Source: Candidatus Latescibacterota bacterium (GTDB lineage: Bacteria; Latescibacterota; UBA2968; GCA-2709665). Taken from it: a stretch of 64,000 nt of DNA. The translations under genes and the position numbers were made by a program. How positions within the stretch are numbered: position 1 is the stretch's first letter; each line of letters starts with the position of its first letter. The notes under the pieces were generated by a model. That model was not told the origin of the DNA, did no database searches, and saw nothing but the letters and a program-made list of their open reading frames with translations. The DNA lies in the NCBI GenBank assembly GCA_965226795.1, contig CBDDDZ010000005.1:1474016-1538015 (forward strand). The letters run 5' to 3'. Positions 1-64,000 of this stretch are shown here, in pieces.

Positions 1-2424
1 GGCCTGAAAATCCAGGACCAGGTTCAACCGAAGGGTGCCGGGCGGGTAACGCCTGATTTCGAAGATTGCTGGAATCGTGACTTCGCCTTCGTAGACGGCC
101 AGAGGCTGATCGGCAAAAGGAAAACGGACGCTTTTCGCCGACGGGTACGAAATATCGATGGCTTCGAGCGGGTGTTCGGAAGATATGCTGAGCGTCGTTG
201 GAACCAGAAAATCCATTGAAGCGGGGTTGGCGTTGATGTGCCAACCCTTCTTTACTTTCAGTCTTACCAGGAGTTCCAGCCGCCCTCCGGCAACCGGGGG
301 TGTGGTGCGCACTATCGCCGTGGCTTTTACGGCCTCATGGCTTGCCGAAATGATCGAATCGGTGGATGCCCGTGCGCCCGACACCGCCGTATCGTGAACA
401 ATCGGCGTGAGCTTGGAGGAATTCATTTCCAGGTATCTCAACAAACCGTGATACATATTGTTGAAACCGCCCGGACTCTGTTGCAACAAGGCACCAAAGG
501 TATGCAGCGACCGCGACGCCAGGTCCATATATTCCGCTTTTTTCGTCAGCTTGTGAAGGCTGAGCAAGGCATGCACGGCAACCGAATTACCGGAAGGTAT
601 GGCGCCGTCGTAGGGTTTCTTGGTACGGGTGATGAGGTGTTCAACACCGCTGGTGAAGAAAAAACCGCCTCCATCCGCGTCCCAGTAAAGGCTGCGCATT
701 CGCTCGGACAGAGCTTCGGCTTCTCTGAGGTACCGGGGCTCTCCGGAAGCCTCGTGCAGCGACACCAGGCCCTGGATGAGAAACGCATAGTCCTCCTGAA
801 AACCCAGATTCTCTGCCGTTCCGTTCCGATAGATGCGAATGAGGTCGCCGTTCCCGTCTCGCATGCGACCCAGGACAAAGTTCGCAGCCCTGCGCGCGGC
901 GCGCAGATAGGAAGCGGATTTCAATAGGGCGTATGCATCGGCATAGGCCGCAATCATCAAACCATTCCATGCGGTGATAATTTTGTCGTCCAGCAGGGGC
1001 CGAACTCGCAGTTGTCTGGCGGATAGCAGTTTTTGCTTCAGCGGCCGGAGCCGGTCCCGGAGACCCGCGGGGGGCAGGGACAGTATGTCTGCCGCCGCGT
1101 CCAGGGTTGTTGGCAAATAGAGGACCATTCTGTCGCCTTCCGGCATTCGCGCAAGGTCGTAGACCTTGAGAAAGAGGTCTGCGTCCTCTTTGAGAATGCG
1201 CCGAATTTCGGCTCGGGTCCAGAGATAGTATTCACCTTCCTTGCCGCTGGTTTCCGAGTCTAGGGCGGAGTAGAAGGCGCCTTCCGGCGAGGTCATTTCC
1301 CGCGATACGTATTGGAGAATATCCTCTGCTGTGTAACGATAGTGCTGATTGCCGGTCATCTGATACGCGCGGAGGTAGATTCTGGCCAACTGGGCCTGGT
1401 TGTAGAGCATTTTCTCAAAATGCGGTACCTGCCAACCTGGATCGATGGCGTAGCGATGGAATCCGCCGCCGAGGTGATCAAAGATGCCGCCTGCGGCCAT
1501 ATTGTCCAGCGTGCCAGTCACGATGTCCAGGAGTTCGCTTTCGTTCCGGAGTTGGTATTGAGACATGAGCAGGTCGAGTGCCTGATCGGGAGGAAATTTC
1601 GGTGCGTCTCCAAATCCACCATGTACGGGGTCAAAGGATTGTTTGAGTTTTCCAATAGCCCGATCCAGGGTGCTATAACCCGGCGCGATATCGGATGTTT
1701 CGGGAGGAGCTACCAGATGGATTCTCCCCAGGGCGGACGAAATGTACCTGGATTGCGCGACGACATCCGACCTTCGGTTTGTCCACGCGTTTCGGATGAC
1801 CTCAATTACGCGGGGAAAGCCCGGGCGGTTGTATCGGGGATCGTCCTTCGGCGGGAAATAGGTACCCGCAAAAAAAGGATATTGTTCGGGAGTGAGGAAA
1901 ACGGAGTTCGGCCACCCGCCGTGTCCGGCGATGATCCTGGTTGCTGTCATGTAGATTTCGTCGATGTCGGGCCGCTCTTCCCTGTCGACCTTGATATTGA
2001 CGAAGTTGTCGTTCATTTGCTTGGCTATCGCGGGATCTGAAAAAACGAGGCGTTCCATCACGTGGCACCAGTAGCAGGTTGCGTACCCCACCGAAAGGAA
2101 AATTGGTTTGTCTTCCCGGCGTGCGCGTTCGATGGCCTCGGTTCCCCACGGATACCAATCCACCGGGTTGTGGGCGTGCAGCAACAGGTAGGGACTGGTT
2201 TCACGAATGAGCCGGTTGGTGTATTTCCAGGTCCCGTCGGCGTCTTTGAGGGGGTGCACAGCCCCGTCGGCGTTCGAATCGGATGCGGCTTCCTGAGAGC
2301 CGCCCTGAGGCGGCGATGGCTGCCCCGAAGCATTCGCACGACAGACGGTACCGATTGCCATAACGGCGACCATGGCGGCCAGGATCGCATAGCGACCGGG
2401 TGCGAATGTTGTTGGATAGTTCAT
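1..2424 (-). CDS. Thioredoxin-domain protein of the DUF255/YyaL type (N-terminal thioredoxin-like domain plus six-hairpin/N-acylglucosamine-epimerase-like domain); its C-terminus runs off the window start
   Basis: My own reverse-strand translation from the ATG at 2424: [25 protein letters not shown] (signal/TM) ... [74 protein letters not shown] ... [18 protein letters not shown]. The frame stays open to position 1 with no stop, so it is absent from the ORF track. The listed plus-strand ORFs 238..927 and 1312..2040 are antisense shadows of this gene. Confidence 0.85.
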
Positions 2425-2530
2425 GTTGGCGGGCTTAAGAAAAGTGGGGAATCCTGACGTTCATCGTCTCTGTGGCGATCTCGGGACTTGCACTTTCGAA
2501 AGGACGTAAGGGCATAAACGATCGAGGAGG

Positions 2531-3778
2531 TTAGCCGGTAAACGCGTGTCTGATTTTGTCCACCGCCTCCACGATGTCGTCCATGTCTTCTCGCGTGCCC
2601 AGGAGCATGGACTGGTAGAACCATACACTGTGCCTGCACGCATGTTCAACCCTCGGGCAAGGTAACCTGCGCACGAGATCGGGGTATTCTTCCGAAACGC
2701 TCTTCAGGGCGCCTTCGTCCGTCAGCGGCCGCTGGTAACCGGGTGTACAGTCGATGCCTTCGGCGATCAGGGCTCTGATGAATTCGTCTCTGCTTTGGCC
2801 GCCGAAATATTCCGGTTCGTAGAGCGTCATGTACAGATGGTATCCGTGCTGTGTGACCCAGGGACGCGCCGCGGGAGGGGTCACGCCGCCGACCTTTCGC
2901 AGTTCACGGGTAAGATAGACCGCGTTTCGACACCTAATCTCGGTCTGAAGCTGCAATCTCTTGAGTCTTCCCAGAAGGATGCACGCCAGATATTCGGAGG
3001 TGCGATAGTTCCATCCGTGGCGCGGGTATTCCCATCGTTCGCCACCGGGGCGCCGACCGACGTCACTGAATGCGCATGCCCGTTCGTGAATGTGCCCATG
3101 GTTGGTGACAAGGCAGCCGCCCTCGCCAACCGTAAGGTTCTTGCTGGACTGGAAGCTGTACGCGCCAACATCGCCAAGCGGGCCGACCTTCCGGCCGTAA
3201 TGTTCGGCGCCGTGGGCCTGAGCGGCATCTTCAACCACCACCAGGCCATGTTTGTCGGCGATGGCGTTCAGGGCGTCCATATCCGCGGCGTGCCCTCCCA
3301 CATGCACTGGAAGAATGCCTACAGTACTCGGGGTTATGGCCGCCTCTACTGCGGTCGGGTCGAGGGTAAAACTGACCGGATCGATATCTGCCAGCGCCAG
3401 CCTGCAACGCACGGACAGAGCGGCGCTGGCCGTGGCGATGAACGTATAGTTGGGGATAATGATTTCCCCTCCCGCCCGAAGCCCGTCGAGATCAAGCGCG
3501 CCGGCTATGGAGGCGGATATCGCGTCAGTACCATGTGGCATCATCAAGCCGTAGCCGGCGCCGCAATAGTCCGCGAACGCCTGTCCGAACCGGTCGCTCC
3601 TGCTTGCCGGAAGACCCTCTATCTTTCCCAGGTAAACTTCCCGGAGCGCCGGCTCGATTTCGCTTTCCCACTCGGTCTCGGTGTTGGCGGGCCAGGCTGG
3701 CCACGGATTCTCGCGCCGATTGCGTACGGGTGTGCCCCCATTCACCGCCAGCCGGTTGGCAGAAATCAGATTTGGCAT
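2531..3778 (-). CDS. DegT/DnrJ/EryC1/StrS-family PLP-dependent aminotransferase (sugar aminotransferase type)
   Basis: 415-aa ORF with family-typical blocks (GxxxDAISASI, VVVEDAAQAHGA, FQSSKNLTVGEGG with the PLP lysine). Same strand as the flanking genes. Confidence 0.85.
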   Translation of the reverse strand: MPNLISANRLAVNGGTPVRNRRENPWPAWPANTETEWESEIEPALREVYLGKIEGLPASRSDRFGQAFADYCGAGYGLMMPHGTDAISASIAGALDLDGLRAGGEIIIPNYTFIATASAALSVRCRLALADIDPVSFTLDPTAVEAAITPSTVGILPVHVGGHAADMDALNAIADKHGLVVVEDAAQAHGAEHYGRKVGPLGDVGAYSFQSSKNLTVGEGGCLVTNHGHIHERACAFSDVGRRPGGERWEYPRHGWNYRTSEYLACILLGRLKRLQLQTEIRCRNAVYLTRELRKVGGVTPPAARPWVTQHGYHLYMTLYEPEYFGGQSRDEFIRALIAEGIDCTPGYQRPLTDEGALKSVSEEYPDLVRRLPCPRVEHACRHSVWFYQSMLLGTREDMDDIVEAVDKIRHAFTG

Positions 3779-3934
3779 CAGAACTCCCGTGAACGTGTCT
3801 GGATAATTCGCGGTTTCTTTCGGTCCCGAGCGGGTTCCTCACACTGTTGAAGGAAGCCCGGCGCACGAGGCGTATCGACGGGCGAGGACCAAAGATGCCG
3901 GCGGGCAAGAGCCAGGCACTACTGCGTGAATCGA

Positions 3935-5170
3935 TCAATCCGCCACGAGTTCGCAGGCAGCCGCGCGCACCAGCTTCTCGCTTTCGACTGCGAGCCCGGC
4001 ATATCTGGGTTCCATACCGCCTTCGCGGTGGGCCTTGGGGGTACTCAGGTAACCGACGTCGGCTGTCGGGCCGGACAGGACGATGCTGAGTCCGCCCGGT
4101 GCCGCAGACTTGATCGCCGACGCGGTTTCAACGAAGATTTCACCGGGAAGGTGAATTATATTGACCCCACACGCTGAGACCCTTGTGATGGTGTAGTCCA
4201 GAAATAGCCTGCCGGTTTCGAAATGTCGGCTGCCGTAGGCCTGAAACCGCTGGAGGCCGTCGGAACGTCTCGGCGTTGTTTTCAGTTCGTCCTCGACGGC
4301 ATCGTGATCCTCATACGAAAACGTGTGCAACTGAACAGTTTTCTGGGTGACATGGAGGTCCCCGGAACCGTTCATGCCCGCCTGTTCCAATGCGTAGAGT
4401 GCCGCCCCTCCGACACTGTTGCCCACACGCCTGTAAGTACGACCGGCTCGGCTCACGGGTACCACGTTTCCGATGCTACCCGGAAGAAACAGCGCATTGA
4501 CACCCGCCGCTTCGACCACACTTCGGGCGACACCCGGATAGTCAGCGGAAATATGCCCGTATTTGTCGGTGTTGCACAGCGCGTGGCAGCCGAATACGAT
4601 TGCGCAATGGGTCGGATTACCTTTCGCACCGTCAATTCGGAGCACGTAGACGTTGTCGTCAACTTCGGCATAGGTGAGTTCGGGACGAGGGTAGGGGAAT
4701 TTGAAGTTGCTCATAACCAGGTTTCCGTCCTGATCGTATGAGCGCCGGTTATAGAGAATATTGGGAGCGGGACTGGCGCCTGCGCCCAGACGCGAGGGTT
4801 CCATCGCATTGGCGGCTTTACGGACGGCTGCTGCCATATTGTCCGCGAAAAAATCCTCCCTTCCATAGTACTTCAACGTCTCACAGGGAATGCTGACATA
4901 TGATTGGAATAAAATGGGCGTGGTGCCGACATGGGACGCACAGGGCAGGATGTGGTTTAGATTCAGCCAGGCGATGTCCCTGAGACGTTCCCTGACGCGA
5001 GCCATGAGATCTTCTTCGATGCTGAAGCAATCCCCGGCCAGGAAGGTGACGTTGGTGTCCCCTTTCCGAAGGATAAGGGCGCGGAAGGAGATCGGATCGT
5101 AAACTCTAAAGGAGCCATCTGGCGGTTCTTCAGGGGTAAAGTCCTGAATGCCGAATCCGGTTTCCAGCAC
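3935..5170 (-). CDS. Hypothetical hydrolase, weakly neutral/alkaline ceramidase-like
   Basis: 411-aa ORF with a protein-like composition. The N-terminal pattern RVYDPISFRALILRKGDTNVTFLAGDCFSI resembles the ceramidase N-domain signature. The assignment is weak. Confidence 0.45.
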   Translation of the reverse strand: MLETGFGIQDFTPEEPPDGSFRVYDPISFRALILRKGDTNVTFLAGDCFSIEEDLMARVRERLRDIAWLNLNHILPCASHVGTTPILFQSYVSIPCETLKYYGREDFFADNMAAAVRKAANAMEPSRLGAGASPAPNILYNRRSYDQDGNLVMSNFKFPYPRPELTYAEVDDNVYVLRIDGAKGNPTHCAIVFGCHALCNTDKYGHISADYPGVARSVVEAAGVNALFLPGSIGNVVPVSRAGRTYRRVGNSVGGAALYALEQAGMNGSGDLHVTQKTVQLHTFSYEDHDAVEDELKTTPRRSDGLQRFQAYGSRHFETGRLFLDYTITRVSACGVNIIHLPGEIFVETASAIKSAAPGGLSIVLSGPTADVGYLSTPKAHREGGMEPRYAGLAVESEKLVRAAACELVAD

Positions 5171-5280
5171 GTTAAGCCCCCTCTGTTGTAATTGAGTCGC
5201 GAAAGTGGTTCATTGATAGGGTAATTTCCACCGGGCGTCAAGTGTTTTCCTGCAGTGCGCCACCTTGCGGGCGGTGAGCC

Positions 5281-5309
5281 TTGACGTATCCGTCGGTATG
5301 GGTTACATT
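5281..5309 (+). promoter_or_regulatory. Candidate sigma-70 promoter (TTGACG, 17-nt spacer, TACATT) upstream of the FAD/Fe-S oxidoreductase gene
   Basis: Motif read directly in the divergent intergenic region. A GGGAG SD sits just before the ATG at 5440. Confidence 0.35.
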
Positions 5310-5439
5310 ATCGGTTTGTCGGTGCCGGTTTGGCCGGTCCGCGCCGTTTACGGTTTGGTTGTAAGGGCGCGAAGAGCCGCCGGGCGCGCGGTTGGACGAA
5401 TTCAGCAAATGCTGTTCGAGACGAAGCAAGGGAGATCTG

Positions 5440-8306
5440 ATGAAGGCCCTGTTGGCAGCGCTTGAACGGGAACTTTCCGGTGAGGTTCGGTTCGATAAGG
5501 CTTCACGGATTCTATACAGCACCGATGCGAGCATGTATCAGATCGAACCGTTGGGGGTGGTTCTGCCCAGACATCGACAGGACGTCCTGCGGGTCATTCG
5601 TCTGGCGCGGGAGTTCGGTGTACCCGTATTGCCGCGCGGCGGCGGCACGGCACTTGCAGGACAGTGCGTGGGCCCGGCTGTGATTATGGATTTGTCGAAA
5701 TTTATGAATGATATCCTCGAATTGAACGAGGAAGAGGGATGGGTGCGGGTTCAGCCGGGCGTAGTACTGGACGAATTGAATTCGCATCTGAAGCCTTATG
5801 GTCTGCAATTCGCCCCGGACGTGGCGACAAGCAGTCGAGCGACGATTGGTGGGATGATCGGGAACAATTCGGCGGGGGCCCATTCGGTAATCTACGGGAA
5901 GACAATCGACCACGTACTGGAACTGAAGGTGGCGCTTGCGGACGGCACAGAAACCCTTTTCAGGGATATGTCCGACGAGGAACTAGCCGACAAAACCAGG
6001 CAGACGGACCTGGAAGGCCGGGCATACAGGGAAGTCGTCCGGCTTGCCCGGAACCACCGTGCGGAAATCGATCGGCGGTACCCGAAGATTCTGCGGCGCG
6101 TGGGCGGTTACAATCTCGACGAATTCACCAAGCGACAACCGTTCAATATGTGCCGCATGATTCTGGGGTCGGAGGGAACCCTCGCCACCGTACTGGAAGC
6201 CAAGTTGCGCGTGATTCCGCTTCCGCGCGCCAGGGTGTTGGGGGTGGTACAGTTCGGTGATCTCATTGAATCAATGGCGGCGGTTTCACCCATACTGGAG
6301 ACCGGACCGGCGGCTGTGGAACTGGTGGATCGCATGATACTGGAGCAAACCCGAGGATCGATCGCACTGTCCGGGGAACGCGGCTGGGTTGAAGGAGATC
6401 CCAGGGCGGTGCTTGTGGTGGAGTATTTCGGAGATTCTCTTGACGTGTTGATTCCGCGGCTTGAGGCGCTCGAGGCCAAAATGTCGGAACATGGTCTCGG
6501 CTATGGATTTCGACGGGCGGTGACGGCCGAGGAGCAGGCGAATGTCTGGAACGTGCGCCAGTCGGGCCTGGGATTGCTGATGGGTGTCAAGGGGGATACG
6601 AAACCGGTGGCTTTTGTGGAGGATTCCGCCGTTTCGCCGGAGAAGCTGCCGGATTATATCCGCGACTTCGAGCGGATTGTGCGTGAGCACGATACGACGG
6701 CCGGCTACTACGCGCATGCCAGTGTGGGATTGCTTCACATCCGGCCGATGGTGAATTTGAAAACGGCGGCGGGAGTAGCCAAAATGAGGTCGATCGCGGA
6801 AGCCGTTCTGGATCTGGTGTTGAGATACAGTGGTGCGATGAGCGGTGAGCACGGTGATGGCCTTGCTCGAAGTTGCTGGAACGAACGGGTTTTCGGGTCC
6901 ACGCTGTACAATGCGTTCCGGGAAATAAAACGTGCGTTCGATCCGGAGGGGCTGATGAATCCGGGAAAGATCGTCGACGCGCCCATGATGACGGAAAACT
7001 TGCGGTTCGGTCCCGAATACCGCGCTCAGGAGCCACGCACCCACTTCGACTTTTCGGCCGACGGGGGATTCCACCGGGCGGTGGAGATGTGCAACGGCGT
7101 GGGTGCATGCCGAAAAAAACTCCAGGGTACGATGTGCCCTTCCTACATGGCCACTCTCGACGAGGCCCATTCCACACGCGGTAGGGCGAATGCGCTCCGC
7201 GCCGCCATATCGGGGGGGCTTCAGGGTGGGCTGGCCGACGAGCGGGTCTACGAGATCCTGGACCTGTGCCTGGAGTGCAAAGCGTGCAAGTCGGAATGCC
7301 CGTCCAATGTGGACATGGCCAAAATCAAGTATGAATTCCTTGCACACTATTACGATACGCATGGAAGACCGCTGCGGGAATGGTTGTTCGGCAATATCGA
7401 TACCCTGAATCGTGCCGGATGCGCGCTGGCGCCCCTATCCAATTGGGTTGCCAGCACCAGGCTCGCCAGGCTGGGTATGCAGTTTCTGGGCATCGCACCG
7501 GAAAGGGCATTGCCGCCGTTCGCACGCCGGACGTTCACCGATTGGTTTGCGAGGCGCAGCAAGCGACAGAGCGAACGGAAGGTGGTGCTCTTCAATGATA
7601 CCTACCTCACGTTCAATGAACCCGACATCGGTATTGCGGCCACGCGCTTTCTGGAGGCTGCGGGATATGAGGTAATCCTGCCGACAAAGCGCTGCTGCGG
7701 AAGGCCGCTCCTGTCCAGTGGCATGATTGAGCAGGTCAAAGACAATCTGGCGTTCAACATGCGGCACCTTCATACGTACGTCGCGCAGGGGTACGATATC
7801 GTGGGTTTTGAACCCAGTTGCGTATCAATGTTGACGGACGATTACCCTGAGCTGAACGCGGACCCCCGTGTCCGGGAGGTGTCCGAGCGGTGCTATACCG
7901 TGGAGTCCTATCTGAGCCTGCTGGCGGAACGGGGCGAACTGCAGGTGTCATTCTCGAATTTGAAGAAGGAGATACTTGTCCACGGGCACTGCCATCAGAA
8001 GGCTCTCTGGGGCATGGCACCGTCGCTCGAGGCATTGAATATGCCACCCGATACTCGGCATCAGCCATTGATTCAGCCTGCTGCGGTATGGCCGGCGCAT
8101 TTGGTTATCAGGTGGAGCACTACGACATTTCGCTGAAAATGGGCGAAGACCGGCTCCTGAACGTTGTCCGTGAAGCGGGGCCGGAAACGGAGATCGCTGC
8201 CGCCGGGCTGTCGTGCCGGCAGCAGATTCTCCATGCAACCGGACGGACCGCGCGTCATCCGATTCAGATTCTGTGGGAGGCGGTTGCATCCGCAAAAGAT
8301 GAATGA
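5440..8306 (+). CDS. FAD-binding (PCMH-type) plus Fe-S/CCG-domain oxidoreductase, a GlcD::GlcF-type fusion (YdiJ-like; D-2-hydroxyacid/lactate dehydrogenase family). Read as two ORFs because of an apparent 1-nt indel near 8045
   Basis: ORF 5392..8136 carries VLPRGGGTALAGQ (FAD binding), CLECKACKSECPSN (4Fe-4S) and a first CCG motif (KRCCGRPL, HGHCHQKAL). ORF 7890..8306 in another frame continues with the second CCG motif (IDSACCGMAGAFGY). Adding one C to the CCC run at about 8047..8049 restores ...SLEALNMPPRYSASAIDSACCGMAG... Confidence 0.8.
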
Positions 8307-8584
8307 GTGCCCTGCGGCGAATCCATGTCCGGGTAAACGGTGTTGTTCAGGGGGTGGGTTTTCGTTTTTTTTTGTGCCGCGTGGCGCGGAACCTTGGCCT
8401 CGTCGGGTACGTGCGCAATCGCGCCGACGGGAGCGTGGAACTCGAAGCGGAAGGGGAGCCCTCTGGCGTATCGGCTCTGATCGATGCCGTGGGCAAAGGG
8501 CCACCCGGCGCCCTTGTGCGGAACACAGCGGCACATCCACGTCCTGTTCAGTGTTCCGAAACCGAATTTGAGCTACGCTGGTAG
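8303..8584 (+). CDS. acyP: Acylphosphatase
   Basis: 93-aa ORF with the VNGVVQGVGFRFF signature. ATGA overlap with the upstream gene. Confidence 0.85.
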   Translation: MSALRRIHVRVNGVVQGVGFRFFLCRVARNLGLVGYVRNRADGSVELEAEGEPSGVSALIDAVGKGPPGALVRNTAAHPRPVQCSETEFELRW

Positions 8585-8599
8585 AAAGTGGGGTGCGTT

Positions 8600-9112
8600 A
8601 TGGATCTGTCGAGATATATTCGGGAAGTACCTGATTTTCCGAGACCGGGCATCCTTTTCAAGGATATTACGACCCTTTTGAAGGAGCCCGCGGTACTCGA
8701 TGCCGCAGTTCGACAGCTTGCAGAACCGTACCGGAATGCGGGTGTATCGCTTGTGGCAGGGATCGAGTCCAGGGGGTTCATTCTGGGCGCGGCCGTAGCC
8801 CGCGATCTGGGCGCGGGATTCGTGCCCATTCGAAAATCCGGCAGGTTGCCCGCGGAAACGGCTTCGGCGAGTTACGCGCTGGAATACGGTACGGATAGCA
8901 TTGAAATTCATACCGACGCGATCGTCCCGGGTCAACGTGTGCTGCTCATAGACGATTTGCTGGCAACTGGAGGTACCATGGAAGCCGCGGTCAGCCTCGT
9001 GAAGGGACTTGGGGGTCGGATCCCGGGTATTGCATTTCTGATCGAATTGACCGCACTCGACGGACGCTCGAAATTGCAGGGTGAAAATGTTATGGCGCTG
9101 GTCTCCTATTAG
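8600..9112 (+). CDS. apt: Adenine phosphoribosyltransferase
   Basis: MDLSRYIREVPDFPRPGILFKDIT ... VLLIDDLLATGGT (PRPP-binding motif). The start is taken at the internal Met of track ORF 8588..9112. Confidence 0.9.
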   Translation: MDLSRYIREVPDFPRPGILFKDITTLLKEPAVLDAAVRQLAEPYRNAGVSLVAGIESRGFILGAAVARDLGAGFVPIRKSGRLPAETASASYALEYGTDSIEIHTDAIVPGQRVLLIDDLLATGGTMEAAVSLVKGLGGRIPGIAFLIELTALDGRSKLQGENVMALVSY

Positions 9113-9348
9113 GCGCCCGCCACGCGGTCCGGGTAGACGTCCGTTGCCTGTTCGAGTGGATAGTGTGAAGTTGTTCGAGAAAACCGATCGTGCGAGGACG
9201 CTTCGGTGTAATCAGGCTCGCGTGGACGTGGTCTTCGCAGTTTGGTTGGCGGTTGTCGAGTCCTCGGCCGCCGGTGTCCCGCCAGTGTTGGAAATACATC
9301 GTTCGAAACGGGCGGGATATTTGAAAGCGTCCACATCTCGAATCGATG

Positions 9349-9421
9349 CCCCTGTAGCTCAGTGGATAGAGTAGCGGATTCCTAATCCGTTGGTCGCAGG
9401 TTCGAGTCCTGCCAGGGGCAT
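9349..9421 (+). tRNA. tRNA-Arg (anticodon CCU)
   Basis: GCCCCTG-TA-GCTCAGTGGATAGAGT-A-GCGGA-TTCCTAA-TCCGT-TGGTC-GCAGGTTCGAGTCCTGC-CAGGGGC-A. Cloverleaf with 7-bp acceptor stem, anticodon loop uuCCUaa, T-loop TTCGAGT. CCA is not encoded. Confidence 0.85.
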
Positions 9422-9619
9422 TTAGTTCTTCCGGAAACGGGCGCGGCATCTGGCCGCACAGAAAATATCCCATGCGGTCAAGCCTCAAGGGAAGTTGCGT
9501 TTCCAGGCTTTCCCGGTTGACATTGTACTGATCGAGATCGCATCCGGTGTCGGTATCTGCATCGCGTTTCACGTTGCGACACCGGTGTTTCGCGTCGATC
9601 CGCGGTTGGCGCAAGCGTC

Positions 9620-10083
9620 TTGAATTCTCCTGGGCAGGCAGTTGTGGGATTTCAAATCAACGAAACATTGCTGTTGCGTTTTCCCCGGGAACAAGCCTTC
9701 CATTTCTTTTCCGAGGCCGGAAATCTGGGTCGACCCACGCCACCGTGGCTCCGGTTCTCGATAAGAAGTTCCCAGCCAATTGAAATGGCACAAGGGACGG
9801 TCATCAACTACAGGATCAGGATCCACGGTGTGCCCGTGAATTGGGAAAGCGAAATTGCCCTCTGGCGGCCGCCGTTTGAGTTCTGCGATGTCCAGCGCCG
9901 GGGACCTTGCCGTTTCTGGATCCATCGGCAAATTTTCGAAGAAACACTGGAGGCACCCTGGTGACTGACAAGGTCGATTACGCCGTCCACGGCGATAGGC
10001 TGGTGAGTCGTCTGTTCGTTGCGCGAGATTTGAGAAAAATCTTCGCCTGTCGAAGAGCAAATCCAATCGAACAGTTTCCCTGA
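9620..10083 (+). CDS. SRPBCC (Bet v1-like/polyketide-cyclase fold) family protein, interrupted by an apparent 1-nt indel near 9950
   Basis: ORF 9620..9964 (…FFSEAGNLGRPTPPWLRFSI…EETLEAPW*). An unlisted short frame 9961..10083 continues VTDKVDYAVHGDRLVSRLFVARDLRKIFACRRANPIEQFP. Extending the CCC run (about 9955..9957) to CCCC gives a continuous ...EAPLVTDKVDYAV... Confidence 0.55.
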
Positions 10084-10158
10084 CACACACGGATGCGCTT
10101 ACCGGCGGTGCCACCAGCCCGTGGCGAACGCCGTTATAAATGGGGAAGTCGAGAACGG

Positions 10159-11196
10159 ATGGTGCGAATTACGTCGGTCAGAGCAATCCAGCCGGAATCC
10201 GCCGGAAGTCCGAACGACTGGCGGACATGGATGGGTCAGATCGCGGTCAGCGTTGAGACGGAAGACGGGCTGACGGGCTATGGCGTCGGTGGTGGTGGCG
10301 CGGCGGGCATTCACGTTATAGAGACCGAATTGCGCCGGCTTCTTATAGGCAGCGACGCAACCCCGGTCGAAGACCTTTGGGTCGAAATGTATCGGGCAAC
10401 GCTGCCTTACGGGCGGAAGGGTATCGCGGTGATGGCGATCAGCGGCGTGGATCTGGCGTTGTGGGATCTGAGGGGAAAACGTGAAGGAAAGCCAATAGCC
10501 GTGGTTTTGGCCGGAAAAAACGCATACCATCCGAAAGCTGTTCACTGCTACATGACGGGATTCTCGGCCGAAGAGGTTATTCGTTCCGGCGCAAACGGGT
10601 TCCACGCGCTCAAGTTTCATGCGGGGCTGAACCGGAACCAGGACATCGCAGAGGTGGTTGTTCCGATTCGACGCGTGAGGGACACCCTCGGGCCTGATGT
10701 TCGTCTGATGGCAGACGCGGCGATGAAGCTGGACGCCGATACGGCGCTGCGCCTCGTCGACGCTTTGCAGGGATGTAATCTGGAATGGCTCGAGGAACCG
10801 CTGCCGCCAGAGGATCTGGAAGGATATGGGAAACTGCGCGACCAGAGCCCGATACCCATCGCAGGCGGGGAACATGAATACACGGCAGCCGCTTTCGACG
10901 TTCTGATGAGGGAGCGTCTGCACGCAATCGTACAGCCGGACGCGACCTGGTGTGGTGGACTTACGGAACTGGTGAAGATATACGCCATGGGCGAGAAATA
11001 CGGTGTTCGGGTGTGTCCCCATCGTGGAAGCGAAATCTGGGCGCTGCACGCGATTGCGTCAATAGATCCCGATCCACTGGCCGAATCGGGCCGACCGTGG
11101 ATCGACTGGGTGAACGGGCAACCTGAAATCGTAAATGGAAGTGTCACAAACGGAAGCGCGTCCGGCTTCGGGGTCGGGCTGCCCATCTCGCCGTGA
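10159..11196 (+). CDS. Enolase-superfamily enzyme (mandelate racemase/muconate-lactonizing family; sugar-acid dehydratase-like)
   Basis: MVRITSVRAI...GIAVMAISGVDLALWDLRGK...KLDAD...LEWLEEP...AGGEHEY... Metal-ligand pattern of the family. The start is taken at an internal Met of track ORF 10093..11196. Confidence 0.8.
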   Translation: MVRITSVRAIQPESAGSPNDWRTWMGQIAVSVETEDGLTGYGVGGGGAAGIHVIETELRRLLIGSDATPVEDLWVEMYRATLPYGRKGIAVMAISGVDLALWDLRGKREGKPIAVVLAGKNAYHPKAVHCYMTGFSAEEVIRSGANGFHALKFHAGLNRNQDIAEVVVPIRRVRDTLGPDVRLMADAAMKLDADTALRLVDALQGCNLEWLEEPLPPEDLEGYGKLRDQSPIPIAGGEHEYTAAAFDVLMRERLHAIVQPDATWCGGLTELVKIYAMGEKYGVRVCPHRGSEIWALHAIASIDPDPLAESGRPWIDWVNGQPEIVNGSVTNGSASGFGVGLPISP

Positions 11197-11419
11197 TGAG
11201 ATCACTGGATTTCCGGGGGCGTTTTCATTCAGTGCCTCCAGCGAATTCTTGCAACGGCGCTTGGGCGGGAATCAGGGCGGGTCTTGTTTCGAGCCTGGAT
11301 TGGCGCGGCAGCCAAACGTACGGCGGTCCCGGTTCCGCGAGAATAGGGAGACCGTGAGGGGTTAATTGCGATACATACAGACCTGTCGCAGACGCATTCC
11401 GGTCGGGGTGGCATAGGGG

Positions 11420-11448
11420 TTGACATCAGATCTGGAATACCATACTAT
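11420..11448 (+). promoter_or_regulatory. Candidate sigma-70 promoter: TTGACA, 17-nt spacer, TACTAT
   Basis: Read directly from the sequence. It lies about 135 nt upstream of the small ORF at 11584, which has a GGGAGG SD. Confidence 0.4.
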
Positions 11449-11583
11449 TTGGTGGATTGTCGCCCTTCACTGCACCCGCGGCTCCTGCGTTCGGATCGGC
11501 ATCTGCGGACGGAGCTGGTTTGATTCGCAATCCGAACGCCCTGTGCGCGTCTCCCCCGGATGTTATGAGAAATCGGGAGGAGT

Positions 11584-11934
11584 ATGATGTCCCCTGAACA
11601 TGAAAAATATCTCGAAGACGATCGGATAATGGCGAATCTCGTAGATCCGGTTGATGCCGAAGCGTTTACAAACTTAATGGAATACGCCCACCAGAGGGCC
11701 ATGAGCGCCGCGGATTTTATACGTGAAGTGCCTGAACGCACCTCACGAAAGGCGATTCGGAGGCTGTGCCTGAAAGACAGGAAGCGAACGTTGCGTGCGA
11801 GAATGTCCTCCTTCGCCAAGAACTTATGGGCTCGCCCCGCTGTGGATCCGGAGACCACCCATATTCAGTCACTCTACCCACCCCGCGACCGGCCACAGAT
11901 TCCGGGCGGGAACGGACAGAAACCCAAACGATGA
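11584..11934 (+). CDS. Hypothetical small protein (116 aa)
   Basis: Strong SD (GGGAGG, 7 nt upstream), candidate promoter upstream, ATGA stop/start overlap with the next small ORF. The C-terminal half is low-complexity, so the true extent is uncertain. Confidence 0.35.
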   Translation: MMSPEHEKYLEDDRIMANLVDPVDAEAFTNLMEYAHQRAMSAADFIREVPERTSRKAIRRLCLKDRKRTLRARMSSFAKNLWARPAVDPETTHIQSLYPPRDRPQIPGGNGQKPKR

Positions 11935-12113
11935 TGCAGGAAAACCGACAGGCGTTACAGGTGCACATTCACGAACTGGAAGAACTGGTCGAGGCGATGC
12001 TTGTACATGCGCGATCCGGAAACCAGGAGGCCAGGGAGCGGCTGGTTCACGTGCATCGAGAGGTGATGAATAAACGGCATCGTCTCAAAGACCTGTACAG
12101 GCAGGATGGCTGA
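11931..12113 (+). CDS. Hypothetical small helical protein (60 aa, MMQENRQALQVHIHELEELVEAML...)
   Basis: In-frame tail of track ORF 11766..12113. Its start overlaps the stop of the preceding ORF (ATGATG), suggesting translational coupling. Confidence 0.3.
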   Translation: MMQENRQALQVHIHELEELVEAMLVHARSGNQEARERLVHVHREVMNKRHRLKDLYRQDG

Positions 12114-12199
12114 AGGGTCGGACCTAAAGAGCGAAATATGTCGGGCAAGTTCCGAGACGCTTACCGGAGTTGTGCCGCATATTTCGCCTTTTTTGATTC

Positions 12200-12634
12200 A
12201 TGCGGACTGAGATGCGAATTCTTGCGGTAGACTATGGCCGCCGCCGCGTGGGCCTGGCCGTTTCCGACGAACTGGGTTTGGCCGGACGGGGGTTACCGAC
12301 GATTCAGGCGGGCTCACAAAGCTCAGCGGTAGATTCCGTGGCACAGGTGGCCTCGGACGTTGGGGCAGCCGCACTACTCGTCGGCCTGCCGCTCAATATG
12401 GATGGTAGCCGTGGGCCGATGGCTGAAGCGGCCGAAGCATTCGCTACCGCATTGAATCGAACAACGGGGCTGCCTGTTCGTCTGTGGGATGAACGACTGA
12501 CCACCGTTGCCGCGCGACGTGCGATAAGGGAAATTGGGGCCAGGGATCGAAAAACAAAGGGCCTTGTGGATCGGATGGCGGCGGTTTTGCTTCTGAATAA
12601 CTATCTGCTGGCGCAGGATTCGGCGGAACCGTGA
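12200..12634 (+). CDS. ruvX: Holliday junction resolvase-like nuclease RuvX/YqgF
   Basis: ILAVDYGRRRVGLAVSD ... GLPLNMDGS ... ERLTTVAARR. YqgF/RuvX signature. Confidence 0.85.
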   Translation: MRTEMRILAVDYGRRRVGLAVSDELGLAGRGLPTIQAGSQSSAVDSVAQVASDVGAAALLVGLPLNMDGSRGPMAEAAEAFATALNRTTGLPVRLWDERLTTVAARRAIREIGARDRKTKGLVDRMAAVLLLNNYLLAQDSAEP

Positions 12635-13725
12635 TGGGAACCCAGGAAAAACACGGCCTGTCGCCGATCGGTTCGGATGGTCGCCGGTCCTGGAGATCTC
12701 ACGTTTTCGGGTCGGCGATCGTTCGTTTAATATTCACGCTCATCTGTGTGGGTGCTTTGGGCCTGGTGCTGGTTGTCCTTGCAATGAACCGTCCGACAGG
12801 ATCAGGGCCGAGAGAAATCGTCATTCAGAATGGGATGACAGTTGTACAGATCGGAAGGTTGTTGCGCCATGAGAAGGTGATTCGAAGTCCACAGCTTCTC
12901 ATCCTGTTTTCCATATTTAACGGTACCAGCAGGCAACTCAAGGCCGGGTTTCACCGGTTCCAGGAGGGCATGAGTACCTGGGAAGTCCTCAAAGAACTGT
13001 CCGTGTCCAGAGACAATTACCGCGTTGTGACCCTCCCGGAAGGCATGACCCTGGAGCAGACGCTCCGGCGCCTGGCGGCTGAATTGGATCTGGACGAGGG
13101 GAAAATGAGGGGTCTCGCGTCTGATCCCGGATATTGTCGCCGATCGGGTGTAACCGCGGATAACCTCGAGGGTTACCTCTTTCCCGAAACCTATCGGTTT
13201 TCGCTGACGATGGACGAAGAGCAAGTCATCCGGATGCCGGTACGGCATTTCTTCAGGATTTTCGATGGGAAAATGGCGGCGCGAGCGCGTCAGATGGACA
13301 TGTCGGTACATGACGTCGTCACGCTGGCCTCCATTATCGAAGGCGAAGCGCTGTTGGATGAAGAACGGGCGACGATCTCGGCGGTCTATCACAACCGGCT
13401 CAAGCGAGGGATGTATCTCCAGGCCGATCCGACGATCCAATATGCCATTGAGGGAGGTCCCCGCAGGTTGTTTAACAAAGATTACAAGATCGACTCCCCC
13501 TACAATACCTATCGCCATCGCGGGTTACCGCCCGGTCCCGTGATGAATCCGGGGGCCGCGTCGCTGAAGGCTGCACTTTACCCGGCGGAGGTGGACTACC
13601 TCTTTTTTGTGGCCAGGGGAGACGGATCGCACGTGTTCAGCAGAACTTCCCGCGAACATAACGACGCGGAGCGGAAGACAAGGTGGGTCAGAAGACGCGG
13701 CTGGAAAACGCCCGGGACCCCTTGA
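12631..13725 (+). CDS. mltG: Endolytic murein transglycosylase MltG (YceG family)
   Basis: N-terminal TM, then ...LEGYLFPETYRF... and ...YNTYRHRGLPPGPVMNPG... Family motifs. ATGA overlap with ruvX. Confidence 0.85.
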   Translation: MMGTQEKHGLSPIGSDGRRSWRSHVFGSAIVRLIFTLICVGALGLVLVVLAMNRPTGSGPREIVIQNGMTVVQIGRLLRHEKVIRSPQLLILFSIFNGTSRQLKAGFHRFQEGMSTWEVLKELSVSRDNYRVVTLPEGMTLEQTLRRLAAELDLDEGKMRGLASDPGYCRRSGVTADNLEGYLFPETYRFSLTMDEEQVIRMPVRHFFRIFDGKMAARARQMDMSVHDVVTLASIIEGEALLDEERATISAVYHNRLKRGMYLQADPTIQYAIEGGPRRLFNKDYKIDSPYNTYRHRGLPPGPVMNPGAASLKAALYPAEVDYLFFVARGDGSHVFSRTSREHNDAERKTRWVRRRGWKTPGTP

Positions 13726-13743
13726 ATAGAGGAAATCGAGGGA

Positions 13744-15897
13744 ATGCAGCCCATTCTGGAGGGGTTGAACGAACAGCAGAAAGAGGCGGTGTGCGTCGTG
13801 GATCGCCCGGTTCTCGTCCTGGCGGGGGCCGGATCCGGCAAGACACGAGTGCTGACCCGCCGTATAGCCTACCTGATTGACGTTTGCGGCGTCCATCCTG
13901 GCGCAATTGTGGCCATGACGTTTACCAACAAGGCAGCGGGTGAGATGAATGGCCGCGTAGAGAATCTGTTAAACCGAACCACCAGGGGCTTGTGGCTGGG
14001 GACGTTCCACTCCCTGTGCGCGCGAATCTTAAGGAGGGAGCCCGGCGCGGCCGGCCTGGACTCCAATTTCTCCATATACGATTCTGACGACCAGCTCGCG
14101 TTGATGCGGAAGGTTATTCGAGATCAGGAGATTTCAGAGCGGCAGTTTCCTCCCCGGCAGGTTCGGGCGCGAATCAGTTCCGAGAAAAGCCGCATGGTCG
14201 ATCCGGTCGCATTTGCGCAACGTGCCGGTACTTTTTATGAGCAGCAGGTCGCCCGGATTTACCGGCAGTACCAATCGGCTTTACAACAGAACAACGCCGT
14301 GGATTTTGACGATCTTCTCATGCTGACGGTGCAGGTTTTCAGAGAGGACGCGACGATCCTGGAGCGGTACCAGAACCGGTTCGCGCACTGTCTGATCGAC
14401 GAGTACCAGGATACCAATCGGCCACAGTATCTTTTTGCGCGTTCGCTGGCAGGAAAGCATGGCCGCATCTTCGTGGTCGGAGACGACGACCAGAGCATCT
14501 ATGGCTGGCGCGGCGCGGATTTGGGAAACATCCTGAATTTCGAGAGGGATTTTCCCAATGCCCACGTCATCCGTCTCGAACAGAACTACCGGTCGTCACA
14601 GGTAATTCTTGGCGCGGGAAACGCGGTGATTCGCAACAACCTCGGACGTAAGGGGAAAGAGCTCTGGACAAATCGGGATCGAGGGGAACGGATTCAGCTC
14701 ACGCGGTGCGCGGACGAAGTGGACGAAGCCAAATGGATCGCTCGGAAACTGAAACTTCTCAGGGGGATGTATACCTATGGACAGATCGCCCTACTGTACC
14801 GTACGAACGCTCAGTCACGCGCGCTGGAAGACGGATTGCGTTACCAGGCGATTCCATATGTGATTGTCGGGGGGGTGCGATTTTACGAACGCATGGAAGT
14901 CAAGGATGTGCTTGCGTATCTCAGGCTGATCGTGAATCCCAGCGATTCGATCAGCCTGTACCGTATTGTCAATACCCCGCGCCGCGGCATTGGCCAGACC
15001 TCTCTCGCAAAACTGGAAGCCTTTGCGGCGGGCGAGGATATCACACCTTTTGACGCAATGTCGCATGCCATCGACATAGACGGCCTCACCGCCCGCGCGA
15101 GAGCAGCGATGGGTAGATTTCACGGGATGCTTGAAGGATTCCGGAGCCGATTGGAGGATGAACCGGCACACCTGCTGGCGGATCGCATCATACAGGAAAC
15201 CGAATATTTGCAGACACTGGAAGAGTTGACGCCCGCCGAGACCATTTCCCGCTCCGAGAATGTGCAGGAACTGCTGGTGGCTATAGAGGATTTCGTGCGC
15301 CGGTCCGACACACCTTCTCTAGCGGCATTTTTGCGTGAAGTCGCATTGGTTACCGACGTGGACCAGTGGCGCGAGGAGACCGAAGCCGCGACGTTGATGA
15401 CCTTGCATAGCGCGAAAGGACTCGAGTTTCCCGTGGTATTTATTACGGGCCTGGAAGAAGGATTGTTCCCTATCTTGAGGGAACACGACGATCCTCTGGC
15501 TGAAGAGGCGGCCGTGGAGGAGGAGCGGCGGTTGTTTTACGTGGGCGTGACAAGGGCGCAGGACCGGCTTCTCCTGACACATGCCACGCAGCGTCGGCGT
15601 TACGGCGGCGCATCGGCCAATTCCGAATCCAGATTCCTGCGAGAGATTCCAGGCGATCTGATCGTTCGGGGGCATGACTTTCAGGAAGAGATTTCCTTAC
15701 CTGACCGGATGAAAACGTCGACAGGTGACGACCCCTTCCCGATGGAAACTGGTACGTCCATTCTCCATCCCACTTGGGGGCGCGGACGAATTGTCGATCG
15801 CTCCGGAAGCGGTCCGGATACCAAACTCACGGTTCGCTTTCAGAACGGATCAACTAAAAAGGTGGTCGTTCGGTTCGCCGATCTTAGGCCGGGATGA
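13744..15897 (+). CDS. uvrD: ATP-dependent DNA helicase UvrD/PcrA (SF1)
   Basis: LNEQQKEAV, GAGSGKTRVLTRRIAYL (Walker A), DEYQDTN, LEQNYRSS, VGVTRA. 717 aa. Confidence 0.9.
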   Translation: MQPILEGLNEQQKEAVCVVDRPVLVLAGAGSGKTRVLTRRIAYLIDVCGVHPGAIVAMTFTNKAAGEMNGRVENLLNRTTRGLWLGTFHSLCARILRREPGAAGLDSNFSIYDSDDQLALMRKVIRDQEISERQFPPRQVRARISSEKSRMVDPVAFAQRAGTFYEQQVARIYRQYQSALQQNNAVDFDDLLMLTVQVFREDATILERYQNRFAHCLIDEYQDTNRPQYLFARSLAGKHGRIFVVGDDDQSIYGWRGADLGNILNFERDFPNAHVIRLEQNYRSSQVILGAGNAVIRNNLGRKGKELWTNRDRGERIQLTRCADEVDEAKWIARKLKLLRGMYTYGQIALLYRTNAQSRALEDGLRYQAIPYVIVGGVRFYERMEVKDVLAYLRLIVNPSDSISLYRIVNTPRRGIGQTSLAKLEAFAAGEDITPFDAMSHAIDIDGLTARARAAMGRFHGMLEGFRSRLEDEPAHLLADRIIQETEYLQTLEELTPAETISRSENVQELLVAIEDFVRRSDTPSLAAFLREVALVTDVDQWREETEAATLMTLHSAKGLEFPVVFITGLEEGLFPILREHDDPLAEEAAVEEERRLFYVGVTRAQDRLLLTHATQRRRYGGASANSESRFLREIPGDLIVRGHDFQEEISLPDRMKTSTGDDPFPMETGTSILHPTWGRGRIVDRSGSGPDTKLTVRFQNGSTKKVVVRFADLRPG

Positions 15898-16029
15898 TCG
15901 TAAGCCGTCAGCCGCGCCGGCTATTGGTCCTCAACGCCAAAATCCTCTTGATTTCGAGTCTAATTTGACTCATATTACAATCACAATTAAGACCGCATAT
16001 AACCACAATCCATTTTCATGGGTTTGTTT

Positions 16030-16317
16030 ATGTCGGTTACGCTGGAAGATGTACGAAAGGTTGCACAGCTTGCCCGGCTCAGGTTTGACAGGGACGAGGA
16101 GGAACGGCTGGTTGTCGACCTGAATCAGATGCTGGAGTATGCGGCCGCGCTGGAGAAACTGAATACAACCGGCGTTGCGCCCACGTCGCACGTATTGCCT
16201 GTCTATAACGTGTTTCGCGAGGACACGCCCGTTTCGTCGCTTTCCCAGACCGAGGCGCTGTCGAATGCACCGAGTTCAGGCTACGGTCATTTCAGAGTAC
16301 CTAAAGTTATCGAATAG
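16030..16317 (+). CDS. gatC: Asp/Glu-tRNA amidotransferase subunit C
   Basis: MSVTLEDVRKVAQLARLRFDRDEEERL..LNQMLEYAAALEKLNT... Typical GatC. Confidence 0.85.
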   Translation: MSVTLEDVRKVAQLARLRFDRDEEERLVVDLNQMLEYAAALEKLNTTGVAPTSHVLPVYNVFREDTPVSSLSQTEALSNAPSSGYGHFRVPKVIE

Positions 16318-16374
16318 GTTTCGGCGGTGGTTTTGTCAACACCGCCGTTCTTTGTTGCGCCTGTGGAGGAGCGG

Positions 16375-18162
16375 ATGGTAAAGCGGAGTGATTACAACGG
16401 CCCTAAATACATCGTCGTCGCCGGCGGTGTAATAAGCGGTGTGGGCAAGGGTCTAGCTACGGCGTCGATCGGCAAGATTTTGCAGGAGCACGGTTACAAA
16501 GCCACCGCAATCAAGATTGATCCCTATCTCAATTACGATGCCGGCACCCTGCGTCCCACGGAGCACGGAGAAGTGTGGGTAACGGACGACGGCGGCGAAA
16601 TCGATCTGGACCTCGGGAACTACGAGAGATTCCTGGGAATCGACCTCCCAAGGAAGAACAACCTGACCACGGGCCAGATCTACCATACCGTGATCGAGCG
16701 GGAACGCCGCGGGGTATACCTGGGGAAGACCGTTCAGCCGATTCCCCATATAACCGATGAAATCAAGCAGCGAATAACGGACTCGGCAAAAGGGTTCGAC
16801 ATTGCGCTTGTAGAGATCGGCGGCACAATCGGAGACGACGAGAATCGGCCCTTTTTGTTCGCAATGAAGAGCCTGGAGCGGGAGGTAGGAGAGGACAACG
16901 TCGTTTACGTACTGGTCACCTATCTGCCGGTGCCCGGGCATGTCGGCGAGATGAAAACCAAGCCCACTCAGCATGCGATCCGCCTATTGAGCGAAAACGG
17001 AATATTCGCGGATTTCATCATCTGCCGCGCGGTGGAATCACTGGACGACATTCGGAAGAGAAAAATCGAGATTTCAGCGAATATCTCGGCGGACCGGATT
17101 ATTTCAGCACCTGACGTCGACAGTATCTATCAGGTACCGCTGGAATACGAAAAGGACCGATTGGGCGAGAAGATCCTGGATGAGTTCGGCCTCACTCCCA
17201 AAAGAACGCCCGACTGGGAGCGTTGGTGTGAACTGTTGGAGATGATTCGTGTACCTAGGGATCGGGTGCGCGTAGCTATGGTAGGCAAATACGTCGGAAT
17301 AGGGGATTATGAATTTCAGGATTCCTATATCTCCGTCAATCAATCACTGGAACACGCGGGCGCCCTGTTGGATACCAAGGTCGAGATCGAGTGGATCGAC
17401 TCCAGCCGTCTGGAGCATCACGAGGTTGACGAGGTACTCGGTGGCTATCACGGCATTATTGTACCCGGCGCGTTTGGCGAGGGCGGCTCTGAGGGTGCCA
17501 TCAATGCCGTCCGCTACGCCAGGGAAAACCAGGTGCCTTTCCTGGGCCTGTGTTACGGGCTGCAGATGGCTGTTGTGGAATACTCTCGCCACGTGGCCGG
17601 ATTGAGCGAAGCGAATTCCGTCGAGATGGACCCCGATACGCCCCATGCGGTAATCGACATTCAGTATACTCAACGGCAGAATATGGAAGAAAACCGATAT
17701 GGCGGCACCATGAGGTTGGGAGGGTACGCGGCCGTATTACGACGAGAATCCCGGGTGTTGGACCTCTACGAGCGAACAGGACGGCTTGAGGAGGATTCCT
17801 GGAGGATACAACAACTGCGGCAGCGCCCCGATCAGGCGTTCCGGTGCGGTGTGATCCTGCCAAGCGAGAATGCAGTGATTGAACGACATCGGCACCGGTA
17901 TGAAGTTGCGCCGAAATACGTGGATTTGCTCGAGGAATACGGCCTGTTCTTTTCAGGATTCCACCGCAGAGAGGATGGTGCAAAACTGATGGAATTCGTG
18001 GAACTGCCCAATCATCCGTTTTTTGTTGCAACCCAGGCACATCCCGAGTTCAAGTCCCGGCTCGAACGTCCCGCGCCGTTGTTTTATGGACTTATCAATG
18101 CGTCCATCCGTCACTCGGGAACGGGTCAGGAGAAATCCGTTCAGATCGAGATTGAAACATGA
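16375..18162 (+). CDS. pyrG: CTP synthase
   Basis: KYIVVAGGVISGVGKG...; glutamine amidotransferase domain GLCYGLQ. The start is set at the internal Met of track ORF 16327..18162. Confidence 0.95.
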   Translation: MVKRSDYNGPKYIVVAGGVISGVGKGLATASIGKILQEHGYKATAIKIDPYLNYDAGTLRPTEHGEVWVTDDGGEIDLDLGNYERFLGIDLPRKNNLTTGQIYHTVIERERRGVYLGKTVQPIPHITDEIKQRITDSAKGFDIALVEIGGTIGDDENRPFLFAMKSLEREVGEDNVVYVLVTYLPVPGHVGEMKTKPTQHAIRLLSENGIFADFIICRAVESLDDIRKRKIEISANISADRIISAPDVDSIYQVPLEYEKDRLGEKILDEFGLTPKRTPDWERWCELLEMIRVPRDRVRVAMVGKYVGIGDYEFQDSYISVNQSLEHAGALLDTKVEIEWIDSSRLEHHEVDEVLGGYHGIIVPGAFGEGGSEGAINAVRYARENQVPFLGLCYGLQMAVVEYSRHVAGLSEANSVEMDPDTPHAVIDIQYTQRQNMEENRYGGTMRLGGYAAVLRRESRVLDLYERTGRLEEDSWRIQQLRQRPDQAFRCGVILPSENAVIERHRHRYEVAPKYVDLLEEYGLFFSGFHRREDGAKLMEFVELPNHPFFVATQAHPEFKSRLERPAPLFYGLINASIRHSGTGQEKSVQIEIET

Positions 18163-18716
18163 CACCGGCCTGGGCGGCCCCGGTTTTGTACGGGGTCTGC
18201 CTGTTCTTCGCATTGTTGGCGGGCTGCACGCCGTCGTCCGAACCTTCATCTTCTCATACGGTCTTCGAACCTCCGGATCAGGAGGCGTGGGGATGGAACA
18301 CGGTGGTTACCCGGAACGGTCGAAAACGCGCGGAGGTTGCGGCCGGACATTTCCGGAAGTACGATCGAACGCTAACAGCTCTCCTCGATAGCGGCGTCGC
18401 GGTTTCTTTTTACGATGGGTCCGGGATGAAACGGGTATCGGAATTGACGGCTATACAGGCGGAGATTGACGAAGAATCCTGGGATATGGTGGCAATGGGC
18501 GAAGTTGCTCTGGTTGCGAATAACGGTACCCGTCTGGAAACCGATACGTTGCGCTGGAGCCGTGAGACAGACAGAATTACGGGAAACGGGCGGATGACCC
18601 TCCGTCGACCCGACGGAGAGGAGACCGGGGTTGGGTTCGAGGCTTCTTCCGATCTGAAATGGTGGAAAATGCGACAGGTTTCGACGCGTCTGGGCGTGGG
18701 GGATTCTCTCCGATAA
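18159..18716 (+). CDS. LptC-like periplasmic lipoprotein (LPS export, putative)
   Basis: Lipobox LLAGC at the N-terminus. Small beta-rich protein immediately upstream of the OstA-family and lptB genes. Assigned mainly by synteny. Confidence 0.5.
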   Translation: MTPAWAAPVLYGVCLFFALLAGCTPSSEPSSSHTVFEPPDQEAWGWNTVVTRNGRKRAEVAAGHFRKYDRTLTALLDSGVAVSFYDGSGMKRVSELTAIQAEIDEESWDMVAMGEVALVANNGTRLETDTLRWSRETDRITGNGRMTLRRPDGEETGVGFEASSDLKWWKMRQVSTRLGVGDSLR

Positions 18717-18757
18717 CGATCTGCTTTTCTGCAAGCCTCCCCTTTCCTTCCTCTTTT

Positions 18758-20083
18758 ATGCTCTTCTCTCTGTTTTTTTTGCCGTATTTCCTGACAACGG
18801 CCTCTCCTGTTGACGCAACCGAATTGATTCGTGCGGACCGCAGCGAAACCACGCTGCGGGATTCCGGCGTTTTACGGATTGCAGTGGGCACGGTCACCTA
18901 CCAACACCCTGAACGTCTACTCAGCGTAAATGCCGATTCCGCTCGCCTTTGGATTCCCGACGGGGGTATATCAATAGCGAGGTTTTTCGGTCGAGTTGCG
19001 TACCGGGATTCAGCAAGACAACTGGACGCCGCCGCCATGACGTACCTGCCACGCACGGACGTGGCTACTTTTGTGGGTGCGGTGCGGGTTATCGAAAATG
19101 ACCGCCTCTTGACTGCCCAGCGGGTGGAGTACCACAAAAAGGAGAACAGGCTGGACGCCGAGGGCGGGGTGACGCTGAGCTACGGCGGGCAGCGGATTTC
19201 ATTGCGTGCACCGGCGATGACGTATCATGTGTTGGCCGATTCGGGTTCAGGTACAGGCGGCGTACACGCCGTGCGTTTGCCGGATACACCGGGAGATTCG
19301 CTCGCCGTCCGCTCGGACTCGATGCATTTTGCCAACCTGGGAGATCGCCTGCGGTTCCTGGGCCGCGTCCGTATGGATCACGCCGGTATGCTGGCGGGTG
19401 CGCCTCGCGGCCGCTATTTCAGGCGGTTCGACCGCCTGGAACTGGGAGGCGGGACATATGCTGTCTGGATTCAGAACGACGAAACTCGGGCTGATTCGGT
19501 GACGTTGAGCGCCGAACGGATGCAGGTACAGGGTGCGGGTGGTAATGCGCTCAAAGAAATCGTACTGGTCGGCGCTGCCAGACTGCGGATGGAGGCAGTG
19601 CAGCCGGAGCGAGACGGTGCGCAGGCGGTTCACGCCGATTCGGTTGTGCTTGGCATGGCGGGAGGCCAGATCGTCACCGTAGATGCATCAGGAGAGGCTT
19701 CAACGATGTTGACCGCGCGTGATGGCGCCAGCGTGGACCTAAAGGGCCAGCGAATATGGATTGAGTTTCGGGATGGAGGCCTCGATAGCCTGACGGTTCA
19801 CGGGCACGGCATCGGCGCCTATTTCTCGTCCGATAGCGCAACCGTCAGTCGAATTTCCGGTGGCTCGATTGCGTTTGGTTTCGAAAGAGGAGCCGTACGA
19901 TTCGTCGGGATCAAGGAGACTGCCCGATGTACGCACCGTTCGACGGCCGGGAATACCGGTGACATCCAGCTATCGGGGGATCAAGTGAAACTGACGTTCG
20001 AGGGCGACAGGCTCGCCAATGTTCAGGCGGAAGGCGGAGTTCGAGGCCGATACAAACCGGCGGAATCCGGAGAGGCACCATGA
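18758..20083 (+). CDS. LptA/OstA-family periplasmic protein (unusually long, ~441 aa; start set at internal Met)
   Basis: Signal peptide, then repeated OstA-like beta-jellyroll segments. Its stop overlaps the lptB start (ATGA). Confidence 0.6.
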   Translation: MLFSLFFLPYFLTTASPVDATELIRADRSETTLRDSGVLRIAVGTVTYQHPERLLSVNADSARLWIPDGGISIARFFGRVAYRDSARQLDAAAMTYLPRTDVATFVGAVRVIENDRLLTAQRVEYHKKENRLDAEGGVTLSYGGQRISLRAPAMTYHVLADSGSGTGGVHAVRLPDTPGDSLAVRSDSMHFANLGDRLRFLGRVRMDHAGMLAGAPRGRYFRRFDRLELGGGTYAVWIQNDETRADSVTLSAERMQVQGAGGNALKEIVLVGAARLRMEAVQPERDGAQAVHADSVVLGMAGGQIVTVDASGEASTMLTARDGASVDLKGQRIWIEFRDGGLDSLTVHGHGIGAYFSSDSATVSRISGGSIAFGFERGAVRFVGIKETARCTHRSTAGNTGDIQLSGDQVKLTFEGDRLANVQAEGGVRGRYKPAESGEAP

Positions 20084-20802
20084 TTTTGAAGGCCCGGAAC
20101 CTGGTGAAAGCATACAACCGCCAGCGGGTTGTCGATGGTGTCTGCCTCGAGGTGAATCCCGGAGAGGTCGTAGGTCTTCTGGGCCCAAATGGAGCGGGAA
20201 AAACCACCACCTTTCACCTGATTGTGGGACTGGTTCCATGCAGACAGGGGGAGATTTTCCTCGGTGAAGAGGAAATAACCGGCATGCCGATGTATATTCG
20301 GGCACGGAAGGGCATCGGTTATCTGGCCCAGGAACCCTCGATTTTCCGTAAGCTATCCGTGAAGCAGAACATCCTTGCGGTGCTGGAAACACTTCATGTG
20401 TCACGTGTAGAACAGGAAGCCCGCCTTGAGGCGCTCTTGCAGGAATTGGGACTCTCGAGCCTGGCGAATCGCAGGGCCGACCGGCTGTCGGGCGGCGAAG
20501 CACGCAGACTGGAGATTACACGTGCTCTGGCCAGGCGTCCCAGATTTCTGTTACTGGATGAACCGTTTGCTGGTATTGACCCAAAGGCGGTAGAAGATAT
20601 CCAGGCCATTATCCGCACTTTGAAGGACCGGCGGATCGGACTGCTGATTACCGATCACAACGTACGCGAAACCCTGGCGATCACCGACAGGTCTTATATT
20701 CTCTCCTGCGGAAGGATTCTGACCTCCGGCAACCCCGTTGAACTGGCAGAGAATCCGGAGGTGCGGCGGGTATACCTCGGGGATAGGTTCCGACTGGACT
20801 GA
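20080..20802 (+). CDS. lptB: LPS export ABC transporter ATP-binding protein
   Basis: LKARNLVKAY..GLLGPNGAGKTTTF..LSGGEARRLEITRAL..LLLDEPFAGIDP.. Confidence 0.9.
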   Translation: MILKARNLVKAYNRQRVVDGVCLEVNPGEVVGLLGPNGAGKTTTFHLIVGLVPCRQGEIFLGEEEITGMPMYIRARKGIGYLAQEPSIFRKLSVKQNILAVLETLHVSRVEQEARLEALLQELGLSSLANRRADRLSGGEARRLEITRALARRPRFLLLDEPFAGIDPKAVEDIQAIIRTLKDRRIGLLITDHNVRETLAITDRSYILSCGRILTSGNPVELAENPEVRRVYLGDRFRLD

Positions 20803-21031
20803 CGGAAAAATGGGATTGTCACGCGGCCACGTTTTCCGTATTATTTATCAGGTGGCGATTGGGCAACAGATCGAACATCGATCAGGCAATCGGCTCCGGC
20901 CACGTGAAAGTTGAAAAGTTCAAAACTTTGATAATACGAATGTTAATTGACATTTTTCTACGTTAGACCATCCGTTGGGAAGTATCGTTTATTTCCATTT
21001 CGACCGTCTTACCTGGGAATTCCAAGGGCAA

Positions 21032-22498
21032 ATGATTCAACTGACCCAAACAGTTTCTTTACAACAGAAGTTGGCGCCCCAACTCATCCAGTCGTTGCGG
21101 CTCCTTCAGACGCCCTCGCTGGAATTGGAACAGTTGATTCAGCAGGAACTGCAGATCAATCCCCTCCTGGAAGTCTCTGAAGAGACCAGTCGCGAGGAGG
21201 AATGGGGTCTGGAGTCGGACCAAGCGGAAGCGGACGATACCGACACCGAGAGGAAGGAAGCGGACGACTCGGATCCGTCGGAACTGGAATTTGGCGACGC
21301 GACCGTGGCCGACGGACGTTTCGATGAGAACCAGTGGAACGAAATCCTTAACGATTCCGGATATACCGTGCCCCGGCAGGAGTTCGATCCCAATGCTGAG
21401 GACTGGGAGTACGACGGCGCCGAGCAGCAGTCTCTGGAAGCGGAGTTGCAGGCGCAACTGTCTCTAACCGGTTTGGACGTCGGAGAGCGGAAGATCGGCG
21501 AGTACATCATTGGCAATATCGACGAGGATGGCTTCTTGCAGGCGCCGGTCGACGATATTGCTGCGATGCTCGGAGAAGAGACCAGGACGGTGGAGCGAAT
21601 TCTGGACGTTATTCAGACATTCGATCCGCCGGGCGTGGGTGCACGGAACCTTCAAGAATGCCTGGCGATCCAGCTTCTTGAGCATGGGCTGAAGGATTCT
21701 CTCGCGATGCAGATCGTGCGCGAATACTGGGATGATCTGGTGAACCGCCGATACGTAAAGATCTGTCGATCACTGGGTGCGGACCGCGCAGCAATTGCCA
21801 ACGCCGAAGGAGTGATCTCGGGCCTGAATCCCAAGCCGATGATCTACAGGGAAGGCCGAATCAATCACAATTTGGTCGTGCCCGATCTGGAGGTCCAGAA
21901 GGTCGGCGACGAGTATGTGGTTACGCTAATCGACCGCAATCTTCCTTCCCTTCGGGTCAGCCCTGTCTACAGGACACTGCTGAGCAAGTCCGGTAAGCCA
22001 GGGAGCCAGGCCAGAAAGTTCGTCGTGGATCGTCTGAATTCAGCCCGCTGGTTTATCAGCGCGATCAACCAGCGTCGAACCACGATGCTCAAGGTCATGC
22101 GTTGTATTGTCGACAATCAACGCGCATTCTTCGACAAGGGAGTTGGATTCCTGAAGCCCATGGTGCTCCAGGACGTCGCGGACAGGGTAAACATGCATGT
22201 GTCAACGATCAGCCGGGTGAGTAACGGGAAATACGTACAAACGCCGCACGGTGTTTTGGAGTTGAAGTACTTTTTCGACGGGGGCTTGGCCCGAAACGAC
22301 GGCGAAGATATCGCCGCACGGAGTGTAAAACAAAAGATCGCCAGATTGATTGCTGAGGAGAACACCAGAAGGCCTTTGAGTGATCAGAAAATCACTGACA
22401 TCCTGAAGGATGAAGGCATCGCTATTGCGCGCCGTACGGTAGCCAAGTATAGAGATCAGTTGAAGATCAATCCGGCCAGGTACAGAAAGTCCATTTGA
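21032..22498 (+). CDS. rpoN: RNA polymerase sigma-54 factor
   Basis: N-terminal Q/L-rich region I, HTH, and RpoN box ARRTVAKYRDQLKI at the C-terminus. The start is set at the internal Met of track ORF 20975..22498. Confidence 0.9.
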   Translation: MIQLTQTVSLQQKLAPQLIQSLRLLQTPSLELEQLIQQELQINPLLEVSEETSREEEWGLESDQAEADDTDTERKEADDSDPSELEFGDATVADGRFDENQWNEILNDSGYTVPRQEFDPNAEDWEYDGAEQQSLEAELQAQLSLTGLDVGERKIGEYIIGNIDEDGFLQAPVDDIAAMLGEETRTVERILDVIQTFDPPGVGARNLQECLAIQLLEHGLKDSLAMQIVREYWDDLVNRRYVKICRSLGADRAAIANAEGVISGLNPKPMIYREGRINHNLVVPDLEVQKVGDEYVVTLIDRNLPSLRVSPVYRTLLSKSGKPGSQARKFVVDRLNSARWFISAINQRRTTMLKVMRCIVDNQRAFFDKGVGFLKPMVLQDVADRVNMHVSTISRVSNGKYVQTPHGVLELKYFFDGGLARNDGEDIAARSVKQKIARLIAEENTRRPLSDQKITDILKDEGIAIARRTVAKYRDQLKINPARYRKSI

Positions 22499-22635
22499 AC
22501 GCGAGAAGGACAAAAGTACAGTCAGAAGACAACCGGCGGAATCTCGAGCGTTGGCGTATTTTCGCTCGGATCCCGCCGGTTTTTCTTTCCGGACGCCGTT
22601 GTGTCCGCTGTTGACGGGGCCCGCTATCCGATTAT

Positions 22636-23457
22636 TTACACGCCGGATTGAACGGCGCTGATTTCGTCCTTTGAGATTTTGTGTACACTCTTGGGATTGA
22701 AGGTCTGCCGTGTGCCCGACCGGAGCGCAACTTCGATTCTTCCTCCTGTCAGGACGAAAAACTGGAGTAGGAACCCTCCGCCCTGCATCGACTCGACCTG
22801 ATATTCCTCTGGGTCCATCCCGTCAACCCATCCAGGAAAATGCGCCCTGAAACGGGCATCCGCGAACACGTTTTGCGGCAGCGCCATAACCAGCGTTCCA
22901 GGCAGTTCGTTCAGGGCCTCACCGATGGTCCTTCGTATCCCGGCCAGGTAGGGGATCACCTTCCCCGCATAATCGAAGTCGTCCTCAACGCCACGCTCAG
23001 GCGGAACAATACCCCACGTCATATGGTGTATAAACGGATTGCCGTGACCCTGGGCGAGCATGTGGTCCCGGGCCGCTTCATCCACGGGATGGACGACTGC
23101 GACGTAGTCGAACCAGCCCTTTTCTCGAGCGGGACTGTCCTCGGGCAGCCCGGAGGGGACATTAATGTAGTCGTACCCGTCCACCGGCGACGGATAGCAC
23201 CGGGTGTCCCACCCGGCGACGTACCCGATGCGTTTCAAACGGCCGGCCAGAAGATGCGGGGGGTCGACAAAAATGGCGGCATGGTCCGGATTCGGCAACA
23301 GCGGTACGGCGGCGTCAGAGATCTTACGTGCAACATCGAGCGCTTCCCACAGCCGTTCGGGTGCGTTGGAAATGTCGAGTTGCTCATTGAAATCGTCCGG
23401 CAGGATAACGTTCCCGGGCATCTTTCTCTCCTCCACGGAAAGGACGATTGAAATCAA
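22636..23457 (-). CDS. Hypothetical protein (273 aa, acidic, no recognisable motif)
   Basis: Long ORF with protein-like composition on the minus strand. Function unknown. Confidence 0.5.
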   Translation of the reverse strand: MISIVLSVEERKMPGNVILPDDFNEQLDISNAPERLWEALDVARKISDAAVPLLPNPDHAAIFVDPPHLLAGRLKRIGYVAGWDTRCYPSPVDGYDYINVPSGLPEDSPAREKGWFDYVAVVHPVDEAARDHMLAQGHGNPFIHHMTWGIVPPERGVEDDFDYAGKVIPYLAGIRRTIGEALNELPGTLVMALPQNVFADARFRAHFPGWVDGMDPEEYQVESMQGGGFLLQFFVLTGGRIEVALRSGTRQTFNPKSVHKISKDEISAVQSGV

Positions 23458-23706
23458 TCACAAGGTTTGAATTGACAAAAAGATCAAGCAGCCGGCCCCG
23501 CCCACTAAGGCGCCAACCTTTCACATGTAAAATTGCGAACCGCGTTCGCGGTGTCAAGCGGAATTCGGTTCGGGGAGATGGTTAGAGAACGATACATCGG
23601 AACGTCGGCGGGATTGAAGGCGCAGCTGGAGGAAAACGAAATCGATCGACGTTTCAATCGCAAGAAGACCGTAAATGCATCAGACAAGATTGGACATTCC
23701 CCAAAT

Positions 23707-23735
23707 CCCGACTGTGAATCGGTCGGGATTTTTTC
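23707..23735 (+). terminator. Rho-independent terminator-like hairpin (CCCGAC-tgtgaatcg-GTCGGG plus ATTTTTT)
   Basis: Perfect 6-bp GC-rich stem followed by a T-run on the plus strand. No convincing plus-strand CDS lies upstream. Confidence 0.4.
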
Positions 23736-23916
23736 GTGTCACATCGACCGCAAGCGGTTTTCAAATTCGAAAACCATTCTGAAAGCTGTATTCATTCCCT
23801 GGCAAATCAGGTCATTAGCGCCTAAAACACAAACCTTTAATAAAAATACACTTATGTTTAACATCTTCAATTGGCATACGGATTGCGTGGCCTGTTTGAC
23901 GCGATGGCGCTTGTAA

Positions 23917-26103
23917 ATGGAGAGATATGTGAAACAGACCCTCTTGATCTTTATAGTATTCCTGTTCCTGGATCAGAACGCGTTGTGGGCCCAGGCGATC
24001 GCCACGCCCGACACGCTCCACTTCGGTCCGGTGCGCACAGGGACTTCAGTTCTGGATAGTATCAGTGTCGTGAACAGAGGGGAGGCCAACGTAGTCCTGA
24101 GTTCCTGGGTTGTCGACGGAACCGCCTTCCAGCTACGGGGCGACCCCTTTTCCGACGCAGACGTCGTACTGCCGCCGGAGCAGGCCATGAACCTGCGGAT
24201 CCGTTTTGAACCCCAGGATCTGGTTGTCTATTCCATGGATCTTATCGTCGAGACCAACAGCGGGGATGTGAGCATACACCTCTCGGGCGAAGGCGTTCGC
24301 GAAGTTGTGGTCATTCAGGAGATCCTCGCCGACCCGCCCTCGGACTTGGAAGGCGACGCCAATGCAGACGGCGTGCGCCACCGCTATCAGGACGAGTTCG
24401 TGGAACTGCTCAATATCGGATTCAGGCCCGTCGAGTTGGACGGATGGCAGTTGAGCGATGCGGGCACCGCGCCTCAGGCGAGGTTCACGTTTCCGGAAAA
24501 CACCCTGTTGGAACCCGGCGAACGTGCGGTTCTGTTTGGCGGTGGTTCTCCCGCAGGTTTTTCAGGACCCGTGTTCGTGGACGACGGAACGATCGGAGGG
24601 GGTCTGAATAACCGGGGTGACGCGGTTTTCCTGATCGACCCGACGGTGCCGGATACCCTGGCGACCGCTGCCTACGGCACCGCGGCGGACAAGAACCAAT
24701 CGCTGGTGCGCCACCCGCAAGGCCGGGGACCATTCGAACTCCATAGTCTGTTTCCCGGTAACGGCGCGCTGTTTTCACCGGGCCGGGCGCGTACGGTCAT
24801 ACAGCGAATCGATGTCGTGCCCGCGGATACCACCGTGGAACTGGGCGCTGTGATCCGGTTCGAAGCACAGGCTGTATTCAACGATGGGAGCGAATCCACG
24901 ATAGACGGCGGGGTGGCCTGGCATTCGACTGATGATGCGATTGTCAGTCTTTTGGACGACACCGGGACGGCGGTGGGCGTAGGTACCGTAGAGATAACCG
25001 CTAAAGTGTTGGGCGAAACGTCCATACCCGGTACCGTTGTGGTCGTGCCCCCCTTCTTGTCGGACTTGAGGGTTGCGCCCTCGGACACACTGCTGGTGGT
25101 GGGTGATGCGCTCGAGTACCGGGTGAACGGTTTAAACGGTGAGGGCGTCGAGGAGCCGGTCAGGTCCGGGCTGGTATGGCAGAGCTCGGATTCCACGGTC
25201 GCACTCCCTAAGGGGGGTAATGTGATGTTGGCCACGGGATCGGGAAATGCCTCAGTGGTCGTTCATCTGGACTCCATGTCGGGTACGGCTACGTTCCGGG
25301 CTGGTGACCGTGGAGACCCGAATGCAGATGGCGAATTCGATTTGCTGGATGCGCTCCTTACCGTCTATCTCATCCTGGACATGCGGACCGACGCCGGACC
25401 GTATGAGCGTAGCGCTGCGGATTTGAATCAGGATGGGCTTGTGGATATTCTGGATCTGGCTCTGTTGATTCGCAAAATACTGGGGGTTCCGGCTGGTGGG
25501 GCGAAACCCGCATTGGCCGGTGCTGCCGCGTGGCAGTGGGACGGTGAATGCCTGAATATCCGGGCCACGTCCGGACTTTCGGTGATTCTGATTGCATTTG
25601 ACGGTCACGTCGCGAGCGTGAAACCGCCCGTCGGAACGAAAGCGGTCGTTTCACATGCGCACCCGGGTCAAACACGCGTACTAGTCTTTCCAGTTTCGGC
25701 GGACGGGCTGGATGGCGGTAACACGGGCCTCCGGCTGGTCACCCGGGGTGAGGCCGGAAGGGTGGCCGAAGTGAGGGCCGCGGATATGTGGGGCCGACCG
25801 GTCGTGTTCAACTCCGAAGGGACGCAAAGGTTTGGATTGGAACAGAATTACCCCAATCCGTTCAACGCCTCCACAATGCTGGTCTACAGTTTACAGCGCG
25901 GGGATTATGCACAGTTGCGAATTTTCTCGACGCTGGGACAGGAAATCGCACGGCCGATCGACGGTCCGGTCGCGGCGGGCACCCACCGAGTTGTCTGGGA
26001 CGGCCGCGATGCGGAGGGGCGGCCAGCTGGGAGTGGTGTCTACCTTGGACATCTGGTGGCCGGTAAACAGCGATCCGTGATAAAGATGGTGCTGTTGAGA
26101 TAA
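23917..26103 (+). CDS. Secreted T9SS cargo protein: signal peptide, choice-of-anchor-D/ASH-like beta domain, lamin-tail domain (LTD), 2x Big_2 Ig-like domains, dockerin (two Ca-binding repeats) and a T9SS C-terminal sorting domain
   Basis: LTD: EILADPPSDLEGDANADGVRHRYQDEFVELLN...WQLSD...PGERAVLFGGG...NRGDAVFL. Dockerin: GDPNADGEFDLLDALLTVYLIL...ADLNQDGLVDILDLALLIRKILG. T9SS CTD: NYPNPFNASTMLVYSL...VWDGRDAEGRPAGSGVYLGHL...KMVLLR. Confidence 0.8.
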   Translation: MERYVKQTLLIFIVFLFLDQNALWAQAIATPDTLHFGPVRTGTSVLDSISVVNRGEANVVLSSWVVDGTAFQLRGDPFSDADVVLPPEQAMNLRIRFEPQDLVVYSMDLIVETNSGDVSIHLSGEGVREVVVIQEILADPPSDLEGDANADGVRHRYQDEFVELLNIGFRPVELDGWQLSDAGTAPQARFTFPENTLLEPGERAVLFGGGSPAGFSGPVFVDDGTIGGGLNNRGDAVFLIDPTVPDTLATAAYGTAADKNQSLVRHPQGRGPFELHSLFPGNGALFSPGRARTVIQRIDVVPADTTVELGAVIRFEAQAVFNDGSESTIDGGVAWHSTDDAIVSLLDDTGTAVGVGTVEITAKVLGETSIPGTVVVVPPFLSDLRVAPSDTLLVVGDALEYRVNGLNGEGVEEPVRSGLVWQSSDSTVALPKGGNVMLATGSGNASVVVHLDSMSGTATFRAGDRGDPNADGEFDLLDALLTVYLILDMRTDAGPYERSAADLNQDGLVDILDLALLIRKILGVPAGGAKPALAGAAAWQWDGECLNIRATSGLSVILIAFDGHVASVKPPVGTKAVVSHAHPGQTRVLVFPVSADGLDGGNTGLRLVTRGEAGRVAEVRAADMWGRPVVFNSEGTQRFGLEQNYPNPFNASTMLVYSLQRGDYAQLRIFSTLGQEIARPIDGPVAAGTHRVVWDGRDAEGRPAGSGVYLGHLVAGKQRSVIKMVLLR

Positions 26104-26213
26104 ATCCGTTGGGTCGAAGACAACAGCCGCTGTTCACCCGTCATCGGCAAACATAGGCTCTCCACCCCGTGCGGGCTGGTGCGTCCATCATCGAATATTG
26201 AAGGTATCCCAGC

Positions 26214-29200
26214 ATGCGTCGCTATATACACACATTGGCAATCCTGCTGTCTCTGGACCCGCCGCCGGCGGGTCACTGCACGCCAGCCGACACACTCTGG
26301 GTAAAGGGAGCAACCGTTCTGGCCACAGATACCGTGGGTGTTGAGGTGGTCCTTAAGAATGCACGGCCGATAGCGGGCACCACCTGGACCCTGGGATATG
26401 ATTCTTCGTCCATGGCGGTGGTCGGAGTCGATAAGACGGAGCGGACCGCAGGCATGGAGATCTATATGCACGCTGCAGGCGATTCGGTAAAAGCTCTAAT
26501 CCTGAACCCGTCTACGGGACAGGCGATTCCGCCGGGCGAGGGAGCCGTAGCCCTCTTGCGGATGGCGATTCGCGAATCCATCCCCGACGGCATCTACCCG
26601 CTGACGTTCCGTATGGTGGATCTGGTGAATACCGCGCAGCCCCCAGAGCGACTTGCAGCAGTCGGGCTGGGCGGACAGGTTCGGGTTACGTCCCAGCTTT
26701 TTTCCGTCGGGGCAACCAGCGGGTCCCCCGGTGACACCGTTTCCGTACCCCTCAAATTGCGAAACAGGGCTGTAGTGGCGGGCATTCAGGTTGAACTGAA
26801 CTGGCCTCAAGACGCGCTGAGCTTCGTGGAGGTGTTGCCCGCCGATCGAATTGCCCAATGGGATCTGTGGGCGGTTGCCAGAAACGGGAATGGCGCCATG
26901 GTTCTCGCGGCCGACCTGGATGGTACGGAGCGGATACCGCCTGGTGACGGCACGTTAGCCCTGTTGAATCTGGCCATCCCCGTCTTCTCCAACAGTAGCG
27001 CAGTGCCCATCTCTATCGAAAGCGTGAGATTGGCGAATCCGGAGGGAACGGCCCTGCCCTCCGCCTCGGAAAGCGGGGAGATCGCCATCCTGTCGAACTT
27101 GAATAGATCCCCTCAACTGGCTCTTCCAGAATATATTACCACGCCCGAAGATTCTACATTTCTGTGGCGCGCACCGGCCTTTGACCCAGACGGAGACCAA
27201 CTTGAATTCGAAGCCGAAAACCTTCCGGAATGGCTATCGCTCGACGCCGCTTCCGGGAAATTCAGCGGCAGACCCGAAGACAGGGATGTTGGCGTTTATA
27301 TAGTCAGTCTCCTGGTTTCCGACGGTCGAATCAGTGTTCCGGACTCGATGCGACTTGAAGTCACCAATCTTCCGCCTCAGATTATCGGCACGCCCGAACG
27401 TACGGCCCGCGTGGGCGCCGAATACCGTTATGCGCCGGAGGTGCGAAACCTCGATGGCGGGTATGTTCGTATTGAGGCAGACGTTCTGGGCATTCTATGG
27501 GACGCTCAGACCGGCCTCGTTATCTGGCAGCCCGAAAAACCGGGCGAATTTCGCTTGCGATTGATCGCGGTGGATCCGAATGGCGGAGAAGCCGTACAGT
27601 CATTCGATGTAACCGTAGCAGCAGGCGCCAAGGTGGTGATCGATGAGGTGTTGGCGGATCCGGCTACAGGTCCAAACGGTGATGCCAACCGGGACGGGGT
27701 TAGAGACAGCAAGTCAGACGAGTTTGTTGAAATATGGAATGTTGATTCGAAGCCGGTGACGATAGGCGGATGGTGGCTAAGCGACGACGACGTCGGGTCA
27801 AGCGGGCGATTTCATTTTCCGGACGGCACGGTACTTGAACCGGGAACCCGCGCGGTGCTGTTTGGCGGTGGCGAGCCAAGAGATATTCCCGGGCGCGTAT
27901 TTGTGGACGACGGCAGTATCGGTAATGGATTGACCAATAAGGGGGATCTGGTCTTGCTTGTCGATCCGGTTTCTGAAGATACGATGGCAGTTGCCGACTT
28001 CCGGGTAAAGGGCGACCTGAACCGATCCGTGGTGAGGCTGGCCGAAGGCATTTACGTTCCACATCCCGATTTACCGGACGGTGGGGTCATATCCCCAGGC
28101 CGGCCGCATCCGAACCCCGCGGACCCGGAGGAAACGGCGAAACCACCACGGCCGGTATTTCTGGATGCCCCCCCATCGTGGTGCCGGGTTGGCGCGCTTT
28201 GTCGGTTCGTGCCCAGAATTCGCAATCTGGACGGTGGGTTCGTGCGTCTTGAAACCCGTGTACTTGGTGTCGTGTGGGACCGTTCCACGGGCGAGATTTT
28301 ATGGAGGCCCGATAAGGAAGGGCGTTTTCGTTTCTGGCAAACCGCGGTAAGTGGCGCGGGCGAGACGACCGTCAGGCAGTTTGATGTATGGGTTGAGCCC
28401 CGTCCGAAAATTGCAATTGTCGAAATTCTGGCAGACCCTCCGCCCGGCGTATACGGAGACGTAAATGGAGATGGAACGCGAGATAGTCAGGCGGACGAAT
28501 TTGTCGAGATCTTGAATGAAGGACCGGATGCAGTCTGGCTTACGGACTGGCGGCTGAGCGACGATGATGTATCGGACCGCCGGCAGTTTCGGTTTCCCAA
28601 TCTGACGCGCCTCCAGCCGGGAGAACGAGCCGTGTTGTTCGGAGGGGGACGTCCCGTGGGGGTCGAGGGCCAGGTGTTTGTGGATGACGGCAGCATCGGC
28701 AACGGGTTGACCAACAAGGCCGATGTGATTCTGTTGATCGACCCCGTCCTGAACGACACGCTTGGCCGCGCTTCTTATCATGTGGAGTCGGATATCGACC
28801 AGTCTCTGGTGTGGGACGGCACGGGCTGGATTCCGCATGAGACCCCACCGGGCCGAGGAGTTTTTTCGCCTGGACTACCGCGGGAGATGGGTACCGTCAT
28901 AACGGAAAACGCAGATGACAAACAAGACGGGGGAACGGACGGTGGGGTAGGACCGAATGAAGCGGAAAGAAACGCCCGATACCCGTCAGGGTCCGTTCCA
29001 TCAGGCGTAATTATCAATGAGATCCTGGCCAATCCCACCCATGGTGCAAACGGCGATGCCAACGGAGACGGCGAACGCCATGGATATCAGGACGAATTCC
29101 TCGAACTCAAGAACACAGGACCCGATACAGCTTACCTGGACGGATGCAGGCTAGGAGATGACGATGTGCCGCTGGACCGTCTGTTCGGATTTCCAACCGG

Positions 29201-31094
29201 CACGGTGCTTCCGCCAGGCCGTTTTGTGGTCCTGTTCGGTGGCGGCTCTACGACGGATTTCCCCGGAACAGCGTTTGTGGATGATGGCCGGATAGGCGAT
29301 GGGCTCTCGAATTCGGGCGACACTGTGGTTTTCCTGTCACCCGATGGCGCAGATACGCTCGATGTCGCCACCTTTGACAAGGCACCGGAAGGGGCCTCTC
29401 TGGTCCGCCGCGAGGATTCCACGCTGCAAAGGCATGATCGTCTGCCATTCATCGGGTGGTTCTCACCCGGACGCGCGGCACCGAAGCTGGTCGCGATCCG
29501 CATCGTTCCCGACACGTTGATCCTGGAAACTGGAACCAGCCGCGCCGTCGCCGCACAGGGTATTTTCAATTCGGATCTTGTATCCGATGTCACGGACAAC
29601 CTGAATTGGACCGTTGAAGACTCCTCGGTTGCGAAACTTGAAACGGGGATGCGGCTACGGGGCGTAGCGCCGGGCGAGACGGCGGTGCACGCGTGGTTCG
29701 GGCGTCTCACGTCAAACGCCGTCGTCAGGATACTTTCGAAGACGACGAACGAAAGTGCCGATTCGAGCAGTGGAATCGACGACAACACGGGCAGTGCGAA
29801 TCCCTCATCCAACCTTCCGCCGGTAATCCTCACGCGCCCCGACACGCTGGCCATCACGGGTCTCAGGTACTTGTACCGGCCGAAGGCCGAGGATCCCGAA
29901 GGTGATCCTGTGGTTTTTTTGGCGCCGCAGAGACCAGCCTGGCTTCAATGGACGGAAACCGATTTGGAGGGTTTACCGGAAAACACTGGTTTCTGGCCGG
30001 TTGTCATCGCGGCGACGGACGGCAGGGACACGACGGAACAGGCGTTCACCATCCGCGTCGTAAGACCCGGCGTTCTTCCCGCGAGCCGACCGGACAGCGT
30101 TGCCTACGTTGGTGTAACGTGGCGGATGTATCTGGATATCAGCGACGGAATTCAGACCCAGATAGACGGTGGACCTGTTCTCGAAGCCTCGGGCGAAACC
30201 CTGATGTGGCGCCCGCAGACGGGCGACGAAGGCCAACGGTTGATCACGGTTTCCATGAGTGGAAACGGTGTCGAAAGCCTGATCTTGACATTCAGGATCA
30301 CGGTCTGGCCTCGACCGCTGATCCGCGTCGATGAGATTCTGGTCGATCCGACCGCGGATGTAAACGGAGATGGAAATCTCGACCCATACGGAGACCAATT
30401 CATCGAATTGCTCAATGCCGCCGCTCACGGGGTGGATCTGGCCGGCTGGACGCTCGGTGACGACGACGGGGAACCGTTTACATTCCCTCGAGGTACGATT
30501 TTGAAAGGTGGAGATCGATTGACCCTGTTCGGTGGTGGGCCGCACACGCGTGGGAATGGCCGGTTTTCCGCCGCCGGCAGGATCGGGAACGGGCTGGCTG
30601 CCTCAGATCGGATCCTATTAATCGCACCGGGCGGACCGGACACGCTGGTCGATGTGCAATACGCCAACGGACAGGTTGGCGCGTCTTTGGTGCCCGACCC
30701 GGAAAAACCGGGGGATTGGCTGCCTCACAACCAGGTTTCGAATCTGCCGTTTTCGCCGGGAATGGCGACACCTGTAGCGGATACCGCATTACCTGACTCC
30801 TTGGAAAACTCTGCGAATGATCTTGAAGGCTATCCGGTTCACCCGTTTCCAAACCCATTCAATTTGCACACGACCATCGGGTTTCGAAGCACCGGCGATC
30901 CGGCGGAATTTACGGTTTACAACATTCTCGGACAACCCGTACGCCGGTTTTCGGTTACAACGGGTGCGGGTTTTCATCAATTGGTGTGGGACGGACGCGA
31001 CAATCTGGGGCGATCGGTGGGAACGGGCGTATATCTCATTCGTATTCGAATCGGATTTCGCGTCCGCACGATGCGAGTGGTTCTGGTAAGATGA
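26214..31094 (+). CDS. Giant (1626 aa) secreted T9SS cargo protein: two N-terminal cohesin-like modules, five repeats of [putative-Ig/cadherin-like + lamin-tail domain], a Big_2 domain and a T9SS C-terminal sorting domain
   Basis: Cohesin-like blocks (GATVLATDTVGVEVVLKNARPIAGTTWTLGYDSSSMAVVGVD.. and SPGDTVSVPLKLRNRAVVAGIQVELNWPQDALSFVEV..). Five LTD copies (E[VI]LADP..GD[AV]NGDG.RDS.[AS]DEFVE[IL].N..W.LSDDD..F.FP.GT.L.PG.RAVLFGGG..VFVDDG[SR]IGNGL[TS]N.[GA]D.V.L). T9SS CTD: PNPFNLHTTIGF...VWDGRDNLGRSVGTGVYLIRI...RVVLVR. Confidence 0.8.
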   Translation: MRRYIHTLAILLSLDPPPAGHCTPADTLWVKGATVLATDTVGVEVVLKNARPIAGTTWTLGYDSSSMAVVGVDKTERTAGMEIYMHAAGDSVKALILNPSTGQAIPPGEGAVALLRMAIRESIPDGIYPLTFRMVDLVNTAQPPERLAAVGLGGQVRVTSQLFSVGATSGSPGDTVSVPLKLRNRAVVAGIQVELNWPQDALSFVEVLPADRIAQWDLWAVARNGNGAMVLAADLDGTERIPPGDGTLALLNLAIPVFSNSSAVPISIESVRLANPEGTALPSASESGEIAILSNLNRSPQLALPEYITTPEDSTFLWRAPAFDPDGDQLEFEAENLPEWLSLDAASGKFSGRPEDRDVGVYIVSLLVSDGRISVPDSMRLEVTNLPPQIIGTPERTARVGAEYRYAPEVRNLDGGYVRIEADVLGILWDAQTGLVIWQPEKPGEFRLRLIAVDPNGGEAVQSFDVTVAAGAKVVIDEVLADPATGPNGDANRDGVRDSKSDEFVEIWNVDSKPVTIGGWWLSDDDVGSSGRFHFPDGTVLEPGTRAVLFGGGEPRDIPGRVFVDDGSIGNGLTNKGDLVLLVDPVSEDTMAVADFRVKGDLNRSVVRLAEGIYVPHPDLPDGGVISPGRPHPNPADPEETAKPPRPVFLDAPPSWCRVGALCRFVPRIRNLDGGFVRLETRVLGVVWDRSTGEILWRPDKEGRFRFWQTAVSGAGETTVRQFDVWVEPRPKIAIVEILADPPPGVYGDVNGDGTRDSQADEFVEILNEGPDAVWLTDWRLSDDDVSDRRQFRFPNLTRLQPGERAVLFGGGRPVGVEGQVFVDDGSIGNGLTNKADVILLIDPVLNDTLGRASYHVESDIDQSLVWDGTGWIPHETPPGRGVFSPGLPREMGTVITENADDKQDGGTDGGVGPNEAERNARYPSGSVPSGVIINEILANPTHGANGDANGDGERHGYQDEFLELKNTGPDTAYLDGCRLGDDDVPLDRLFGFPTGTVLPPGRFVVLFGGGSTTDFPGTAFVDDGRIGDGLSNSGDTVVFLSPDGADTLDVATFDKAPEGASLVRREDSTLQRHDRLPFIGWFSPGRAAPKLVAIRIVPDTLILETGTSRAVAAQGIFNSDLVSDVTDNLNWTVEDSSVAKLETGMRLRGVAPGETAVHAWFGRLTSNAVVRILSKTTNESADSSSGIDDNTGSANPSSNLPPVILTRPDTLAITGLRYLYRPKAEDPEGDPVVFLAPQRPAWLQWTETDLEGLPENTGFWPVVIAATDGRDTTEQAFTIRVVRPGVLPASRPDSVAYVGVTWRMYLDISDGIQTQIDGGPVLEASGETLMWRPQTGDEGQRLITVSMSGNGVESLILTFRITVWPRPLIRVDEILVDPTADVNGDGNLDPYGDQFIELLNAAAHGVDLAGWTLGDDDGEPFTFPRGTILKGGDRLTLFGGGPHTRGNGRFSAAGRIGNGLAASDRILLIAPGGPDTLVDVQYANGQVGASLVPDPEKPGDWLPHNQVSNLPFSPGMATPVADTALPDSLENSANDLEGYPVHPFPNPFNLHTTIGFRSTGDPAEFTVYNILGQPVRRFSVTTGAGFHQLVWDGRDNLGRSVGTGVYLIRIRIGFRVRTMRVVLVR

Positions 31095-31278
31095 CCTCGG
31101 GAAAGACCATCCGCAGCCGTCCAGGTCCAAAGATAATATGCCGCAGGTACCGGCGAGCTGAAAGCCCCGAATGAATGTGACAGGCTGCCTTCGTGCAGAT
31201 GTGGAGAGATAATGCCGTTCATCGTCCGCAACATCATTGCGGCCGGAATGAAAAAAACGAGGAAAGGGGGTGGAATTC

Positions 31279-31539
31279 ATGGCACAGCCCGAGATTACGT
31301 TCAGACACGGTTCCTGCAGCGCTTCCGTATTCGAGAACGAATATAACCGCGGCAAGGATAGTTTCAACGTCCGTACCGTTTCGTTTCAGAGAAGCTACCG
31401 GGACAAGCAAGGCGAGTGGCAGCGATCCAGCAGCCTGCGGGTGAACGATATCCCGAAGGCGATTCTGGTACTCAACAAGGCCTACGAGTACTTGACCTCC
31501 AACGGTCACGCCGAAGCCGAAGAAGAAACCGAAAGCTGA
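31279..31539 (+). CDS. Hypothetical small protein (86 aa)
   Basis: AAAGGGGG SD about 8 nt before the ATG at 31279, and its own terminator hairpin downstream. Beta-strand-rich sequence with an acidic tail. Confidence 0.5.
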   Translation: MAQPEITFRHGSCSASVFENEYNRGKDSFNVRTVSFQRSYRDKQGEWQRSSSLRVNDIPKAILVLNKAYEYLTSNGHAEAEEETES

Positions 31540-31562
31540 GTCAAATTTCACAGCAGATTGCG

Positions 31563-31602
31563 AAGAGGGATAGCCGGCATTTTTTCCGGGTGTCCCTCTT
31601 TT
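31563..31602 (+). terminator. Rho-independent terminator (AAGAGGGAtagCCGG...CCGGgtgTCCCTCTT plus TTTT)
   Basis: Imperfect 12-bp stem followed by a T-run, directly after the small gene. It lies inside the N-terminal extension of track ORF 31558..32619, which argues that the true start of that gene is downstream. Confidence 0.5.
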
Positions 31603-31683
31603 GTATTACAACTGTTCTATTGTTGTTTCAAAAACGATTTATTTGTATCTTCCGGTGAGGTTAAATTGAACGGGTTATCGGGA

Positions 31684-32619
31684 ATGCGGAGCGTTCTTAT
31701 GGAAGATGCGCCAATCGATGTTGAACAATCTCTGCGCCGGCTCACAGGCGAATTGAAGAATTTTCAGGAGATCGCCAGGCATATCAAACCGCCGTCGGGC
31801 GAAATTCCCGAGTTGGAAGGAATCGACATCTACGGAGAAACCATTCCATTGGACGGAATGATCGGCGGCGATCATATAATATACGTCGATTTCAAAAAGC
31901 GGTACGATCTGGAGGCGCGTATACTGAAGGCGGAGAAAGAAGGCCGCCGCAGAGTAGCCGAAAACCTCAGGAGATGCCAGCGGATGGCCGGAATCGCCCT
32001 CGTGGATGTGTCTGGTCACCAGATTACGGACGCGATGCTGGCCGGTATGCTGCACGAGGCATTCTTGCTCGGCGCCATCTATGAACTGGATCAGTTCGGC
32101 ACGATTACCGAGAAACTTTTCGAGAATTTGAATACCCGGATTTACAATTCTTCCAGCGTCAGCAAATTCCTGACGATGATATATGGTGAAATCAGCGAAG
32201 ACGACACATTCAAGTTCCTCTCTGCCGCCCACCCCATGCCGATCGTGTTTTCCAATACGCAGGACCGGATAATGGACATAAGCGAGGATCTGTTTGTAAA
32301 TTTCCCACCCATCGGTACCTTACCCTCACAGGAGGATATCGACCGACAGGCGATCCAGAGCGTGCTGGGCTTCAAGGAAAAATACGAGATCAATGAGTGG
32401 TCGCTGATGGGGCCGGGCGACATTCTGTTGCTGTATACGGACGGGCTGACGGACCACCGCCGGGACGACGACGATTATTTCCCCGATCGGCTCGAGAGTG
32501 CGCTGCGCCGGGCCAAAGGGCAGCCGGCCCAGGGGATTTTCGAGGCCGTAAAGGTGGATCTGCTCGACTTCGCCCAACCCATGGACGATATCAGTCTTGT
32601 CGTTATAAAGAGGACTTAA
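31684..32619 (+). CDS. PP2C-type serine phosphatase of the SpoIIE/RsbU family
   Basis: VDVSGHQITDAMLAGM (DVSGHG motif), LLLYTDGLTD, DDISLVVIKR. The start is uncertain (31684 or 31696; a GGAG lies before 31696). Confidence 0.8.
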   Translation: MRSVLMEDAPIDVEQSLRRLTGELKNFQEIARHIKPPSGEIPELEGIDIYGETIPLDGMIGGDHIIYVDFKKRYDLEARILKAEKEGRRRVAENLRRCQRMAGIALVDVSGHQITDAMLAGMLHEAFLLGAIYELDQFGTITEKLFENLNTRIYNSSSVSKFLTMIYGEISEDDTFKFLSAAHPMPIVFSNTQDRIMDISEDLFVNFPPIGTLPSQEDIDRQAIQSVLGFKEKYEINEWSLMGPGDILLLYTDGLTDHRRDDDDYFPDRLESALRRAKGQPAQGIFEAVKVDLLDFAQPMDDISLVVIKRT

Positions 32620-32697
32620 AGGTATACGCACTGGACGCTGGCGGTTGAAAAGCTGGCCTCTATCCGAACTAGACGTCATTTCGCAGGAGGCAAGACC

Positions 32698-34107
32698 ATG
32701 AAGATGTTTGTCAATTCCCGCTGGATGGACAAAGACGAGAAAATCGAGGTACTGAACCCGTACGATGGCTCGGTAGTCGATACTGTACCCCGTGCCGACG
32801 GAAGGGACGTGCAGGCCGCCCTGGCGACAGCGGCCAGGGGCGCTGAGGTGATGGCGGCGATGCCGGCCCACGAACGATACCGCATTCTGCATCGAGCCGC
32901 GGAGTTGATGGCGGAGCGCCAGGAGGATTTCGGGCAGACCATTTCAGCCGAAGAGGGGAAGGTCATTTCCGAGGGACGCGGGGAGGCTGCTCGAGCCGTT
33001 GATACGATGACGCTTTCGGCCGAAGAGGCGAAACGGCTTTATGGAGAAACTATCCCGCTGGACGGCGCAACCGGTGCCGAGGGCAAGTTCGGATTTACCG
33101 TTCGGGTGCCCTGTGGCGTTGTAGTTGCGATTACGCCCTTTAATTTTCCACTGAATCTGGTCTGTCACAAGGTAGGACCTGCTCTGGCGGCTGGAAATTC
33201 GGTTATCGTAAAGCCGGCCACAGACACGCCACTTTCCGCTATGAAATTGGTGGAGGTGCTTCTCGATGCGGGTGCACCGGCCGAAGCCGTGCAGTGCATC
33301 ACGGGGCCGGGGCGCGAAATCGGAAACATGCTGTCGTCTGATTCAAGGGTGCGCAAGATCTCCTTCACGGGCAGCAGGGATGTGGGTGAACAAATTTGCA
33401 GAACAGCGGGGCTGAAAAAGGTAACAATGGAACTGGGGTCCAATTCTCCGTTAATTGTGATGCCCGATGCCGATCTGGAAAAAGTGGCTGCAGCTACGAC
33501 CGCGACAGGGTTTGCAAATGCCGGGCAGGTTTGCATTTCGGCGCAACGTGTCATGGTGAACAAGGACGTGTATGAGGACTTCATTGACGTGCTCAAGCCT
33601 CAGGTGGAGGCCCTGAAAACCGGCAACCAACTGGATGAATCGGTGTCCATGGGCCCGATGATTCGCGAATCAGATGCGGAGCGGGTAAGCGCCTGGATAC
33701 AGGAGGCGAGAGAGGGCGGCGCAAGGGTAATCGTGGGGGGTGAGCGGAAGGGAACATTACACGCACCGACGGTGGTGGCTGATGTCGATCCCAAGATGCG
33801 GATTTCGTGTGACGAACTCTTTGGTCCGGCAGTTGGATTGACCCGATTCGAAACAATCGATGAGGCCATTGCTTCGGCCAACGACACCAATTACGGTTTG
33901 TCAGCCGCGTTGTTCACCGAGAATCTGGACCACGCGATGCAATTCGTAAACAGGGTGCAGTCGGGCAATATTATGATTAATTGGGGTCCTCAATGGCGGG
34001 CAGACCTGATGCCTTACGGTGGACTGAAAGAAAGTGGGATGGGCAAGGAAGGGCCCAAATACGCGGTGGAGGAGATGACAGAGTTGAAGATGGTGGTTTT
34101 TCATTAG
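32698..34107 (+). CDS. NAD(P)-dependent aldehyde dehydrogenase family protein
   Basis: FTGSRDVGEQI..ELGSNSPLIVMPDADL..GQVCISAQR (catalytic Cys region)..EELFGPAVG. Confidence 0.9.
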   Translation: MKMFVNSRWMDKDEKIEVLNPYDGSVVDTVPRADGRDVQAALATAARGAEVMAAMPAHERYRILHRAAELMAERQEDFGQTISAEEGKVISEGRGEAARAVDTMTLSAEEAKRLYGETIPLDGATGAEGKFGFTVRVPCGVVVAITPFNFPLNLVCHKVGPALAAGNSVIVKPATDTPLSAMKLVEVLLDAGAPAEAVQCITGPGREIGNMLSSDSRVRKISFTGSRDVGEQICRTAGLKKVTMELGSNSPLIVMPDADLEKVAAATTATGFANAGQVCISAQRVMVNKDVYEDFIDVLKPQVEALKTGNQLDESVSMGPMIRESDAERVSAWIQEAREGGARVIVGGERKGTLHAPTVVADVDPKMRISCDELFGPAVGLTRFETIDEAIASANDTNYGLSAALFTENLDHAMQFVNRVQSGNIMINWGPQWRADLMPYGGLKESGMGKEGPKYAVEEMTELKMVVFH

Positions 34108-34283
34108 GCACGAAGGGCGGGAACCCGCCGCACGAGGCGGATGGCGATGTCGCGGCCCCGTAAAGCACGCACCGCGAGTGACTCGCGATTGGTGCCCGCA
34201 TTAAACGCGAAGGGCCGGTGTCCAGGGCCGACCCGGGCATGAAATTCGCGATTTCCTGATTCCTATCGTGGTATTGCGCATAA

Positions 34284-34321
34284 GCAAAAGCGGAGTGTCG
34301 TCGTTGGCACTCCGCTTTTGC
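34284..34321. terminator. Bidirectional rho-independent terminator between convergent genes (GCAAAAGCGGAGTG-loop-CACTCCGCTTTTGC)
   Basis: 14-bp perfect inverted repeat with A/T runs on both sides, between the aldehyde dehydrogenase (+) and the HU gene (-). Confidence 0.6.
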
Positions 34322-34421
34322 TGTAAACCGTAGGATTTTTGAGGTTGGGATTCTACCACCTTTCTCGTCGAGTGGACCCCGTGGGCGACCGTACGCATTC
34401 CCGTTCCAGGCGCAGGTTTCT

Positions 34422-34751
34422 TTACTCATTTAGCAGTTCGGAATCGTTCTGATCGGTTGGATCGAGTGGCTGGTGAAGTGCTTTCTTTATGAGCACACCG
34501 GCTTTAAAGTAGCTTTTCTTCCGTGCGGGCACATAGACGATTTCTCCTGTCCGGGGGTTCCGTGCGGCAGGCTTGGGCTTGGTGTTTTTTACGCCCAATA
34601 CGCCAAAGCCACGAATCTCAATTCGGTCGCCGGAAATCAGGCTCTCACGCATAGCCTCGAAAAGCGTGTCGACAACCTCGTAGGCGAGTTGCTTTTTGAC
34701 GCCCAGGCGTTCAGAGATTTCGAGCGCCAGGTCCTTCTTGGTTGTTGTCAT
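34422..34751 (-). CDS. HU/IHF-family nucleoid-associated DNA-binding protein
   Basis: MTTTKKDLALEISERLGVKKQLAYEVVDTLFEAM..GDRIEIRGFGVLGVKNTKPKPAARNPRTGEIVYVPARK. Classical HU/IHF arm. AT-rich upstream region. Confidence 0.85.
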   Translation of the reverse strand: MTTTKKDLALEISERLGVKKQLAYEVVDTLFEAMRESLISGDRIEIRGFGVLGVKNTKPKPAARNPRTGEIVYVPARKKSYFKAGVLIKKALHQPLDPTDQNDSELLNE

Positions 34752-35368
34752 TTTCTCCTCCCGTTTGGCTTGCTCGCTTGAGCCGAAACATAATATAGAT
34801 CCAAAGTGTCGATTGCCGCAAGAAAAAATTTTACTAGAAGTTACACGAATTTTATCCAATCGGGATCTGGGATTCAAAGTCTGGATCTTCTTGTAAATAA
34901 TTGTTTTTAATATACTTGAAAGTCATTTTTCGTATTTTGTTGAATTTTAGACACTTACACGGATTGTCCCTTTGTGGATTCTCTGCCGGGGGCGCCACGC
35001 GGACACGGATTCCGGCCTAGGCCGCTACACGATGCGACCATCCGCAGACGGATTTTCCTGCGAATCTGGAGGCCGATGACCGCCCGGGGATTGCCTGGGC
35101 AACACCGTTTCGGCGAGTCCGATTTCAAATGGAAGGATTTATGGGAATGTGCATGTACACTAACGGAGTGGATCGACGACATATGGCGAACCGGGAAGCA
35201 GTCACTGCTGGAGCCGCGACTGCTCCGCCGGACCCGCCACGGGTGGGGAGGTGAATATCAGGCGATGGAACGGGATACGTTGGAGGATTTCAATGCCGTG
35301 ACTTGAACCCATTCGTACCGAAGCGGGTTGTCGAGAGTGCGTCTGCAGGTTACGGTACGTACCGAAAC

Positions 35369-36583
35369 TCAATGGTGTCGTTGTTCGTGCAGGGCCTGTA
35401 TGAGCCGGTCGACATGGTCAAATCCATTGCAAATGTGGGTAGATACCCGTATCCAGTGGGCGTCGCCGATTCTTTCCGTTGGCACGGTGATCTGATAGCG
35501 CTCATACAGGTCGAGGTTTTCGAATCCCGTGAGGTGGAAAGCCGAGATTGAACCGGACATATCGGCCCTGGAGGGCGTGAGCAACTCTGCCCCGCCTGCT
35601 GCCGCCATACCTTCCCGAAGATAGGCCGCCAGTGCCCGGCCTCTCTGCAGAATCCGATCTTTGCCAACCTGTTCCTGGAAATCGACGGCTTCGCCTACGG
35701 CGGCAAAAGCGGCCTGATCACGGGTGCCCCAATTTTCGATACCCCACATAAACGGACGGTCGTTGATCCGCAGCATTCCTTCCCCACCCCGTTTTGCGCC
35801 ATCGCGGCTGTATCCCCAACTTACAATGACATGATCCAGCTGCTCTTGCACGTTTGGCGACGCGTAAAGGAAACCCGTACCCTTGGGCGCGCAGAGCCAC
35901 TTGTGGCAATTGCCGCCGTAAAAGTCGCAGCTAAGGGCGTCCAGGTCCAGAGGGATCATGCCAGGGGCGTGTGCGCCGTCGACTGCAATCATCGCACCAT
36001 GGTTGTGAGCGAGCCGGGCGAGCGCTCCGACTGGCGCAATCAAACCGGTGCGGGTGATGATATGACTGCAAAGGACCAGCCGAGTGCGACCCGTAAACTC
36101 GCTTTCAAACGCGGCCAGAATGGCTTCAGGATCGTCCGTCGCCAGGGGAAAGCGGGCGCGCTTCACCACAACCCCGTGCCGTCGTTCCGCCAGATGAAGG
36201 CAATGATCGATTGCGCCGTATTCATGGTCCGAGGCCAGGATTTCATCACCGGGACTCCAGGCCAGACCGTGCACCACCATATTGATGGCTACGGTGACGT
36301 TGCAGGTGAATGCGATGTCCTCAGGTGGCGCGTTGATAAAAATGCCCAACCGGCGGCGGCCCTCGTCCACGGCGCCTGAATACCTCGCTCGATTCCGGAT
36401 CGCGCTGCGTTCAACATCCTTCATTATTGCAGTCATTTTCTCGAATACCTGTGTGGGCTGCGCGCCTACGGATCCGGTGTTGAGGTAGACCTCATCGTCG
36501 GCGATCATGTATGCTTTTCGAATCGTCTGCCAATAGGCTTCCTCCTCTGCGGAAGTCGGCCAGGACACGTCAAGAAAGGTCAC
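35369..36583 (-). CDS. Class V aminotransferase / cysteine-desulfurase-isopenicillin-N-epimerase-like PLP enzyme
   Basis: IAVDGAHAPG..FYGGNCHKWLCAPKGTGFLY (PLP lysine). 404 aa. Confidence 0.8.
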   Translation of the reverse strand: MTFLDVSWPTSAEEEAYWQTIRKAYMIADDEVYLNTGSVGAQPTQVFEKMTAIMKDVERSAIRNRARYSGAVDEGRRRLGIFINAPPEDIAFTCNVTVAINMVVHGLAWSPGDEILASDHEYGAIDHCLHLAERRHGVVVKRARFPLATDDPEAILAAFESEFTGRTRLVLCSHIITRTGLIAPVGALARLAHNHGAMIAVDGAHAPGMIPLDLDALSCDFYGGNCHKWLCAPKGTGFLYASPNVQEQLDHVIVSWGYSRDGAKRGGEGMLRINDRPFMWGIENWGTRDQAAFAAVGEAVDFQEQVGKDRILQRGRALAAYLREGMAAAGGAELLTPSRADMSGSISAFHLTGFENLDLYERYQITVPTERIGDAHWIRVSTHICNGFDHVDRLIQALHEQRHH

Positions 36584-36734
36584 GGATACCTCCTGGAACG
36601 ATGGCGAATGAGAATGAGCGGCTATGGCCAGTTAATGTTCTGTCCTGGAAATAGATCGCCGAAATTCGGCCGTCGAGTCGCCCGGGTCGCAAAGCGCCTG
36701 GCTGAGACTGCCTGCGGAAGGTCGGCGAGCGGGT

Positions 36735-36789
36735 TTCGACAAGCTCGACGCAGGCAACGAACCCACTTCGACAAGTTTGCTTCGACAGG
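36735..36789. repeat. Three direct copies of TTCGACA(A/G)G (36735, 36767, 36781) in the divergent intergenic region
   Basis: Read directly from the sequence. Lies between the divergently oriented aminotransferase and ankyrin genes. Confidence 0.3.
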
Positions 36790-37013
36790 CTCAGCACAGG
36801 CAGTGCAAGCAACGCAGCGACGCGGAATGAACCGGCGGATGAATGGCGACATATTTCCGGGACGGGATACTGGGGCCGCGATGAAGGGTGGCGTACTGGC
36901 TGACGCATAATTGTAAATTCCGGATCACCCGTTTACAAGCCTTTTGTGAGTGAAACAGGGACTTTCCAACGGAATGCGGGGAGCAGCGCCGGATCCAGTC
37001 GAGTCTTCCGAGC

Positions 37014-38255
37014 TTGCATCCGTGCCTTGACCGTCAACTATCCCTTGGACACATTGCAGCCGGCGCCACGAAAGTTGGCGTCAGATCACGGTGTGGGATG
37101 GACATGCCCTGGCCGGGTTCCGTCCATAAATCGTTCGTTAAACTGGTTCGCACGGAATTTCAGCGCCATCCGGAGGAGGTTGCGGTGTCGAAGCGTCTGT
37201 CGAAGAACACTACTATGGGTCAACTGCACACGCAAGCCCGACAGCTTCTGGACGATATCAGAAGTGGAGATCCGTCCACGTGTAAGCGGATCGTTCGTCA
37301 TCCGCACTATCTCTACAGGAATCTGAGCCCGAATGAGGTCAAAGGACTCGTGTTTACGCTGAGCGACGTCCGGCTCATCGTTGCCCGGGAATACAGGCAC
37401 AAGACCTGGACAAATCTCGAGGAAACCGTCCGAAAGGTTCGACAACTGGAAACATCGTCCGTTCAGGAGGCGATTCTGCAGGATCGAATGGATGACCTCA
37501 GGACTACGCTTGTCGGCCATCGAAACCTGGTTCACGAACCCCTCTATTGGCTCACGCGCTGGAACCGGATTCCGACCGGTTCCCTACTTTCGTTTGCACG
37601 TGAGAACGGATCGATCGCGTCGATGCAGGCGGTGGTTGAAGCTGGCGCGGATCCGACCGAGTTTCAGGATCAATTCTTCGGACTCTGTGAGAATCTGAAT
37701 CTGGACGGAATGCGGCGTATGGTCGCTATTGGTCTGGATCCGAATCGGGCTGTCAATGATGGATGGAACTGTGATGTGCTCCATGGGTGCCTTCAGACGT
37801 ACACCCGAAAGTCCGCCGATCATCTGCACGCCTGTATCAATCTGTTGATCGACGCAGGCGAGCGATTCGAAGATGGACCGGTGTGGGATCTGTTTCGGGC
37901 AAGAGGGACCGACTGGAACTGAGCACTGGCGAACGACAGGCATCTCGTGTATGAGAAATACGATTTCGACTATGGTAACCATCTGTCTCTCAGAGGGTCC
38001 ACGCTCTTGCACCTGGCGGCGGAATACAACCTGTTCTGGGCGGTGGATCTCCTTCTCTATTATGGCGCTGACCTCGATGCCCGTGTCGATATTTGTGCTG
38101 ACGGCGTGGGCGGGCATACTCCCATATATCATACGATTGCATCCAACGGGGAAGCATGTTTCGCCCTGTTCGAGTATCTCTTGAGCAAGGAACCCTACCT
38201 GAACGTGAAGGCATTCATTCAGGTGGACACGCAGCGGGGTGACTCACTCGCTTAG
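37014..38255 (+). pseudogene. Ankyrin-repeat protein interrupted by a single in-frame TGA (37920..37922); the two ORFs 37014..37922 and 37947..38255 are in the same frame
   Basis: ...FRARGTDWN*ALANDRHLVYEKYDFDYGNHLSLRGSTLLHLAAEYNLFWAVDLLLYYGADLDAR..GHTPIYHTIASNG. Ankyrin repeats lie on both sides of the stop. Confidence 0.55.
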
Positions 38256-38636
38256 AAGCGGCGTGGTCCCTGTGTACGTAGGCATCAGAGAGGTAACACC
38301 AATGGGGTACGCGCTTTGGTACGAGAAGGAACCGACCTACCGGAACGCACCTCGGGAAGTCAAACTGCTCAGGGACATCGGTGCGCCCGAGTGAGAGCTT
38401 TTCATCGCCGACCTTCGTGTTTGTCCCATTCCGTGCCCCCCTCGGCATTGCAGGTGACGTGCATCGAGAGAGGTGCTTCCGGACACGGTCTCCTCGCGCC
38501 GGTGAGTTTCTTGCGGCGAATTCCGTCCTGGCATCCGGCGGTGCTGGTTGAAATGCGACCTGCCGGACCGCACCGCGTTGAAGTCATGGCGCGATATTTC
38601 GCGTGAGGTCGCCGGTTTTGGCCCTCGGTACCCGTC

Positions 38637-38665
38637 TTGACAGGGTGATTTATCTTGTCTATATT
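38637..38665 (+). promoter_or_regulatory. Near-consensus sigma-70 promoter TTGACA, 17-nt spacer, TATATT, for the formate dehydrogenase operon
   Basis: Read directly from the sequence, about 85 nt upstream of the ATG at 38749. Confidence 0.5.
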
Positions 38666-38748
38666 AAAATGCTTAGTACAACAACGACGTGTTCCACCTG
38701 GAGGGGGGCAGGTTAGTTTCTGATCCACACGCATGGCGGGAGTGTGCA

Positions 38749-40410
38749 ATGGCGGGCCCTTCGGACGATGAACTGGTTCGACGCTGGAAAGACGAACCCG
38801 CACCGGTGCTGCCGTTGTTGCACGCGTTCCACGAACGGGATGGATATATCACTGATGAAGCCCTCCGGTCCATCTCGGTGGGCTTGAAAACACCGCTTGC
38901 AGATCTGTTTGGCACCGTAACGTTCTACCATCACCTTTCTCGCGAGCCCGGAGGCCTGAATAAATTCCGGGTGTGTACCGGCCCGATATGCGCGCTTCGG
39001 GGCGCACAGGAATTGTGCGATGCCCTGAACGGCGTCCCAATGGCATGCGCGGGCAGGTGTGACGAACCGGTACCGGTAATTCAGAGCCATCGCGTACTCG
39101 TAGGCACGAATGCACAGTGCCTACAGGAAGTACCAACGCCACCGCCCGCGCTAAATCCAGACAACCTGGAGGAGTGTGTCTTCCGTCACATTCGCGCGCC
39201 GAACCGCGCGACCCTCGAAGGATATCGCGCGACCCACGGGTACGAAGGGTTGGAAAGAGCCACAATTAAAATGCGGCCCGTGGAGGTTATGGAACGGGTT
39301 ACAGAGAGCGGGTTGACCGGCCGAGGCGGTGCCGGCTTCCCCACAGGTGCAAAATGGAAGGCGGTTGCAGAGGCCACCGGCGATCCGAAAACGGTTGTCT
39401 GCAACGCCGATGAGGGAGAACCGGGCTGCTTCAAGGATCGAGCCTTGATGGACTACGATCCGCACGCGGTGCTGGAGGGTATGGCCATCGCCGCGTTCGC
39501 AACGGGCGCCACACGAGGGTTCATTTATCTACGGTACGAATACCCGCAGACGCTGAGCATTCTGGAAAACGCCATTGAAGAAGCGGAGGCGGCCGGATTG
39601 CTTGGCGAAGGCATTATGGGGACGGACTTCGACTTTCGAATACATATTCGGCGCGGCGGAGGGGCGTATGTGTGCGGAGAAGAGGGGTCATTGCTGAACA
39701 GCCTGGAGGGCAGGCATCCGTTTCCCAGAAACCGACCGCCGTATCCCGTTACCCACGGATTTGAGGATCTGCCCACGGCGGTAAACAATGTTGAAACGCT
39801 GGTTGCCGTACCCCAGATCCTCCGAAAGGGTGCGGACTGGTACCGGGATCTTGGGCTGAACGGTCAACCCGGCACCAAAGTAATCAGTGTGTCCGGCGAT
39901 ATCGCAAGGCCGGGGAATTACGAGGTCCCGTTCGGCTTGCGACTGAAAACACTGCTTTACGATTGGGGCGGCGGCCCCCTCGAGGGCCGGAACATCCAGG
40001 CGGTGACGATGGCGGGGTTGTCCGGCGGCTTTGTAGCGGGCGACGCATTCGAAGCCACTCTCGACGAACCCAGCCTCCGCAGCTACGGCTCTTTTCTGGG
40101 CGCCGGGGGCATCATCGTATTTGACGATACCCGGGATATGGTTGAAGTTGCCCACGGCGCAATGGCCTTTTTTGCGGACGAGTCATGCGGCAAGTGTTTT
40201 CCGTGCCGAATCGGCACGCGCCGGTTGGCCGAGAGGCTTAACGGCGCTGTCGGACCCGGTCAGGTCGGACCATGGCGGGCGGAGGTTCATGATATCGGCC
40301 AGACAATGATGGCGACCAGCGCGTGCGGCCTGGGCACGGCGGCGCCTCTGGTGACCGAGAGCCTGATGAAGTATTTTCCGAATCAGGTCGAAAGGCACGT
40401 CGAACGGTAA
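38749..40410 (+). CDS. NAD-dependent formate dehydrogenase beta subunit: fused NuoE-like [2Fe-2S] and NuoF-like (FMN/NAD, 4Fe-4S) flavoprotein
   Basis: N-terminal NuoE-like Cys pattern (CTGPICALRG...CAGRCDEP). NuoF motifs GRGGAGFPTGAKWK and ESCGKCFPCRIGT. The start is set at the internal ATG of track ORF 38689..40410. Confidence 0.85.
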   Translation: MAGPSDDELVRRWKDEPAPVLPLLHAFHERDGYITDEALRSISVGLKTPLADLFGTVTFYHHLSREPGGLNKFRVCTGPICALRGAQELCDALNGVPMACAGRCDEPVPVIQSHRVLVGTNAQCLQEVPTPPPALNPDNLEECVFRHIRAPNRATLEGYRATHGYEGLERATIKMRPVEVMERVTESGLTGRGGAGFPTGAKWKAVAEATGDPKTVVCNADEGEPGCFKDRALMDYDPHAVLEGMAIAAFATGATRGFIYLRYEYPQTLSILENAIEEAEAAGLLGEGIMGTDFDFRIHIRRGGGAYVCGEEGSLLNSLEGRHPFPRNRPPYPVTHGFEDLPTAVNNVETLVAVPQILRKGADWYRDLGLNGQPGTKVISVSGDIARPGNYEVPFGLRLKTLLYDWGGGPLEGRNIQAVTMAGLSGGFVAGDAFEATLDEPSLRSYGSFLGAGGIIVFDDTRDMVEVAHGAMAFFADESCGKCFPCRIGTRRLAERLNGAVGPGQVGPWRAEVHDIGQTMMATSACGLGTAAPLVTESLMKYFPNQVERHVER

Positions 40411-40462
40411 AGATCCGCGCCGGTGTGCGTGAGTCCCACTGACCCTATCTGGAAGGCGGGAA

Positions 40463-43204
40463 GTGATGGTCACAGTTGAAAATGGAGCCAATACTGCCAC
40501 GATGACTCTGGACAAGGAAACGGTAACGTTTTCCGAAGGCGAAACCGTTTTTGACGTGGCGCAAAAGCACTCCAAAGATGTGCCGACGCTGTGTTACGAC
40601 TCCCGGCTGAAACCCTTTGGAAGTTGCCGCCTCTGCGTGGTGGATGTGGAGGGTGCGCGAACCCCCCTGGCTTCATGCACCACGCCCGCGACACCGGGGA
40701 TGGTCGTGCGTACGGAGACGGATGCGATACTGAGGTATCGAAAGGTGTTGCTGGAGATGGTGGCCTCCGAAAACCCCGTGATCGACGTAGACCCCCTTAG
40801 TGGTTACGCCTCCCAGGAACTGGCAACTCTTGTAGATCGATACGGTGCGCGGACCGGCCGGTTCAAGGGAGCGCAGTCCGGACGCAGCAAGGTGGAGGAC
40901 GACAATCCATTTCTTCTGCGTGATTATGACAAATGCATCTCTTGCTACCGTTGCGTCAGGGTATGTGCCGAGCAGGAGGGAGATGATGCAATCAGCGTGA
41001 TGAACCGCGGCTTCGAGACACAGATTGTAACCGAATTCGATGGTCTGCTGAAAGAGTCGTCATGTACGTTTTGCGGGCAGTGTATTCAGACGTGCCCCAC
41101 GGGTGCGCTTGCGGACAAGAAAGCGTTGCGGGCGTCCAGCGATCCGGGCGAAATTAAAAAAACGCGTACTATCTGCCCGTATTGCGGGGTGGGGTGTTCG
41201 GTGGACGTAATGATCAAAGGGGAGAAGATTGTGGGCATCCAGCCCGCGATGGACGGTCCCGCAAACCTGGGTGCGCTTTGTGTCAAGGGACAGTTTGCTT
41301 TCGACTTCGTACACCACCGTGATCGGCTGAAGATGCCGCTGGTGCGCGGAGGAGACGGCAGACTGCACGAAACGAGCTGGGAGGAGGCACTGGATCGCGC
41401 CGCGCAGGGTTTCAAGGATGCGCGGGCGGCGCATGGGAAGTACAGCGCGTACGGGGTGGCCTCCGGCCGTGCGCCTACCGAGGCTGCCTACCTGATGGGT
41501 AAATTCATCCGCGCCGGCTTCGGCACCAACTATATAGACAACTGCAGCCGTGCGTGACACGCCCCAACGGTTGCCGGTCTGGCAGCCACGGTCGGACGGG
41601 GCGCGATGTCGAATCCACTGGTCGATATGGAAAAGCCCGATGTGTTCTTCTGCATCGGGACGAATATGACCGAGTGCCATCCAGTGGCGGCCACGCGGCT
41701 AAAGAAAGCGATACGCAGGGGGGCAAAACTGATTGTCGCGGATCCCCGGCGCATCCCTCTGGCCGAGATGGCGGATCTGTATCTTCCGTTACGGGTGGGA
41801 TCCGACGTTGCGCTCTTGCTTGCGATGGCCCACGTCATCGCAAGGGAAGGGTTGATCGACCGGGACTTTATCGAAAACCGGACGGTGAAGGCTGAGGACT
41901 TCCTGGAGCATGTGAAGGAGTATCCCCCGGAATGGGCCGAGAGAATCACGGGCGTGCCAGCGAAGGACATTGAACTGGCCGCCATCTGGTACGGCATGGC
42001 CGATAGGGGTGCAATTTACTATACGCTGGGAATTACCGAGCATATCTGTGGCGTTGACAATGTTCAGAGCCTCTGTAATCTGGCCCTGATGACGGGAAAC
42101 CTGGGGCGCGACGGTACGGGCATCAATCCGATGCGCGGCCAGAACAATATCCAGGGCGCAGGGGATTCGGGAGCTGTTCCGGATAAATTCCCAGGGTTCC
42201 AGCCGTGCGACGACCAGGAAAACGCGATAAAATTCTCACGCCTTTATGGCCGGCGTATCGACGCGGAAAAGGGTGTTACCAAGGTGGCGGCATTGAACCT
42301 GTGCGGCGACCGGATCCGCGCAATGATGATAGACGGCGAGAACACTGTTGTATCCGATCCGGACCGGGCGCATTGCACGCGGGCATTGCAGAGCCTGGAC
42401 CACCTGGTGGTGATCGATATTTTCTTGACCGAAACGGCTGAACTTGCCGACGTCGTGCTGCCGGCCACGGCTTGGGGGGAGACGGACGGGACGTGCACGA
42501 ATACCGAGCGGCGTGTCCAGCGCCTGCGCGCGGCGGTCCCGCCCCCTGGCGAGGCCCGTCCCGATTGGTGGATTGTAAGTGAGCTTGCGAAACGCATGGG
42601 AACGCCGGGATTCGGGTATGGTTCTGCGAAAGACGTGTTCAACGAGTTGTGCAGCGTGTCGCCCATATACGCAGGGCTGAATTGGGATCGAATCGAACAC
42701 GGGCAGTATCATTGGCCGGTCCCGTACGGAGGCCATCCCGGCACGCCGATGTTGCACGAAGGCGAATTTTCAAACGGCCGGGGTATTTTCACGAAGATTC
42801 GCTATCGCGATCCGGCGGAGACGGTCAGCGACGCCTTTCCGGTTTGGTTGACTACGGGTCGCAGATTGCAGGCCTACCATACTCGAACTCAGACAGGGCG
42901 GGCGACGGGGATGGACTGGCTTCTTTCCGAAGAGACGCTGGAAGTACATCCGGCGGACGTGTCGGCCTGGGGTCTGACCGACGGCGGCTTGTGCCGGATG
43001 TCGAGCGAACGAGGTTCCATTCGGATCAAGGTGAAGGCGACCCGGCAATCACCCCGTGGTACCGTGTTTGCCAGTTTTGGTTTCAATGACGTTCCGGTGA
43101 ATATCCTGACCGGTTCGGGCTACGATCCCATTACGGAGACAGCCGAATTAAAGGTTTGTCCGGTTCGTATTGAACCACTTGTACCAGAACGATATATACC
43201 CTAA
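40463..43204 (+). CDS. fdhA: Formate dehydrogenase alpha subunit (molybdopterin, NuoG-like N-terminal Fe-S domains) with in-frame UGA selenocysteine at 41555..41557
   Basis: Track ORFs 40463..41557 and 41606..43204 are in the same frame. Read-through gives ...NYIDNCSRA-U-HAPTVAGLAATVGRG..., matching the conserved C-x-R-[VA]-U-H-[GA]-P-[ST]-V-x-G-L selenocysteine site of FdhF/FdhA. A bSECIS-like hairpin follows. Confidence 0.9.
41569..41587 (+). promoter_or_regulatory. Bacterial SECIS-like hairpin (GGUUGCC-GGUCU-GGCAGCC) 12 nt downstream of the UGA
   Basis: 7-bp stem (one G-U pair) with the apical loop GGUCU. Sequence and spacing resemble the E. coli fdhF SECIS (UGCA-GGUC-UGCA). Confidence 0.6.
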
Positions 43205-43213
43205 GGATTAAAG

Positions 43214-44044
43214 TTGAATTCAGGCATTACACAGCGAGTCGTGTCGAGGGTGAATAACGGCTGTCCGGCGCGTTCGATTCAGGACGATATCGCGATAGAA
43301 GAGCCCCTGGAAATCCGCGTGGCGGGGGATCCGGTGGCCGTCACCATGCGCTCTCCCGGAAATGACTCCCGGCTCGCCGTGGGTTTTCTGTTTTCGGAAG
43401 GGATTATCGCGTCTATCGAGGACATTGGGCGGGTATATCACTGCGGAAGGCCCGGGACAGAGGCATACGGTAATGCGATTGACGTGCTGCCCGCGCCCGG
43501 CCACAGTCTGGATATCGAGCGGGTTAGCGCCAGCCGGCGCGGCACGCTGACGACGTCTGCGTGTGGGGTATGTGGTCGACTGGGCATAGCTGACCTGGTG
43601 GAGCGTTGTTCTGTTTTGCCGCCTGGACCGAAGATATCGGCGAAATTGCTATCTGATACGATTGAAAATATGACACGGATTCAGCCCACATTCACCCACA
43701 CCGGCGGTGTGCACGCCGCCGCCGCGTTCGGCCTGGACGGCTGCGCGCTTGTATGCAGCGAAGATGTGGGCCGACACAATGCCGTGGACAAAACCGTCGG
43801 CGCACTGCTTTTCGACAGATTGGTGGGAGCGTCTCGGGGAGCCGTCGTACTGGCCGTCAGCGGCAGATCGAGCTTTGAAATCGTCCAGAAAGCGGCAGTC
43901 GCACGAATTCCTATTGTTGCAAGCGTCTCGGCCGCCAGTTCGCTGGCGGTCGATCTTGCAACCGATGTGGGTATTACTCTTGCGGGATTTGTTCGCCGGA
44001 AGGGCTTCAATCTGTACGCGCACCCTGAACGGATTGTGCCATAA
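43214..44044 (+). CDS. fdhD: Formate dehydrogenase accessory sulfurtransferase FdhD
   Basis: DDIAIEEPLEIRV..TTSACGVCG (catalytic Cys loop)..EDVGRHNAVDK. Confidence 0.9.
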   Translation: MNSGITQRVVSRVNNGCPARSIQDDIAIEEPLEIRVAGDPVAVTMRSPGNDSRLAVGFLFSEGIIASIEDIGRVYHCGRPGTEAYGNAIDVLPAPGHSLDIERVSASRRGTLTTSACGVCGRLGIADLVERCSVLPPGPKISAKLLSDTIENMTRIQPTFTHTGGVHAAAAFGLDGCALVCSEDVGRHNAVDKTVGALLFDRLVGASRGAVVLAVSGRSSFEIVQKAAVARIPIVASVSAASSLAVDLATDVGITLAGFVRRKGFNLYAHPERIVP

Positions 44045-44054
44045 GGAGTGGACG

Positions 44055-44282
44055 ATGCCTATTTTTGAGTTTATCTGCGGCAGTTGCCGTCATCCCTTCG
44101 AGATGTTCATTCAGGGCTCCCAGGAACCGCGCTGCCCATCCTGTGGCAGCAGCGAACTTGAAAAACAACTTTCGGTTTTTGCCGTAAGTGGAGGTAGCGG
44201 CCAAACGGTGGATCCCGAACCCCTGGGGCCCTGCGGAACCTGCGGAGAACCCAGAGGTCCTGGCGCCTGTTCACTGAATTAG
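44055..44282 (+). CDS. FmdB-family zinc-ribbon protein (putative regulatory protein)
   Basis: MPIFEFICGSCRHPFE...RCPSCGS...CGTCGE. CxxC pairs. AAGGAG SD 8 nt upstream of the ATG. Confidence 0.7.
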   Translation: MPIFEFICGSCRHPFEMFIQGSQEPRCPSCGSSELEKQLSVFAVSGGSGQTVDPEPLGPCGTCGEPRGPGACSLN

Positions 44283-44288
44283 GCATTG

Positions 44289-44321
44289 GATCCCGGTTGA
44301 AAACGCCGGGATCTTTTTTTT
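44289..44321 (+). terminator. Strong rho-independent terminator (GATCCCGG-ttgaaaacg-CCGGGATC plus T8)
   Basis: Perfect 8-bp GC-rich stem followed by TTTTTTTT, directly after fmdB. Confidence 0.7.
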
Positions 44322-44401
44322 GTACATGAATTGGGAATCCGAGCGAATTTTCCATTAATCCTGTCGGTTCCGCAGGTTGTTTCCTACGTGAAGAATGTGA
44401 G

Positions 44402-44419
44402 ATTTGCATTTGTGCAAAT
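44402..44419. promoter_or_regulatory. Perfect palindrome ATTTGCA-N4-TGCAAAT (candidate operator) upstream of the Hcy-MTase fusion gene
   Basis: Read directly from the sequence, about 150 nt upstream of the ATG at 44571. Confidence 0.3.
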
Positions 44420-44570
44420 TTCCATTCCGACCTATCTTTGGCGGAGTTGGCTCCATAGCGCGTCGACCCCCGCGCCGGGCCACATGCGCGGATTCAATTC
44501 GACGTTTTTGCCGAACCGGAACGGCCTTCGTCCGGCCTGCTGGCTGCCGGCCCGTTGGGGAGTATTCGAC

Positions 44571-46334
44571 ATGGGCGCCGTGTTCACAAAAGCCTACCGC
44601 CGTATTCAACAATCGATTGCCGAGGATCGTTGTGTGATTCTGGATGGCGGCGTTGCCACGGAACTGGACCGGATGGGACTTCGGGATCACGCCATCAGCG
44701 ATCACACCCTCTGGGGCACCTGGGCATTGTACCATGAACCCTATTCGGTGCTGGATGTACACCGACGGTTTGTGGAGGTCGGCTGCGACGTAATTTCAAC
44801 CAATACCTGGGGGATCCTGGAAGGTTCGGAGATAGGCGGGCGAGGGCTGGCGGCAGGTGCCGGAATATCGCATTGGATGGATGTGGCGCAACGCGGTATC
44901 ACGTTGGCGCGCCGGGCAAATCAACAGGTGGGCAGGGAGGACGAATGCGCGGTGGCCTTCAGCGTAAATGGAGACATCGATACCTCTCAGCGGTTGGAAC
45001 GATTACAGCTGCTTTCAAGGGTATTTGTAGACGATCCTCCCGATCTCATCTTGATGGAAACGATGTCAATTGTCCGCGAGGATCTCACGCTTCCTGCGGT
45101 CGAACTGATGATTCAGACAGGTATTCCGGTGTGGCTGAGCTTCCGGCGCTGCAGGCAGGGTCTGTGCGGGGTGCACGGGCAGCACTGGGGGGGTCCCGAA
45201 GGAGATTATTTTGGCAGATTGGCTGCCCGTTTCGAACGAATGGAAATTGGGGCCCTTTTGATCAACTGTCTGCCGGTGGAGCACGTGTCCGGGATGATAT
45301 CGTGGCTGAGGGATTTTACCGATCTTCCACTGGGCGTGTACCCGAACCTGGGGCGTTACCTGGACCCGGGTTGGAAATTCGACGAAACCGTGGGGCCGCG
45401 ATGCTTTGCCGCGTTGGCCGAGGCCTGGCGCGAAGAGGGGGCGCAGATCGTCGGCGGGTGCTGTGGTGTCACGCCCGATCACATTGCTCAAGCCAGAGAG
45501 GCGCTGGCGTGTACCCGGGCGGGCCGTAAGCGAGTCCAGCCTCGTATATTAGCGGGGGGCGGAACCAATTGTGAAGATGGGGTCGTTCCGTGTCCATGGG
45601 TAGACGAGAACATGCGGTCGCTCTTTCCGCTGCCATTTCCTGAAATTGTGTGCGATCCGGGGGTGTTCGCTCCAACGCAGGGGAGCTTTTTGATCTGGAA
45701 GCATCTCTTTCGAACGGGCGCCGGCCAAGGCAAACGCTGCCTGGATGTCGGTTGCGGCACCGGAATCCTGTCCGTGCAACTCGCGTTGAACGGCGCTGCG
45801 CATGTCGTGGCAATCGATATCCAGAAAGAAGCCGTCGGCAATACGATGACGAACGCTTTTCGAAACGGCGTGGCAGATCGCATTTACGGACGGGTTGCGG
45901 ATCTCTATACCTTTGTACCGGAAGACAGGTATGACCTGGTCATCGGCAGTCTTTATCAGATGCCGGTGGATCCGATCCGGCAGACAACCGGACACCGTAC
46001 CGCCGATTTCTGGGGGAGGAATCTTCTCGATCACCTGATTGGGCTGCTGCCGCAGATGCTGGCCGACCACGGTGTCGCCTATCTGATGCAGATTTCGGCT
46101 TTGAGTCAGATTCAAACGTCCGATCTGATTTCGGACTCGGGACTGGACGCGACGGTAATAGACTTCAGCTTTTTTCATTTCAGCCCGGTATTTGACGAAA
46201 ATATCGATCAGATCCGGCGGGTCTCCGAGTTGTCCGATGCCTTTCACCTGAGTTTTGGTCAGGACAACGTGATGGTGATGTACCTGCTGGAACTAAAGTT
46301 CGGCGCAGGCAATCCTTTAGATAGTCCGGTTTGA
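44571..46334 (+). CDS. Fusion protein: homocysteine S-methyltransferase (Pfam S-methyl_trans) domain plus class I SAM-dependent methyltransferase domain
   Basis: N-domain: RCVILDGGVATELDRMGL ... VGGCCGVTPDHI (zinc/Hcy-binding GGCCG). C-domain: KRCLDVGCGTGILSV (motif I), VVAIDI (motif II), LVIGSLYQMP. The start is at an internal ATG with a GGGGAG SD; the 80-aa upstream extension in the track ORF is non-protein-like. Confidence 0.7.
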   Translation: MGAVFTKAYRRIQQSIAEDRCVILDGGVATELDRMGLRDHAISDHTLWGTWALYHEPYSVLDVHRRFVEVGCDVISTNTWGILEGSEIGGRGLAAGAGISHWMDVAQRGITLARRANQQVGREDECAVAFSVNGDIDTSQRLERLQLLSRVFVDDPPDLILMETMSIVREDLTLPAVELMIQTGIPVWLSFRRCRQGLCGVHGQHWGGPEGDYFGRLAARFERMEIGALLINCLPVEHVSGMISWLRDFTDLPLGVYPNLGRYLDPGWKFDETVGPRCFAALAEAWREEGAQIVGGCCGVTPDHIAQAREALACTRAGRKRVQPRILAGGGTNCEDGVVPCPWVDENMRSLFPLPFPEIVCDPGVFAPTQGSFLIWKHLFRTGAGQGKRCLDVGCGTGILSVQLALNGAAHVVAIDIQKEAVGNTMTNAFRNGVADRIYGRVADLYTFVPEDRYDLVIGSLYQMPVDPIRQTTGHRTADFWGRNLLDHLIGLLPQMLADHGVAYLMQISALSQIQTSDLISDSGLDATVIDFSFFHFSPVFDENIDQIRRVSELSDAFHLSFGQDNVMVMYLLELKFGAGNPLDSPV

Positions 46335-46468
46335 GCACATCGCGCCGTCCGATCCTCGACGTGAGTATAACCGGCTTCAGTGTCGACGATCCGGGAAACG
46401 GTAGAGGCCCGCGCGTTTGAACGGTGGTCTCAGGCGGCATGGACACGGTATTCGCCCCGGAATGTCAA

Positions 46469-47288
46469 ATGGTCGATCAATTTCTGAAGGGACGGGCCGC
46501 GATCGTTACAGGAGGCGCCAGTGGACTCGGCAGTGCCATTGCATTGCGCGGGTGCGGACATCTGCATCATGTCCCTGAGCAGCCGCCGCGTGAAACGCGT
46601 GGACAGCGAGGTAAAATACTTCGAGGACGTCGACGAGATCGAGACAACACGGCAGGAAATCCAGGAATTGGGCGTGCGGTGCATCGGTCTGGACGGGGAC
46701 GTCAGTTCGGAGGCGGACGTGGAGGACATGATCGGCCAGACCGTCAGGACCTTCGGCAGGTTGGATATTCTGGTAAACAACGCCGCGACAAACGTGATAC
46801 ATCCAATCCTCAACCACGACAACCACGCCTGGAGACGCGTGGTGGACGTCAATCTGTTCGGACCCTACCTGTGTACCCGGAACGCACTGCCCCATATGAT
46901 CGAAAACGGTTGGGGACGAATCGTCTCTATCGGTTCTACCAATTCCCACGTCGGGTCGTCCAGTTACAGTGCTTACGCGGCGTCCAAGCACGGGTTGTTG
47001 GGGTTCAACAGATCAATCGCACTGGAGGTGGCGGCCCACCACATTACGGCCAATACCGTCAGCCCGGCAACGATCGAGACACCGTCCGGTCAACTGCATT
47101 TGCTGCGGTGGGTGGAAGACCGGGGTCTTTCATGCGAAGCCATGAGAGAGGAGTTCATAAAATCCTATCCGCAGGGCAGATTCCTGCGCCCCGAGGAAAT
47201 CGCCGATCTGGTAGTCTATCTGTGCCGGGAACAAGCGCAGGGAATCAACGGGGAAGATATCCGTGTTACAACGGGTGCGATGTACTAG
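46469..47288 (+). CDS. SDR-family oxidoreductase, interrupted by an apparent 1-nt indel near 46548
   Basis: The Rossmann motif KGRAAIVTGGASGLGSAIALR is in the frame of track ORF 46424. The remainder (LVNNAATN...; S...YSAYAASKHGL catalytic Tyr/Lys) is in track ORF 46521..47288. Removing one G from the GGG at about 46550 gives ...SAIALRGADICIMSL... Confidence 0.7.
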
Positions 47289-47378
47289 ACCTTATGTATC
47301 GACGGACAAGCGTTCGGGGCCGCGGCGAATGTCCCCGAAACCACGCGATCGTGATCGTCGTGGCTGATGGAGGCATCA

Positions 47379-48161
47379 ATGGATCTGGGATTGAAAGGCC
47401 GTCGGGCGCTGGTGACAGGCGCGAGCAAGGGCATTGGCAGGGCAATTGCATTTGAACTGGCAACGGAAGGCGCCGATCTTGCAATCTGCTCCCGCGGGTC
47501 GCGCGCTCTTGAGGATACGGCGGAAGCGCTTGAGGCGGCAACGGGCGTAAACGTCTTCGCAGCCACCGCAGATGTAACGGTCGACAGGGAGGTCCGGGCG
47601 TTCATGGAGCAGGCCGCCGCCGCGCTGGGCGGGCTGGATATTCTCGTGAACAACGCCGGCAGTGCGCTTCCCGGAACCTTCGAAGAGGTGGACGAGGTTC
47701 GCTGGCGTGCGGATCTGGACGTGAAGCTGTTTGCCGCGATGCGATGCGCGCGTACCGCCCTGCCTTTTCTGAAACAGAGCCCGCAGGCGAGAATTATCAA
47801 TATCAACTCGATCGTCGGACGTCAGATTGCGCCGGAATACATCGCCAACAGCACCGATCGGGCCGCCTGTCTGGCGTTCAGCAAAGGCCTTTCGGACAAC
47901 CTGGCACAATACGGAATTCTCGTAAACAGTGTGAATCCCGGCAACGTGAAGAGCCAGGCCTGGGGCAGCACATTGGACTATTTCGCACCGGACGCGGAAC
48001 TCGAGGACTATTATGCACAGGCAAGCCGGGAAACACCGCTGGGCAGGGTGGCGGAAGCAGATGAGATTGCGGCCGTGGTGACGTTTCTCGCAAGCAAACG
48101 GGCGAGCTATATAACCGGAGCCTCCATCGACGTGGACGGCGGATTGGTCAGGTACATTTAA
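47379..48161 (+). CDS. SDR-family oxidoreductase (3-oxoacyl-ACP reductase-like)
   Basis: LKGRRALVTGASKGIGRAIA ... NNAG ... YITGASIDVDGG. Confidence 0.85.
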   Translation: MDLGLKGRRALVTGASKGIGRAIAFELATEGADLAICSRGSRALEDTAEALEAATGVNVFAATADVTVDREVRAFMEQAAAALGGLDILVNNAGSALPGTFEEVDEVRWRADLDVKLFAAMRCARTALPFLKQSPQARIININSIVGRQIAPEYIANSTDRAACLAFSKGLSDNLAQYGILVNSVNPGNVKSQAWGSTLDYFAPDAELEDYYAQASRETPLGRVAEADEIAAVVTFLASKRASYITGASIDVDGGLVRYI

Positions 48162-48374
48162 GCGGTGGACAGGCCGGGCTGGATCGAATCTGTGGGTCCA
48201 GGTTCGACGGCAAAAGATCCTCTGTTGCAGATATTGCGACAAATCGGACTTGACGTCGCGCTGTGTCGCCAGGCGCGCGAATGTAACCTGTCACACGGGT
48301 TCATTCGGCAATGACGCACGCGTTCAGTCGTTCCGCTAAGTCGGCAAGATTTCCCGCACCGAAGGTAAATTGCA

Positions 48375-50632
48375 TTGTCCAATCCTCGTTTCGAAAAATT
48401 GTCGCCCGTACCCGGCCTGGGGCTGGAGGGCTATACCGACGAAGTAACCCTGCCGGCCGGAGCAGAGATCGGTTTCAAATTGGGTGGTCCTCCCGGCACG
48501 GCTGATGTGAACCTCGCGCGGCTGATTCACGGAGACCCAAATCCCGACGGACCGGGTTACAAGGAAGAACCTGTCTCATGGGGGCAGCCGGATCGGATTG
48601 ACGTGCAAGATCAGGTTACGGATTATGGTTCATTCATTGAGATTCCGCACTCCGATACCCTGAATCCGGCGGGTGCGTTTACCGTGGCGCTCTGGTTTCT
48701 GCCAACTCTAGGTGGCGGCGGATGGCGCGCCCTGACGGTGAAGTGGGCGTGTCAAAACTTGAGCTACGGGATTTTTTTCGCCGGCGAGCGGTTTCTGACG
48801 GCTGCGGTGTCTCACGACGGCAAGACGGCACACTGGGCAACCGCCAGAGAGGCCATCCATGTCGGCAACTGGCAGTTCGTGGCGTTCTCGTACCAACCTG
48901 AATCAGGTAACATCTGTCTTTATCAGCAAATTGGGGATACCGCCGGGGTGGTCGAAACCCGATCGTCCTCCGACGCGCTGAGTTTTGCATCGAAAAACAT
49001 CGAGAAGGGTCCGGTGTTCCCGGGCACCGCGCCGCTGCTGTTCGGCGCCTGCCCGGAACCCGACCGCGAAGGCATCCATTGGGCCCATTTTACGGGAAAA
49101 ATCGCGCACCCCGTGCTTTTTGAAACTGCACTCGATCGCGAAGATATCCAGGCACTCGCGGGCGGACGGAATCCTTCAACACTGGGCCCACTGCTGGGAT
49201 GCTGGCATCTTGGCCGCGAGGTGACGGGCGCCCGTGTCGTTGATCTGTCCGACAACGGGAATCACGGGCTTGCCTTAAACGCGCCGGGGCGTGCGGTTAC
49301 TGGACCGTTCTGGACGGGGGAATGCCGTCCCGGCTCTATACGGATCAACCTGACGATTACAATGCGGTCTACCTGCACGAAGACGATCTGGAAGATGCAG
49401 AATGGGCAACGTCTTTCGCGGTGGAAGTACCTCCCGACACCAGGCCCGGCATCTATACACTACGCGCCGAGACAGATGCTGAAACACTCTTCGTGCCGTT
49501 TATCGTGACATCCAGGACGCCGCGGTCGGAATTGGCATGCCAGATCCCCACGCTCACGTGGCAGGCGTACCGAAGCAACCGTGCCGCGTACAGCAATACC
49601 GAAGACGGTGTGCTGGATCGTACGATATGCACTTACGACGTGCATAGCGACGGGTCGACGGTTTACTATTACTCGCGCCTTCAGCCAACGCGCGGATGGA
49701 ATCCCACTGCGGGATTTCAGAACTGGGGCGCGCACAATATTACCGCGAATCTCTACCTGATCGACTGGCTGGACGCGCTGGAGTTCAAATACGATGTCTT
49801 TGCGGACGAGGATCTGCATTGCGGGGGCACCGAGCTTCTTTCTAAATATCGATGTGTGATTCTGGGAAGCCACCCCGAATACCACACCGAAAACATGGTC
49901 GACAGCCTGGCGGCGTACGTGCGAAACGGGGGCCGTCTCGTCTATTTGAGCGGTAATGGCCTGTACTGGGTGATGTCCATCGACCCCCGGCGGCCCCATC
50001 TGCTTGAACTGCGCCGGGGAGGAGAGGGCGACTACGGACCCACGTACGAGCCGGTGCCCGGGGAATCGCAACACAGCACGACACTGGAACTCGGGGGATT
50101 ATGGGCGAGGCGGGGACGCCCGCCCCGACGGACGGTCGGCGTTGAACATGCGTCCAACGCCTGGATGGAAGCGGAAGATAAAAGGGGCTTTCGGCGACTT
50201 CCGTCAAGCAGGGACGCCAGGTACGCGTGGGTTTTCGACGGTGTCGGAAATGACGAAGTTATCGGAGACTTCGGCCTGAACCTGGGCAGCGCTGCAGGCT
50301 TTGAAATGGACGCCGTGCAGGATTGGGCGTGGGACCGGCTCACGCCCGAACCCGTCGTACTCGCCCGGGCGGCCTGTCCCGGATTTATCCCCGCCCGACG
50401 TACGCACGTACCGCCTACGGCGGATCTGGCGATTATGGATTATCCCGGAGGCGGCGCGGTTTTTTCGGCAGGCTCCGTAACCTGGACGGGCAGCCTCTCA
50501 CACAACGGCTATACCAATAACGTCTCCTCCATCACCCGCAACGTAATTCGCCGATTTCTGGATACGCCGGCTGGCGGGACGGTACTTGGAGACGCCGGCC
50601 TACCAACGCTGGTGAATACTTCTTCCAAATAA
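48375..50632 (+). CDS. N,N-dimethylformamidase beta (large) subunit-family protein: N-terminal ConA-like/LamG domain plus C-terminal DMFase-beta-like domain. Split by a 1-nt indel in a G-run at 49316..49320
   Basis: Track ORFs 48375..49508 and 49322..50632 overlap in different frames. G5 to G6 yields a continuous ...GPFWTGGMPSRLYTDQPDDYNAVYLHED... The C-domain motif ...VILGSHPEYHTENMVDSLAAYVRNGGRLVYLSGNGLYWV... is as I recall it for this family. The family assignment is from memory, not a search. Confidence 0.6.
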
Positions 50633-50636
50633 ACAA

Positions 50637-51731
50637 TTGCGGCACACCGGAGATCCCATTCAGATGGACGCCGGAAAGTCGGTATATCCCCGAAGTCTGT
50701 TGCAGCGCCTCGACGAAGACGGCGTGATATGCGCTGAGGGGTATTTGTTCGAACTCGAACGCCGAGGGTATCTGCAGGCGGGCCCTTTCGTGCCGGAAGT
50801 CGTGCTTGAGCACCCGGAAGTCGTGGCCGGGTTGCATCGGGAATTCTGGCGCGCGGGTTCGGACGTGATTGAGGCGTTTACGTACTACGCCCATCGAGAA
50901 AAGCTACGCATCATCGGCAAGGAACATCTTCTGGAACCCCTGCAGAAGAGTGCGCTGGGGATAGCGAAATCGGTCGCCGAATCGGTCGAAGGAGAACGCC
51001 CTCTGGTTGCAGGCAACATTTGCAATACCAACATCTGGGATCCGGAGGATCGGGCAACGGACGCGCAGGTTACGGCGATGTTCGACGAACAGGTGGCGTG
51101 GGCGGCTGAGGCGGGAGTCGATTTCATGATCGCGGAGACGTTCTCCTTTTCCGGGGAGGCCGCACTGGCACTGGCATCTATCAAACGGGCTGGAATAACG
51201 GCTGTGGTGACCTTTGCGCACCATCGGGAGGAAGGATTGAGGGACGGAGTCCTGCTGGATGAGGCCGCAAAACGTCTGGAGCAGGCCGGCGCGGATGTAG
51301 TCGGGGTAAATTGCACCAGAGGACCACAAACGATGCTGCCCGATGTGGAACGTATCCGGCGTGCCATATCCTGTCACGTGGCGGCATTGCCGGTACCGTA
51401 TCGCACGACGGAGGATCAACCGACGTTTCAATCACTTCGGGAGGCGGGCAATGAACCGTCGCCTGAGGGACGTTCGTTTCCGACAGCGTTGGATCCCTTT
51501 ACCTGCCACAGGTATGAAATGGCCGCGTTTGCACGTCGGGCGTTCGATATGGGTGTCCGGTACCTCGGCGTCTGCTGCGGGTCCGGGCCTCATCACGTCA
51601 GATCAATTGCGGAAGCGTTGGGACGAATCCCGCCCGCCCGCCGTTACTCTCCGGACATGTCCAGGCACTACGCGCTGGGCAGCGATTCCAGCCTCAAGGG
51701 CCACAATCGGGAATTTGTCGAAAAGCTGTGA
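50637..51731 (+). CDS. Betaine-homocysteine S-methyltransferase-like (homocysteine S-methyltransferase family) protein
   Basis: GYLFELERRGYLQAGPFVPEVVLEHPEVVAGLHREFWRAGSDVIEAFTYYA ... GVNCT ... YLGVCCGSGPHHVRSIAEALGR. Closely parallels the BHMT N-terminal and zinc-site blocks. Confidence 0.8.
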   Translation: MRHTGDPIQMDAGKSVYPRSLLQRLDEDGVICAEGYLFELERRGYLQAGPFVPEVVLEHPEVVAGLHREFWRAGSDVIEAFTYYAHREKLRIIGKEHLLEPLQKSALGIAKSVAESVEGERPLVAGNICNTNIWDPEDRATDAQVTAMFDEQVAWAAEAGVDFMIAETFSFSGEAALALASIKRAGITAVVTFAHHREEGLRDGVLLDEAAKRLEQAGADVVGVNCTRGPQTMLPDVERIRRAISCHVAALPVPYRTTEDQPTFQSLREAGNEPSPEGRSFPTALDPFTCHRYEMAAFARRAFDMGVRYLGVCCGSGPHHVRSIAEALGRIPPARRYSPDMSRHYALGSDSSLKGHNREFVEKL

Positions 51732-51885
51732 GATATCCCGTGGCCACTCCGTATCGGCAATAGTGTTTTTCCGCAGTCGGCCAGTGTCCCGGAGGGTGAA
51801 GGCGACCGGGTCGAAACTGGCGGCGAACCCACCGGCGGGACAAGAATCAACTTGATTTTGGAATCGACCCGGAGCGTTCACGTCG

Positions 51886-53487
51886 ATGCGATCCTGCGCG
51901 CTGGCTATCGCGGAAACTATACAGGAAGAAGGGGTCCGGTACGTATTCGGTCATCCGGGCGGCGAGGTCGTGGATCTGATCGATGCGCTGGAGAACACGG
52001 GAATCCGATTCGTGCTGACCGGCCACGAGGCCGCCGCCGCCTTTATGGCCAGCGCGATCGGGCGCCTGACGGGGATTCCCGGCGTCTGCCTGGAGACGCT
52101 GGGGCCGGGCGCCTGCAATCTGGTTCTGGGGGTCGGCGCCGCTTACCTCGACAGGGATCCGATGCTGGCTATATCAGCGCGAAGCCCGGCGTCGCGGACG
52201 AGAGTGAGCCAGAAACAGAATCTGTCTCTCAACGAATTGTTCCACCCGATCTGTAAATGGTCCGTCGCGCTGGAAAAGACCGGCGTCGAAGCGACGGTGC
52301 GGTCCGCCTTGATGCGTGCGTCGGCGCCTCCGGCTGGTCCGGTATACCTCACGATACCGAATGATGTCGCTGTGGCCGATGCGGCGCCCGGCCCGGCCGA
52401 GTCTCCGTCCACCCCGTTTCTCGCGTGCAACGGGGACCTTGAAGCGATAACAAGGGCACTGAACCGGGCCGAACGGCCTGTTGGCATTGTGGGCGTCGCG
52501 TTGAATGCCCGGCTGGATTTCGCCGCAGTGCGTCGATTTTTTGCACAATCGCAAATTCCCTACGTTGTTCTTCCACAGGCAAAGGGCATTCCGGATGAGT
52601 TTGGCCCGGGGTATCTGGGCACGGTGGCGTCGGCCGCGGGAGACGCAGTTCTTGTGAATATGATCGAGCGAAGCGATTGTCTGTTAGGCGTGGGTTTCGA
52701 ACCCGTGGAGTCGGCCCAGGACTGGCATCTTCGCCAACCAGTCTACTCCCTGGCCAATTCCTCTATTGCCTTTGGCGACTTTGAACCGGTTTCGGAGTGT
52801 GTGGGCGACGTCACATCCCTGCTCGATCGGCTGCTGGAAGGATATAGCGGGGGCGCACGCTGGACCACGGCCGAAATCCGCGGCGCACAGGATGCCGTCG
52901 CGGTTACGATCTGTCCTGAAGCGGACGCCAGCGCCAATGGTCTATCTCCTTACCATTTAATGTGTGAATTGTACGATACCCTGCCAGGGGAGACCATACT
53001 TTCAGTCGACGTCGGCGCCCACAAGATGCTGATTTCGCAGGTCTGGCTGGCCCGTTCGCCGGGAACGTTTCTGACGTCAAACGGCCTTTCCGCGATGGGC
53101 TACGGCCTGCCGTCTGCGATGGCGGCGGCGCTGGTCCGGCCCGGCCGGCCGGTGGTGGGCGTATTTGGGGACGCCGGTTTTTCCATGATGGTTCAGGAAC
53201 TGGAAACGGCACGCAGGTTGGGCCTGCATCCATTGCTCGTGGTGCTCTGCGACCGGTCTCTGACAATTGTAAAAGTCGCACAAGCCATGCGTAATATCCC
53301 GCAACGGGGCGTAGCGTTGCAAACGGTGGATTGGGCAAAGGTCGCCGATGGGTTCGGTGCAAGGGGAGTGACTGTGACCACCCTGCGTGGAGTGCGGAGG
53401 GTGGTGGAGGAGTGGCTGGCAAATCCCCAGTTGACGGTAGTGGCTGCGCGGGTGGACGAGAAATTATACACAGCGCTGGAATATTGA
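51886..53487 (+). CDS. Thiamine-pyrophosphate-dependent enzyme (acetolactate synthase large-subunit-like)
   Basis: N-terminal Pyr domain (VRYVFGHPGGEVVDLIDAL), central domain, C-terminal PP domain (GDAGFSMMVQELETA). Confidence 0.8.
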   Translation: MRSCALAIAETIQEEGVRYVFGHPGGEVVDLIDALENTGIRFVLTGHEAAAAFMASAIGRLTGIPGVCLETLGPGACNLVLGVGAAYLDRDPMLAISARSPASRTRVSQKQNLSLNELFHPICKWSVALEKTGVEATVRSALMRASAPPAGPVYLTIPNDVAVADAAPGPAESPSTPFLACNGDLEAITRALNRAERPVGIVGVALNARLDFAAVRRFFAQSQIPYVVLPQAKGIPDEFGPGYLGTVASAAGDAVLVNMIERSDCLLGVGFEPVESAQDWHLRQPVYSLANSSIAFGDFEPVSECVGDVTSLLDRLLEGYSGGARWTTAEIRGAQDAVAVTICPEADASANGLSPYHLMCELYDTLPGETILSVDVGAHKMLISQVWLARSPGTFLTSNGLSAMGYGLPSAMAAALVRPGRPVVGVFGDAGFSMMVQELETARRLGLHPLLVVLCDRSLTIVKVAQAMRNIPQRGVALQTVDWAKVADGFGARGVTVTTLRGVRRVVEEWLANPQLTVVAARVDEKLYTALEY

Positions 53488-53523
53488 GATTCCGAAGCGT
53501 TCCGCCGCCGTAACGACCGGGAT

Positions 53524-54879
53524 GTGAATGTCAGGAAACACATGAGTTTACCGGAACACGTGGAATATCTGATCATCGGCGCAGGTGTGCACGGTCTGAG
53601 CACGGGTTACCACCTGGCGCGTGAGTTGAAAAGGCGGCGTCGGGGAGGCGGGTCTGACGTGCTGGTTGTGGACAAGACGGGGGTGGCAGCGGGCGCTTCC
53701 GGCATTGCCTGCGGCGTGATCCGTAACAACTATTACCAACCGGCCATGCGCGAACTGATGGCACACAGCGTCGATATATGGGAGACCGACCCGGAGGCAT
53801 TCAGCTATCACCCCGTCGGCTATATGCAGATCAGCCCCGAGTCCATGCACGACGACGTTGCAAGCATCGCTCAAGAGCAGGGTGAGATCGGTTACGAATC
53901 CGAATTTATCGAAGGAGAAGCAGACTGCATGAAATATATGCGGGGTCTGTTTCACGACTGGCAGGCGAAGGGAATCACATCCGTTCTTCACGAAAAAAGA
54001 GGGGGATATGCCAACAACCGTACGTCCATGATGGGCCTGGCGGCCAAGGCCAGGAGCGAAGGCGTCGGGATTCTGGAAGGCGTTTCGGTGACCGGATTTC
54101 GGTACGATGACGGGGCAATATCGGCGGTGGAAACGGGTCGCGGCGTGATCCGGGTAGACGAGGTTGTTATTGCCGTGGGGCCGTGGGCGAAGTTGCTCTG
54201 GGATATGTTGAACCTGCCCGCGTCGATGAGCATCAAGGGTTCGGATGGCGCCATGCATCACGACATTCCCATGTGGAGCTACTGGTGTTTGCAGGAAGGG
54301 ACGCTGGGCGTGGATCCCAACTATCTCAAAACCAACGACGGCAGGATGCCCCCCGTAATTCATCTGGACACGGACGCGCCACTGTATTCGGACGTCGACG
54401 GTTCGCTGATTACGGATCGCCTGTGGGGTATATACTACAAACCCGATTTCCACTTTGGGGGCGTGCAGGGAGGGGCAATGCCCTACCGGGTGGAAAGACC
54501 GCCGGACGAAGTTGCGGTGGACCCCTATGGTCCGGAATCTCTCGATTTCATCGTTGGTGACCAATTCGCGCACCAGTGGTGTTCCGCGCTGGCATTCTGT
54601 CATAAGCGGTTTGAAGGAAAGTCTCCACTCTTCAAGAAAGAGCCATCCGGTGGCATCGGCGCGTTTACACCCGATCGTTTCCCGGTGTTCGACCGGTTTC
54701 ACAAGAATTGTTACCTCATTGCAGATTCCAACCACGGGTACAAGATGATTGGCGTGGGGAAGCTGGTGGCGGAGGAACTCCTGGGCGAACGCTCCCGTGT
54801 CCTGGAGCCGTTCCGTTTTTCACGTTTTGTTGAGGGCATGCTGCACCCGGTATCCAGCAGCCCGTTTCCATGGAGCTGA
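53524..54879 (+). CDS. FAD-dependent oxidoreductase (DAO family; sarcosine/N-methyl-amino-acid oxidase beta-like)
   Basis: YLIIGAGVHGLSTGYHLARE (GxGxxG dinucleotide fold). 451 aa. Confidence 0.75.
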   Translation: MNVRKHMSLPEHVEYLIIGAGVHGLSTGYHLARELKRRRRGGGSDVLVVDKTGVAAGASGIACGVIRNNYYQPAMRELMAHSVDIWETDPEAFSYHPVGYMQISPESMHDDVASIAQEQGEIGYESEFIEGEADCMKYMRGLFHDWQAKGITSVLHEKRGGYANNRTSMMGLAAKARSEGVGILEGVSVTGFRYDDGAISAVETGRGVIRVDEVVIAVGPWAKLLWDMLNLPASMSIKGSDGAMHHDIPMWSYWCLQEGTLGVDPNYLKTNDGRMPPVIHLDTDAPLYSDVDGSLITDRLWGIYYKPDFHFGGVQGGAMPYRVERPPDEVAVDPYGPESLDFIVGDQFAHQWCSALAFCHKRFEGKSPLFKKEPSGGIGAFTPDRFPVFDRFHKNCYLIADSNHGYKMIGVGKLVAEELLGERSRVLEPFRFSRFVEGMLHPVSSSPFPWS

Positions 54880-55060
54880 GGCTCGAACGCAAGCGTCTGG
54901 GCACCATGATGCCAGGACCGTCCATAGAGCGCTGACGAGTTTATCCGGCCCAGTGATGTCGGAGTACCAGCCGCTTTGTCGAGACCCGGTTCCTGCATTT
55001 CGCGGCTGCGAAATGGAAATCAATAGGGCAGCTCCCTACACACAGTGAGAGAGTGCATCG

Positions 55061-56308
55061 ATGCAATATCCCGACGTCCGGCGACGCATGCGGATTCGGC
55101 ACACGGATTGGGGAGACGCTGTACGTATCGACCTCAATCAACTCGGCGCACGGTTGCCGTCGCGTGGAATGCAGGGCGCGACATGGTCGGAAACAAACAG
55201 TGAGGCATTGCGGGACGAATGGTCGGAATCCCAGAACGAGGCGCTTTGCGACACGTTGACGGAGGTCGCCGCCGGATTGGGCGGAAGCTTCGATTCGTTT
55301 GCCGAGTGGACGGTTTTGCACAACAAGCGGTACGACGGCACCCACATGCGCGATGTGCGGCGAGCGCGGTTCAGCAGGGGGTACCGCGCGGCGATCACGA
55401 CGCTCGGCTGGGCGCATCCGAAGACGGGACTTTCCACGTGTATTCAGGCTGTGGGTTATGTGCCGAAACCCCGCGCGATGTTCGAGCAGGCCTCGTGGAG
55501 GCCGGAATCACTGTACGATACCGAGTTTATGGCGCTTGCGCCTGCCGTGGTGACAAGATTCGGAGGTGGTCGGCAGATCCACTTGTCGGGCGTCGTCGCG
55601 TGGGACGACGCGATAAATCCGCTATTCGAAGGACAGCCGGAACGTCAGATTTCGCACGTGTTCGACCTCATCCAGAACGTATTCCACGAGGCCGGCGGAT
55701 CGCTGACGGACGTTGTGCGTCTCCGTCCGTTCGCTCACTCCACGAGGATTGCGCAACTCATCCGGACGGAGGTCAGCCGCCGCTGGGCGGACCATCCGCG
55801 GCCCGTGGTGATGATGTCGGACAGCCGGCGCTTCGGCGACCCGCCCAGCCTGTATGCGGAAATACAGGTCATGGGGGTCATGCCGGACAGCCATTGTGAA
55901 GTGCGCCACTCGGAAATGGAACTTCCTGCAGGAATTACGGATGAGGGCCTCACCCGTATTCGCTGCAGCCGGGCTCGAGATTGGGAACTGATCCACGTGG
56001 GCGAACTGCGCGCGCGCCCGGGCGCGGGTCCGAACCAGGAAGCCGAGCAGGTCACCGAACAGATGGCAGCGGTCCTTGACCGGGCGTCGCTCACGCGGAG
56101 CGATATCTGTTTGACATTTGCCTATGTCAGTTCACCGGAAACTGCCGCAGCGTTCTCGGAAGCCGTGTCCCAGGCGGTGCCGGTGGACACTGTGCACGTG
56201 TTGCCCTGTCCGACAATGCCTGAACTGGAGGGTCGCCGAATCAAGGTGGAGATGACGGCCAGAAAATGCCTGGTGCCGGTCTCGAAGACGGTTTCCGGGG
56301 GTCCATGA
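55061..56308 (+). CDS. Tandem RidA/YjgF-like (reactive intermediate/imine deaminase fold) protein
   Basis: Two segments with a RidA-like pattern: IHLSGVVAWDD...QISHVFDLIQNVFHEAGGSLTDVVRLRPF, and a second ...EQVTEQMAAVLDRASLTRSDICLTFAYV... Moderate similarity only. Confidence 0.5.
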   Translation: MQYPDVRRRMRIRHTDWGDAVRIDLNQLGARLPSRGMQGATWSETNSEALRDEWSESQNEALCDTLTEVAAGLGGSFDSFAEWTVLHNKRYDGTHMRDVRRARFSRGYRAAITTLGWAHPKTGLSTCIQAVGYVPKPRAMFEQASWRPESLYDTEFMALAPAVVTRFGGGRQIHLSGVVAWDDAINPLFEGQPERQISHVFDLIQNVFHEAGGSLTDVVRLRPFAHSTRIAQLIRTEVSRRWADHPRPVVMMSDSRRFGDPPSLYAEIQVMGVMPDSHCEVRHSEMELPAGITDEGLTRIRCSRARDWELIHVGELRARPGAGPNQEAEQVTEQMAAVLDRASLTRSDICLTFAYVSSPETAAAFSEAVSQAVPVDTVHVLPCPTMPELEGRRIKVEMTARKCLVPVSKTVSGGP

Positions 56309-56425
56309 CGGTATCGGTTGCAAAGGGGCGTTTTTGTCGAGAACCATCCTGGAACGATCTACGCCACTGACCGGTCTAATGCATAGAGTGCTGCATATCT
56401 CCTGTACCCATATTAGGGGCTGGAA

Positions 56426-57316
56426 ATGCGTATTACCGCGACGGGTTTAACGAAAATCTATCAAAAGGGGACCGCGCCTGCGCTGGACAACGTGGATCTG
56501 GAAATCGGACAGGTTACATTCGGGCTCCTGGGACCGAACGGTGCCGGAAAAACCACGCTCATCAAAATTCTTTCAACCCAAATGGCGCCAACAGCCGGCC
56601 AGGTAAGAATCGGTGCATGGGATCTGCAGCGCAACCGTTCCGAAGTGCGCCGGAGGTTGGGTTATCTTCCTCAGCACTTCGGGGCGTATCCGCAACTGAC
56701 GGCGTGGGAGTTTCTGGATTATATGGACCGGCTCGCTGCCGGGCGCCGTCGGAGCGGGAGAAGGGCGCGGGTGCGGGATGCTTTGGATAACGTGGGGCTC
56801 TACGATGCGCGGAACCGTCGGACCGGCACGTTTTCCGGGGGAATGATGCGGCGGCTCGGCATTGCGCAGGCCATTGTGGGTGATCCTGCAATCCTGATTG
56901 TGGACGAGCCCACCGTGGGCCTCGATCCGGAAGAACGCATCCGTTTTCGGGGGATCCTCGCCCGGATGAGCCGGGATCGGGCTATCTTGATTTCCACCCA
57001 TATTGTTGGCGATATTTCGAGTACCTGCGATGATCTGGCCGTGCTGAATGCCGGACGGATCGTTTACAGGGGCTCGCCCGCGACGTTGGTTGCTCGCGCG
57101 AATGGCAAGACCTGGCGCGTACAGGCGGACGACGCCGGTTTCGAAAAGATCTCCAGAAGTTTTCTGGTTGTGACGGTCGCCGTGGACGGTGGCCGGATGG
57201 ATCTTCGGATCGTGGGCGATGGCCAACCACCCGGCAACGCGGAACCGGTTTCACCGAATCTCGAAGATGCGTATGTCTATTTTATGGGTATGGAAAATCT
57301 GGAAAGGGCGGCGTGA
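56426..57316 (+). CDS. ABC transporter ATP-binding protein
   Basis: GLLGPNGAGKTTLIKIL; signature FSGGMMRRLGIAQAI; Walker B ILIVDEPTVGLD. Confidence 0.9.
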   Translation: MRITATGLTKIYQKGTAPALDNVDLEIGQVTFGLLGPNGAGKTTLIKILSTQMAPTAGQVRIGAWDLQRNRSEVRRRLGYLPQHFGAYPQLTAWEFLDYMDRLAAGRRRSGRRARVRDALDNVGLYDARNRRTGTFSGGMMRRLGIAQAIVGDPAILIVDEPTVGLDPEERIRFRGILARMSRDRAILISTHIVGDISSTCDDLAVLNAGRIVYRGSPATLVARANGKTWRVQADDAGFEKISRSFLVVTVAVDGGRMDLRIVGDGQPPGNAEPVSPNLEDAYVYFMGMENLERAA

Positions 57317-60300
57317 GTGGCATTGAACATGGATACGGCTTTCACCATATTTTCGGTCGCCAGATACGAACGCAAATTGCTGATGCGGACGATCAGATTT
57401 CGCATTCTGGGTGGTATTGGCGTGCTTATCCCCGTCGTTCTGGGGGTGGGACTGGCGATCGCGGAAGCCAGAGGCGTTGAATTCGAGTCTGTCAGCGGAA
57501 TCGGCGCCTATATGCCCTTTTATGTCTACAGTTTCCTGCAGACCGTCGTGATCGCGTTTATTGTGGGGGATTTCCGCGCCGCGGATGAGCGCGCCGGGAT
57601 CTATGAGGTGGTTGCAGCCCGGCCGCTGTCAACGGCCGAATTGGTCATGGGCAAATACCTGGGTGTTCTGGGCGCACTGACCACACTCAGCCTGGTTGTG
57701 CTCGTGCTCAGCCTGGGCGTACACGCAGCCAAAATCAGCATTACCGGCGCGCCGTTTACCATTCGGCCCTACCTTGCGTACTGGCTGCTGCTGAACCTGC
57801 CCGGGCTTGTTTACATGTCCGCGCTTACGTTTTTCCTTGGGGCGGTGTTGCGCCGACAGGCTGCAGTGACCGTGCTCGTTGTCGCGTATGTCGTGATTGT
57901 GCTCTTGTTCCTGGGGCGCAGATATGGCGGCATTTTCGATTTCGGCGCATTCTTCGCACCCGTGTTCTATTCGGATATGCTCGGTCTTGGCGATATCCGA
58001 CGGGTGGTGGAGATCCGGTTCTTCTACATGATGCTTGCCCTGTTTTTCTTCGGTCTGTCAATCGACCGGTATCCGCGTCTGCCACAATCACGCCCCTGGC
58101 GCAGGTTTGGCCGATGTCTGACCGCCGCCGGTCTCGTCGCCGCGCTGGCCCTGTACGTGTATATGGAAAGTCGGGACTCTGCCGACCTCGAATACAGGAT
58201 GGCGCAGTTGGAAATCCAGGAAAGATATGCCGATTGGCCTGCCGTGGAAGTTACGCATTACACGCTCGACCTGGATCTGGCAGCAGACCGGACACCCCTA
58301 CGGGGCAGGGCGGTTCTGAACGTCTTGAACCCTCATCCCGTGCGGCTGGATACCCTCGTTTTCAGTCTCAACCCGGGATTGAAATTGCGGTCTGTAAGCG
58401 CAAAGCAGGCAACGGACGTTGCTGTCAACTGGCGTCGCGAATACGCTACCGTGCAGGTCGCGCGACCACTTCAACCCGATAGTCTGGCGACACTCGTGTT
58501 TGTGTACGACGGATCGATTGACCTCAGCGGATTCGATCTCAGGCGACATCCTGATACAAGACGCTTGCAGAAGAGGCGCGCCGGGCCGGGGAGAAAGGGT
58601 GATCTTACCGCCTGGATTCGCCGCAATTCCGTTTTCCTGCCGCCACGCAGCAGGTGGTATCCCTCACCGGGCGTGGACTACGGGCATCGGGATGGCAGAC
58701 CCGTTTCCTTCGCCACTGCAGATCTCAATATTTCTCTTCCCGCCGGGCTGGAAGTTGTGACCCAGGGTGTACCGGTTAACCGGGAGCCAACGGGAAGACG
58801 TGAGATTCATACATGGAAAGTGGAGCGCCCTGTACCTGTTTTTTCACTCAACGCTGGCGTCTATCGTGTCTATCAGGCCGAAATCCACGACATCGAATGT
58901 GCTATCTACGTGCATCCGTCCCATGCAAAACAGGTCACCTTCTTCGAAGACGCCAGGGACGACGCCCTCAATACACTTGGCGAAATTCTGGATAGTGTTG
59001 AACAGGAAACCAGCCTGGCCTACCCTTACGAGCGTCTATCTGTGGTGGAGGTGCCATTCCAGGTGCAATGGTATTACGACGGATGGGAGGAAGCAGGAGG
59101 ATTGGTGCAGCCAGGTGTGCTGATGCTGGAAGAGGATGTCCTGATGCGGTTGAGGCTGGGACAGCGGCTGAAGTGGATGCAGCGACGGCAACGGCAAAAC
59201 GACGATCCTGCGAGAATCAAGCGCGATTTGCTGGTCAGCACGATCCTTAACACGTTTCTCGCGAGCGAATCGTCTCAGAGTGGGATATACCGGAGTCCTG
59301 TTGCGCAACTCTGGTCGTTCAACAAAGGATTCGAAGGCGAACACTATTCGCTGTTAAAGCGCGGTATGCCAATCTATATGCAGAAACATCTCGGTACCAA
59401 TCTGCAACAGACGTTCTACTCGCGACGTGGGCGGTTTCGGGGGCGGTTCAGGCGCGACAGGGGCGGGAGTGGCGTCTCCTGGGATACGTTAACGGCCATG
59501 ATGCGGCAGCGTTCCTTCGCGGAACTGGACCCGAATGCAGATGCGGAACTCTACCGGGCAGTCGTCGATGCCAAGGGCGCGTCCCTGTTCGGCATGATGC
59601 AGGCTGTGGTGGGAGACGATGCATTCAGAGATGTAATAAGCGGATTCGAGGAGGCGAATCGACACATCGGAGTCGACTTCGCTTCGTTTGAGAGGGCGGC
59701 TGTCGGCGATTCCTCGGGTGGGGTGAACGGACCCGACCTGAATCGCCTGGTCCGAGACTGGCTGCACAATACCCATGTGCCGGGGTACACACTGACACGG
59801 GCAAAAGCATATAAAGTCGACGACGGGTGGGGGATGATGACGTATCAGATCATCGTGCGGATCCGGAACGGGGAGCCCGGGCGCGGGTTCGTTCAGATTC
59901 GAGCGTTGGGCACCGAGGACGAGGCGGTAAAAGGAGTCGAGATAGAGGGCGGGCAGGAAGTCGAGGTGGGGTTGATCCTTTGGGAGCGGCCCTCTAGGAT
60001 AAGTATCGAGCCTTTTTTTGCACGCAACCGCCGCATCCTGATGGCGCCGCTGCGCATACCCGAGCAGCCGATGGACGGATCCGCCACGACTTACGTGAGG
60101 GAGGTTTCCCCGGATGAGACCGGATTGACCGAAATAATCGTGGACAACGATGACGAAGGCTTCGAGATGCCGGTCCGCAGGGTGCGCCGTTATCTTCGAC
60201 CGCAGTTGAAGGGCGACAACTGGCAGGAACGCCAGTTGCCGTTTTCTTTCGGACGGTATGAGAACAATTTCCGTTGGAAGAAACCTGGCGACGGCGCGCA

Positions 60301-60703
60301 ACCGGCCGTTTGGACCGCCCGTTTGCCCCACAGCGGGGATTACGACGTCTACTATTATTTCCTTTCTCCCAGGTTCTCGAAGCGTCTGCGTATGGCATCG
60401 GAATTCAATCTGGCCGTCTGCCACGGTGGCCAGGTGGATACGCTGACGGTGGAAGCACACGAACTGAAGGCGGGCTGGAACGTCCTGGGACGTTACCGGT
60501 TCGAGGGTGGGGAATTGGCCCGTGTCGAATTGTCCGACCGTGCCAACGGCCGGCTGTACGCCGACGCGGTGCGCTGGAGGTACGTAGACCCTGACCATCC
60601 GGAGGACGTATACGAAGAGGAACTTCCCACCTGGAACTTCGGCGGCGGCGGCCGCAGGGGTGACCGGGGAGGGCGTGGACAAAGCCGCGGAGGACGATGG
60701 TAA
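57317..60703 (+). CDS. ABC-2-type permease (6 TM) fused to a ~860-aa extracytoplasmic domain (M1-aminopeptidase-like / GldG-like architecture possible; no HEXXH seen); RG-rich C-terminus
   Basis: Six hydrophobic helices in the first ~270 aa. Long soluble domain; no HEXXH gluzincin motif found by eye. The ATGA junction with the upstream ATPase suggests coupling. Confidence 0.6.
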   Translation: MALNMDTAFTIFSVARYERKLLMRTIRFRILGGIGVLIPVVLGVGLAIAEARGVEFESVSGIGAYMPFYVYSFLQTVVIAFIVGDFRAADERAGIYEVVAARPLSTAELVMGKYLGVLGALTTLSLVVLVLSLGVHAAKISITGAPFTIRPYLAYWLLLNLPGLVYMSALTFFLGAVLRRQAAVTVLVVAYVVIVLLFLGRRYGGIFDFGAFFAPVFYSDMLGLGDIRRVVEIRFFYMMLALFFFGLSIDRYPRLPQSRPWRRFGRCLTAAGLVAALALYVYMESRDSADLEYRMAQLEIQERYADWPAVEVTHYTLDLDLAADRTPLRGRAVLNVLNPHPVRLDTLVFSLNPGLKLRSVSAKQATDVAVNWRREYATVQVARPLQPDSLATLVFVYDGSIDLSGFDLRRHPDTRRLQKRRAGPGRKGDLTAWIRRNSVFLPPRSRWYPSPGVDYGHRDGRPVSFATADLNISLPAGLEVVTQGVPVNREPTGRREIHTWKVERPVPVFSLNAGVYRVYQAEIHDIECAIYVHPSHAKQVTFFEDARDDALNTLGEILDSVEQETSLAYPYERLSVVEVPFQVQWYYDGWEEAGGLVQPGVLMLEEDVLMRLRLGQRLKWMQRRQRQNDDPARIKRDLLVSTILNTFLASESSQSGIYRSPVAQLWSFNKGFEGEHYSLLKRGMPIYMQKHLGTNLQQTFYSRRGRFRGRFRRDRGGSGVSWDTLTAMMRQRSFAELDPNADAELYRAVVDAKGASLFGMMQAVVGDDAFRDVISGFEEANRHIGVDFASFERAAVGDSSGGVNGPDLNRLVRDWLHNTHVPGYTLTRAKAYKVDDGWGMMTYQIIVRIRNGEPGRGFVQIRALGTEDEAVKGVEIEGGQEVEVGLILWERPSRISIEPFFARNRRILMAPLRIPEQPMDGSATTYVREVSPDETGLTEIIVDNDDEGFEMPVRRVRRYLRPQLKGDNWQERQLPFSFGRYENNFRWKKPGDGAQPAVWTARLPHSGDYDVYYYFLSPRFSKRLRMASEFNLAVCHGGQVDTLTVEAHELKAGWNVLGRYRFEGGELARVELSDRANGRLYADAVRWRYVDPDHPEDVYEEELPTWNFGGGGRRGDRGGRGQSRGGRW

Positions 60704-60774
60704 TTAATTGTGTAACAACGATATATATCCTTTTAGTGAGGTATATTTTGAATCGACGACGCTCTGAATTCTAT

Positions 60775-61827
60775 ATGCTATTCATCGGTATTTCTACGCT
60801 ATCAGGCTGCGGCGGGCAAACCGAACAGCGGACCGTCGATCTGACCGTCCCCGTTACGGTTCAGGCGGTGCGGCTGGACACCATGGAAGCGACGGTGGGG
60901 GCCACGGGGACGCTCCGGTCCTCTAAAGAGGCTCGAATTCAAACCGAGGTCGAAGGTATTCTTCGATTTGTCGCACGGGACGGCGGGGAAAGGCCGGCGG
61001 AGGGTATGCGGGTTACCCGAAACCAGGAAATCGCCCGTCTGGTGAACAGGGAACTTGAAGTGAATGCCCGCGTTGAATCCCGGGCGCTTGCTAAGTCCGC
61101 TGCGAAGCGAACGCTTCGTGAACAAGAGGTACTGGTTGAACGCAAGCTGGGTACGGAGAGAGATCTTGACGAAGCACGCCGCGCACTTGCCGAGGCCGAA
61201 TCAAATTATGAAGACGCCCTCGTTCAGATCGCCAAGACGACGATTCGTACACCAATCGCCGGCTTTCTAACAGGATTGGCCGACATTACCGACGGTACAC
61301 TCGTGGAAGCCCGTACGACCATTGCGACAGTGATGGATTACAGCCGCGTGCTCGTCGAACTCAAGATACCAAATGCCTATATTTCGTCGGTTTCGCCGGG
61401 GCAGATTGTGCGTATGGAGAACTATGCGTTGCCCAACCGACTGTTTAGGGGGACCATCAAGGTGGTGGATCCGGCCATTGATCCGACGACACGTACGTTC
61501 CGGGTGGTGGGGGCCGTGAAGAATCCGGACCTGATGTTGCGGCCGGGAATGTTCGTGAAAGCGGAGATTGTCACGGAGTCACACGAAAACGTGGTGGTGA
61601 TCCCGCGCCGCTTTGTGCTGACCCGTCAGAATCGCAAGGTGGTGTTCGTCGAAGAGGAGGGGAGGGCACAGATGCGCAACGTGGAATTTGGGCTGGAGGG
61701 GTCGGAGCAGGTCGAGATTCTGGAAGGGCTTGAACCGGGCGAGCGCCTCATTACAAGCAACTATGAAACCCTGCGGCCGCGTACGCGCGTGCGGGTAACC
61801 GGCGAGGGAGTGCCGGGGCAGCGATGA
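60775..61827 (+). CDS. Efflux RND transporter periplasmic adaptor (membrane-fusion protein, HlyD/AcrA family) lipoprotein
   Basis: Lipobox LSGCGG, then coiled-coil (LREQEVLVERKLGTERDLDEARRALAEAESNYEDA) and beta-barrel/MP domains. The start is set at an internal Met of track ORF 60697..61827. Confidence 0.85.
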   Translation: MLFIGISTLSGCGGQTEQRTVDLTVPVTVQAVRLDTMEATVGATGTLRSSKEARIQTEVEGILRFVARDGGERPAEGMRVTRNQEIARLVNRELEVNARVESRALAKSAAKRTLREQEVLVERKLGTERDLDEARRALAEAESNYEDALVQIAKTTIRTPIAGFLTGLADITDGTLVEARTTIATVMDYSRVLVELKIPNAYISSVSPGQIVRMENYALPNRLFRGTIKVVDPAIDPTTRTFRVVGAVKNPDLMLRPGMFVKAEIVTESHENVVVIPRRFVLTRQNRKVVFVEEEGRAQMRNVEFGLEGSEQVEILEGLEPGERLITSNYETLRPRTRVRVTGEGVPGQR

Positions 61828-62231
61828 ACACATGGGGCGAGTGTCCGTTGTTCTAAGGACCCGTACCGACACGAAAGATCCCATCCGCGCGGAAGATCCG
61901 GATTCCATCGCCACAAATGCCCCTACTGCGCGTACCGCGATGGATTCAGCGACGGTTACAGGAAGGCGCAAGCGCAGCTGAGGGGCGCGTCACTCACATA
62001 ATCACCCGAGCAAGTAGGCTATGGCAACAGTTCAATACGATGTGCTGAAGTGCCTGCAAAAAGCAGCAAATGTCGAATCTCTGGCGATCCAAGAGGGCCC
62101 TTCGGTCAAAGAGATGGCCGACCTCCTCCATCTGGATACGGATCAGATCCGCGGCGCGATCGGGGGCTCCGGGCAAAAGGATATGACATCCGAAACCATC
62201 CCCGGCGCAGCGGCCATTTTGTATTATTTGG

Positions 62232-62627
62232 CTATCCGTGATCTCCGGATCCCAACTCAACGTGGATGCTGAACCAGGTGAAAGACTGACCGCGAGCGTT
62301 GAGTTCTAAAGATTTCATTTCGCCCGCTGCCAGGTCGACACGAGGGGTGGGCCCGAGTTCGACGCCGTTCGACAGATGGATCTCAACCCGGACCTGGGAG
62401 ACTTTGGCGTTTGTGGTATTCCTGACCGTGCCGGCGAACACCTTACGGTCACTGTCATATCTGGCGACCAGTTCGACGCCGCTGCGAACCTCTTTGGCGG
62501 TCTCTGAGATATTATACCTCTTGCCTGATTCGCCCGCCTCGGCGGGTTCCGTAGGACCTGCCGAACATGCACCAACTGCAACGACGAACACTGCCACAGC
62601 ATAACAGCAAAAAGCCTGAATCGACAT
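62232..62627 (-). CDS. Hypothetical periplasmic lipoprotein (131 aa)
   Basis: Signal peptide with lipobox (AVGAC), then beta-rich sequence. Located between the RND adaptor and pump genes on the opposite strand. Confidence 0.45.
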   Translation of the reverse strand: MSIQAFCCYAVAVFVVAVGACSAGPTEPAEAGESGKRYNISETAKEVRSGVELVARYDSDRKVFAGTVRNTTNAKVSQVRVEIHLSNGVELGPTPRVDLAAGEMKSLELNARGQSFTWFSIHVELGSGDHG

Positions 62628-62752
62628 CTGAAACTCCTTCCTCCTTACGTTTGAGATAACTGCGCAGATTCACACATTCTCAACGTCCCTGACGGTCAAA
62701 GGTTGCCGCCTTTTAGCTTAATTGATAGTTCCCCTTTCAAAGGGCTGATACG

Positions 62753-64000
62753 ATGTCTTTGCCCGAATTCTCAACAAAATACCCGGTGACGGTTGCCATG
62801 GCCACACTGGCGGTAGCGCTCCTGGGTTGGATCTCACTGGAACGGCTGGACGTAGACCTGTTGCCCGACCTGCATTCTCCCGTGATTACGGTCGACCTGC
62901 GTTTTCCGGGCAAGACTCCAAGGGAGATGGAAGAGCGTTATGCGCAGCGTCTCGAAGGGGATATCGGTACCGTTCGCCACGTCAAACGGGTACATTCAGT
63001 GTCCCGCTCCGGTCAAGCCGTGGTGATCGCGGAATTTGAATGGGATGCGGATATGGATTTCGCCTTGCTCGACGTGCAAAAGAAAGTGGGGCGGTACGCA
63101 GCGGATCCCGATATCACGAGTCTGGACGTTACGCAGGAAGACCCTCAGGCGCTGCCGGTGATGCGCCTGGCCGTGTCCGGAGCGGATTGGCAGGATCCGG
63201 ACGAACTGCTGGGCAGTGTGGAAACGATAATCAGGCCGAAACTTGAAGGGTTCTCCGGGGTGGCTTCAGTAGAAATCGAAGGAGGGGCGGAAAAGGAGAT
63301 CCATGTTACGCTGGATTCCTATCTTCTGCAAGCCTTTGGCGTCAATTCCGAGACGGTCGTCTCGCGAATTCGGGAGGCGAATTCGGATGTCTCCGGAGGG
63401 ACGTTGAAGGACGGGCAACGATCCTATCTGGTCAAGGGTATGGGACGTCTGAACGATTTGAAGGACGTGAACAACCTGGTTGTCGGTGAGAGCAGAGGCG
63501 GAACCGCGAACGGCCAGGAAGATGCACCGGCCGAGCGGGTGCCCGTCATGGTTGGCGATGTGGGTACCGTGGCACTCCGATATAAGGAGAGGGAGACAAT
63601 CGTGCGCCTAGACGGTGTGGAGTGCGTCGGTCTTTCAATCTATAAAGAAGCGGGCGCGAATACTTCGTCGGTGGTCAACGGGGTTCTTCAAGAACTGGGA
63701 AGTCTGGAGGCCGACCTGGCGGGCATTCGCTTTACAGTGGTGGAGAACCAGGCGCGCTTTGTGGAAAGCGCGGTAAACGAAGTGGAAGAGGCGGCCATTC
63801 TCGGCGCGTTGCTGGCCGTGGGCGTGCTGTTGGCTGTGCTCCGGCAGTGGACAGCCACACTGGTGATCGGTCTTGCCATTCCGATTTCCGTGCTGGCCAC
63901 CTTCACGCTGATGTATTTCCAGGGGTTGACGTTGAATGTGATGACCCTGGGCGGGTTGGCGCTGGGCGCCGGCATGTTGGTTGACAACGCGATTGTCGTG
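62753..64000 (+). CDS. RND efflux permease (AcrB/CzcA family), N-terminal 416 aa; continues past the window end
   Basis: My own translation from the ATG at 62753: MSLPEFSTKYPVTVAMATLAVALLGWISLERLDVDLLPDLHSPVITVDLRFPG... ...LAVGVLLAVLRQWTATLVIGLAIPISVLATFTLMYFQGLTLNVMTLGGLALGAGMLVDNAIVV (TM2-4 region). No stop before 64000, so it is absent from the ORF track. Confidence 0.9.
   Translation, partial: MSLPEFSTKYPVTVAMATLAVALLGWISLERLDVDLLPDLHSPVITVDLRFPGKTPREMEERYAQRLEGDIGTVRHVKRVHSVSRSGQAVVIAEFEWDADMDFALLDVQKKVGRYAADPDITSLDVTQEDPQALPVMRLAVSGADWQDPDELLGSVETIIRPKLEGFSGVASVEIEGGAEKEIHVTLDSYLLQAFGVNSETVVSRIREANSDVSGGTLKDGQRSYLVKGMGRLNDLKDVNNLVVGESRGGTANGQEDAPAERVPVMVGDVGTVALRYKERETIVRLDGVECVGLSIYKEAGANTSSVVNGVLQELGSLEADLAGIRFTVVENQARFVESAVNEVEEAAILGALLAVGVLLAVLRQWTATLVIGLAIPISVLATFTLMYFQGLTLNVMTLGGLALGAGMLVDNAIVV

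Follow-up and report, generated by a model that had tools for sequence, protein, structure and literature searches.

Homocysteine S-methyltransferases (HMTs) and class I SAM-dependent methyltransferases are both families of textbook enzymes. In mammals, labile methyl groups are disposed of by BHMT, GNMT, and sarcosine dehydrogenase, with MAT acting between the first two, and these are separate proteins. The plant S-methylmethionine (SMM) cycle pairs a SAM-dependent methylation by MMT with an HMT reaction, and control of the SAM level or methyl index has been proposed as its purpose; MMT and the bacterial SMM-forming enzyme MmtN are separate proteins as well. HMT domains are also found in larger polypeptides: YitJ has an N-terminal PF02574 domain fused to MTHFR, a second methyl-metabolism enzyme that supplies the methyl donor, and MetH joins a homocysteine (Hcy) module and a SAM-binding module on flexible linkers. 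The gene described here encodes an HMT domain followed by a SAM-consuming methyltransferase domain, a fixed combination for which we found no curated family, no name of its own, and no published description.

The fusion gene and its distribution

The 64,000-nucleotide stretch of Candidatus Latescibacterota DNA that was analyzed (the window) contains the gene and its parts as follows.

44571..46334, + strand: fusion gene with HMT domain, linker, and SAM-methyltransferase domain; 587 aa plus stop, ATG start
44571..45521, + strand: N-terminal HMT (PF02574) TIM-barrel domain, aa 1 to 317, from Pfam, alignment, conservation, and Foldseek
45522..45596, + strand: variable inter-domain linker, aa ~318 to 342, poorly conserved and length-variable; pLDDT below 50 for residues 323 to 341
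45597..46331, + strand: C-terminal class I SAM-dependent methyltransferase domain of HemK2/N6AMT1 ancestry, aa 343 to 587

The reading frame and its length agree exactly with those in a preliminary description of the locus, and the two strings quoted there are present in the translation (GGCCGVTPDHI at aa 295 to 305, LDVGCGTGILS at aa 391 to 401). Its central claim, that the HMT domain shares one polypeptide with a complete methyltransferase domain of class I, is borne out as a true fusion, with both domains detected by Pfam above cutoffs. GGGGAG lies at 44557..44562, ahead of the ATG at 44571, and both are kept in relatives while the sequence further upstream diverges, so a longer open reading frame with a TTG start at 44331 is not the gene.

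The possibility had been raised that the domain junction is an indel error joining two genes, and comparative data contradict it. The junction is continuous: a protein 100% identical to the window copy (P0001) is recorded from a 3.1-Mb contig, further identical-protein records come from a 35-kb Logan contig and a 9.9-kb NCBI MAG contig (three assemblies in total), and all 120 of the best 120 database matches (59 to 100% identity) are full-length two-domain proteins. An artefact of assembly or annotation has nothing in its favor except L060, the one relative whose gene is called in two pieces, and L060 is rejected as evidence for two genes, since its frameshift lies within the HMT domain after GQHWGGP, at about aa 209, and not at the junction. 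With the identical protein in three independent assemblies and the same architecture in genomes of at least 10 phyla, the artefact is already refuted, and we put its probability at next to nil.

The same architecture is encoded in at least 422 species-level genomes from at least 10 phyla at 56 to 91% identity, the count being of stretches in species-representative genomes that encode a relative, with the listed matches all from MAGs. Many carriers are marine or sponge-associated lineages, and soil Actinomycetota and groundwater lineages encode it too. The fusion is thus not unusual in the sense of rare, as it had been called. Identities of 56 to 68% across phyla indicate strong constraint, with conservation between phyla on a par with that of core methyl-cycle enzymes, and the carriers are hundreds of uncultured species from soil, groundwater, deep-sea, and sponge habitats. 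It had also been suggested that the architecture might prove to be common and already functionally annotated; it is common, but it carries generic names only and passes no curated NCBIfam cutoff. Full-text literature searches found no description of the fusion: the PNAS 2024 'MetE-fusion' is built differently (from PKS/PP-binding, core MetE, and CzcO parts), a FEBS J 2025 paper concerns the stand-alone Bmt, and the core MetE families with MesX of Price et al. 2021 are other than the fusion protein. It is a real, strongly conserved, widespread, and unstudied bacterial enzyme.

Conserved features of the two domains

The linker is the sole poorly conserved, length-variable stretch in the alignment, and the two domains are equally conserved. 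Their catalytic landmarks are as follows.

45267..45269, + strand: Cys233 codon (NCLP), first zinc ligand; invariant in 89 sequences and aligned with the Cys of 'INC' in MetH/MmuM
45459..45464, + strand: Cys297-Cys298 codons (GGCCG), second and third zinc ligands; invariant and aligned with MetH GGCCG and MmuM GGCC
45741..45764, + strand: SAM-binding motif I LDVGCGTG, aa 391 to 398; G394, C395, G396, and G398 invariant and L391 and D392 at least 90% conserved (89 sequences)
45948..45965, + strand: motif IV SLYQMP, aa 460 to 465, at the position of NPPY in HemK2/N6AMT1 relatives; Q463 and P465 invariant

The N-terminal domain matches PF02574 (S-methyl_trans) over aa 22 to 312 with 132.9 bits against a cutoff of 22, covering the full profile (1 to 283 of 283), and its Foldseek matches are the MetH Hcy domain, BHMT, and MmuM. 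All three zinc-ligand cysteines (C233, C297, and C298) are invariant in the 89 homologs and align with those of MetH and MmuM. The DGG motif (D25-G26-G27) and E163 are also invariant in the 89 sequences and align with LDGA and (F/C)ET of MetH and MmuM; from BHMT and MetH structures, DGG is known as a homocysteine-binding motif, accompanied by a conserved Glu. With zinc ligands, DGG, and E163 intact, the HMT domain looks catalytically competent. A family-specific insert, R192 to R216 (RRCRxGxCGVxGQHWGGPEGDxFGR), is invariant in the fusion HMT domain. The best-scoring curated family is the MmuM-type SMM/SAM-dependent HMT (NF007020), ahead of BHMT, and scores are below the equivalog cutoffs throughout (NF007020, 112.7 versus 215 bits; BHMT NF005718, 51.9 versus 338; MetH TIGR02082, 47.6 versus 1011; YitJ NF006396, 79.5 versus 453).

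A complete SAM-methyltransferase fold had been claimed for the C-terminal domain, and motif I, conserved Asp residues, Pfam families, and an N6AMT1-like predicted fold all support it. Over aa ~359 to 460 PrmA (44.4 bits), MTS (41.3), and Methyltransf_25 (38.4) all score above their Pfam cutoffs, as do Methyltransf_31 and Methyltransf_11 in this domain, and D416 and D444, at the class I acidic positions after strands 2 and 3, are invariant in the 89 sequences. The alternating strand-helix fold predicted by AF2 agrees with that of N6AMT1 by Foldseek, the best structural match being N6AMT1/KMT9 (TM 0.71 to 0.76 normalized to target); the MmtN-SAH-Met complex 7vvx is a distant and weaker match (E 9e-9, TM 0.56). 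No glycine/sarcosine N-methyltransferase family (GNMT, GSMT/SDMT) appears among the 25 best NCBIfam matches or the PDB matches listed. The nearest stand-alone relatives are HemK2/MTQ2 N-methyltransferases that exceed the TIGR00537 cutoff of 87 bits (P0227, P0241, P0245, P0251, and P0264, 92 to 119 bits), whereas the fusion scores 43.5. In place of the (D/N)PPY of HemK2/MTQ2/N6AMT1 the fusion has SLYQ, and divergent fusions have SLEQ, SVER, or SPFQ; N6AMT1 has NPPY, as do four of six stand-alone C-domain relatives, the remaining two having NPPS and SLPQ. Two stand-alone proteins were considered as natural split versions and were uninformative: the lone C-domain P0127 comes from a 1.5-kb contig where no HMT gene shares its strand, and P0245, with an intermediate motif, from a 2.4-kb contig with no HMT neighbor.

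To judge by its sequence, the C-terminal domain descends from HemK2/N6AMT1 N-methyltransferases, having kept the SAM-binding motifs and lost the NPPY acceptor motif, and the conserved SAM motifs make it look catalytically competent. A nitrogen acceptor is not assured, because NPPY, which binds the planar amino group in the N-methyltransferases of this lineage, is lost. The replaced pocket is itself conserved (S460, Q463, P465, H475, R476, D479, W481, G482, and R483). The two most conserved loops, aa 192 to 216 and aa 467 to 483, have low AF2 confidence, and at a pTM of 0.55 the inter-domain geometry is unreliable and no interface is assessable.

Upstream region

The region between the fusion and the gene before it contains three elements.

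44288..44324, + strand: intrinsic-terminator-like hairpin and T-run closing the upstream zinc-ribbon gene
44402..44419, no strand: perfect palindrome ATTTGCA-N4-TGCAAAT, candidate operator overlapping a weak promoter
44432..44444, + strand: conserved box CTATCTTTGGCGG just 3' of the palindrome, with a possible -10 region TATCTT

The terminator-like hairpin indicates that the fusion therefore begins its own transcription unit. The palindrome, spelled ATTTGCA-TTTG-TGCAAAT, had been put forward as a sign of dedicated regulation. It is exact, occurs once in the window, and is absent from 100 shuffles; its core TTGCAtttgTGCA is kept in five of seven aligned relatives, the same five that keep the box, and in L003 it varies in both arms yet stays palindromic. 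Since the palindrome is conserved in close relatives, dedicated regulation of the fusion gene is plausible. A sigma-70 consensus scan of the leader, CTATCTTTGGCGG box included, called no promoter, and the palindrome and TATCTT box are a candidate promoter/operator only. A riboswitch in the 250-nt leader was rejected, as an Rfam E-value scan gave terminator-like matches only, below gathering scores, and folding of the leader showed no significant stability (z -1.9).

Gene neighborhoods

Around the fusion, the window has the following genes.

38689..44044, + strand: NAD-type formate dehydrogenase genes (NuoF-like, FdhA with in-frame TGA, and FdhD), upstream and context only; kept in the closest relatives
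44055..44282: small CxxC...CxxC zinc-ribbon gene, upstream; in the closest relatives only
50637..51731, + strand: stand-alone second S-methyl_trans gene (HMT2), 364-aa open reading frame in the downstream same-strand array; Pfam 139 bits
53524..54879, + strand: DAO-family FAD oxidoreductase, weakly SoxB-like, in the same array

We found no terminator following the fusion, and HMT2, DAO, and RidA-like genes follow on the same strand. The array reads fusion, SDR, SDR, further genes, TPP enzyme, DAO, and RidA-like, and this SDR/TPP/DAO/RidA set is confined to the closest Latescibacterota/Gemmatimonadota relatives. In NCBIfam HMT2 comes nearest to BHMT types and the N-terminal domain of YitJ, without reaching their cutoffs, and it recurs near the fusion in several phyla. 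More broadly, a second thiol methyltransferase (HMT2 or core-MetE-like) adjoins the fusion in many lineages, at 15 to 63 nt in Proteobacteria, Thermoleophilia, Poribacteria, and Gaiellales.

Across relatives the context is variable but recurrent. Of 81 loci, 35 have a DAO-family open reading frame no more than 10 kb from the fusion, a raw count that includes many closely related loci and comes from genomes in which DAO genes are common; in L021, L026, and L053 the DAO genes are 34 to 413 nt from the fusion and are nearest to N-methyltryptophan oxidase, SoxB, and monomeric sarcosine oxidase. SoxA-like/GCV_T genes are near the fusion in Chloroflexota, Terriglobia, Solirubrobacterales, Gaiellales, and Proteobacteria, and in about nine Chloroflexota loci the fusion sits between mgsABC-like and SoxA-like/GCV_T/DAO/type III glutamine synthetase genes, a set that looks like an N-methylglutamate (NMG) pathway cluster. 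Gene context also fits the methyl-cycling role suggested in the preliminary description. The Thermoleophilia locus L053 reads MetK, PfkB kinase, AhcY, DAO, fusion, and Meth_synt_2 on one strand, where the gaps as far as the fusion are about 25 to 440 nt and the one that precedes Meth_synt_2 is about 770 nt, and L082 reads fusion, MetK, Meth_synt_2, and MFS. As general neighbors, MetK and AhcY are rejected, being present in 2 of 81 loci, both in Actinomycetota. In many loci the fusion stands alone amid unrelated neighbors, as in Tectomicrobia, Planctomycetota, several Acidobacteriota, PVC, and the divergent P0154, and a Pfam census of 71 same-strand neighbors from diverse loci found no dominant operon partner conserved in all lineages (IclR 4, hydantoinase B 2, and every other family 2 or 1).

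Proposed role and alternatives

Our preferred reading, held at somewhat less than even confidence, is that the protein is a bifunctional enzyme of the methionine/SAM cycle, in which the HMT domain would load methyl groups onto homocysteine and the C-terminal domain would unload the SAM methyl onto an amine or amino acid for neighboring oxidases. It builds on the observed architecture, conservation, catalytic motifs, and gene neighborhoods, and from these we infer all substrates and the inter-domain coupling. Given its intact catalytic residues, the zinc-dependent HMT domain would move a methyl group from an onium donor to homocysteine, giving methionine; for the donor, our best guess is a sulfonium or betaine, for instance S-methylmethionine, DMSP, or glycine betaine. 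MetK, outside the protein, would turn methionine into SAM, and the C-terminal domain, as an active HemK2/N6AMT1-derived methyltransferase with a rebuilt acceptor pocket, would use SAM to methylate a small amine or amino-acid nitrogen, perhaps of the glycine, glutamate, or glutamine type. The neighboring genes suggest that DAO (sarcosine-oxidase-family), SoxA-like, or N-methylglutamate-dehydrogenase enzymes would then oxidatively demethylate the N-methyl product, regenerating the acceptor and releasing formaldehyde or methylene-THF, with formate dehydrogenase encoded upstream in the window; AhcY and adenosine kinase would recycle SAH. Methyl groups gathered on homocysteine could then be dissimilated or enter the C1 pool, with Hcy, Met, and SAM staying catalytic, and the fusion would keep the entry and exit reactions of the cycle at 1:1.

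More doubtful is a broader proposal, in which a previously undescribed aerobic route would have the fusion as its signature enzyme and would oxidize the methyl groups of sulfonium/betaine osmolytes (such as SMM, DMSP, and glycine betaine) via the methionine/SAM cycle. Acceptor conversions could be glycine to sarcosine, glutamate to N-methylglutamate, or free glutamine to gamma-glutamylmethylamide, the last in keeping with N5-glutamine-methyltransferase ancestry and a place inside N-methylglutamate clusters, and the final oxidation would fall to Sox/NMG-dehydrogenase-type enzymes. With such a route, uncultured soil Actinomycetota, Acidobacteriota, and Chloroflexota, and Latescibacterota/Poribacteria associated with sponges, would be able to demethylate independently of corrinoids and DmdA.

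Several observations count against the preferred methyl-cycle role. Direct channeling from Hcy through Met to SAM-dependent methylation inside the protein, as had been imagined, is unsupported because an ATP-dependent SAM synthetase, absent from the protein, must act between the steps; the two domain reactions are non-consecutive, so the fusion brings no channeling gain. MetK/AhcY adjacency is rare and many loci are stand-alone, the route would cost about 3 ATP equivalents per methyl group, and the N-terminal domain is nearer the MmuM type than BHMT, which would also suit an SMM cycle on a single polypeptide. There the C-terminal domain would convert SAM and Met to SMM and SAH, and the HMT domain SMM and Hcy to two Met, for control of the SAM level or methyl index. 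One domain's product would be the other's substrate, so this fusion would truly channel; the top curated N-domain score (MmuM-type NF007020), the Foldseek match to MmtN-SAH-Met, an NPPY loss that suits a non-nitrogen acceptor, and a frequent stand-alone context that suits a self-contained function all point the same way. The net reaction, however, is SAM and Hcy to SAH and Met, a futile ATP-burning loop without an exit, for which an operon with MetK, AhcY, and adenosine kinase makes little sense; the recurrent DAO/Sox-like/NMG neighbors would go unexplained, and the C-terminal structure is much nearer N6AMT1 than MmtN. We regard this cycle as unlikely.

Similarly unlikely, in our judgment, is a C-terminal domain that is no independent enzyme. 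It could be a SAM-sensing pseudo-methyltransferase controlling the HMT by feedback, or, in a MetH-like modular design, could hold SAM and dock its former acceptor cleft on the HMT barrel to form a composite SAM:homocysteine methyltransferase, possibly for disposal of excess or racemized SAM. Retained SAM motifs with the ancestral NPPY lost, invariant loops that AF2 leaves unplaced, as would be the case if they were mobile lids or interface elements, a long flexible linker, and the often stand-alone context are consistent with this. Yet the replaced pocket is conserved like a catalytic site, the GR..D loop is shared with active HemK2 enzymes, a composite transferase would again be futile, the oxidase neighbors would have no explanation, and the low pTM leaves the supposed interface not assessable. 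Synthesis of sulfonium osmolytes, from thiol to thioether by the HMT domain and on to sulfonium by the C-terminal domain with SMM/DMSP-type products, seems quite improbable. The DAO, RidA, TPP-decarboxylase-like, and SDR genes of the window would take SMM to DMSP by deamination, decarboxylation, and oxidation, and the array does resemble an amino acid to 2-oxo acid to aldehyde to acid route; the many marine or sponge-associated carriers and the MmtN-like structural match would also fit. But the array is limited to the closest relatives, soil and groundwater lineages encode the fusion as well, the HMT domain would use up the SMM made by the SMM synthase to which it is fused, and NMG/Sox-like contexts are left unaccounted for.

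If the methyl-cycle role is true, it shows the way in which a large group of uncultured aerobes gathers and burns the methyls of abundant osmolytes without cobalamin- or THF-dependent demethylases, and the fusion would be a metagenome marker gene for methyl harvesting. Even if the role differs (SMM cycle or SAM sensing), a HemK2-type N-methyltransferase that lost NPPY would have been recruited to small-molecule sulfur/methyl metabolism, a testable target.

Comparison with known systems

The N-terminal domain resembles MmuM, plant HMT, and yeast Mht1-Sam4 (SMM- or SAM-dependent PF02574 enzymes) in fold, full-length domain match, Cys...Cys-Cys zinc site, DGG, and Glu, but it scores at about half the MmuM-type equivalog cutoff, and MmuM-type enzymes lack the C-terminal SAM-methyltransferase domain. 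MmuM and MetH both lack the invariant ~11-residue Cys/His/Trp-rich insert (RRCRxGxCGVxGQHWGGPEGD). The MetH Hcy-binding barrel is the best structural match to this domain (Foldseek E 1e-16), whereas the MetH SAM module has a different fold and serves reductive reactivation, and its pterin-binding and B12-binding modules are not in the fusion, where Pfam detects PF02574 and class I methyltransferase families only. YitJ is of similar length (about 610 aa) and differs in its partner domain, as well as in the score of the fusion against its family, far below cutoff.

HemK2/MTQ2/N6AMT1 (KMT9)-TRMT112 proteins are the nearest sequence relatives and nearest solved structures of the C-terminal domain, and the two share motif X (V-[FY]-x-P), motif I, and the GR..D loop after motif IV. 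HemK2/N6AMT1 work with Trm112 as an obligate partner, whereas the fusion domain is covalently joined to an HMT domain. Its NPPY is changed to SLYQ, its score is half the TIGR00537 cutoff, and a release factor or histone is an improbable substrate for it. The plant and MmtN systems perform the same pair of reactions as the SMM-cycle alternative, with MMT/MmtN only distant structural matches to the C-terminal domain. The mammalian route follows the logic proposed here, in which Hcy receives a methyl group from an onium compound, an amino-acid nitrogen receives one from SAM, and a flavoenzyme of the sarcosine oxidase family releases it as C1, and every one of its elements is found across the fusion gene neighborhoods, although GNMT and the C-terminal domain appear to share no homology beyond the class I fold. 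By this purely functional analogy, the fusion would be a bacterial counterpart of the BHMT, GNMT, and sarcosine dehydrogenase route.

Structure and distribution of the fusion gene

The fusion gene and the upstream and downstream features discussed below are organized as follows:

40463..43204 (+), FdhA-like formate dehydrogenase, two same-frame ORFs with a TGA at 41555..41557
44055..44282 (+), zinc-ribbon protein gene (CxxC...CxxC, 75 aa), between fdhD and the fusion gene
44288..44324, terminator 5' of the fusion gene
44402..44419, palindrome ATTTGCA-N4-TGCAAAT, ~150 nt 5' of the fusion ATG
44571..46334 (+), fusion gene, ATG start, 587 aa
48375..49508 and 49322..50632 (+), N,N-dimethylformamidase large-subunit-like (Laminin_G_3 and DMFA2_C), split into two ORFs that overlap out of frame

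The single 587-aa ORF is present as reported, and Pfam matches both domains, with a full-length match to S-methyl_trans (PF02574; aa 22 to 312, 132.9 bits, profile positions 1 to 283 of 283) and several class I methyltransferase families at aa ~359 to 460, each above its gathering score. NCBIfam extends the C-domain to aa ~360 to 537 (PRK14968 "putative methyltransferase," 66 bits; HemK2/MTQ2, 43.5 bits). A Shine-Dalgarno sequence, GGGGAG (44557..44562), precedes the ATG and both are kept in relatives, which do not share a 5' extension reaching back to a TTG (44331). The junction is continuous, the identical protein (P0001) is recorded on a 3.1-Mb contig, and two more records were read on a 35-kb Logan contig and a 9.9-kb NCBI MAG contig. 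The fusion is real, and there is next to no chance that it is an artefact. In its nearest Latescibacterota relative (L060, 91% identity) the gene is called as 229 plus 353 aa (5892..7640), with a frameshift after GQHWGGP within the homocysteine S-methyltransferase (HMT) domain that either reflects an indel error of long-read sequencing or marks a pseudogene; the second piece crosses the domain junction unbroken.

The best 120 of 2,650 significant database proteins are all two-domain, 570 to 619 aa long, and 59 to 100% identical to the fusion, and 422 stretches encoding a relative were found when a single genome of each species was scanned. The best 80 of these are all from MAGs and include Latescibacterota (82 to 91% identity), Gemmatimonadota, Poribacteria, Chloroflexota, Acidobacteriota, Planctomycetota, Lentisphaeria, Kiritimatiellia, Verrucomicrobiota, Proteobacteria, Tectomicrobia, and Actinomycetota (Gaiellales, Solirubrobacterales, and Thermoleophilia). 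With relatives in so many species and phyla the architecture is therefore common, not unusual as first described. Database names are limited to "homocysteine S-methyltransferase family protein" or a JGI double COG label, and no description of the combination was found in the literature searched.

Conserved residues and predicted structure

Across alignments of 24 homologs and of 89, the two domains are equally and very strongly conserved (mean column identity 65 to 68%), and residues ~318 to 342, the only stretch varying in sequence and length, are thus marked as a linker; AF2 pLDDT is below 50 at residues 323 to 341. The N-domain invariants D25-G26-G27, E163, C233 (NCLP), and C297-C298 (GGCCG) coincide with the zinc-ligand and homocysteine-binding positions in HMMER alignments to Thermotoga maritima MetH and Escherichia coli MmuM. 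The family also has a specific invariant insert, R192-R216 (RRCRxGxCGVxGQHWGGPEGDxFGR), a loop ~11 residues longer than that of MetH and with two extra invariant cysteines. In the C-domain, G394, C395, G396, and G398 of LDVGCGTG are invariant, as are D416 and D444; they represent the standard SAM motif I together with the acidic residues that follow strands 2 and 3. Two further C-domain segments, S460-L-Y-Q463-M-P465-V-D-P and H475-R-P-x-D-F-W-G-R483, are invariant or nearly so.

The AF2 model is confident inside the domains (mean pLDDT 79.7), and because pTM is 0.55 and the invariant loops 194 to 210 and 467 to 480 are of low confidence, no conclusion is drawn on the domain interface. Foldseek matches the N-domain to the MetH homocysteine domain, BHMT, and MmuM, and the C-domain best to N6AMT1/KMT9/HemK2-TRMT112 (TM 0.71 to 0.76, normalised to target) and more weakly to MmtN (TM 0.56). 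The fusion belongs to the PF02574 superfamily, of which it shows every testable defining feature. Neither domain reaches any curated NCBIfam equivalog cutoff, and the protein falls outside the MmuM, BHMT, MetH, and YitJ equivalogs.

Ancestry of the methyltransferase domain

Used by itself in an all-against-library HMMER search, the C-domain retrieves the fusion family, including divergent members P0134, P0138, and P0154 (40 to 46% identity), followed by stand-alone proteins of ~230 aa at 25 to 30% identity that score 92 to 119 bits against TIGR00537 (HemK2/MTQ2; cutoff 87). At the SLYQ position, four of six stand-alone relatives have NPPY and the other two have NPPS and SLPQ, and the divergent fusions have SLEQ, SVER, or SPFQ. 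NPPY of human N6AMT1 also aligns opposite SLYQ, and the GR..D loop is common to both proteins. The C-domain thus uses the HemK2 scaffold but falls below the family cutoff and lacks NPPY, and having failed these two defining tests it is not to be classed with the N5-glutamine methyltransferases. We regard it as a class I methyltransferase of HemK2 descent that very probably still binds SAM, and its acceptor appears to have changed. P0154 (C-domain 40% identity, SPFQ) lies in a context quite unlike the other loci, and its contigs (L090 to L092) carry genes for a multicopper oxidase, cupredoxin, copper-type P-type ATPase, HMA, and translation factors.

Gene neighborhoods

In the window, the fusion heads a same-strand array (fusion, SDR, SDR, dimethylformamidase large-subunit-like, HMT2 [a stand-alone second S-methyl_trans protein], acetolactate-synthase-like TPP enzyme, DAO-family FAD oxidoreductase, and RidA-like), with no terminator detected 3' of the fusion and formate dehydrogenase upstream. 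The FdhA-like ORFs are parted by the TGA alone (NYIDNCSRA-[TGA]-HAPTVAGL) at the selenocysteine position of FdhF-type enzymes, and a 7-bp hairpin begins 14 nt past it, although its fold does not stand out statistically (z −1.3); a formate dehydrogenase with selenocysteine is more likely here than a split gene. The dimethylformamidase-like gene is one 753-aa ORF in relatives (L006:13562-15820), and since the two-ORF call is repeated in an independent Logan assembly (L001) the break is either genuine (a frameshift or pseudogene) or a consensus error common to both assemblies. The zinc-ribbon gene ends in the conserved terminator and is kept only in the closest relatives; HemK2-type enzymes normally require the zinc-knuckle protein Trm112.

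ORFs of 80 related loci and the window were clustered and searched with phmmer. There is no universal partner in this set, and in many loci the fusion sits alone amid unrelated genes, but four themes recur across phyla. The first is a second thiol methyltransferase. HMT2 is ~4 kb downstream in the window group, at 63 nt in Poribacteria L017 and 36 nt in Gaiellales L080, adjoins the fusion in L049, L070, and L073, and is present in L050, L063, L066, L014, L016, and L019. Core-MetE-like Meth_synt_2 is at 15 nt in Proteobacteria L024 and L025, 35 to 36 nt in Thermoleophilia L057 and L064, 252 nt in L075, and 0.8 to 1 kb in Acidobacteriota and Sulfomarinibacteraceae, and also occurs in L053, L082, and the divergent P0134 locus. 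Three to four extra stand-alone S-methyl_trans paralogs within 10 kb of the fusion in Latescibacterota L084 (16954..21761) and in L083 are a local expansion of homocysteine methyltransferases. The L053 Meth_synt_2 ORF (12491..14074, 3' of the fusion), whose near homologs adjoin the fusion in L057, L064, and L075, is 528 aa as called with a catalytic-domain match only at aa ~297 to 471; either its start is called too far upstream or its N-terminal region is of an uncharacterised kind.

The second theme is FAD amine oxidases: of the 81 loci, 35 have a DAO-family ORF no more than 10 kb from the fusion (34 nt away in L021, 56 nt in L026, and 413 nt in L053). The families closest to the L053 and L026 enzymes are N-methyltryptophan oxidase, SoxB, and monomeric sarcosine oxidase, none reaching its cutoff. 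SoxA-like (Fer2_4, SO_alpha_A3, and GCV_T) and GCV_T genes are nearby in Chloroflexota, Terriglobia, Solirubrobacterales, Gaiellales, and Proteobacteria.

In the third theme, ~9 Chloroflexota loci are ordered GATase_6, GXGXG, Glu_synthase, fusion, (AAA_21 insert), SoxA-like, GCV_T, DAO, and type III glutamine synthetase (TIGR03105, 598 bits; cutoff 470), which looks like the complete gene set of the N-methylglutamate (NMG) pathway of methylamine oxidation (mgsABC, mgd, gmaS). These loci (L040, L046, L047, L051, L052, L054 to L056, and L058; ~6.8 to 19 kb in locus coordinates) come from MAGs that are probably sponge associated, and most have an AAA_21 ATPase and a 179-aa ORF with no Pfam match directly after the fusion. 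Gaiellales loci carry a PuuD-like gamma-glutamyl hydrolase.

The fourth theme is the methyl cycle: Thermoleophilia L053 has, on one strand, MetK, a PfkB kinase (adenosine-kinase-like, with no NCBIfam assignment), AhcY, DAO, fusion, and Meth_synt_2, and L082 has a LuxR/GAF regulator, fusion, MetK, Meth_synt_2, an unknown gene, and MFS. Among other neighbors, a 582-aa protein without Pfam or NCBIfam match is directly 3' of the fusion in L014, L016, and L083. A DUF6785/DUF6784 protein of ~680 to 740 aa, just 3' in one Latescibacterota and one Planctomycetota genome (L083, 13635..15674; L087, 12683..14911), could be a transporter for the fusion's substrate.

The upstream palindrome

The palindrome has no mismatch; it occurs once in the window and never in 100 shuffles. 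Its core TTGCAtttgTGCA and the following box CTATCTTTGGCGG are kept in five of seven aligned Latescibacterota and Gemmatimonadota relatives, and L003 carries AATTGCAtttgTGCAATT, in which both arms are altered and the palindrome is retained. The 5-N4-5 layout beside the TATCTT box suggests a putative operator overlapping a promoter, and no promoter was called there in a consensus scan. The leader is not unusually structured in a fold test, and an Rfam scan gave no family at gathering score, with matches only over the upstream terminator or at weak, chance level. The dedicated regulation first proposed is thus plausible within this lineage, where the core is kept, but is not a feature of the whole family.

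Proposed function

Judging by the conserved residues, both domains are probably active, the N-domain as a Zn-dependent homocysteine methylase and the C-domain as a SAM-dependent methyltransferase. One reaction brings methyl groups into the activated methyl cycle and the other takes them out, and because SAM synthetase stands between the two, the direct channelling from homocysteine through methionine to SAM-dependent methylation that had been envisaged is not possible. Instead, methyl groups from onium donors would be loaded onto homocysteine and transferred by way of SAM to the nitrogen of an amine or amino acid, and the N-methyl of the product would be oxidised to a C1 unit with the acceptor regenerated. 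We offer this scheme tentatively, as one that may well prove wrong, but methyl oxidation best fits the partners: other homocysteine methylases, MetK/AhcY/kinase, sarcosine-oxidase-type and NMG-type oxidases, and formate dehydrogenase. Descent from N5-glutamine methyltransferases and the position inside NMG clusters make free glutamine (giving gamma-glutamylmethylamide) or glutamate attractive candidate acceptors, but with NPPY lost this is only a lead.

In an intramolecular S-methylmethionine cycle, the product of one domain would truly be the substrate of the other, and the MmuM-like N-domain agrees with this. Such a cycle would be futile, however, and leaves the neighboring oxidases unexplained, and we consider it unlikely. 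A C-domain that senses SAM, or forms a composite SAM:homocysteine site, would accommodate both the NPPY loss and the invariant loops that cannot be placed, and is a rather improbable reading. Sulfonium osmolyte synthesis fits the window-type array only and seems very unlikely.

The domains alone would not astonish a specialist. More noteworthy is how conserved and widespread the family is among uncultured aerobes, and that it offers a concrete link, open to experiment, by which methyl harvesting would be tied to the SAM cycle and N-methyl oxidation. Each half has a well-known chemistry, and many such sequences are deposited under generic names. The unfamiliar features are that the two halves are paired in a fixed way, that the acceptor site is remodelled, that invariant loops specific to the family are present, and that the gene is associated with genes for methyl oxidation. 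The mammalian route from BHMT through GNMT to sarcosine dehydrogenase follows the same logic as the proposed scheme, by analogy and not homology.

What the first reader, a model, noticed from the sequence alone, without database searches (positions are those of the whole stretch)
48375..56308. Candidate methylated-amine / one-carbon catabolic island adjacent to the formate dehydrogenase operon
Consecutive same-strand genes:
- N,N-dimethylformamidase beta-subunit-like protein (DMF gives dimethylamine plus formate in the characterised enzyme)
- a BHMT-like homocysteine S-methyltransferase
- a TPP-dependent enzyme
- a sarcosine-oxidase-beta-like FAD oxidoreductase
- a tandem RidA protein (imine deaminases typically partner with amine/amino-acid oxidases)

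A second homocysteine-methyltransferase-family protein (fused to a SAM-MTase) and two SDRs lie 2-6 kb upstream, next to a formate dehydrogenase operon that could oxidise the formate released. The combination suggests degradation of N-methylated compounds (betaine/dimethylglycine/sarcosine-like or formamide-like substrates), with methyl groups transferred to homocysteine. Only the DMFase and BHMT family functions are established; the pathway assembly is inference.
Basis: inference. Interest (0 to 1): 0.6.

Follow-up and report, generated by a model that had tools for sequence, protein, structure and literature searches.

The report
Decaying methylated-amine/amide catabolic gene cluster
A Latescibacterota genome carries a gene cluster, shared in part with two other phyla, that probably breaks down an unidentified N-methylated, amide-containing compound. 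Two of its core genes are broken here, and its closeness to formate dehydrogenase looks incidental.

Summary
The genes exist and the family assignments hold: a DMFase-beta-like amidase, a BHMT-like methyltransferase, an ALS-like TPP enzyme, a DAO-family flavoenzyme and a tandem Rid protein.

Two corrections to the observation:
- 48375..50632 is not one ORF. A GGGGG run at 49316-49320 shifts the frame. An otherwise identical intact 751-aa allele has GGG there.
- The first SDR (46469..47288) carries a 10-11 bp frameshifting deletion.

Conservation:
- SDR-SDR-amidase-TPP recurs in Latescibacterota, Bryobacterales-type and Acidiferrobacteraceae-type loci.
- BHMT-like and DAO join it in the first two. 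An MttB-family methyltransferase is present in the third.
- Formate dehydrogenase, the HcyMT/SAM-MTase fusion and the Rid protein are neighbours only in Latescibacterota. A terminator-like hairpin ends the FDH operon.

Evidence on function:
- The non-Latescibacterota loci add acid-sugar-dehydratase-like, isochorismatase-like and PhyH genes plus transporters. The substrate is therefore more complex than glycine betaine or DMF.
- Homologues of the DAO at 74-77% identity lie beside gmaS-mgsABC in four of four contexts sampled. This supports N-methylamine chemistry.
- The amidase keeps the DMFase catalytic residues, lacks a small subunit, and is nearly as close to an N-acetyl-beta-phenylalanine acylase.

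Verdict: partly supported. The cluster is uncharacterised and is decaying in this genome.

The parts
38689..44300 (+). Formate dehydrogenase operon, judged a neighbour and not part of the cluster. It comprises a NuoF-like subunit (38689-40410), FdhA (40463-43204) with an in-frame UGA at 41555-41557, FdhD (43214-44044) and a Zn-ribbon gene (44055-44300).
   Evidence: ORFs and read-through translation 'NCSRA*HAPTV'. Pfam labels of the orthologous genes in L002. tblastn of L002 proteins against the window. FDH is absent from the Bryobacterales-type and Acidiferrobacteraceae-type loci.
44288..44324 (+). Terminator-like hairpin (10 pairs, 6 G-C) followed by TTTTTTT, at the end of the Zn-ribbon gene. 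It marks the end of the FDH transcription unit.
   Evidence: It is the strongest site in 43900-57400 and lies in the gap before the next gene. The total number of terminator-like sites in the region does not exceed the shuffle expectation.
44571..46334 (+). Fusion protein: Hcy S-methyltransferase domain (PF02574) plus class-I SAM methyltransferase domain. It is a neighbour of the cluster only in Latescibacterota.
   Evidence: Pfam. Gene call of 587 aa in L170. Full-length fused homologues at 54-56% identity exist. Not found at the Bryobacterales-type or Acidiferrobacteraceae-type loci.
46469..47288 (+). SDR1, a 3-hydroxybutyrate-dehydrogenase-like short-chain dehydrogenase. It is a pseudogene here: a 10-11 bp deletion at about 46549 puts the N-terminal Rossmann motif out of frame.
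   Evidence: tblastn gives two frames, with residues 1-27 in frame 2 and 32-276 in frame 3. DNA alignment with L002, L005, L006 and L084. L170 and L171 carry a 10-bp form that is also out of frame.
47379..48161 (+). SDR2, a short-chain dehydrogenase. It is intact and is a core partner, 69-77% identical across phyla.
48375..50632 (+). DMFase-large-subunit-family amidohydrolase (LamG domain plus DMFA2_C), split by a frameshift into ORFs 48375-49508 and 49322-50632.
   Evidence: Pfam. Orthologue P0001 against PDB 6lvb (E 1.5e-89) and 8huy (E 8e-81). The catalytic residues Y/Y/E/H/N are conserved. Intact 751-aa orthologues exist.
49316..49320 (+). G5 run that causes the frameshift. The intact allele has G3.
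   Evidence: The window, L001, L170 and L171 have GGGGG. L168 and L169 (JGI 3300064085) have GGG and encode P0247, which is otherwise identical.
50664..51731 (+). BHMT-like homocysteine S-methyltransferase (HcyMT2), intact.
   Evidence: Pfam and NCBIfam. PDB: rat and human BHMT at 188 and 184 bits over the full length, with the Zn cysteines and E159 conserved. It belongs to a large family 63-78% identical across phyla.
51886..53487 (+). ThDP-dependent enzyme of the acetolactate-synthase-like family, intact. It is a core partner, 51-56% identical across phyla.
53542..54879 (+). FAD-dependent amine oxidoreductase of the DAO family, intact. Its close homologues sit in methylated-amine / N-methylglutamate gene clusters.
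55061..56308 (+). 415-aa protein with an unassigned N-terminal region and two divergent Rid/YjgF-like domains. It is found next to the cluster only in Latescibacterota.
   Evidence: Pfam PF01042, 52 bits in two stretches. PDB RutC at 25 bits. The domain alignment lacks Arg at the E. coli RidA R105 position. Absent from the other phyla's loci.

Best explanation
The region 46.4-54.9 kb is the Latescibacterota version of an uncharacterised catabolic gene cluster. Parts of it appear to move between phyla.

Its core is two SDRs, an ALS-like ThDP enzyme and an amidohydrolase of the DMFase large-subunit family that keeps the Fe(III) ligands. In two phyla a demethylation pair is attached: a BHMT-like methyltransferase and a DAO-family flavoenzyme of the type found in methylamine / N-methylglutamate clusters.

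Proposed mechanism (inferred, not shown):
1. The amidase removes an N-acyl or N-formyl group, or releases a methylated amine, from an amide-containing substrate.
2. The BHMT-like enzyme passes a methyl group from an onium centre (quaternary ammonium or sulfonium) to homocysteine.
3. The flavoenzyme removes remaining N-methyl or N-alkyl groups oxidatively as an aldehyde.
4. The two SDRs oxidise hydroxyl groups to a hydroxy-ketone or diketone.
5. The ThDP enzyme cleaves or decarboxylates that product.

The substrate is unknown. It is probably a hydroxylated, N-methylated, N-acylated small molecule, not glycine betaine or DMF.

In the window's strain the carbon-skeleton module is decaying: SDR1 and the amidase are frameshifted. 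The methyltransferase, ThDP enzyme, flavoenzyme and Rid protein are intact.

The FDH operon is a separate, lineage-specific neighbour.
For: - Family assignments.
- Catalytic residues of DMFase (Y399, Y440, E521, H519, N547; PMC7686228) align with Y398, Y420, E501, H499 and N527 of orthologue P0001. Four are invariant in A1 and A3. N527 is invariant in A3 and nearly invariant in A1.
- Cross-phylum synteny. Latescibacterota L002-L006 and L084 have the full order. Bryobacterales-type L008, L086, L087 and L162 have MR_MLE-SDR1-SDR2-isochorismatase-PhyH-EamA-TPP-DMFA-MFS-HcyMT2-DAO. Acidiferrobacteraceae-type L009 and L089 have SDR1-SDR2-isochorismatase-PhyH-DMFA next to SDR-TPP-MR_MLE-SDR-MttB; L101 starts at DMFA and holds only that second block. 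L109 has SDR1-SDR2-isochorismatase-DMFA.
- No DMFA homologue of 52% identity or less among the 158 loci fetched carries a SDR1, SDR2, TPP or DAO orthologue. One (L040) has a distant HcyMT2 homologue at 45% identity, 7 kb away.
- DAO homologues at 74-77% identity sit beside gmaS-mgsABC, tdm, FTHFS and mgd genes in 4 of 4 sampled contexts.
- The window's DAO and HcyMT2 are no closer to the Bryobacterales cluster copies (68-71%) than to copies in other contexts (68-77%). This suggests independent recruitment to the cluster.
- Transporters (MFS, EamA) lie inside the Bryobacterales-type cluster.
- Pseudogene lesions occur in several independent records.
- A terminator-like site follows the FDH operon.
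Against: - No enzyme reaches an equivalog cut-off, so every substrate assignment is inference.
- The Latescibacterota version lacks the MR_MLE, isochorismatase and PhyH genes, so the different versions may not act on the same compound.
- HcyMT2 and DAO belong to very large, slowly evolving families found in many other contexts. Their presence could reflect a general methyl/C1 function and not a step of this pathway.
- No literature on this cluster was found.
- Mobile elements sit in or next to several copies, so some juxtapositions may be accidental.
- Two lesions in the window mean no function can be claimed for this genome.
Confidence: 0.5

Rival explanations
1. The island degrades glycine betaine, dimethylglycine, sarcosine or DMF-type formamides. 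BHMT takes the first methyl group, the SoxB-like oxidase and RidA handle the rest, the DMFase-like enzyme releases formate, and the adjacent FDH oxidises it.
For: - BHMT-like similarity: 188 bits to animal BHMT. JGI names family members betaine-homocysteine S-methyltransferase.
- A 68%-identical homologue lies near DMGDH-like and creatinase-like genes in L166.
- The DAO family is tied to N-methylamine clusters.
- The DMFase catalytic residues are kept.
- FDH adjacency is conserved in five Latescibacterota species.
Against: - FDH is absent from the Bryobacterales-type and Acidiferrobacteraceae-type loci and is separated by a terminator-like site.
- There is no DMFase small-subunit gene, and the Paracoccus large subunit is inactive without it.
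- The protein is almost as similar to an N-acetyl-beta-phenylalanine acylase.
- The conserved partners (two SDRs, a ThDP enzyme, acid-sugar-dehydratase-like, isochorismatase-like and PhyH genes) have no role in betaine or DMF catabolism.
- The RidA-like gene is lineage-specific and appears to lack the catalytic Arg.
- There are no SoxADG or GcvT-type partners.
Confidence: 0.15
2. There is no single pathway. The region juxtaposes independent modules: a BHMT-like + DAO methyl/C1 module, an ALS-like + two-SDR acyloin/diol module, and a stand-alone amidase. They are kept together by co-transfer and not by shared chemistry.
For: - HcyMT2 and DAO occur in many unrelated contexts.
- The Acidiferrobacteraceae-type loci have the SDR/TPP/amidase genes without HcyMT2 or DAO.
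- L007 has amidase, HcyMT2 and DAO without SDR or TPP.
- Transposases or integrases sit in or beside L002, L007 and L008.
- In the window only the SDR1 and amidase genes have decayed.
- The SDR and TPP proteins score best against acetoin / butanediol / catabolic ALS models, all below cut-off.
Against: - The association is strict in one direction. Only the amidase subclade at about 55% identity or more has these partners.
- The HcyMT2 and DAO copies in the two phyla look independently recruited.
- A non-homologous methyltransferase (MttB family) appears in the third lineage.
- Genes are tightly spaced on one strand: 32-55 bp between amidase and HcyMT2 and between TPP and DAO here, and 0-70 bp in L008 and L162.
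Confidence: 0.25
3. The two 'pseudogenes' are assembly or sequencing artefacts, and the cluster is fully functional in this genome.
For: - Both lesions touch G-rich runs.
- The window differs from L170 and L171 by one G at the SDR1 site.
- Another assembly (L003/L004) shows a split in the fusion gene.
- Apart from the frameshift, the amidase is as conserved as its neighbours, at 86-90% against L002.
Against: - The G5 allele is present in four records built by different pipelines: the window, NCBI GCA_047517765.1 (L001) and Logan ERR14231557 and ERR14231558.
- JGI also holds split products on a 6,280-nt contig, alongside an intact allele on a 6,278-nt contig.
- The SDR1 lesion is a 10-11 bp deletion, not a homopolymer miscount, and is out of frame in both forms.
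Confidence: 0.08

Closest known systems
N,N-dimethylformamidase (DmfA1A2, Paracoccus; PDB 6LVB/6LVC/6LVV)
   Same: Same family and domain layout as the large subunit (LamG-like domain plus DMFA2_C). Orthologue P0001 aligns over 725 residues, E 1.5e-89. The Fe(III) ligands Y399, Y440 and E521 and the essential H519 and N547 are all conserved.
   Different: About one third identical by inspection of the alignment. There is no small-subunit gene next to it in any of the three phyla, whereas the Paracoccus large subunit alone is inactive. The genomic partners differ. The gene is frameshifted in the window.
N-acetyl-(R)-beta-phenylalanine acylase (PDB 8HUY/8I59/8I5A)
   Same: Same family, with nearly the same similarity (E 8e-81 over residues 16-730). 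In the PDB it is listed as a single molecule entity with no second subunit. It shows that the family hydrolyses N-acyl amino compounds and not only formamides.
   Different: The substrate pocket was not compared. Nothing suggests a beta-phenylalanine-related context here.
Betaine-homocysteine S-methyltransferase (animal BHMT; PDB 1LT7/1LT8/1UMY)
   Same: Full-length similarity of 184-188 bits, far above MetH at 74 bits. The Zn-binding Cys triad and E159 are conserved.
   Different: It lacks the C-terminal oligomerisation region (355 against 406 aa). The positions equivalent to W44 and Y160 are F and T here, and are F/V/H and T/R across the family. The role of those two residues in betaine binding is recalled from memory. 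It scores below the bacterial BHMT equivalog cut-off, 85 of 338. The methyl donor is unresolved: a betaine or a sulfonium such as S-methylmethionine.
N-methylglutamate pathway / methylated-amine clusters (gmaS, mgsABC, mgdABCD, tdm)
   Same: The DAO-family flavoenzyme is 74-77% identical to proteins encoded directly beside gmaS-mgsABC in four sampled genomes.
   Different: The window has no gmaS, mgs, mgd or tdm genes. The biochemical role of this DAO family in those clusters is itself not established: MgdA/SoxB-like genes are present separately in L174 and L176.
Heterotetrameric sarcosine oxidase beta subunit (SoxB, TIGR01373)
   Same: It shares the FAD-binding half of the DAO fold. SoxB chains (and the related 1y56_B chain) are the best-scoring solved relatives, at 46-61 bits.
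   Different: Only residues 9-235 align. It scores 77 bits against a cut-off of 529. There are no SoxA, SoxD or SoxG partners.

Membership tests
N,N-dimethylformamidase (EC 3.5.1.56) | Large (beta) subunit homology: DMFA2_C domain with an N-terminal LamG-like domain. | tested here: met
   PF20254 at 233 bits and PF13385 at 41 bits. P0001 against 6lvb, E 1.5e-89.
N,N-dimethylformamidase (EC 3.5.1.56) | 2-Tyr-1-Glu Fe(III) site plus the essential His and Asn. | tested here: met
   Y398, Y420, E501, H499 and N527 of P0001 align with Y399, Y440, E521, H519 and N547. Four are invariant in A1 and A3; N527 is invariant in A3 and nearly invariant in A1. The same motifs are present in the window's C-terminal ORF.
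N,N-dimethylformamidase (EC 3.5.1.56) | A small (alpha, about 15 kDa) subunit gene next to the large-subunit gene. It is required for activity in Paracoccus. | tested here: not met
   No ORF fits. The gap is 214 bp upstream and 32 bp downstream in the window. The gene abuts the TPP or PhyH gene in L008, L009 and L162. The requirement is stated in PMC7686228.
N,N-dimethylformamidase (EC 3.5.1.56) | An intact reading frame. | tested here: not met
   Frameshift at 49316-49320.
N,N-dimethylformamidase (EC 3.5.1.56) | Hydrolysis of DMF to dimethylamine plus formate. | not testable with these tools
   This needs an enzyme assay of an intact orthologue such as P0247 or P0001.
Betaine-homocysteine S-methyltransferase (EC 2.1.1.5) | Pfam S-methyl_trans barrel with the Zn-binding Cys triad. 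| tested here: met
   PF02574 at 139 bits. GVNC and VCCG align with BHMT C217, C299 and C300.
Betaine-homocysteine S-methyltransferase (EC 2.1.1.5) | Closer to BHMT than to other Hcy methyltransferases. | tested here: met
   BHMT at 184-188 bits against MetH at 74 bits or less among solved structures.
Betaine-homocysteine S-methyltransferase (EC 2.1.1.5) | Reaches the curated equivalog score (NF005718). | tested here: not met
   85 bits against a cut-off of 338.
Betaine-homocysteine S-methyltransferase (EC 2.1.1.5) | Betaine-pocket residues (human W44, Y160; roles recalled from memory). | tested here: inconclusive
   These positions are F and T in the window, and vary (F/V/H and T/R) across the family. 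No paper in the library could be found to confirm the residue roles.
Sarcosine oxidase beta subunit (SoxB) | Full-length SoxB similarity with SoxA, SoxD and SoxG partners. | tested here: not met
   TIGR01373 at 77 bits of 529, matching residues 13-219 only. No Sox partner genes are in the window.
RidA imine deaminase | YjgF/Rid fold. | tested here: met
   PF01042 at 52 bits in two stretches. This is weak: RutC scores 25 bits.
RidA imine deaminase | The catalytic Arg (E. coli R105) and the curated RidA score. | tested here: not met
   TIGR00004 at 22 bits of 106. There is no Arg at the aligned position in either domain.
N-methylglutamate / methylated-amine catabolic cluster | gmaS, mgsABC and mgd (or tdm) genes in the locus. 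| tested here: not met
   None is in the window. Only the DAO family is shared.

The most novel reading that the evidence does not exclude
This subclade of small-subunit-free, DMFase-family Fe(III) amidases is the entry enzyme of an undescribed pathway for a natural N-methylated amide or betaine-type metabolite. That would give the DMFase family, known only from a synthetic solvent and an unnatural acyl-amino acid, a natural substrate.

The attached 445-aa DAO family, which also sits beside gmaS, mgs and tdm in many genomes, would be an unrecognised N-methylamine oxidoreductase. It could be the dimethylamine-oxidising step missing from degraders that lack dmmDABC.
Probability: 0.15. Interest if true: 0.7.

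Novelty: new variant of a known kind. Interest (0 to 1): 0.4.

Why it matters

A subclade with strictly conserved partners in three phyla gives a concrete, testable context for finding that role. The partners are two SDRs, a ThDP enzyme, a BHMT-like or MttB-type methyltransferase, and a flavoenzyme of the methylamine regulon.

The DAO family is highly conserved, abundant, and linked to gmaS-mgsABC and tdm. It may bear on the reported gap in marine methylated-amine degradation, where dmmDABC is missing from many degraders (PMC5520151).

For the window itself the practical message is a caution. Two core genes are inactivated, so metabolic reconstructions should not credit this genome with the pathway or with DMF or formamide use.

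Tried and rejected
- **Exact look-up of the TPP protein:** not on record.
- **Literature:** searches on DMFase homologues or clusters, DMFase with homocysteine or betaine, N-methylglutamate dehydrogenase with gmaS, and BHMT residue roles found nothing on this cluster.
- **AlphaFold2 of the DAO:** a 21-sequence alignment gave mean pLDDT 53. Only the FAD domain was confident, so no fold search was run.
- **PLSDB plasmids:** tblastn of DAO and HcyMT2 found no close homologues.
- **Programmed frameshift in the amidase:** rejected, because orthologues and an otherwise identical allele are in frame.
- **Homopolymer sequencing error:** rejected for the amidase and for SDR1, see the rival explanation.
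- **Taurine / N-methyltaurine with the TPP enzyme as Xsc:** rejected. The best models are ALS-type, and no Xsc model is among the top 25.
- **The window's own MR_MLE gene (10093-11196) as the missing cluster dehydratase:** it gave no hit at 35% identity or more to the cluster MR_MLE proteins.
- **Compositional island:** rejected. GC is 0.58-0.60 in the region, within the window's range.
- **General FDH link:** beyond the Latescibacterota orthologues, only L015 has a close FdhA (73%). It lies about 7 kb from a 36% paralogue of the amidase, which is too weak to count.

Full report
**1. What is in the sequence**

The window is from a Candidatus Latescibacterota genome. Orthologous loci at 82-92% protein identity come from MAGs of that phylum. 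Exact products of window genes lie on a 3.1-Mb contig and in GCA_047517765.1.

On the + strand, from 38.7 to 61.8 kb, the genes are as follows:
- An FDH operon. It has a NuoF-like gene, FdhA with an in-frame UGA at 41555-41557, FdhD and a small Zn-ribbon gene.
- A fusion of a Hcy-methyltransferase domain with a class-I SAM methyltransferase (44571-46334).
- SDR1 (46469-47288) and SDR2 (47379-48161).
- A LamG + DMFA2_C protein (48375-50632).
- An S-methyl_trans protein, here called HcyMT2 (50664-51731).
- An ALS-like ThDP enzyme (51886-53487).
- A DAO-family flavoprotein (53542-54879).
- A 415-aa protein with two weak Rid domains (55061-56308).
- An ABC ATPase, a 1128-aa membrane protein and an HlyD-like protein.

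No protein reaches an NCBIfam equivalog cut-off.

**2. Two genes are broken**

The 'DMFase-like' gene is two overlapping ORFs.
- Relatives read TTCTGGAAAGGAATG where the window reads TTCTGGACGGGGGAATG.
- The decisive comparison is with an allele that is otherwise identical. JGI contigs L168 and L169 have ACGGGAATG and encode an intact 751-aa protein (P0247).
- The window, L001 (an NCBI MAG) and two Logan assemblies (L170, L171) have ACGGGGGAATG and encode fragments of 377 aa plus 375 or 436 aa.
- JGI also holds the split products on a 6,280-nt contig, two bases longer than the intact 6,278-nt contig.

SDR1 carries an 11-bp deletion relative to four relatives. In L170 and L171 the deletion is 10 bp. 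In both forms the GGASGLG Rossmann motif is out of frame with the remaining residues.

The other eleven genes compared with L002 are collinear and in frame. I conclude that these are real, recent inactivating lesions. The amidase lesion is polymorphic.

**3. Conservation of the neighbourhood**

I fetched 80 genome loci and 78 metagenome loci around homologues of the amidase. I then searched them with the window's proteins and with partner proteins found on the way.
- **Latescibacterota** (L002-L006, L084): the whole order is kept, from FDH to the membrane protein.
- **Bryobacterales-type** (L008, L086, L087, and L162/L163; amidase 59-62% identical): MR_MLE, SDR1, SDR2, isochorismatase-like, PhyH, EamA, TPP, amidase, MFS, HcyMT2, DAO.
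- **Acidiferrobacteraceae-type** (L009, L089, and the truncated L101; 55-56%): MR_MLE, SDR1, SDR2, isochorismatase-like, PhyH, amidase. On the other strand lie SDR, TPP, MR_MLE, SDR and an MttB-family methyltransferase at 624 bits. L101 begins at the amidase, so it holds only the second block.
- **L109** (60%): SDR1, SDR2, isochorismatase-like, amidase.
- **Homologues at 52% identity or less:** none has an SDR1, SDR2, TPP or DAO orthologue. One (L040) has a 45%-identical HcyMT2 homologue 7 kb away.

The core association is therefore SDR1-SDR2-amidase-TPP. HcyMT2 and DAO are attached in two phyla. FDH, the HcyMT/SAM-MTase fusion and the Rid protein are Latescibacterota-only neighbours.

A canonical-looking terminator (10-bp stem followed by T7) sits at 44288-44324, right after the Zn-ribbon gene.

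Mobile-element genes lie in or beside several copies. L002 has a DDE transposase between the two SDRs. L008 has an IS91-type transposase and an integrase. L007 has a DDE_3 transposase, and there the cluster is broken up.

**4. What the individual enzymes look like**

*Amidase.*
- Orthologue P0001 matches the DMFase large subunit (6lvb, E 1.5e-89). It matches an N-acetyl-(R)-beta-phenylalanine acylase almost as well (8huy, E 8e-81).
- The DMFase Fe ligands Y399, Y440 and E521 and the essential H519 and N547 (PMC7686228) are all conserved.
- No small-subunit gene is present in any phylum, although the Paracoccus large subunit alone is inactive.
- It is thus a metallo-amidohydrolase of this family, and its substrate cannot be read from homology.

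*HcyMT2.*
- Its best solved relatives are rat and human BHMT, at 188 and 184 bits over the full length. The Zn cysteines and E159 are kept. MetH scores 74 bits.
- The family is very large and 63-78% identical across phyla, and it occurs in varied contexts.
- One context (L166) has DMGDH-like and creatinase-like genes and a different TPP enzyme next door.

*DAO.*
- Only the FAD half resembles SoxB-type enzymes.
- The family is huge and 72-77% identical across phyla.
- In four of four contexts sampled outside the amidase cluster it lies directly beside gmaS and mgsABC. Tdm, FTHFS, Amt, an ACAD-like plus flavin-reductase pair, and SoxB/D/A-like mgd genes are nearby. This is the strongest support for N-methylamine chemistry.

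*Recruitment.* The window's DAO and HcyMT2 are no closer to the Bryobacterales cluster copies (68-71%) than to copies from other contexts (68-77%). This suggests the pair was recruited to the amidase cluster more than once.

*Other proteins.*
- The MR_MLE proteins resemble acid-sugar dehydratases, below cut-off.
- The ThDP enzyme is closest to catabolic ALS.
- The Rid protein is divergent, and in my alignment it lacks Arg at the RidA R105 position in both domains.

**5. Mechanism**

*Shown:* family membership, conserved catalytic residues, the synteny pattern and the lesions.

*Inferred:*
- The cluster catabolises a small molecule that carries an amide, one or more N-methyl (or onium methyl) groups, and hydroxyl groups.
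- The amidase deacylates it or releases an amine.
- The BHMT-like enzyme (or MttB in Acidiferrobacteraceae) takes an onium methyl group.
- The DAO enzyme oxidises the remaining N-alkyl bond.
- The SDRs and the ThDP enzyme oxidise and cleave the carbon skeleton. The logic is that of diol to acyloin followed by ThDP-dependent lyase or decarboxylase action.
- In the window strain the skeleton module has decayed while the methyl module is intact. This fits the idea that the two modules are separable.

I hold this at about 0.5. The main rival is that the modules are merely co-transferred.

**6. Comparison with the known, and novelty**

The region is not a DMFase operon: there is no small subunit, the partners differ, and the gene is a pseudogene. 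It is not a Sox or NMG cluster. Its BHMT membership is only partly met.

I found no description of this cluster.

It is a new variant of a familiar kind, a catabolic cluster built from known enzyme families. It is of moderate interest because it offers a handle on the natural function of the DMFase family, and of an abundant DAO family linked to methylamine clusters, in a field with a reported missing dimethylamine step (PMC5520151).

As a feature of this particular window it is a decaying copy, and the proposed formate link to FDH is not supported.

Noticed in passing
window 40463-43204 (UGA at 41555-41557; hairpin 41569-41587): FdhA has an in-frame UGA in the motif NCSRA-U-HAPT, the usual Sec/Cys position. 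Eleven nucleotides after the UGA there is a 7-bp hairpin with a GGUCU loop (GGUUGCC-GGUCU-GGCAGCC), which looks like a bacterial SECIS element. Orthologous genes in L002 and L003 are also called as two ORFs at this point. The fold of the 64-nt stretch is no better than shuffles (z = 0.23).
   Followed up: partly
window 44571-46334: This is a fusion of a Hcy S-methyltransferase domain with a class-I (PrmA/MTS-like) SAM methyltransferase domain. Full-length fused homologues exist (P0372 and P0373, 54-56% identity, about 595 aa). There are 205 representatives at E below 1e-30. The function is unknown. In L003 and L004 the gene is split into 229 and 353 aa.
   Followed up: partly
L172 8001-9341; L173 8001-9341; L174/L175 8001-9344; L176 10001-11338: A 445-447-aa DAO-family protein, 74-77% identical to the window's, lies beside gmaS-mgsABC in four genomes. 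In L173 and L176 it is accompanied by Tdm, FTHFS and an ACAD-like plus flavin-reductase pair, with no dmmDABC in view. It may be an uncharacterised step of methylated-amine catabolism.
   Followed up: partly
L009 17039-18589 (- strand); also L089 and L101: An MttB-superfamily methyltransferase scores 624 bits to PF06253 but is below the pyrrolysine-type TMA methyltransferase cut-off. It sits in the Acidiferrobacteraceae-type loci, where no BHMT-like gene is found within the stretch held.
   Followed up: partly
L002 7482-8825 (- strand); L008 16755-18829; L007 8825-9910: Transposase and integrase genes lie inside or beside the cluster in relatives. L002 has a DDE transposase between SDR1 and SDR2. 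L008 has an IS91-type transposase plus a tyrosine recombinase. L007 has a DDE_3 transposase, a truncated MFS gene and a dispersed cluster.
   Followed up: no
window 23917-31094: Two very large proteins (728 and 1626 aa) carry lamin-tail, cohesin, dockerin and He_PIG domains. These are cellulosome-like surface modules in a Latescibacterota genome.
   Followed up: no
window 56426-61827: Downstream of the Rid gene lie an ABC ATPase (DrrA/GldA-like), a 1128-aa membrane protein (ABC2_membrane_3 and Golvesin_C hits in orthologues) with a Gly/Arg-rich C-terminal tail, and an HlyD-like adaptor. They are conserved only in Latescibacterota and are probably an unrelated export system.
   Followed up: no
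L166 10001-12765: In an Acidiferrobacterales MAG, a 68%-identical HcyMT2 homologue is immediately followed by a different ThDP enzyme, only 25% identical to the window's. Adjacency of a BHMT-like gene to a ThDP-enzyme gene thus recurs with non-orthologous ThDP enzymes.
   Followed up: no
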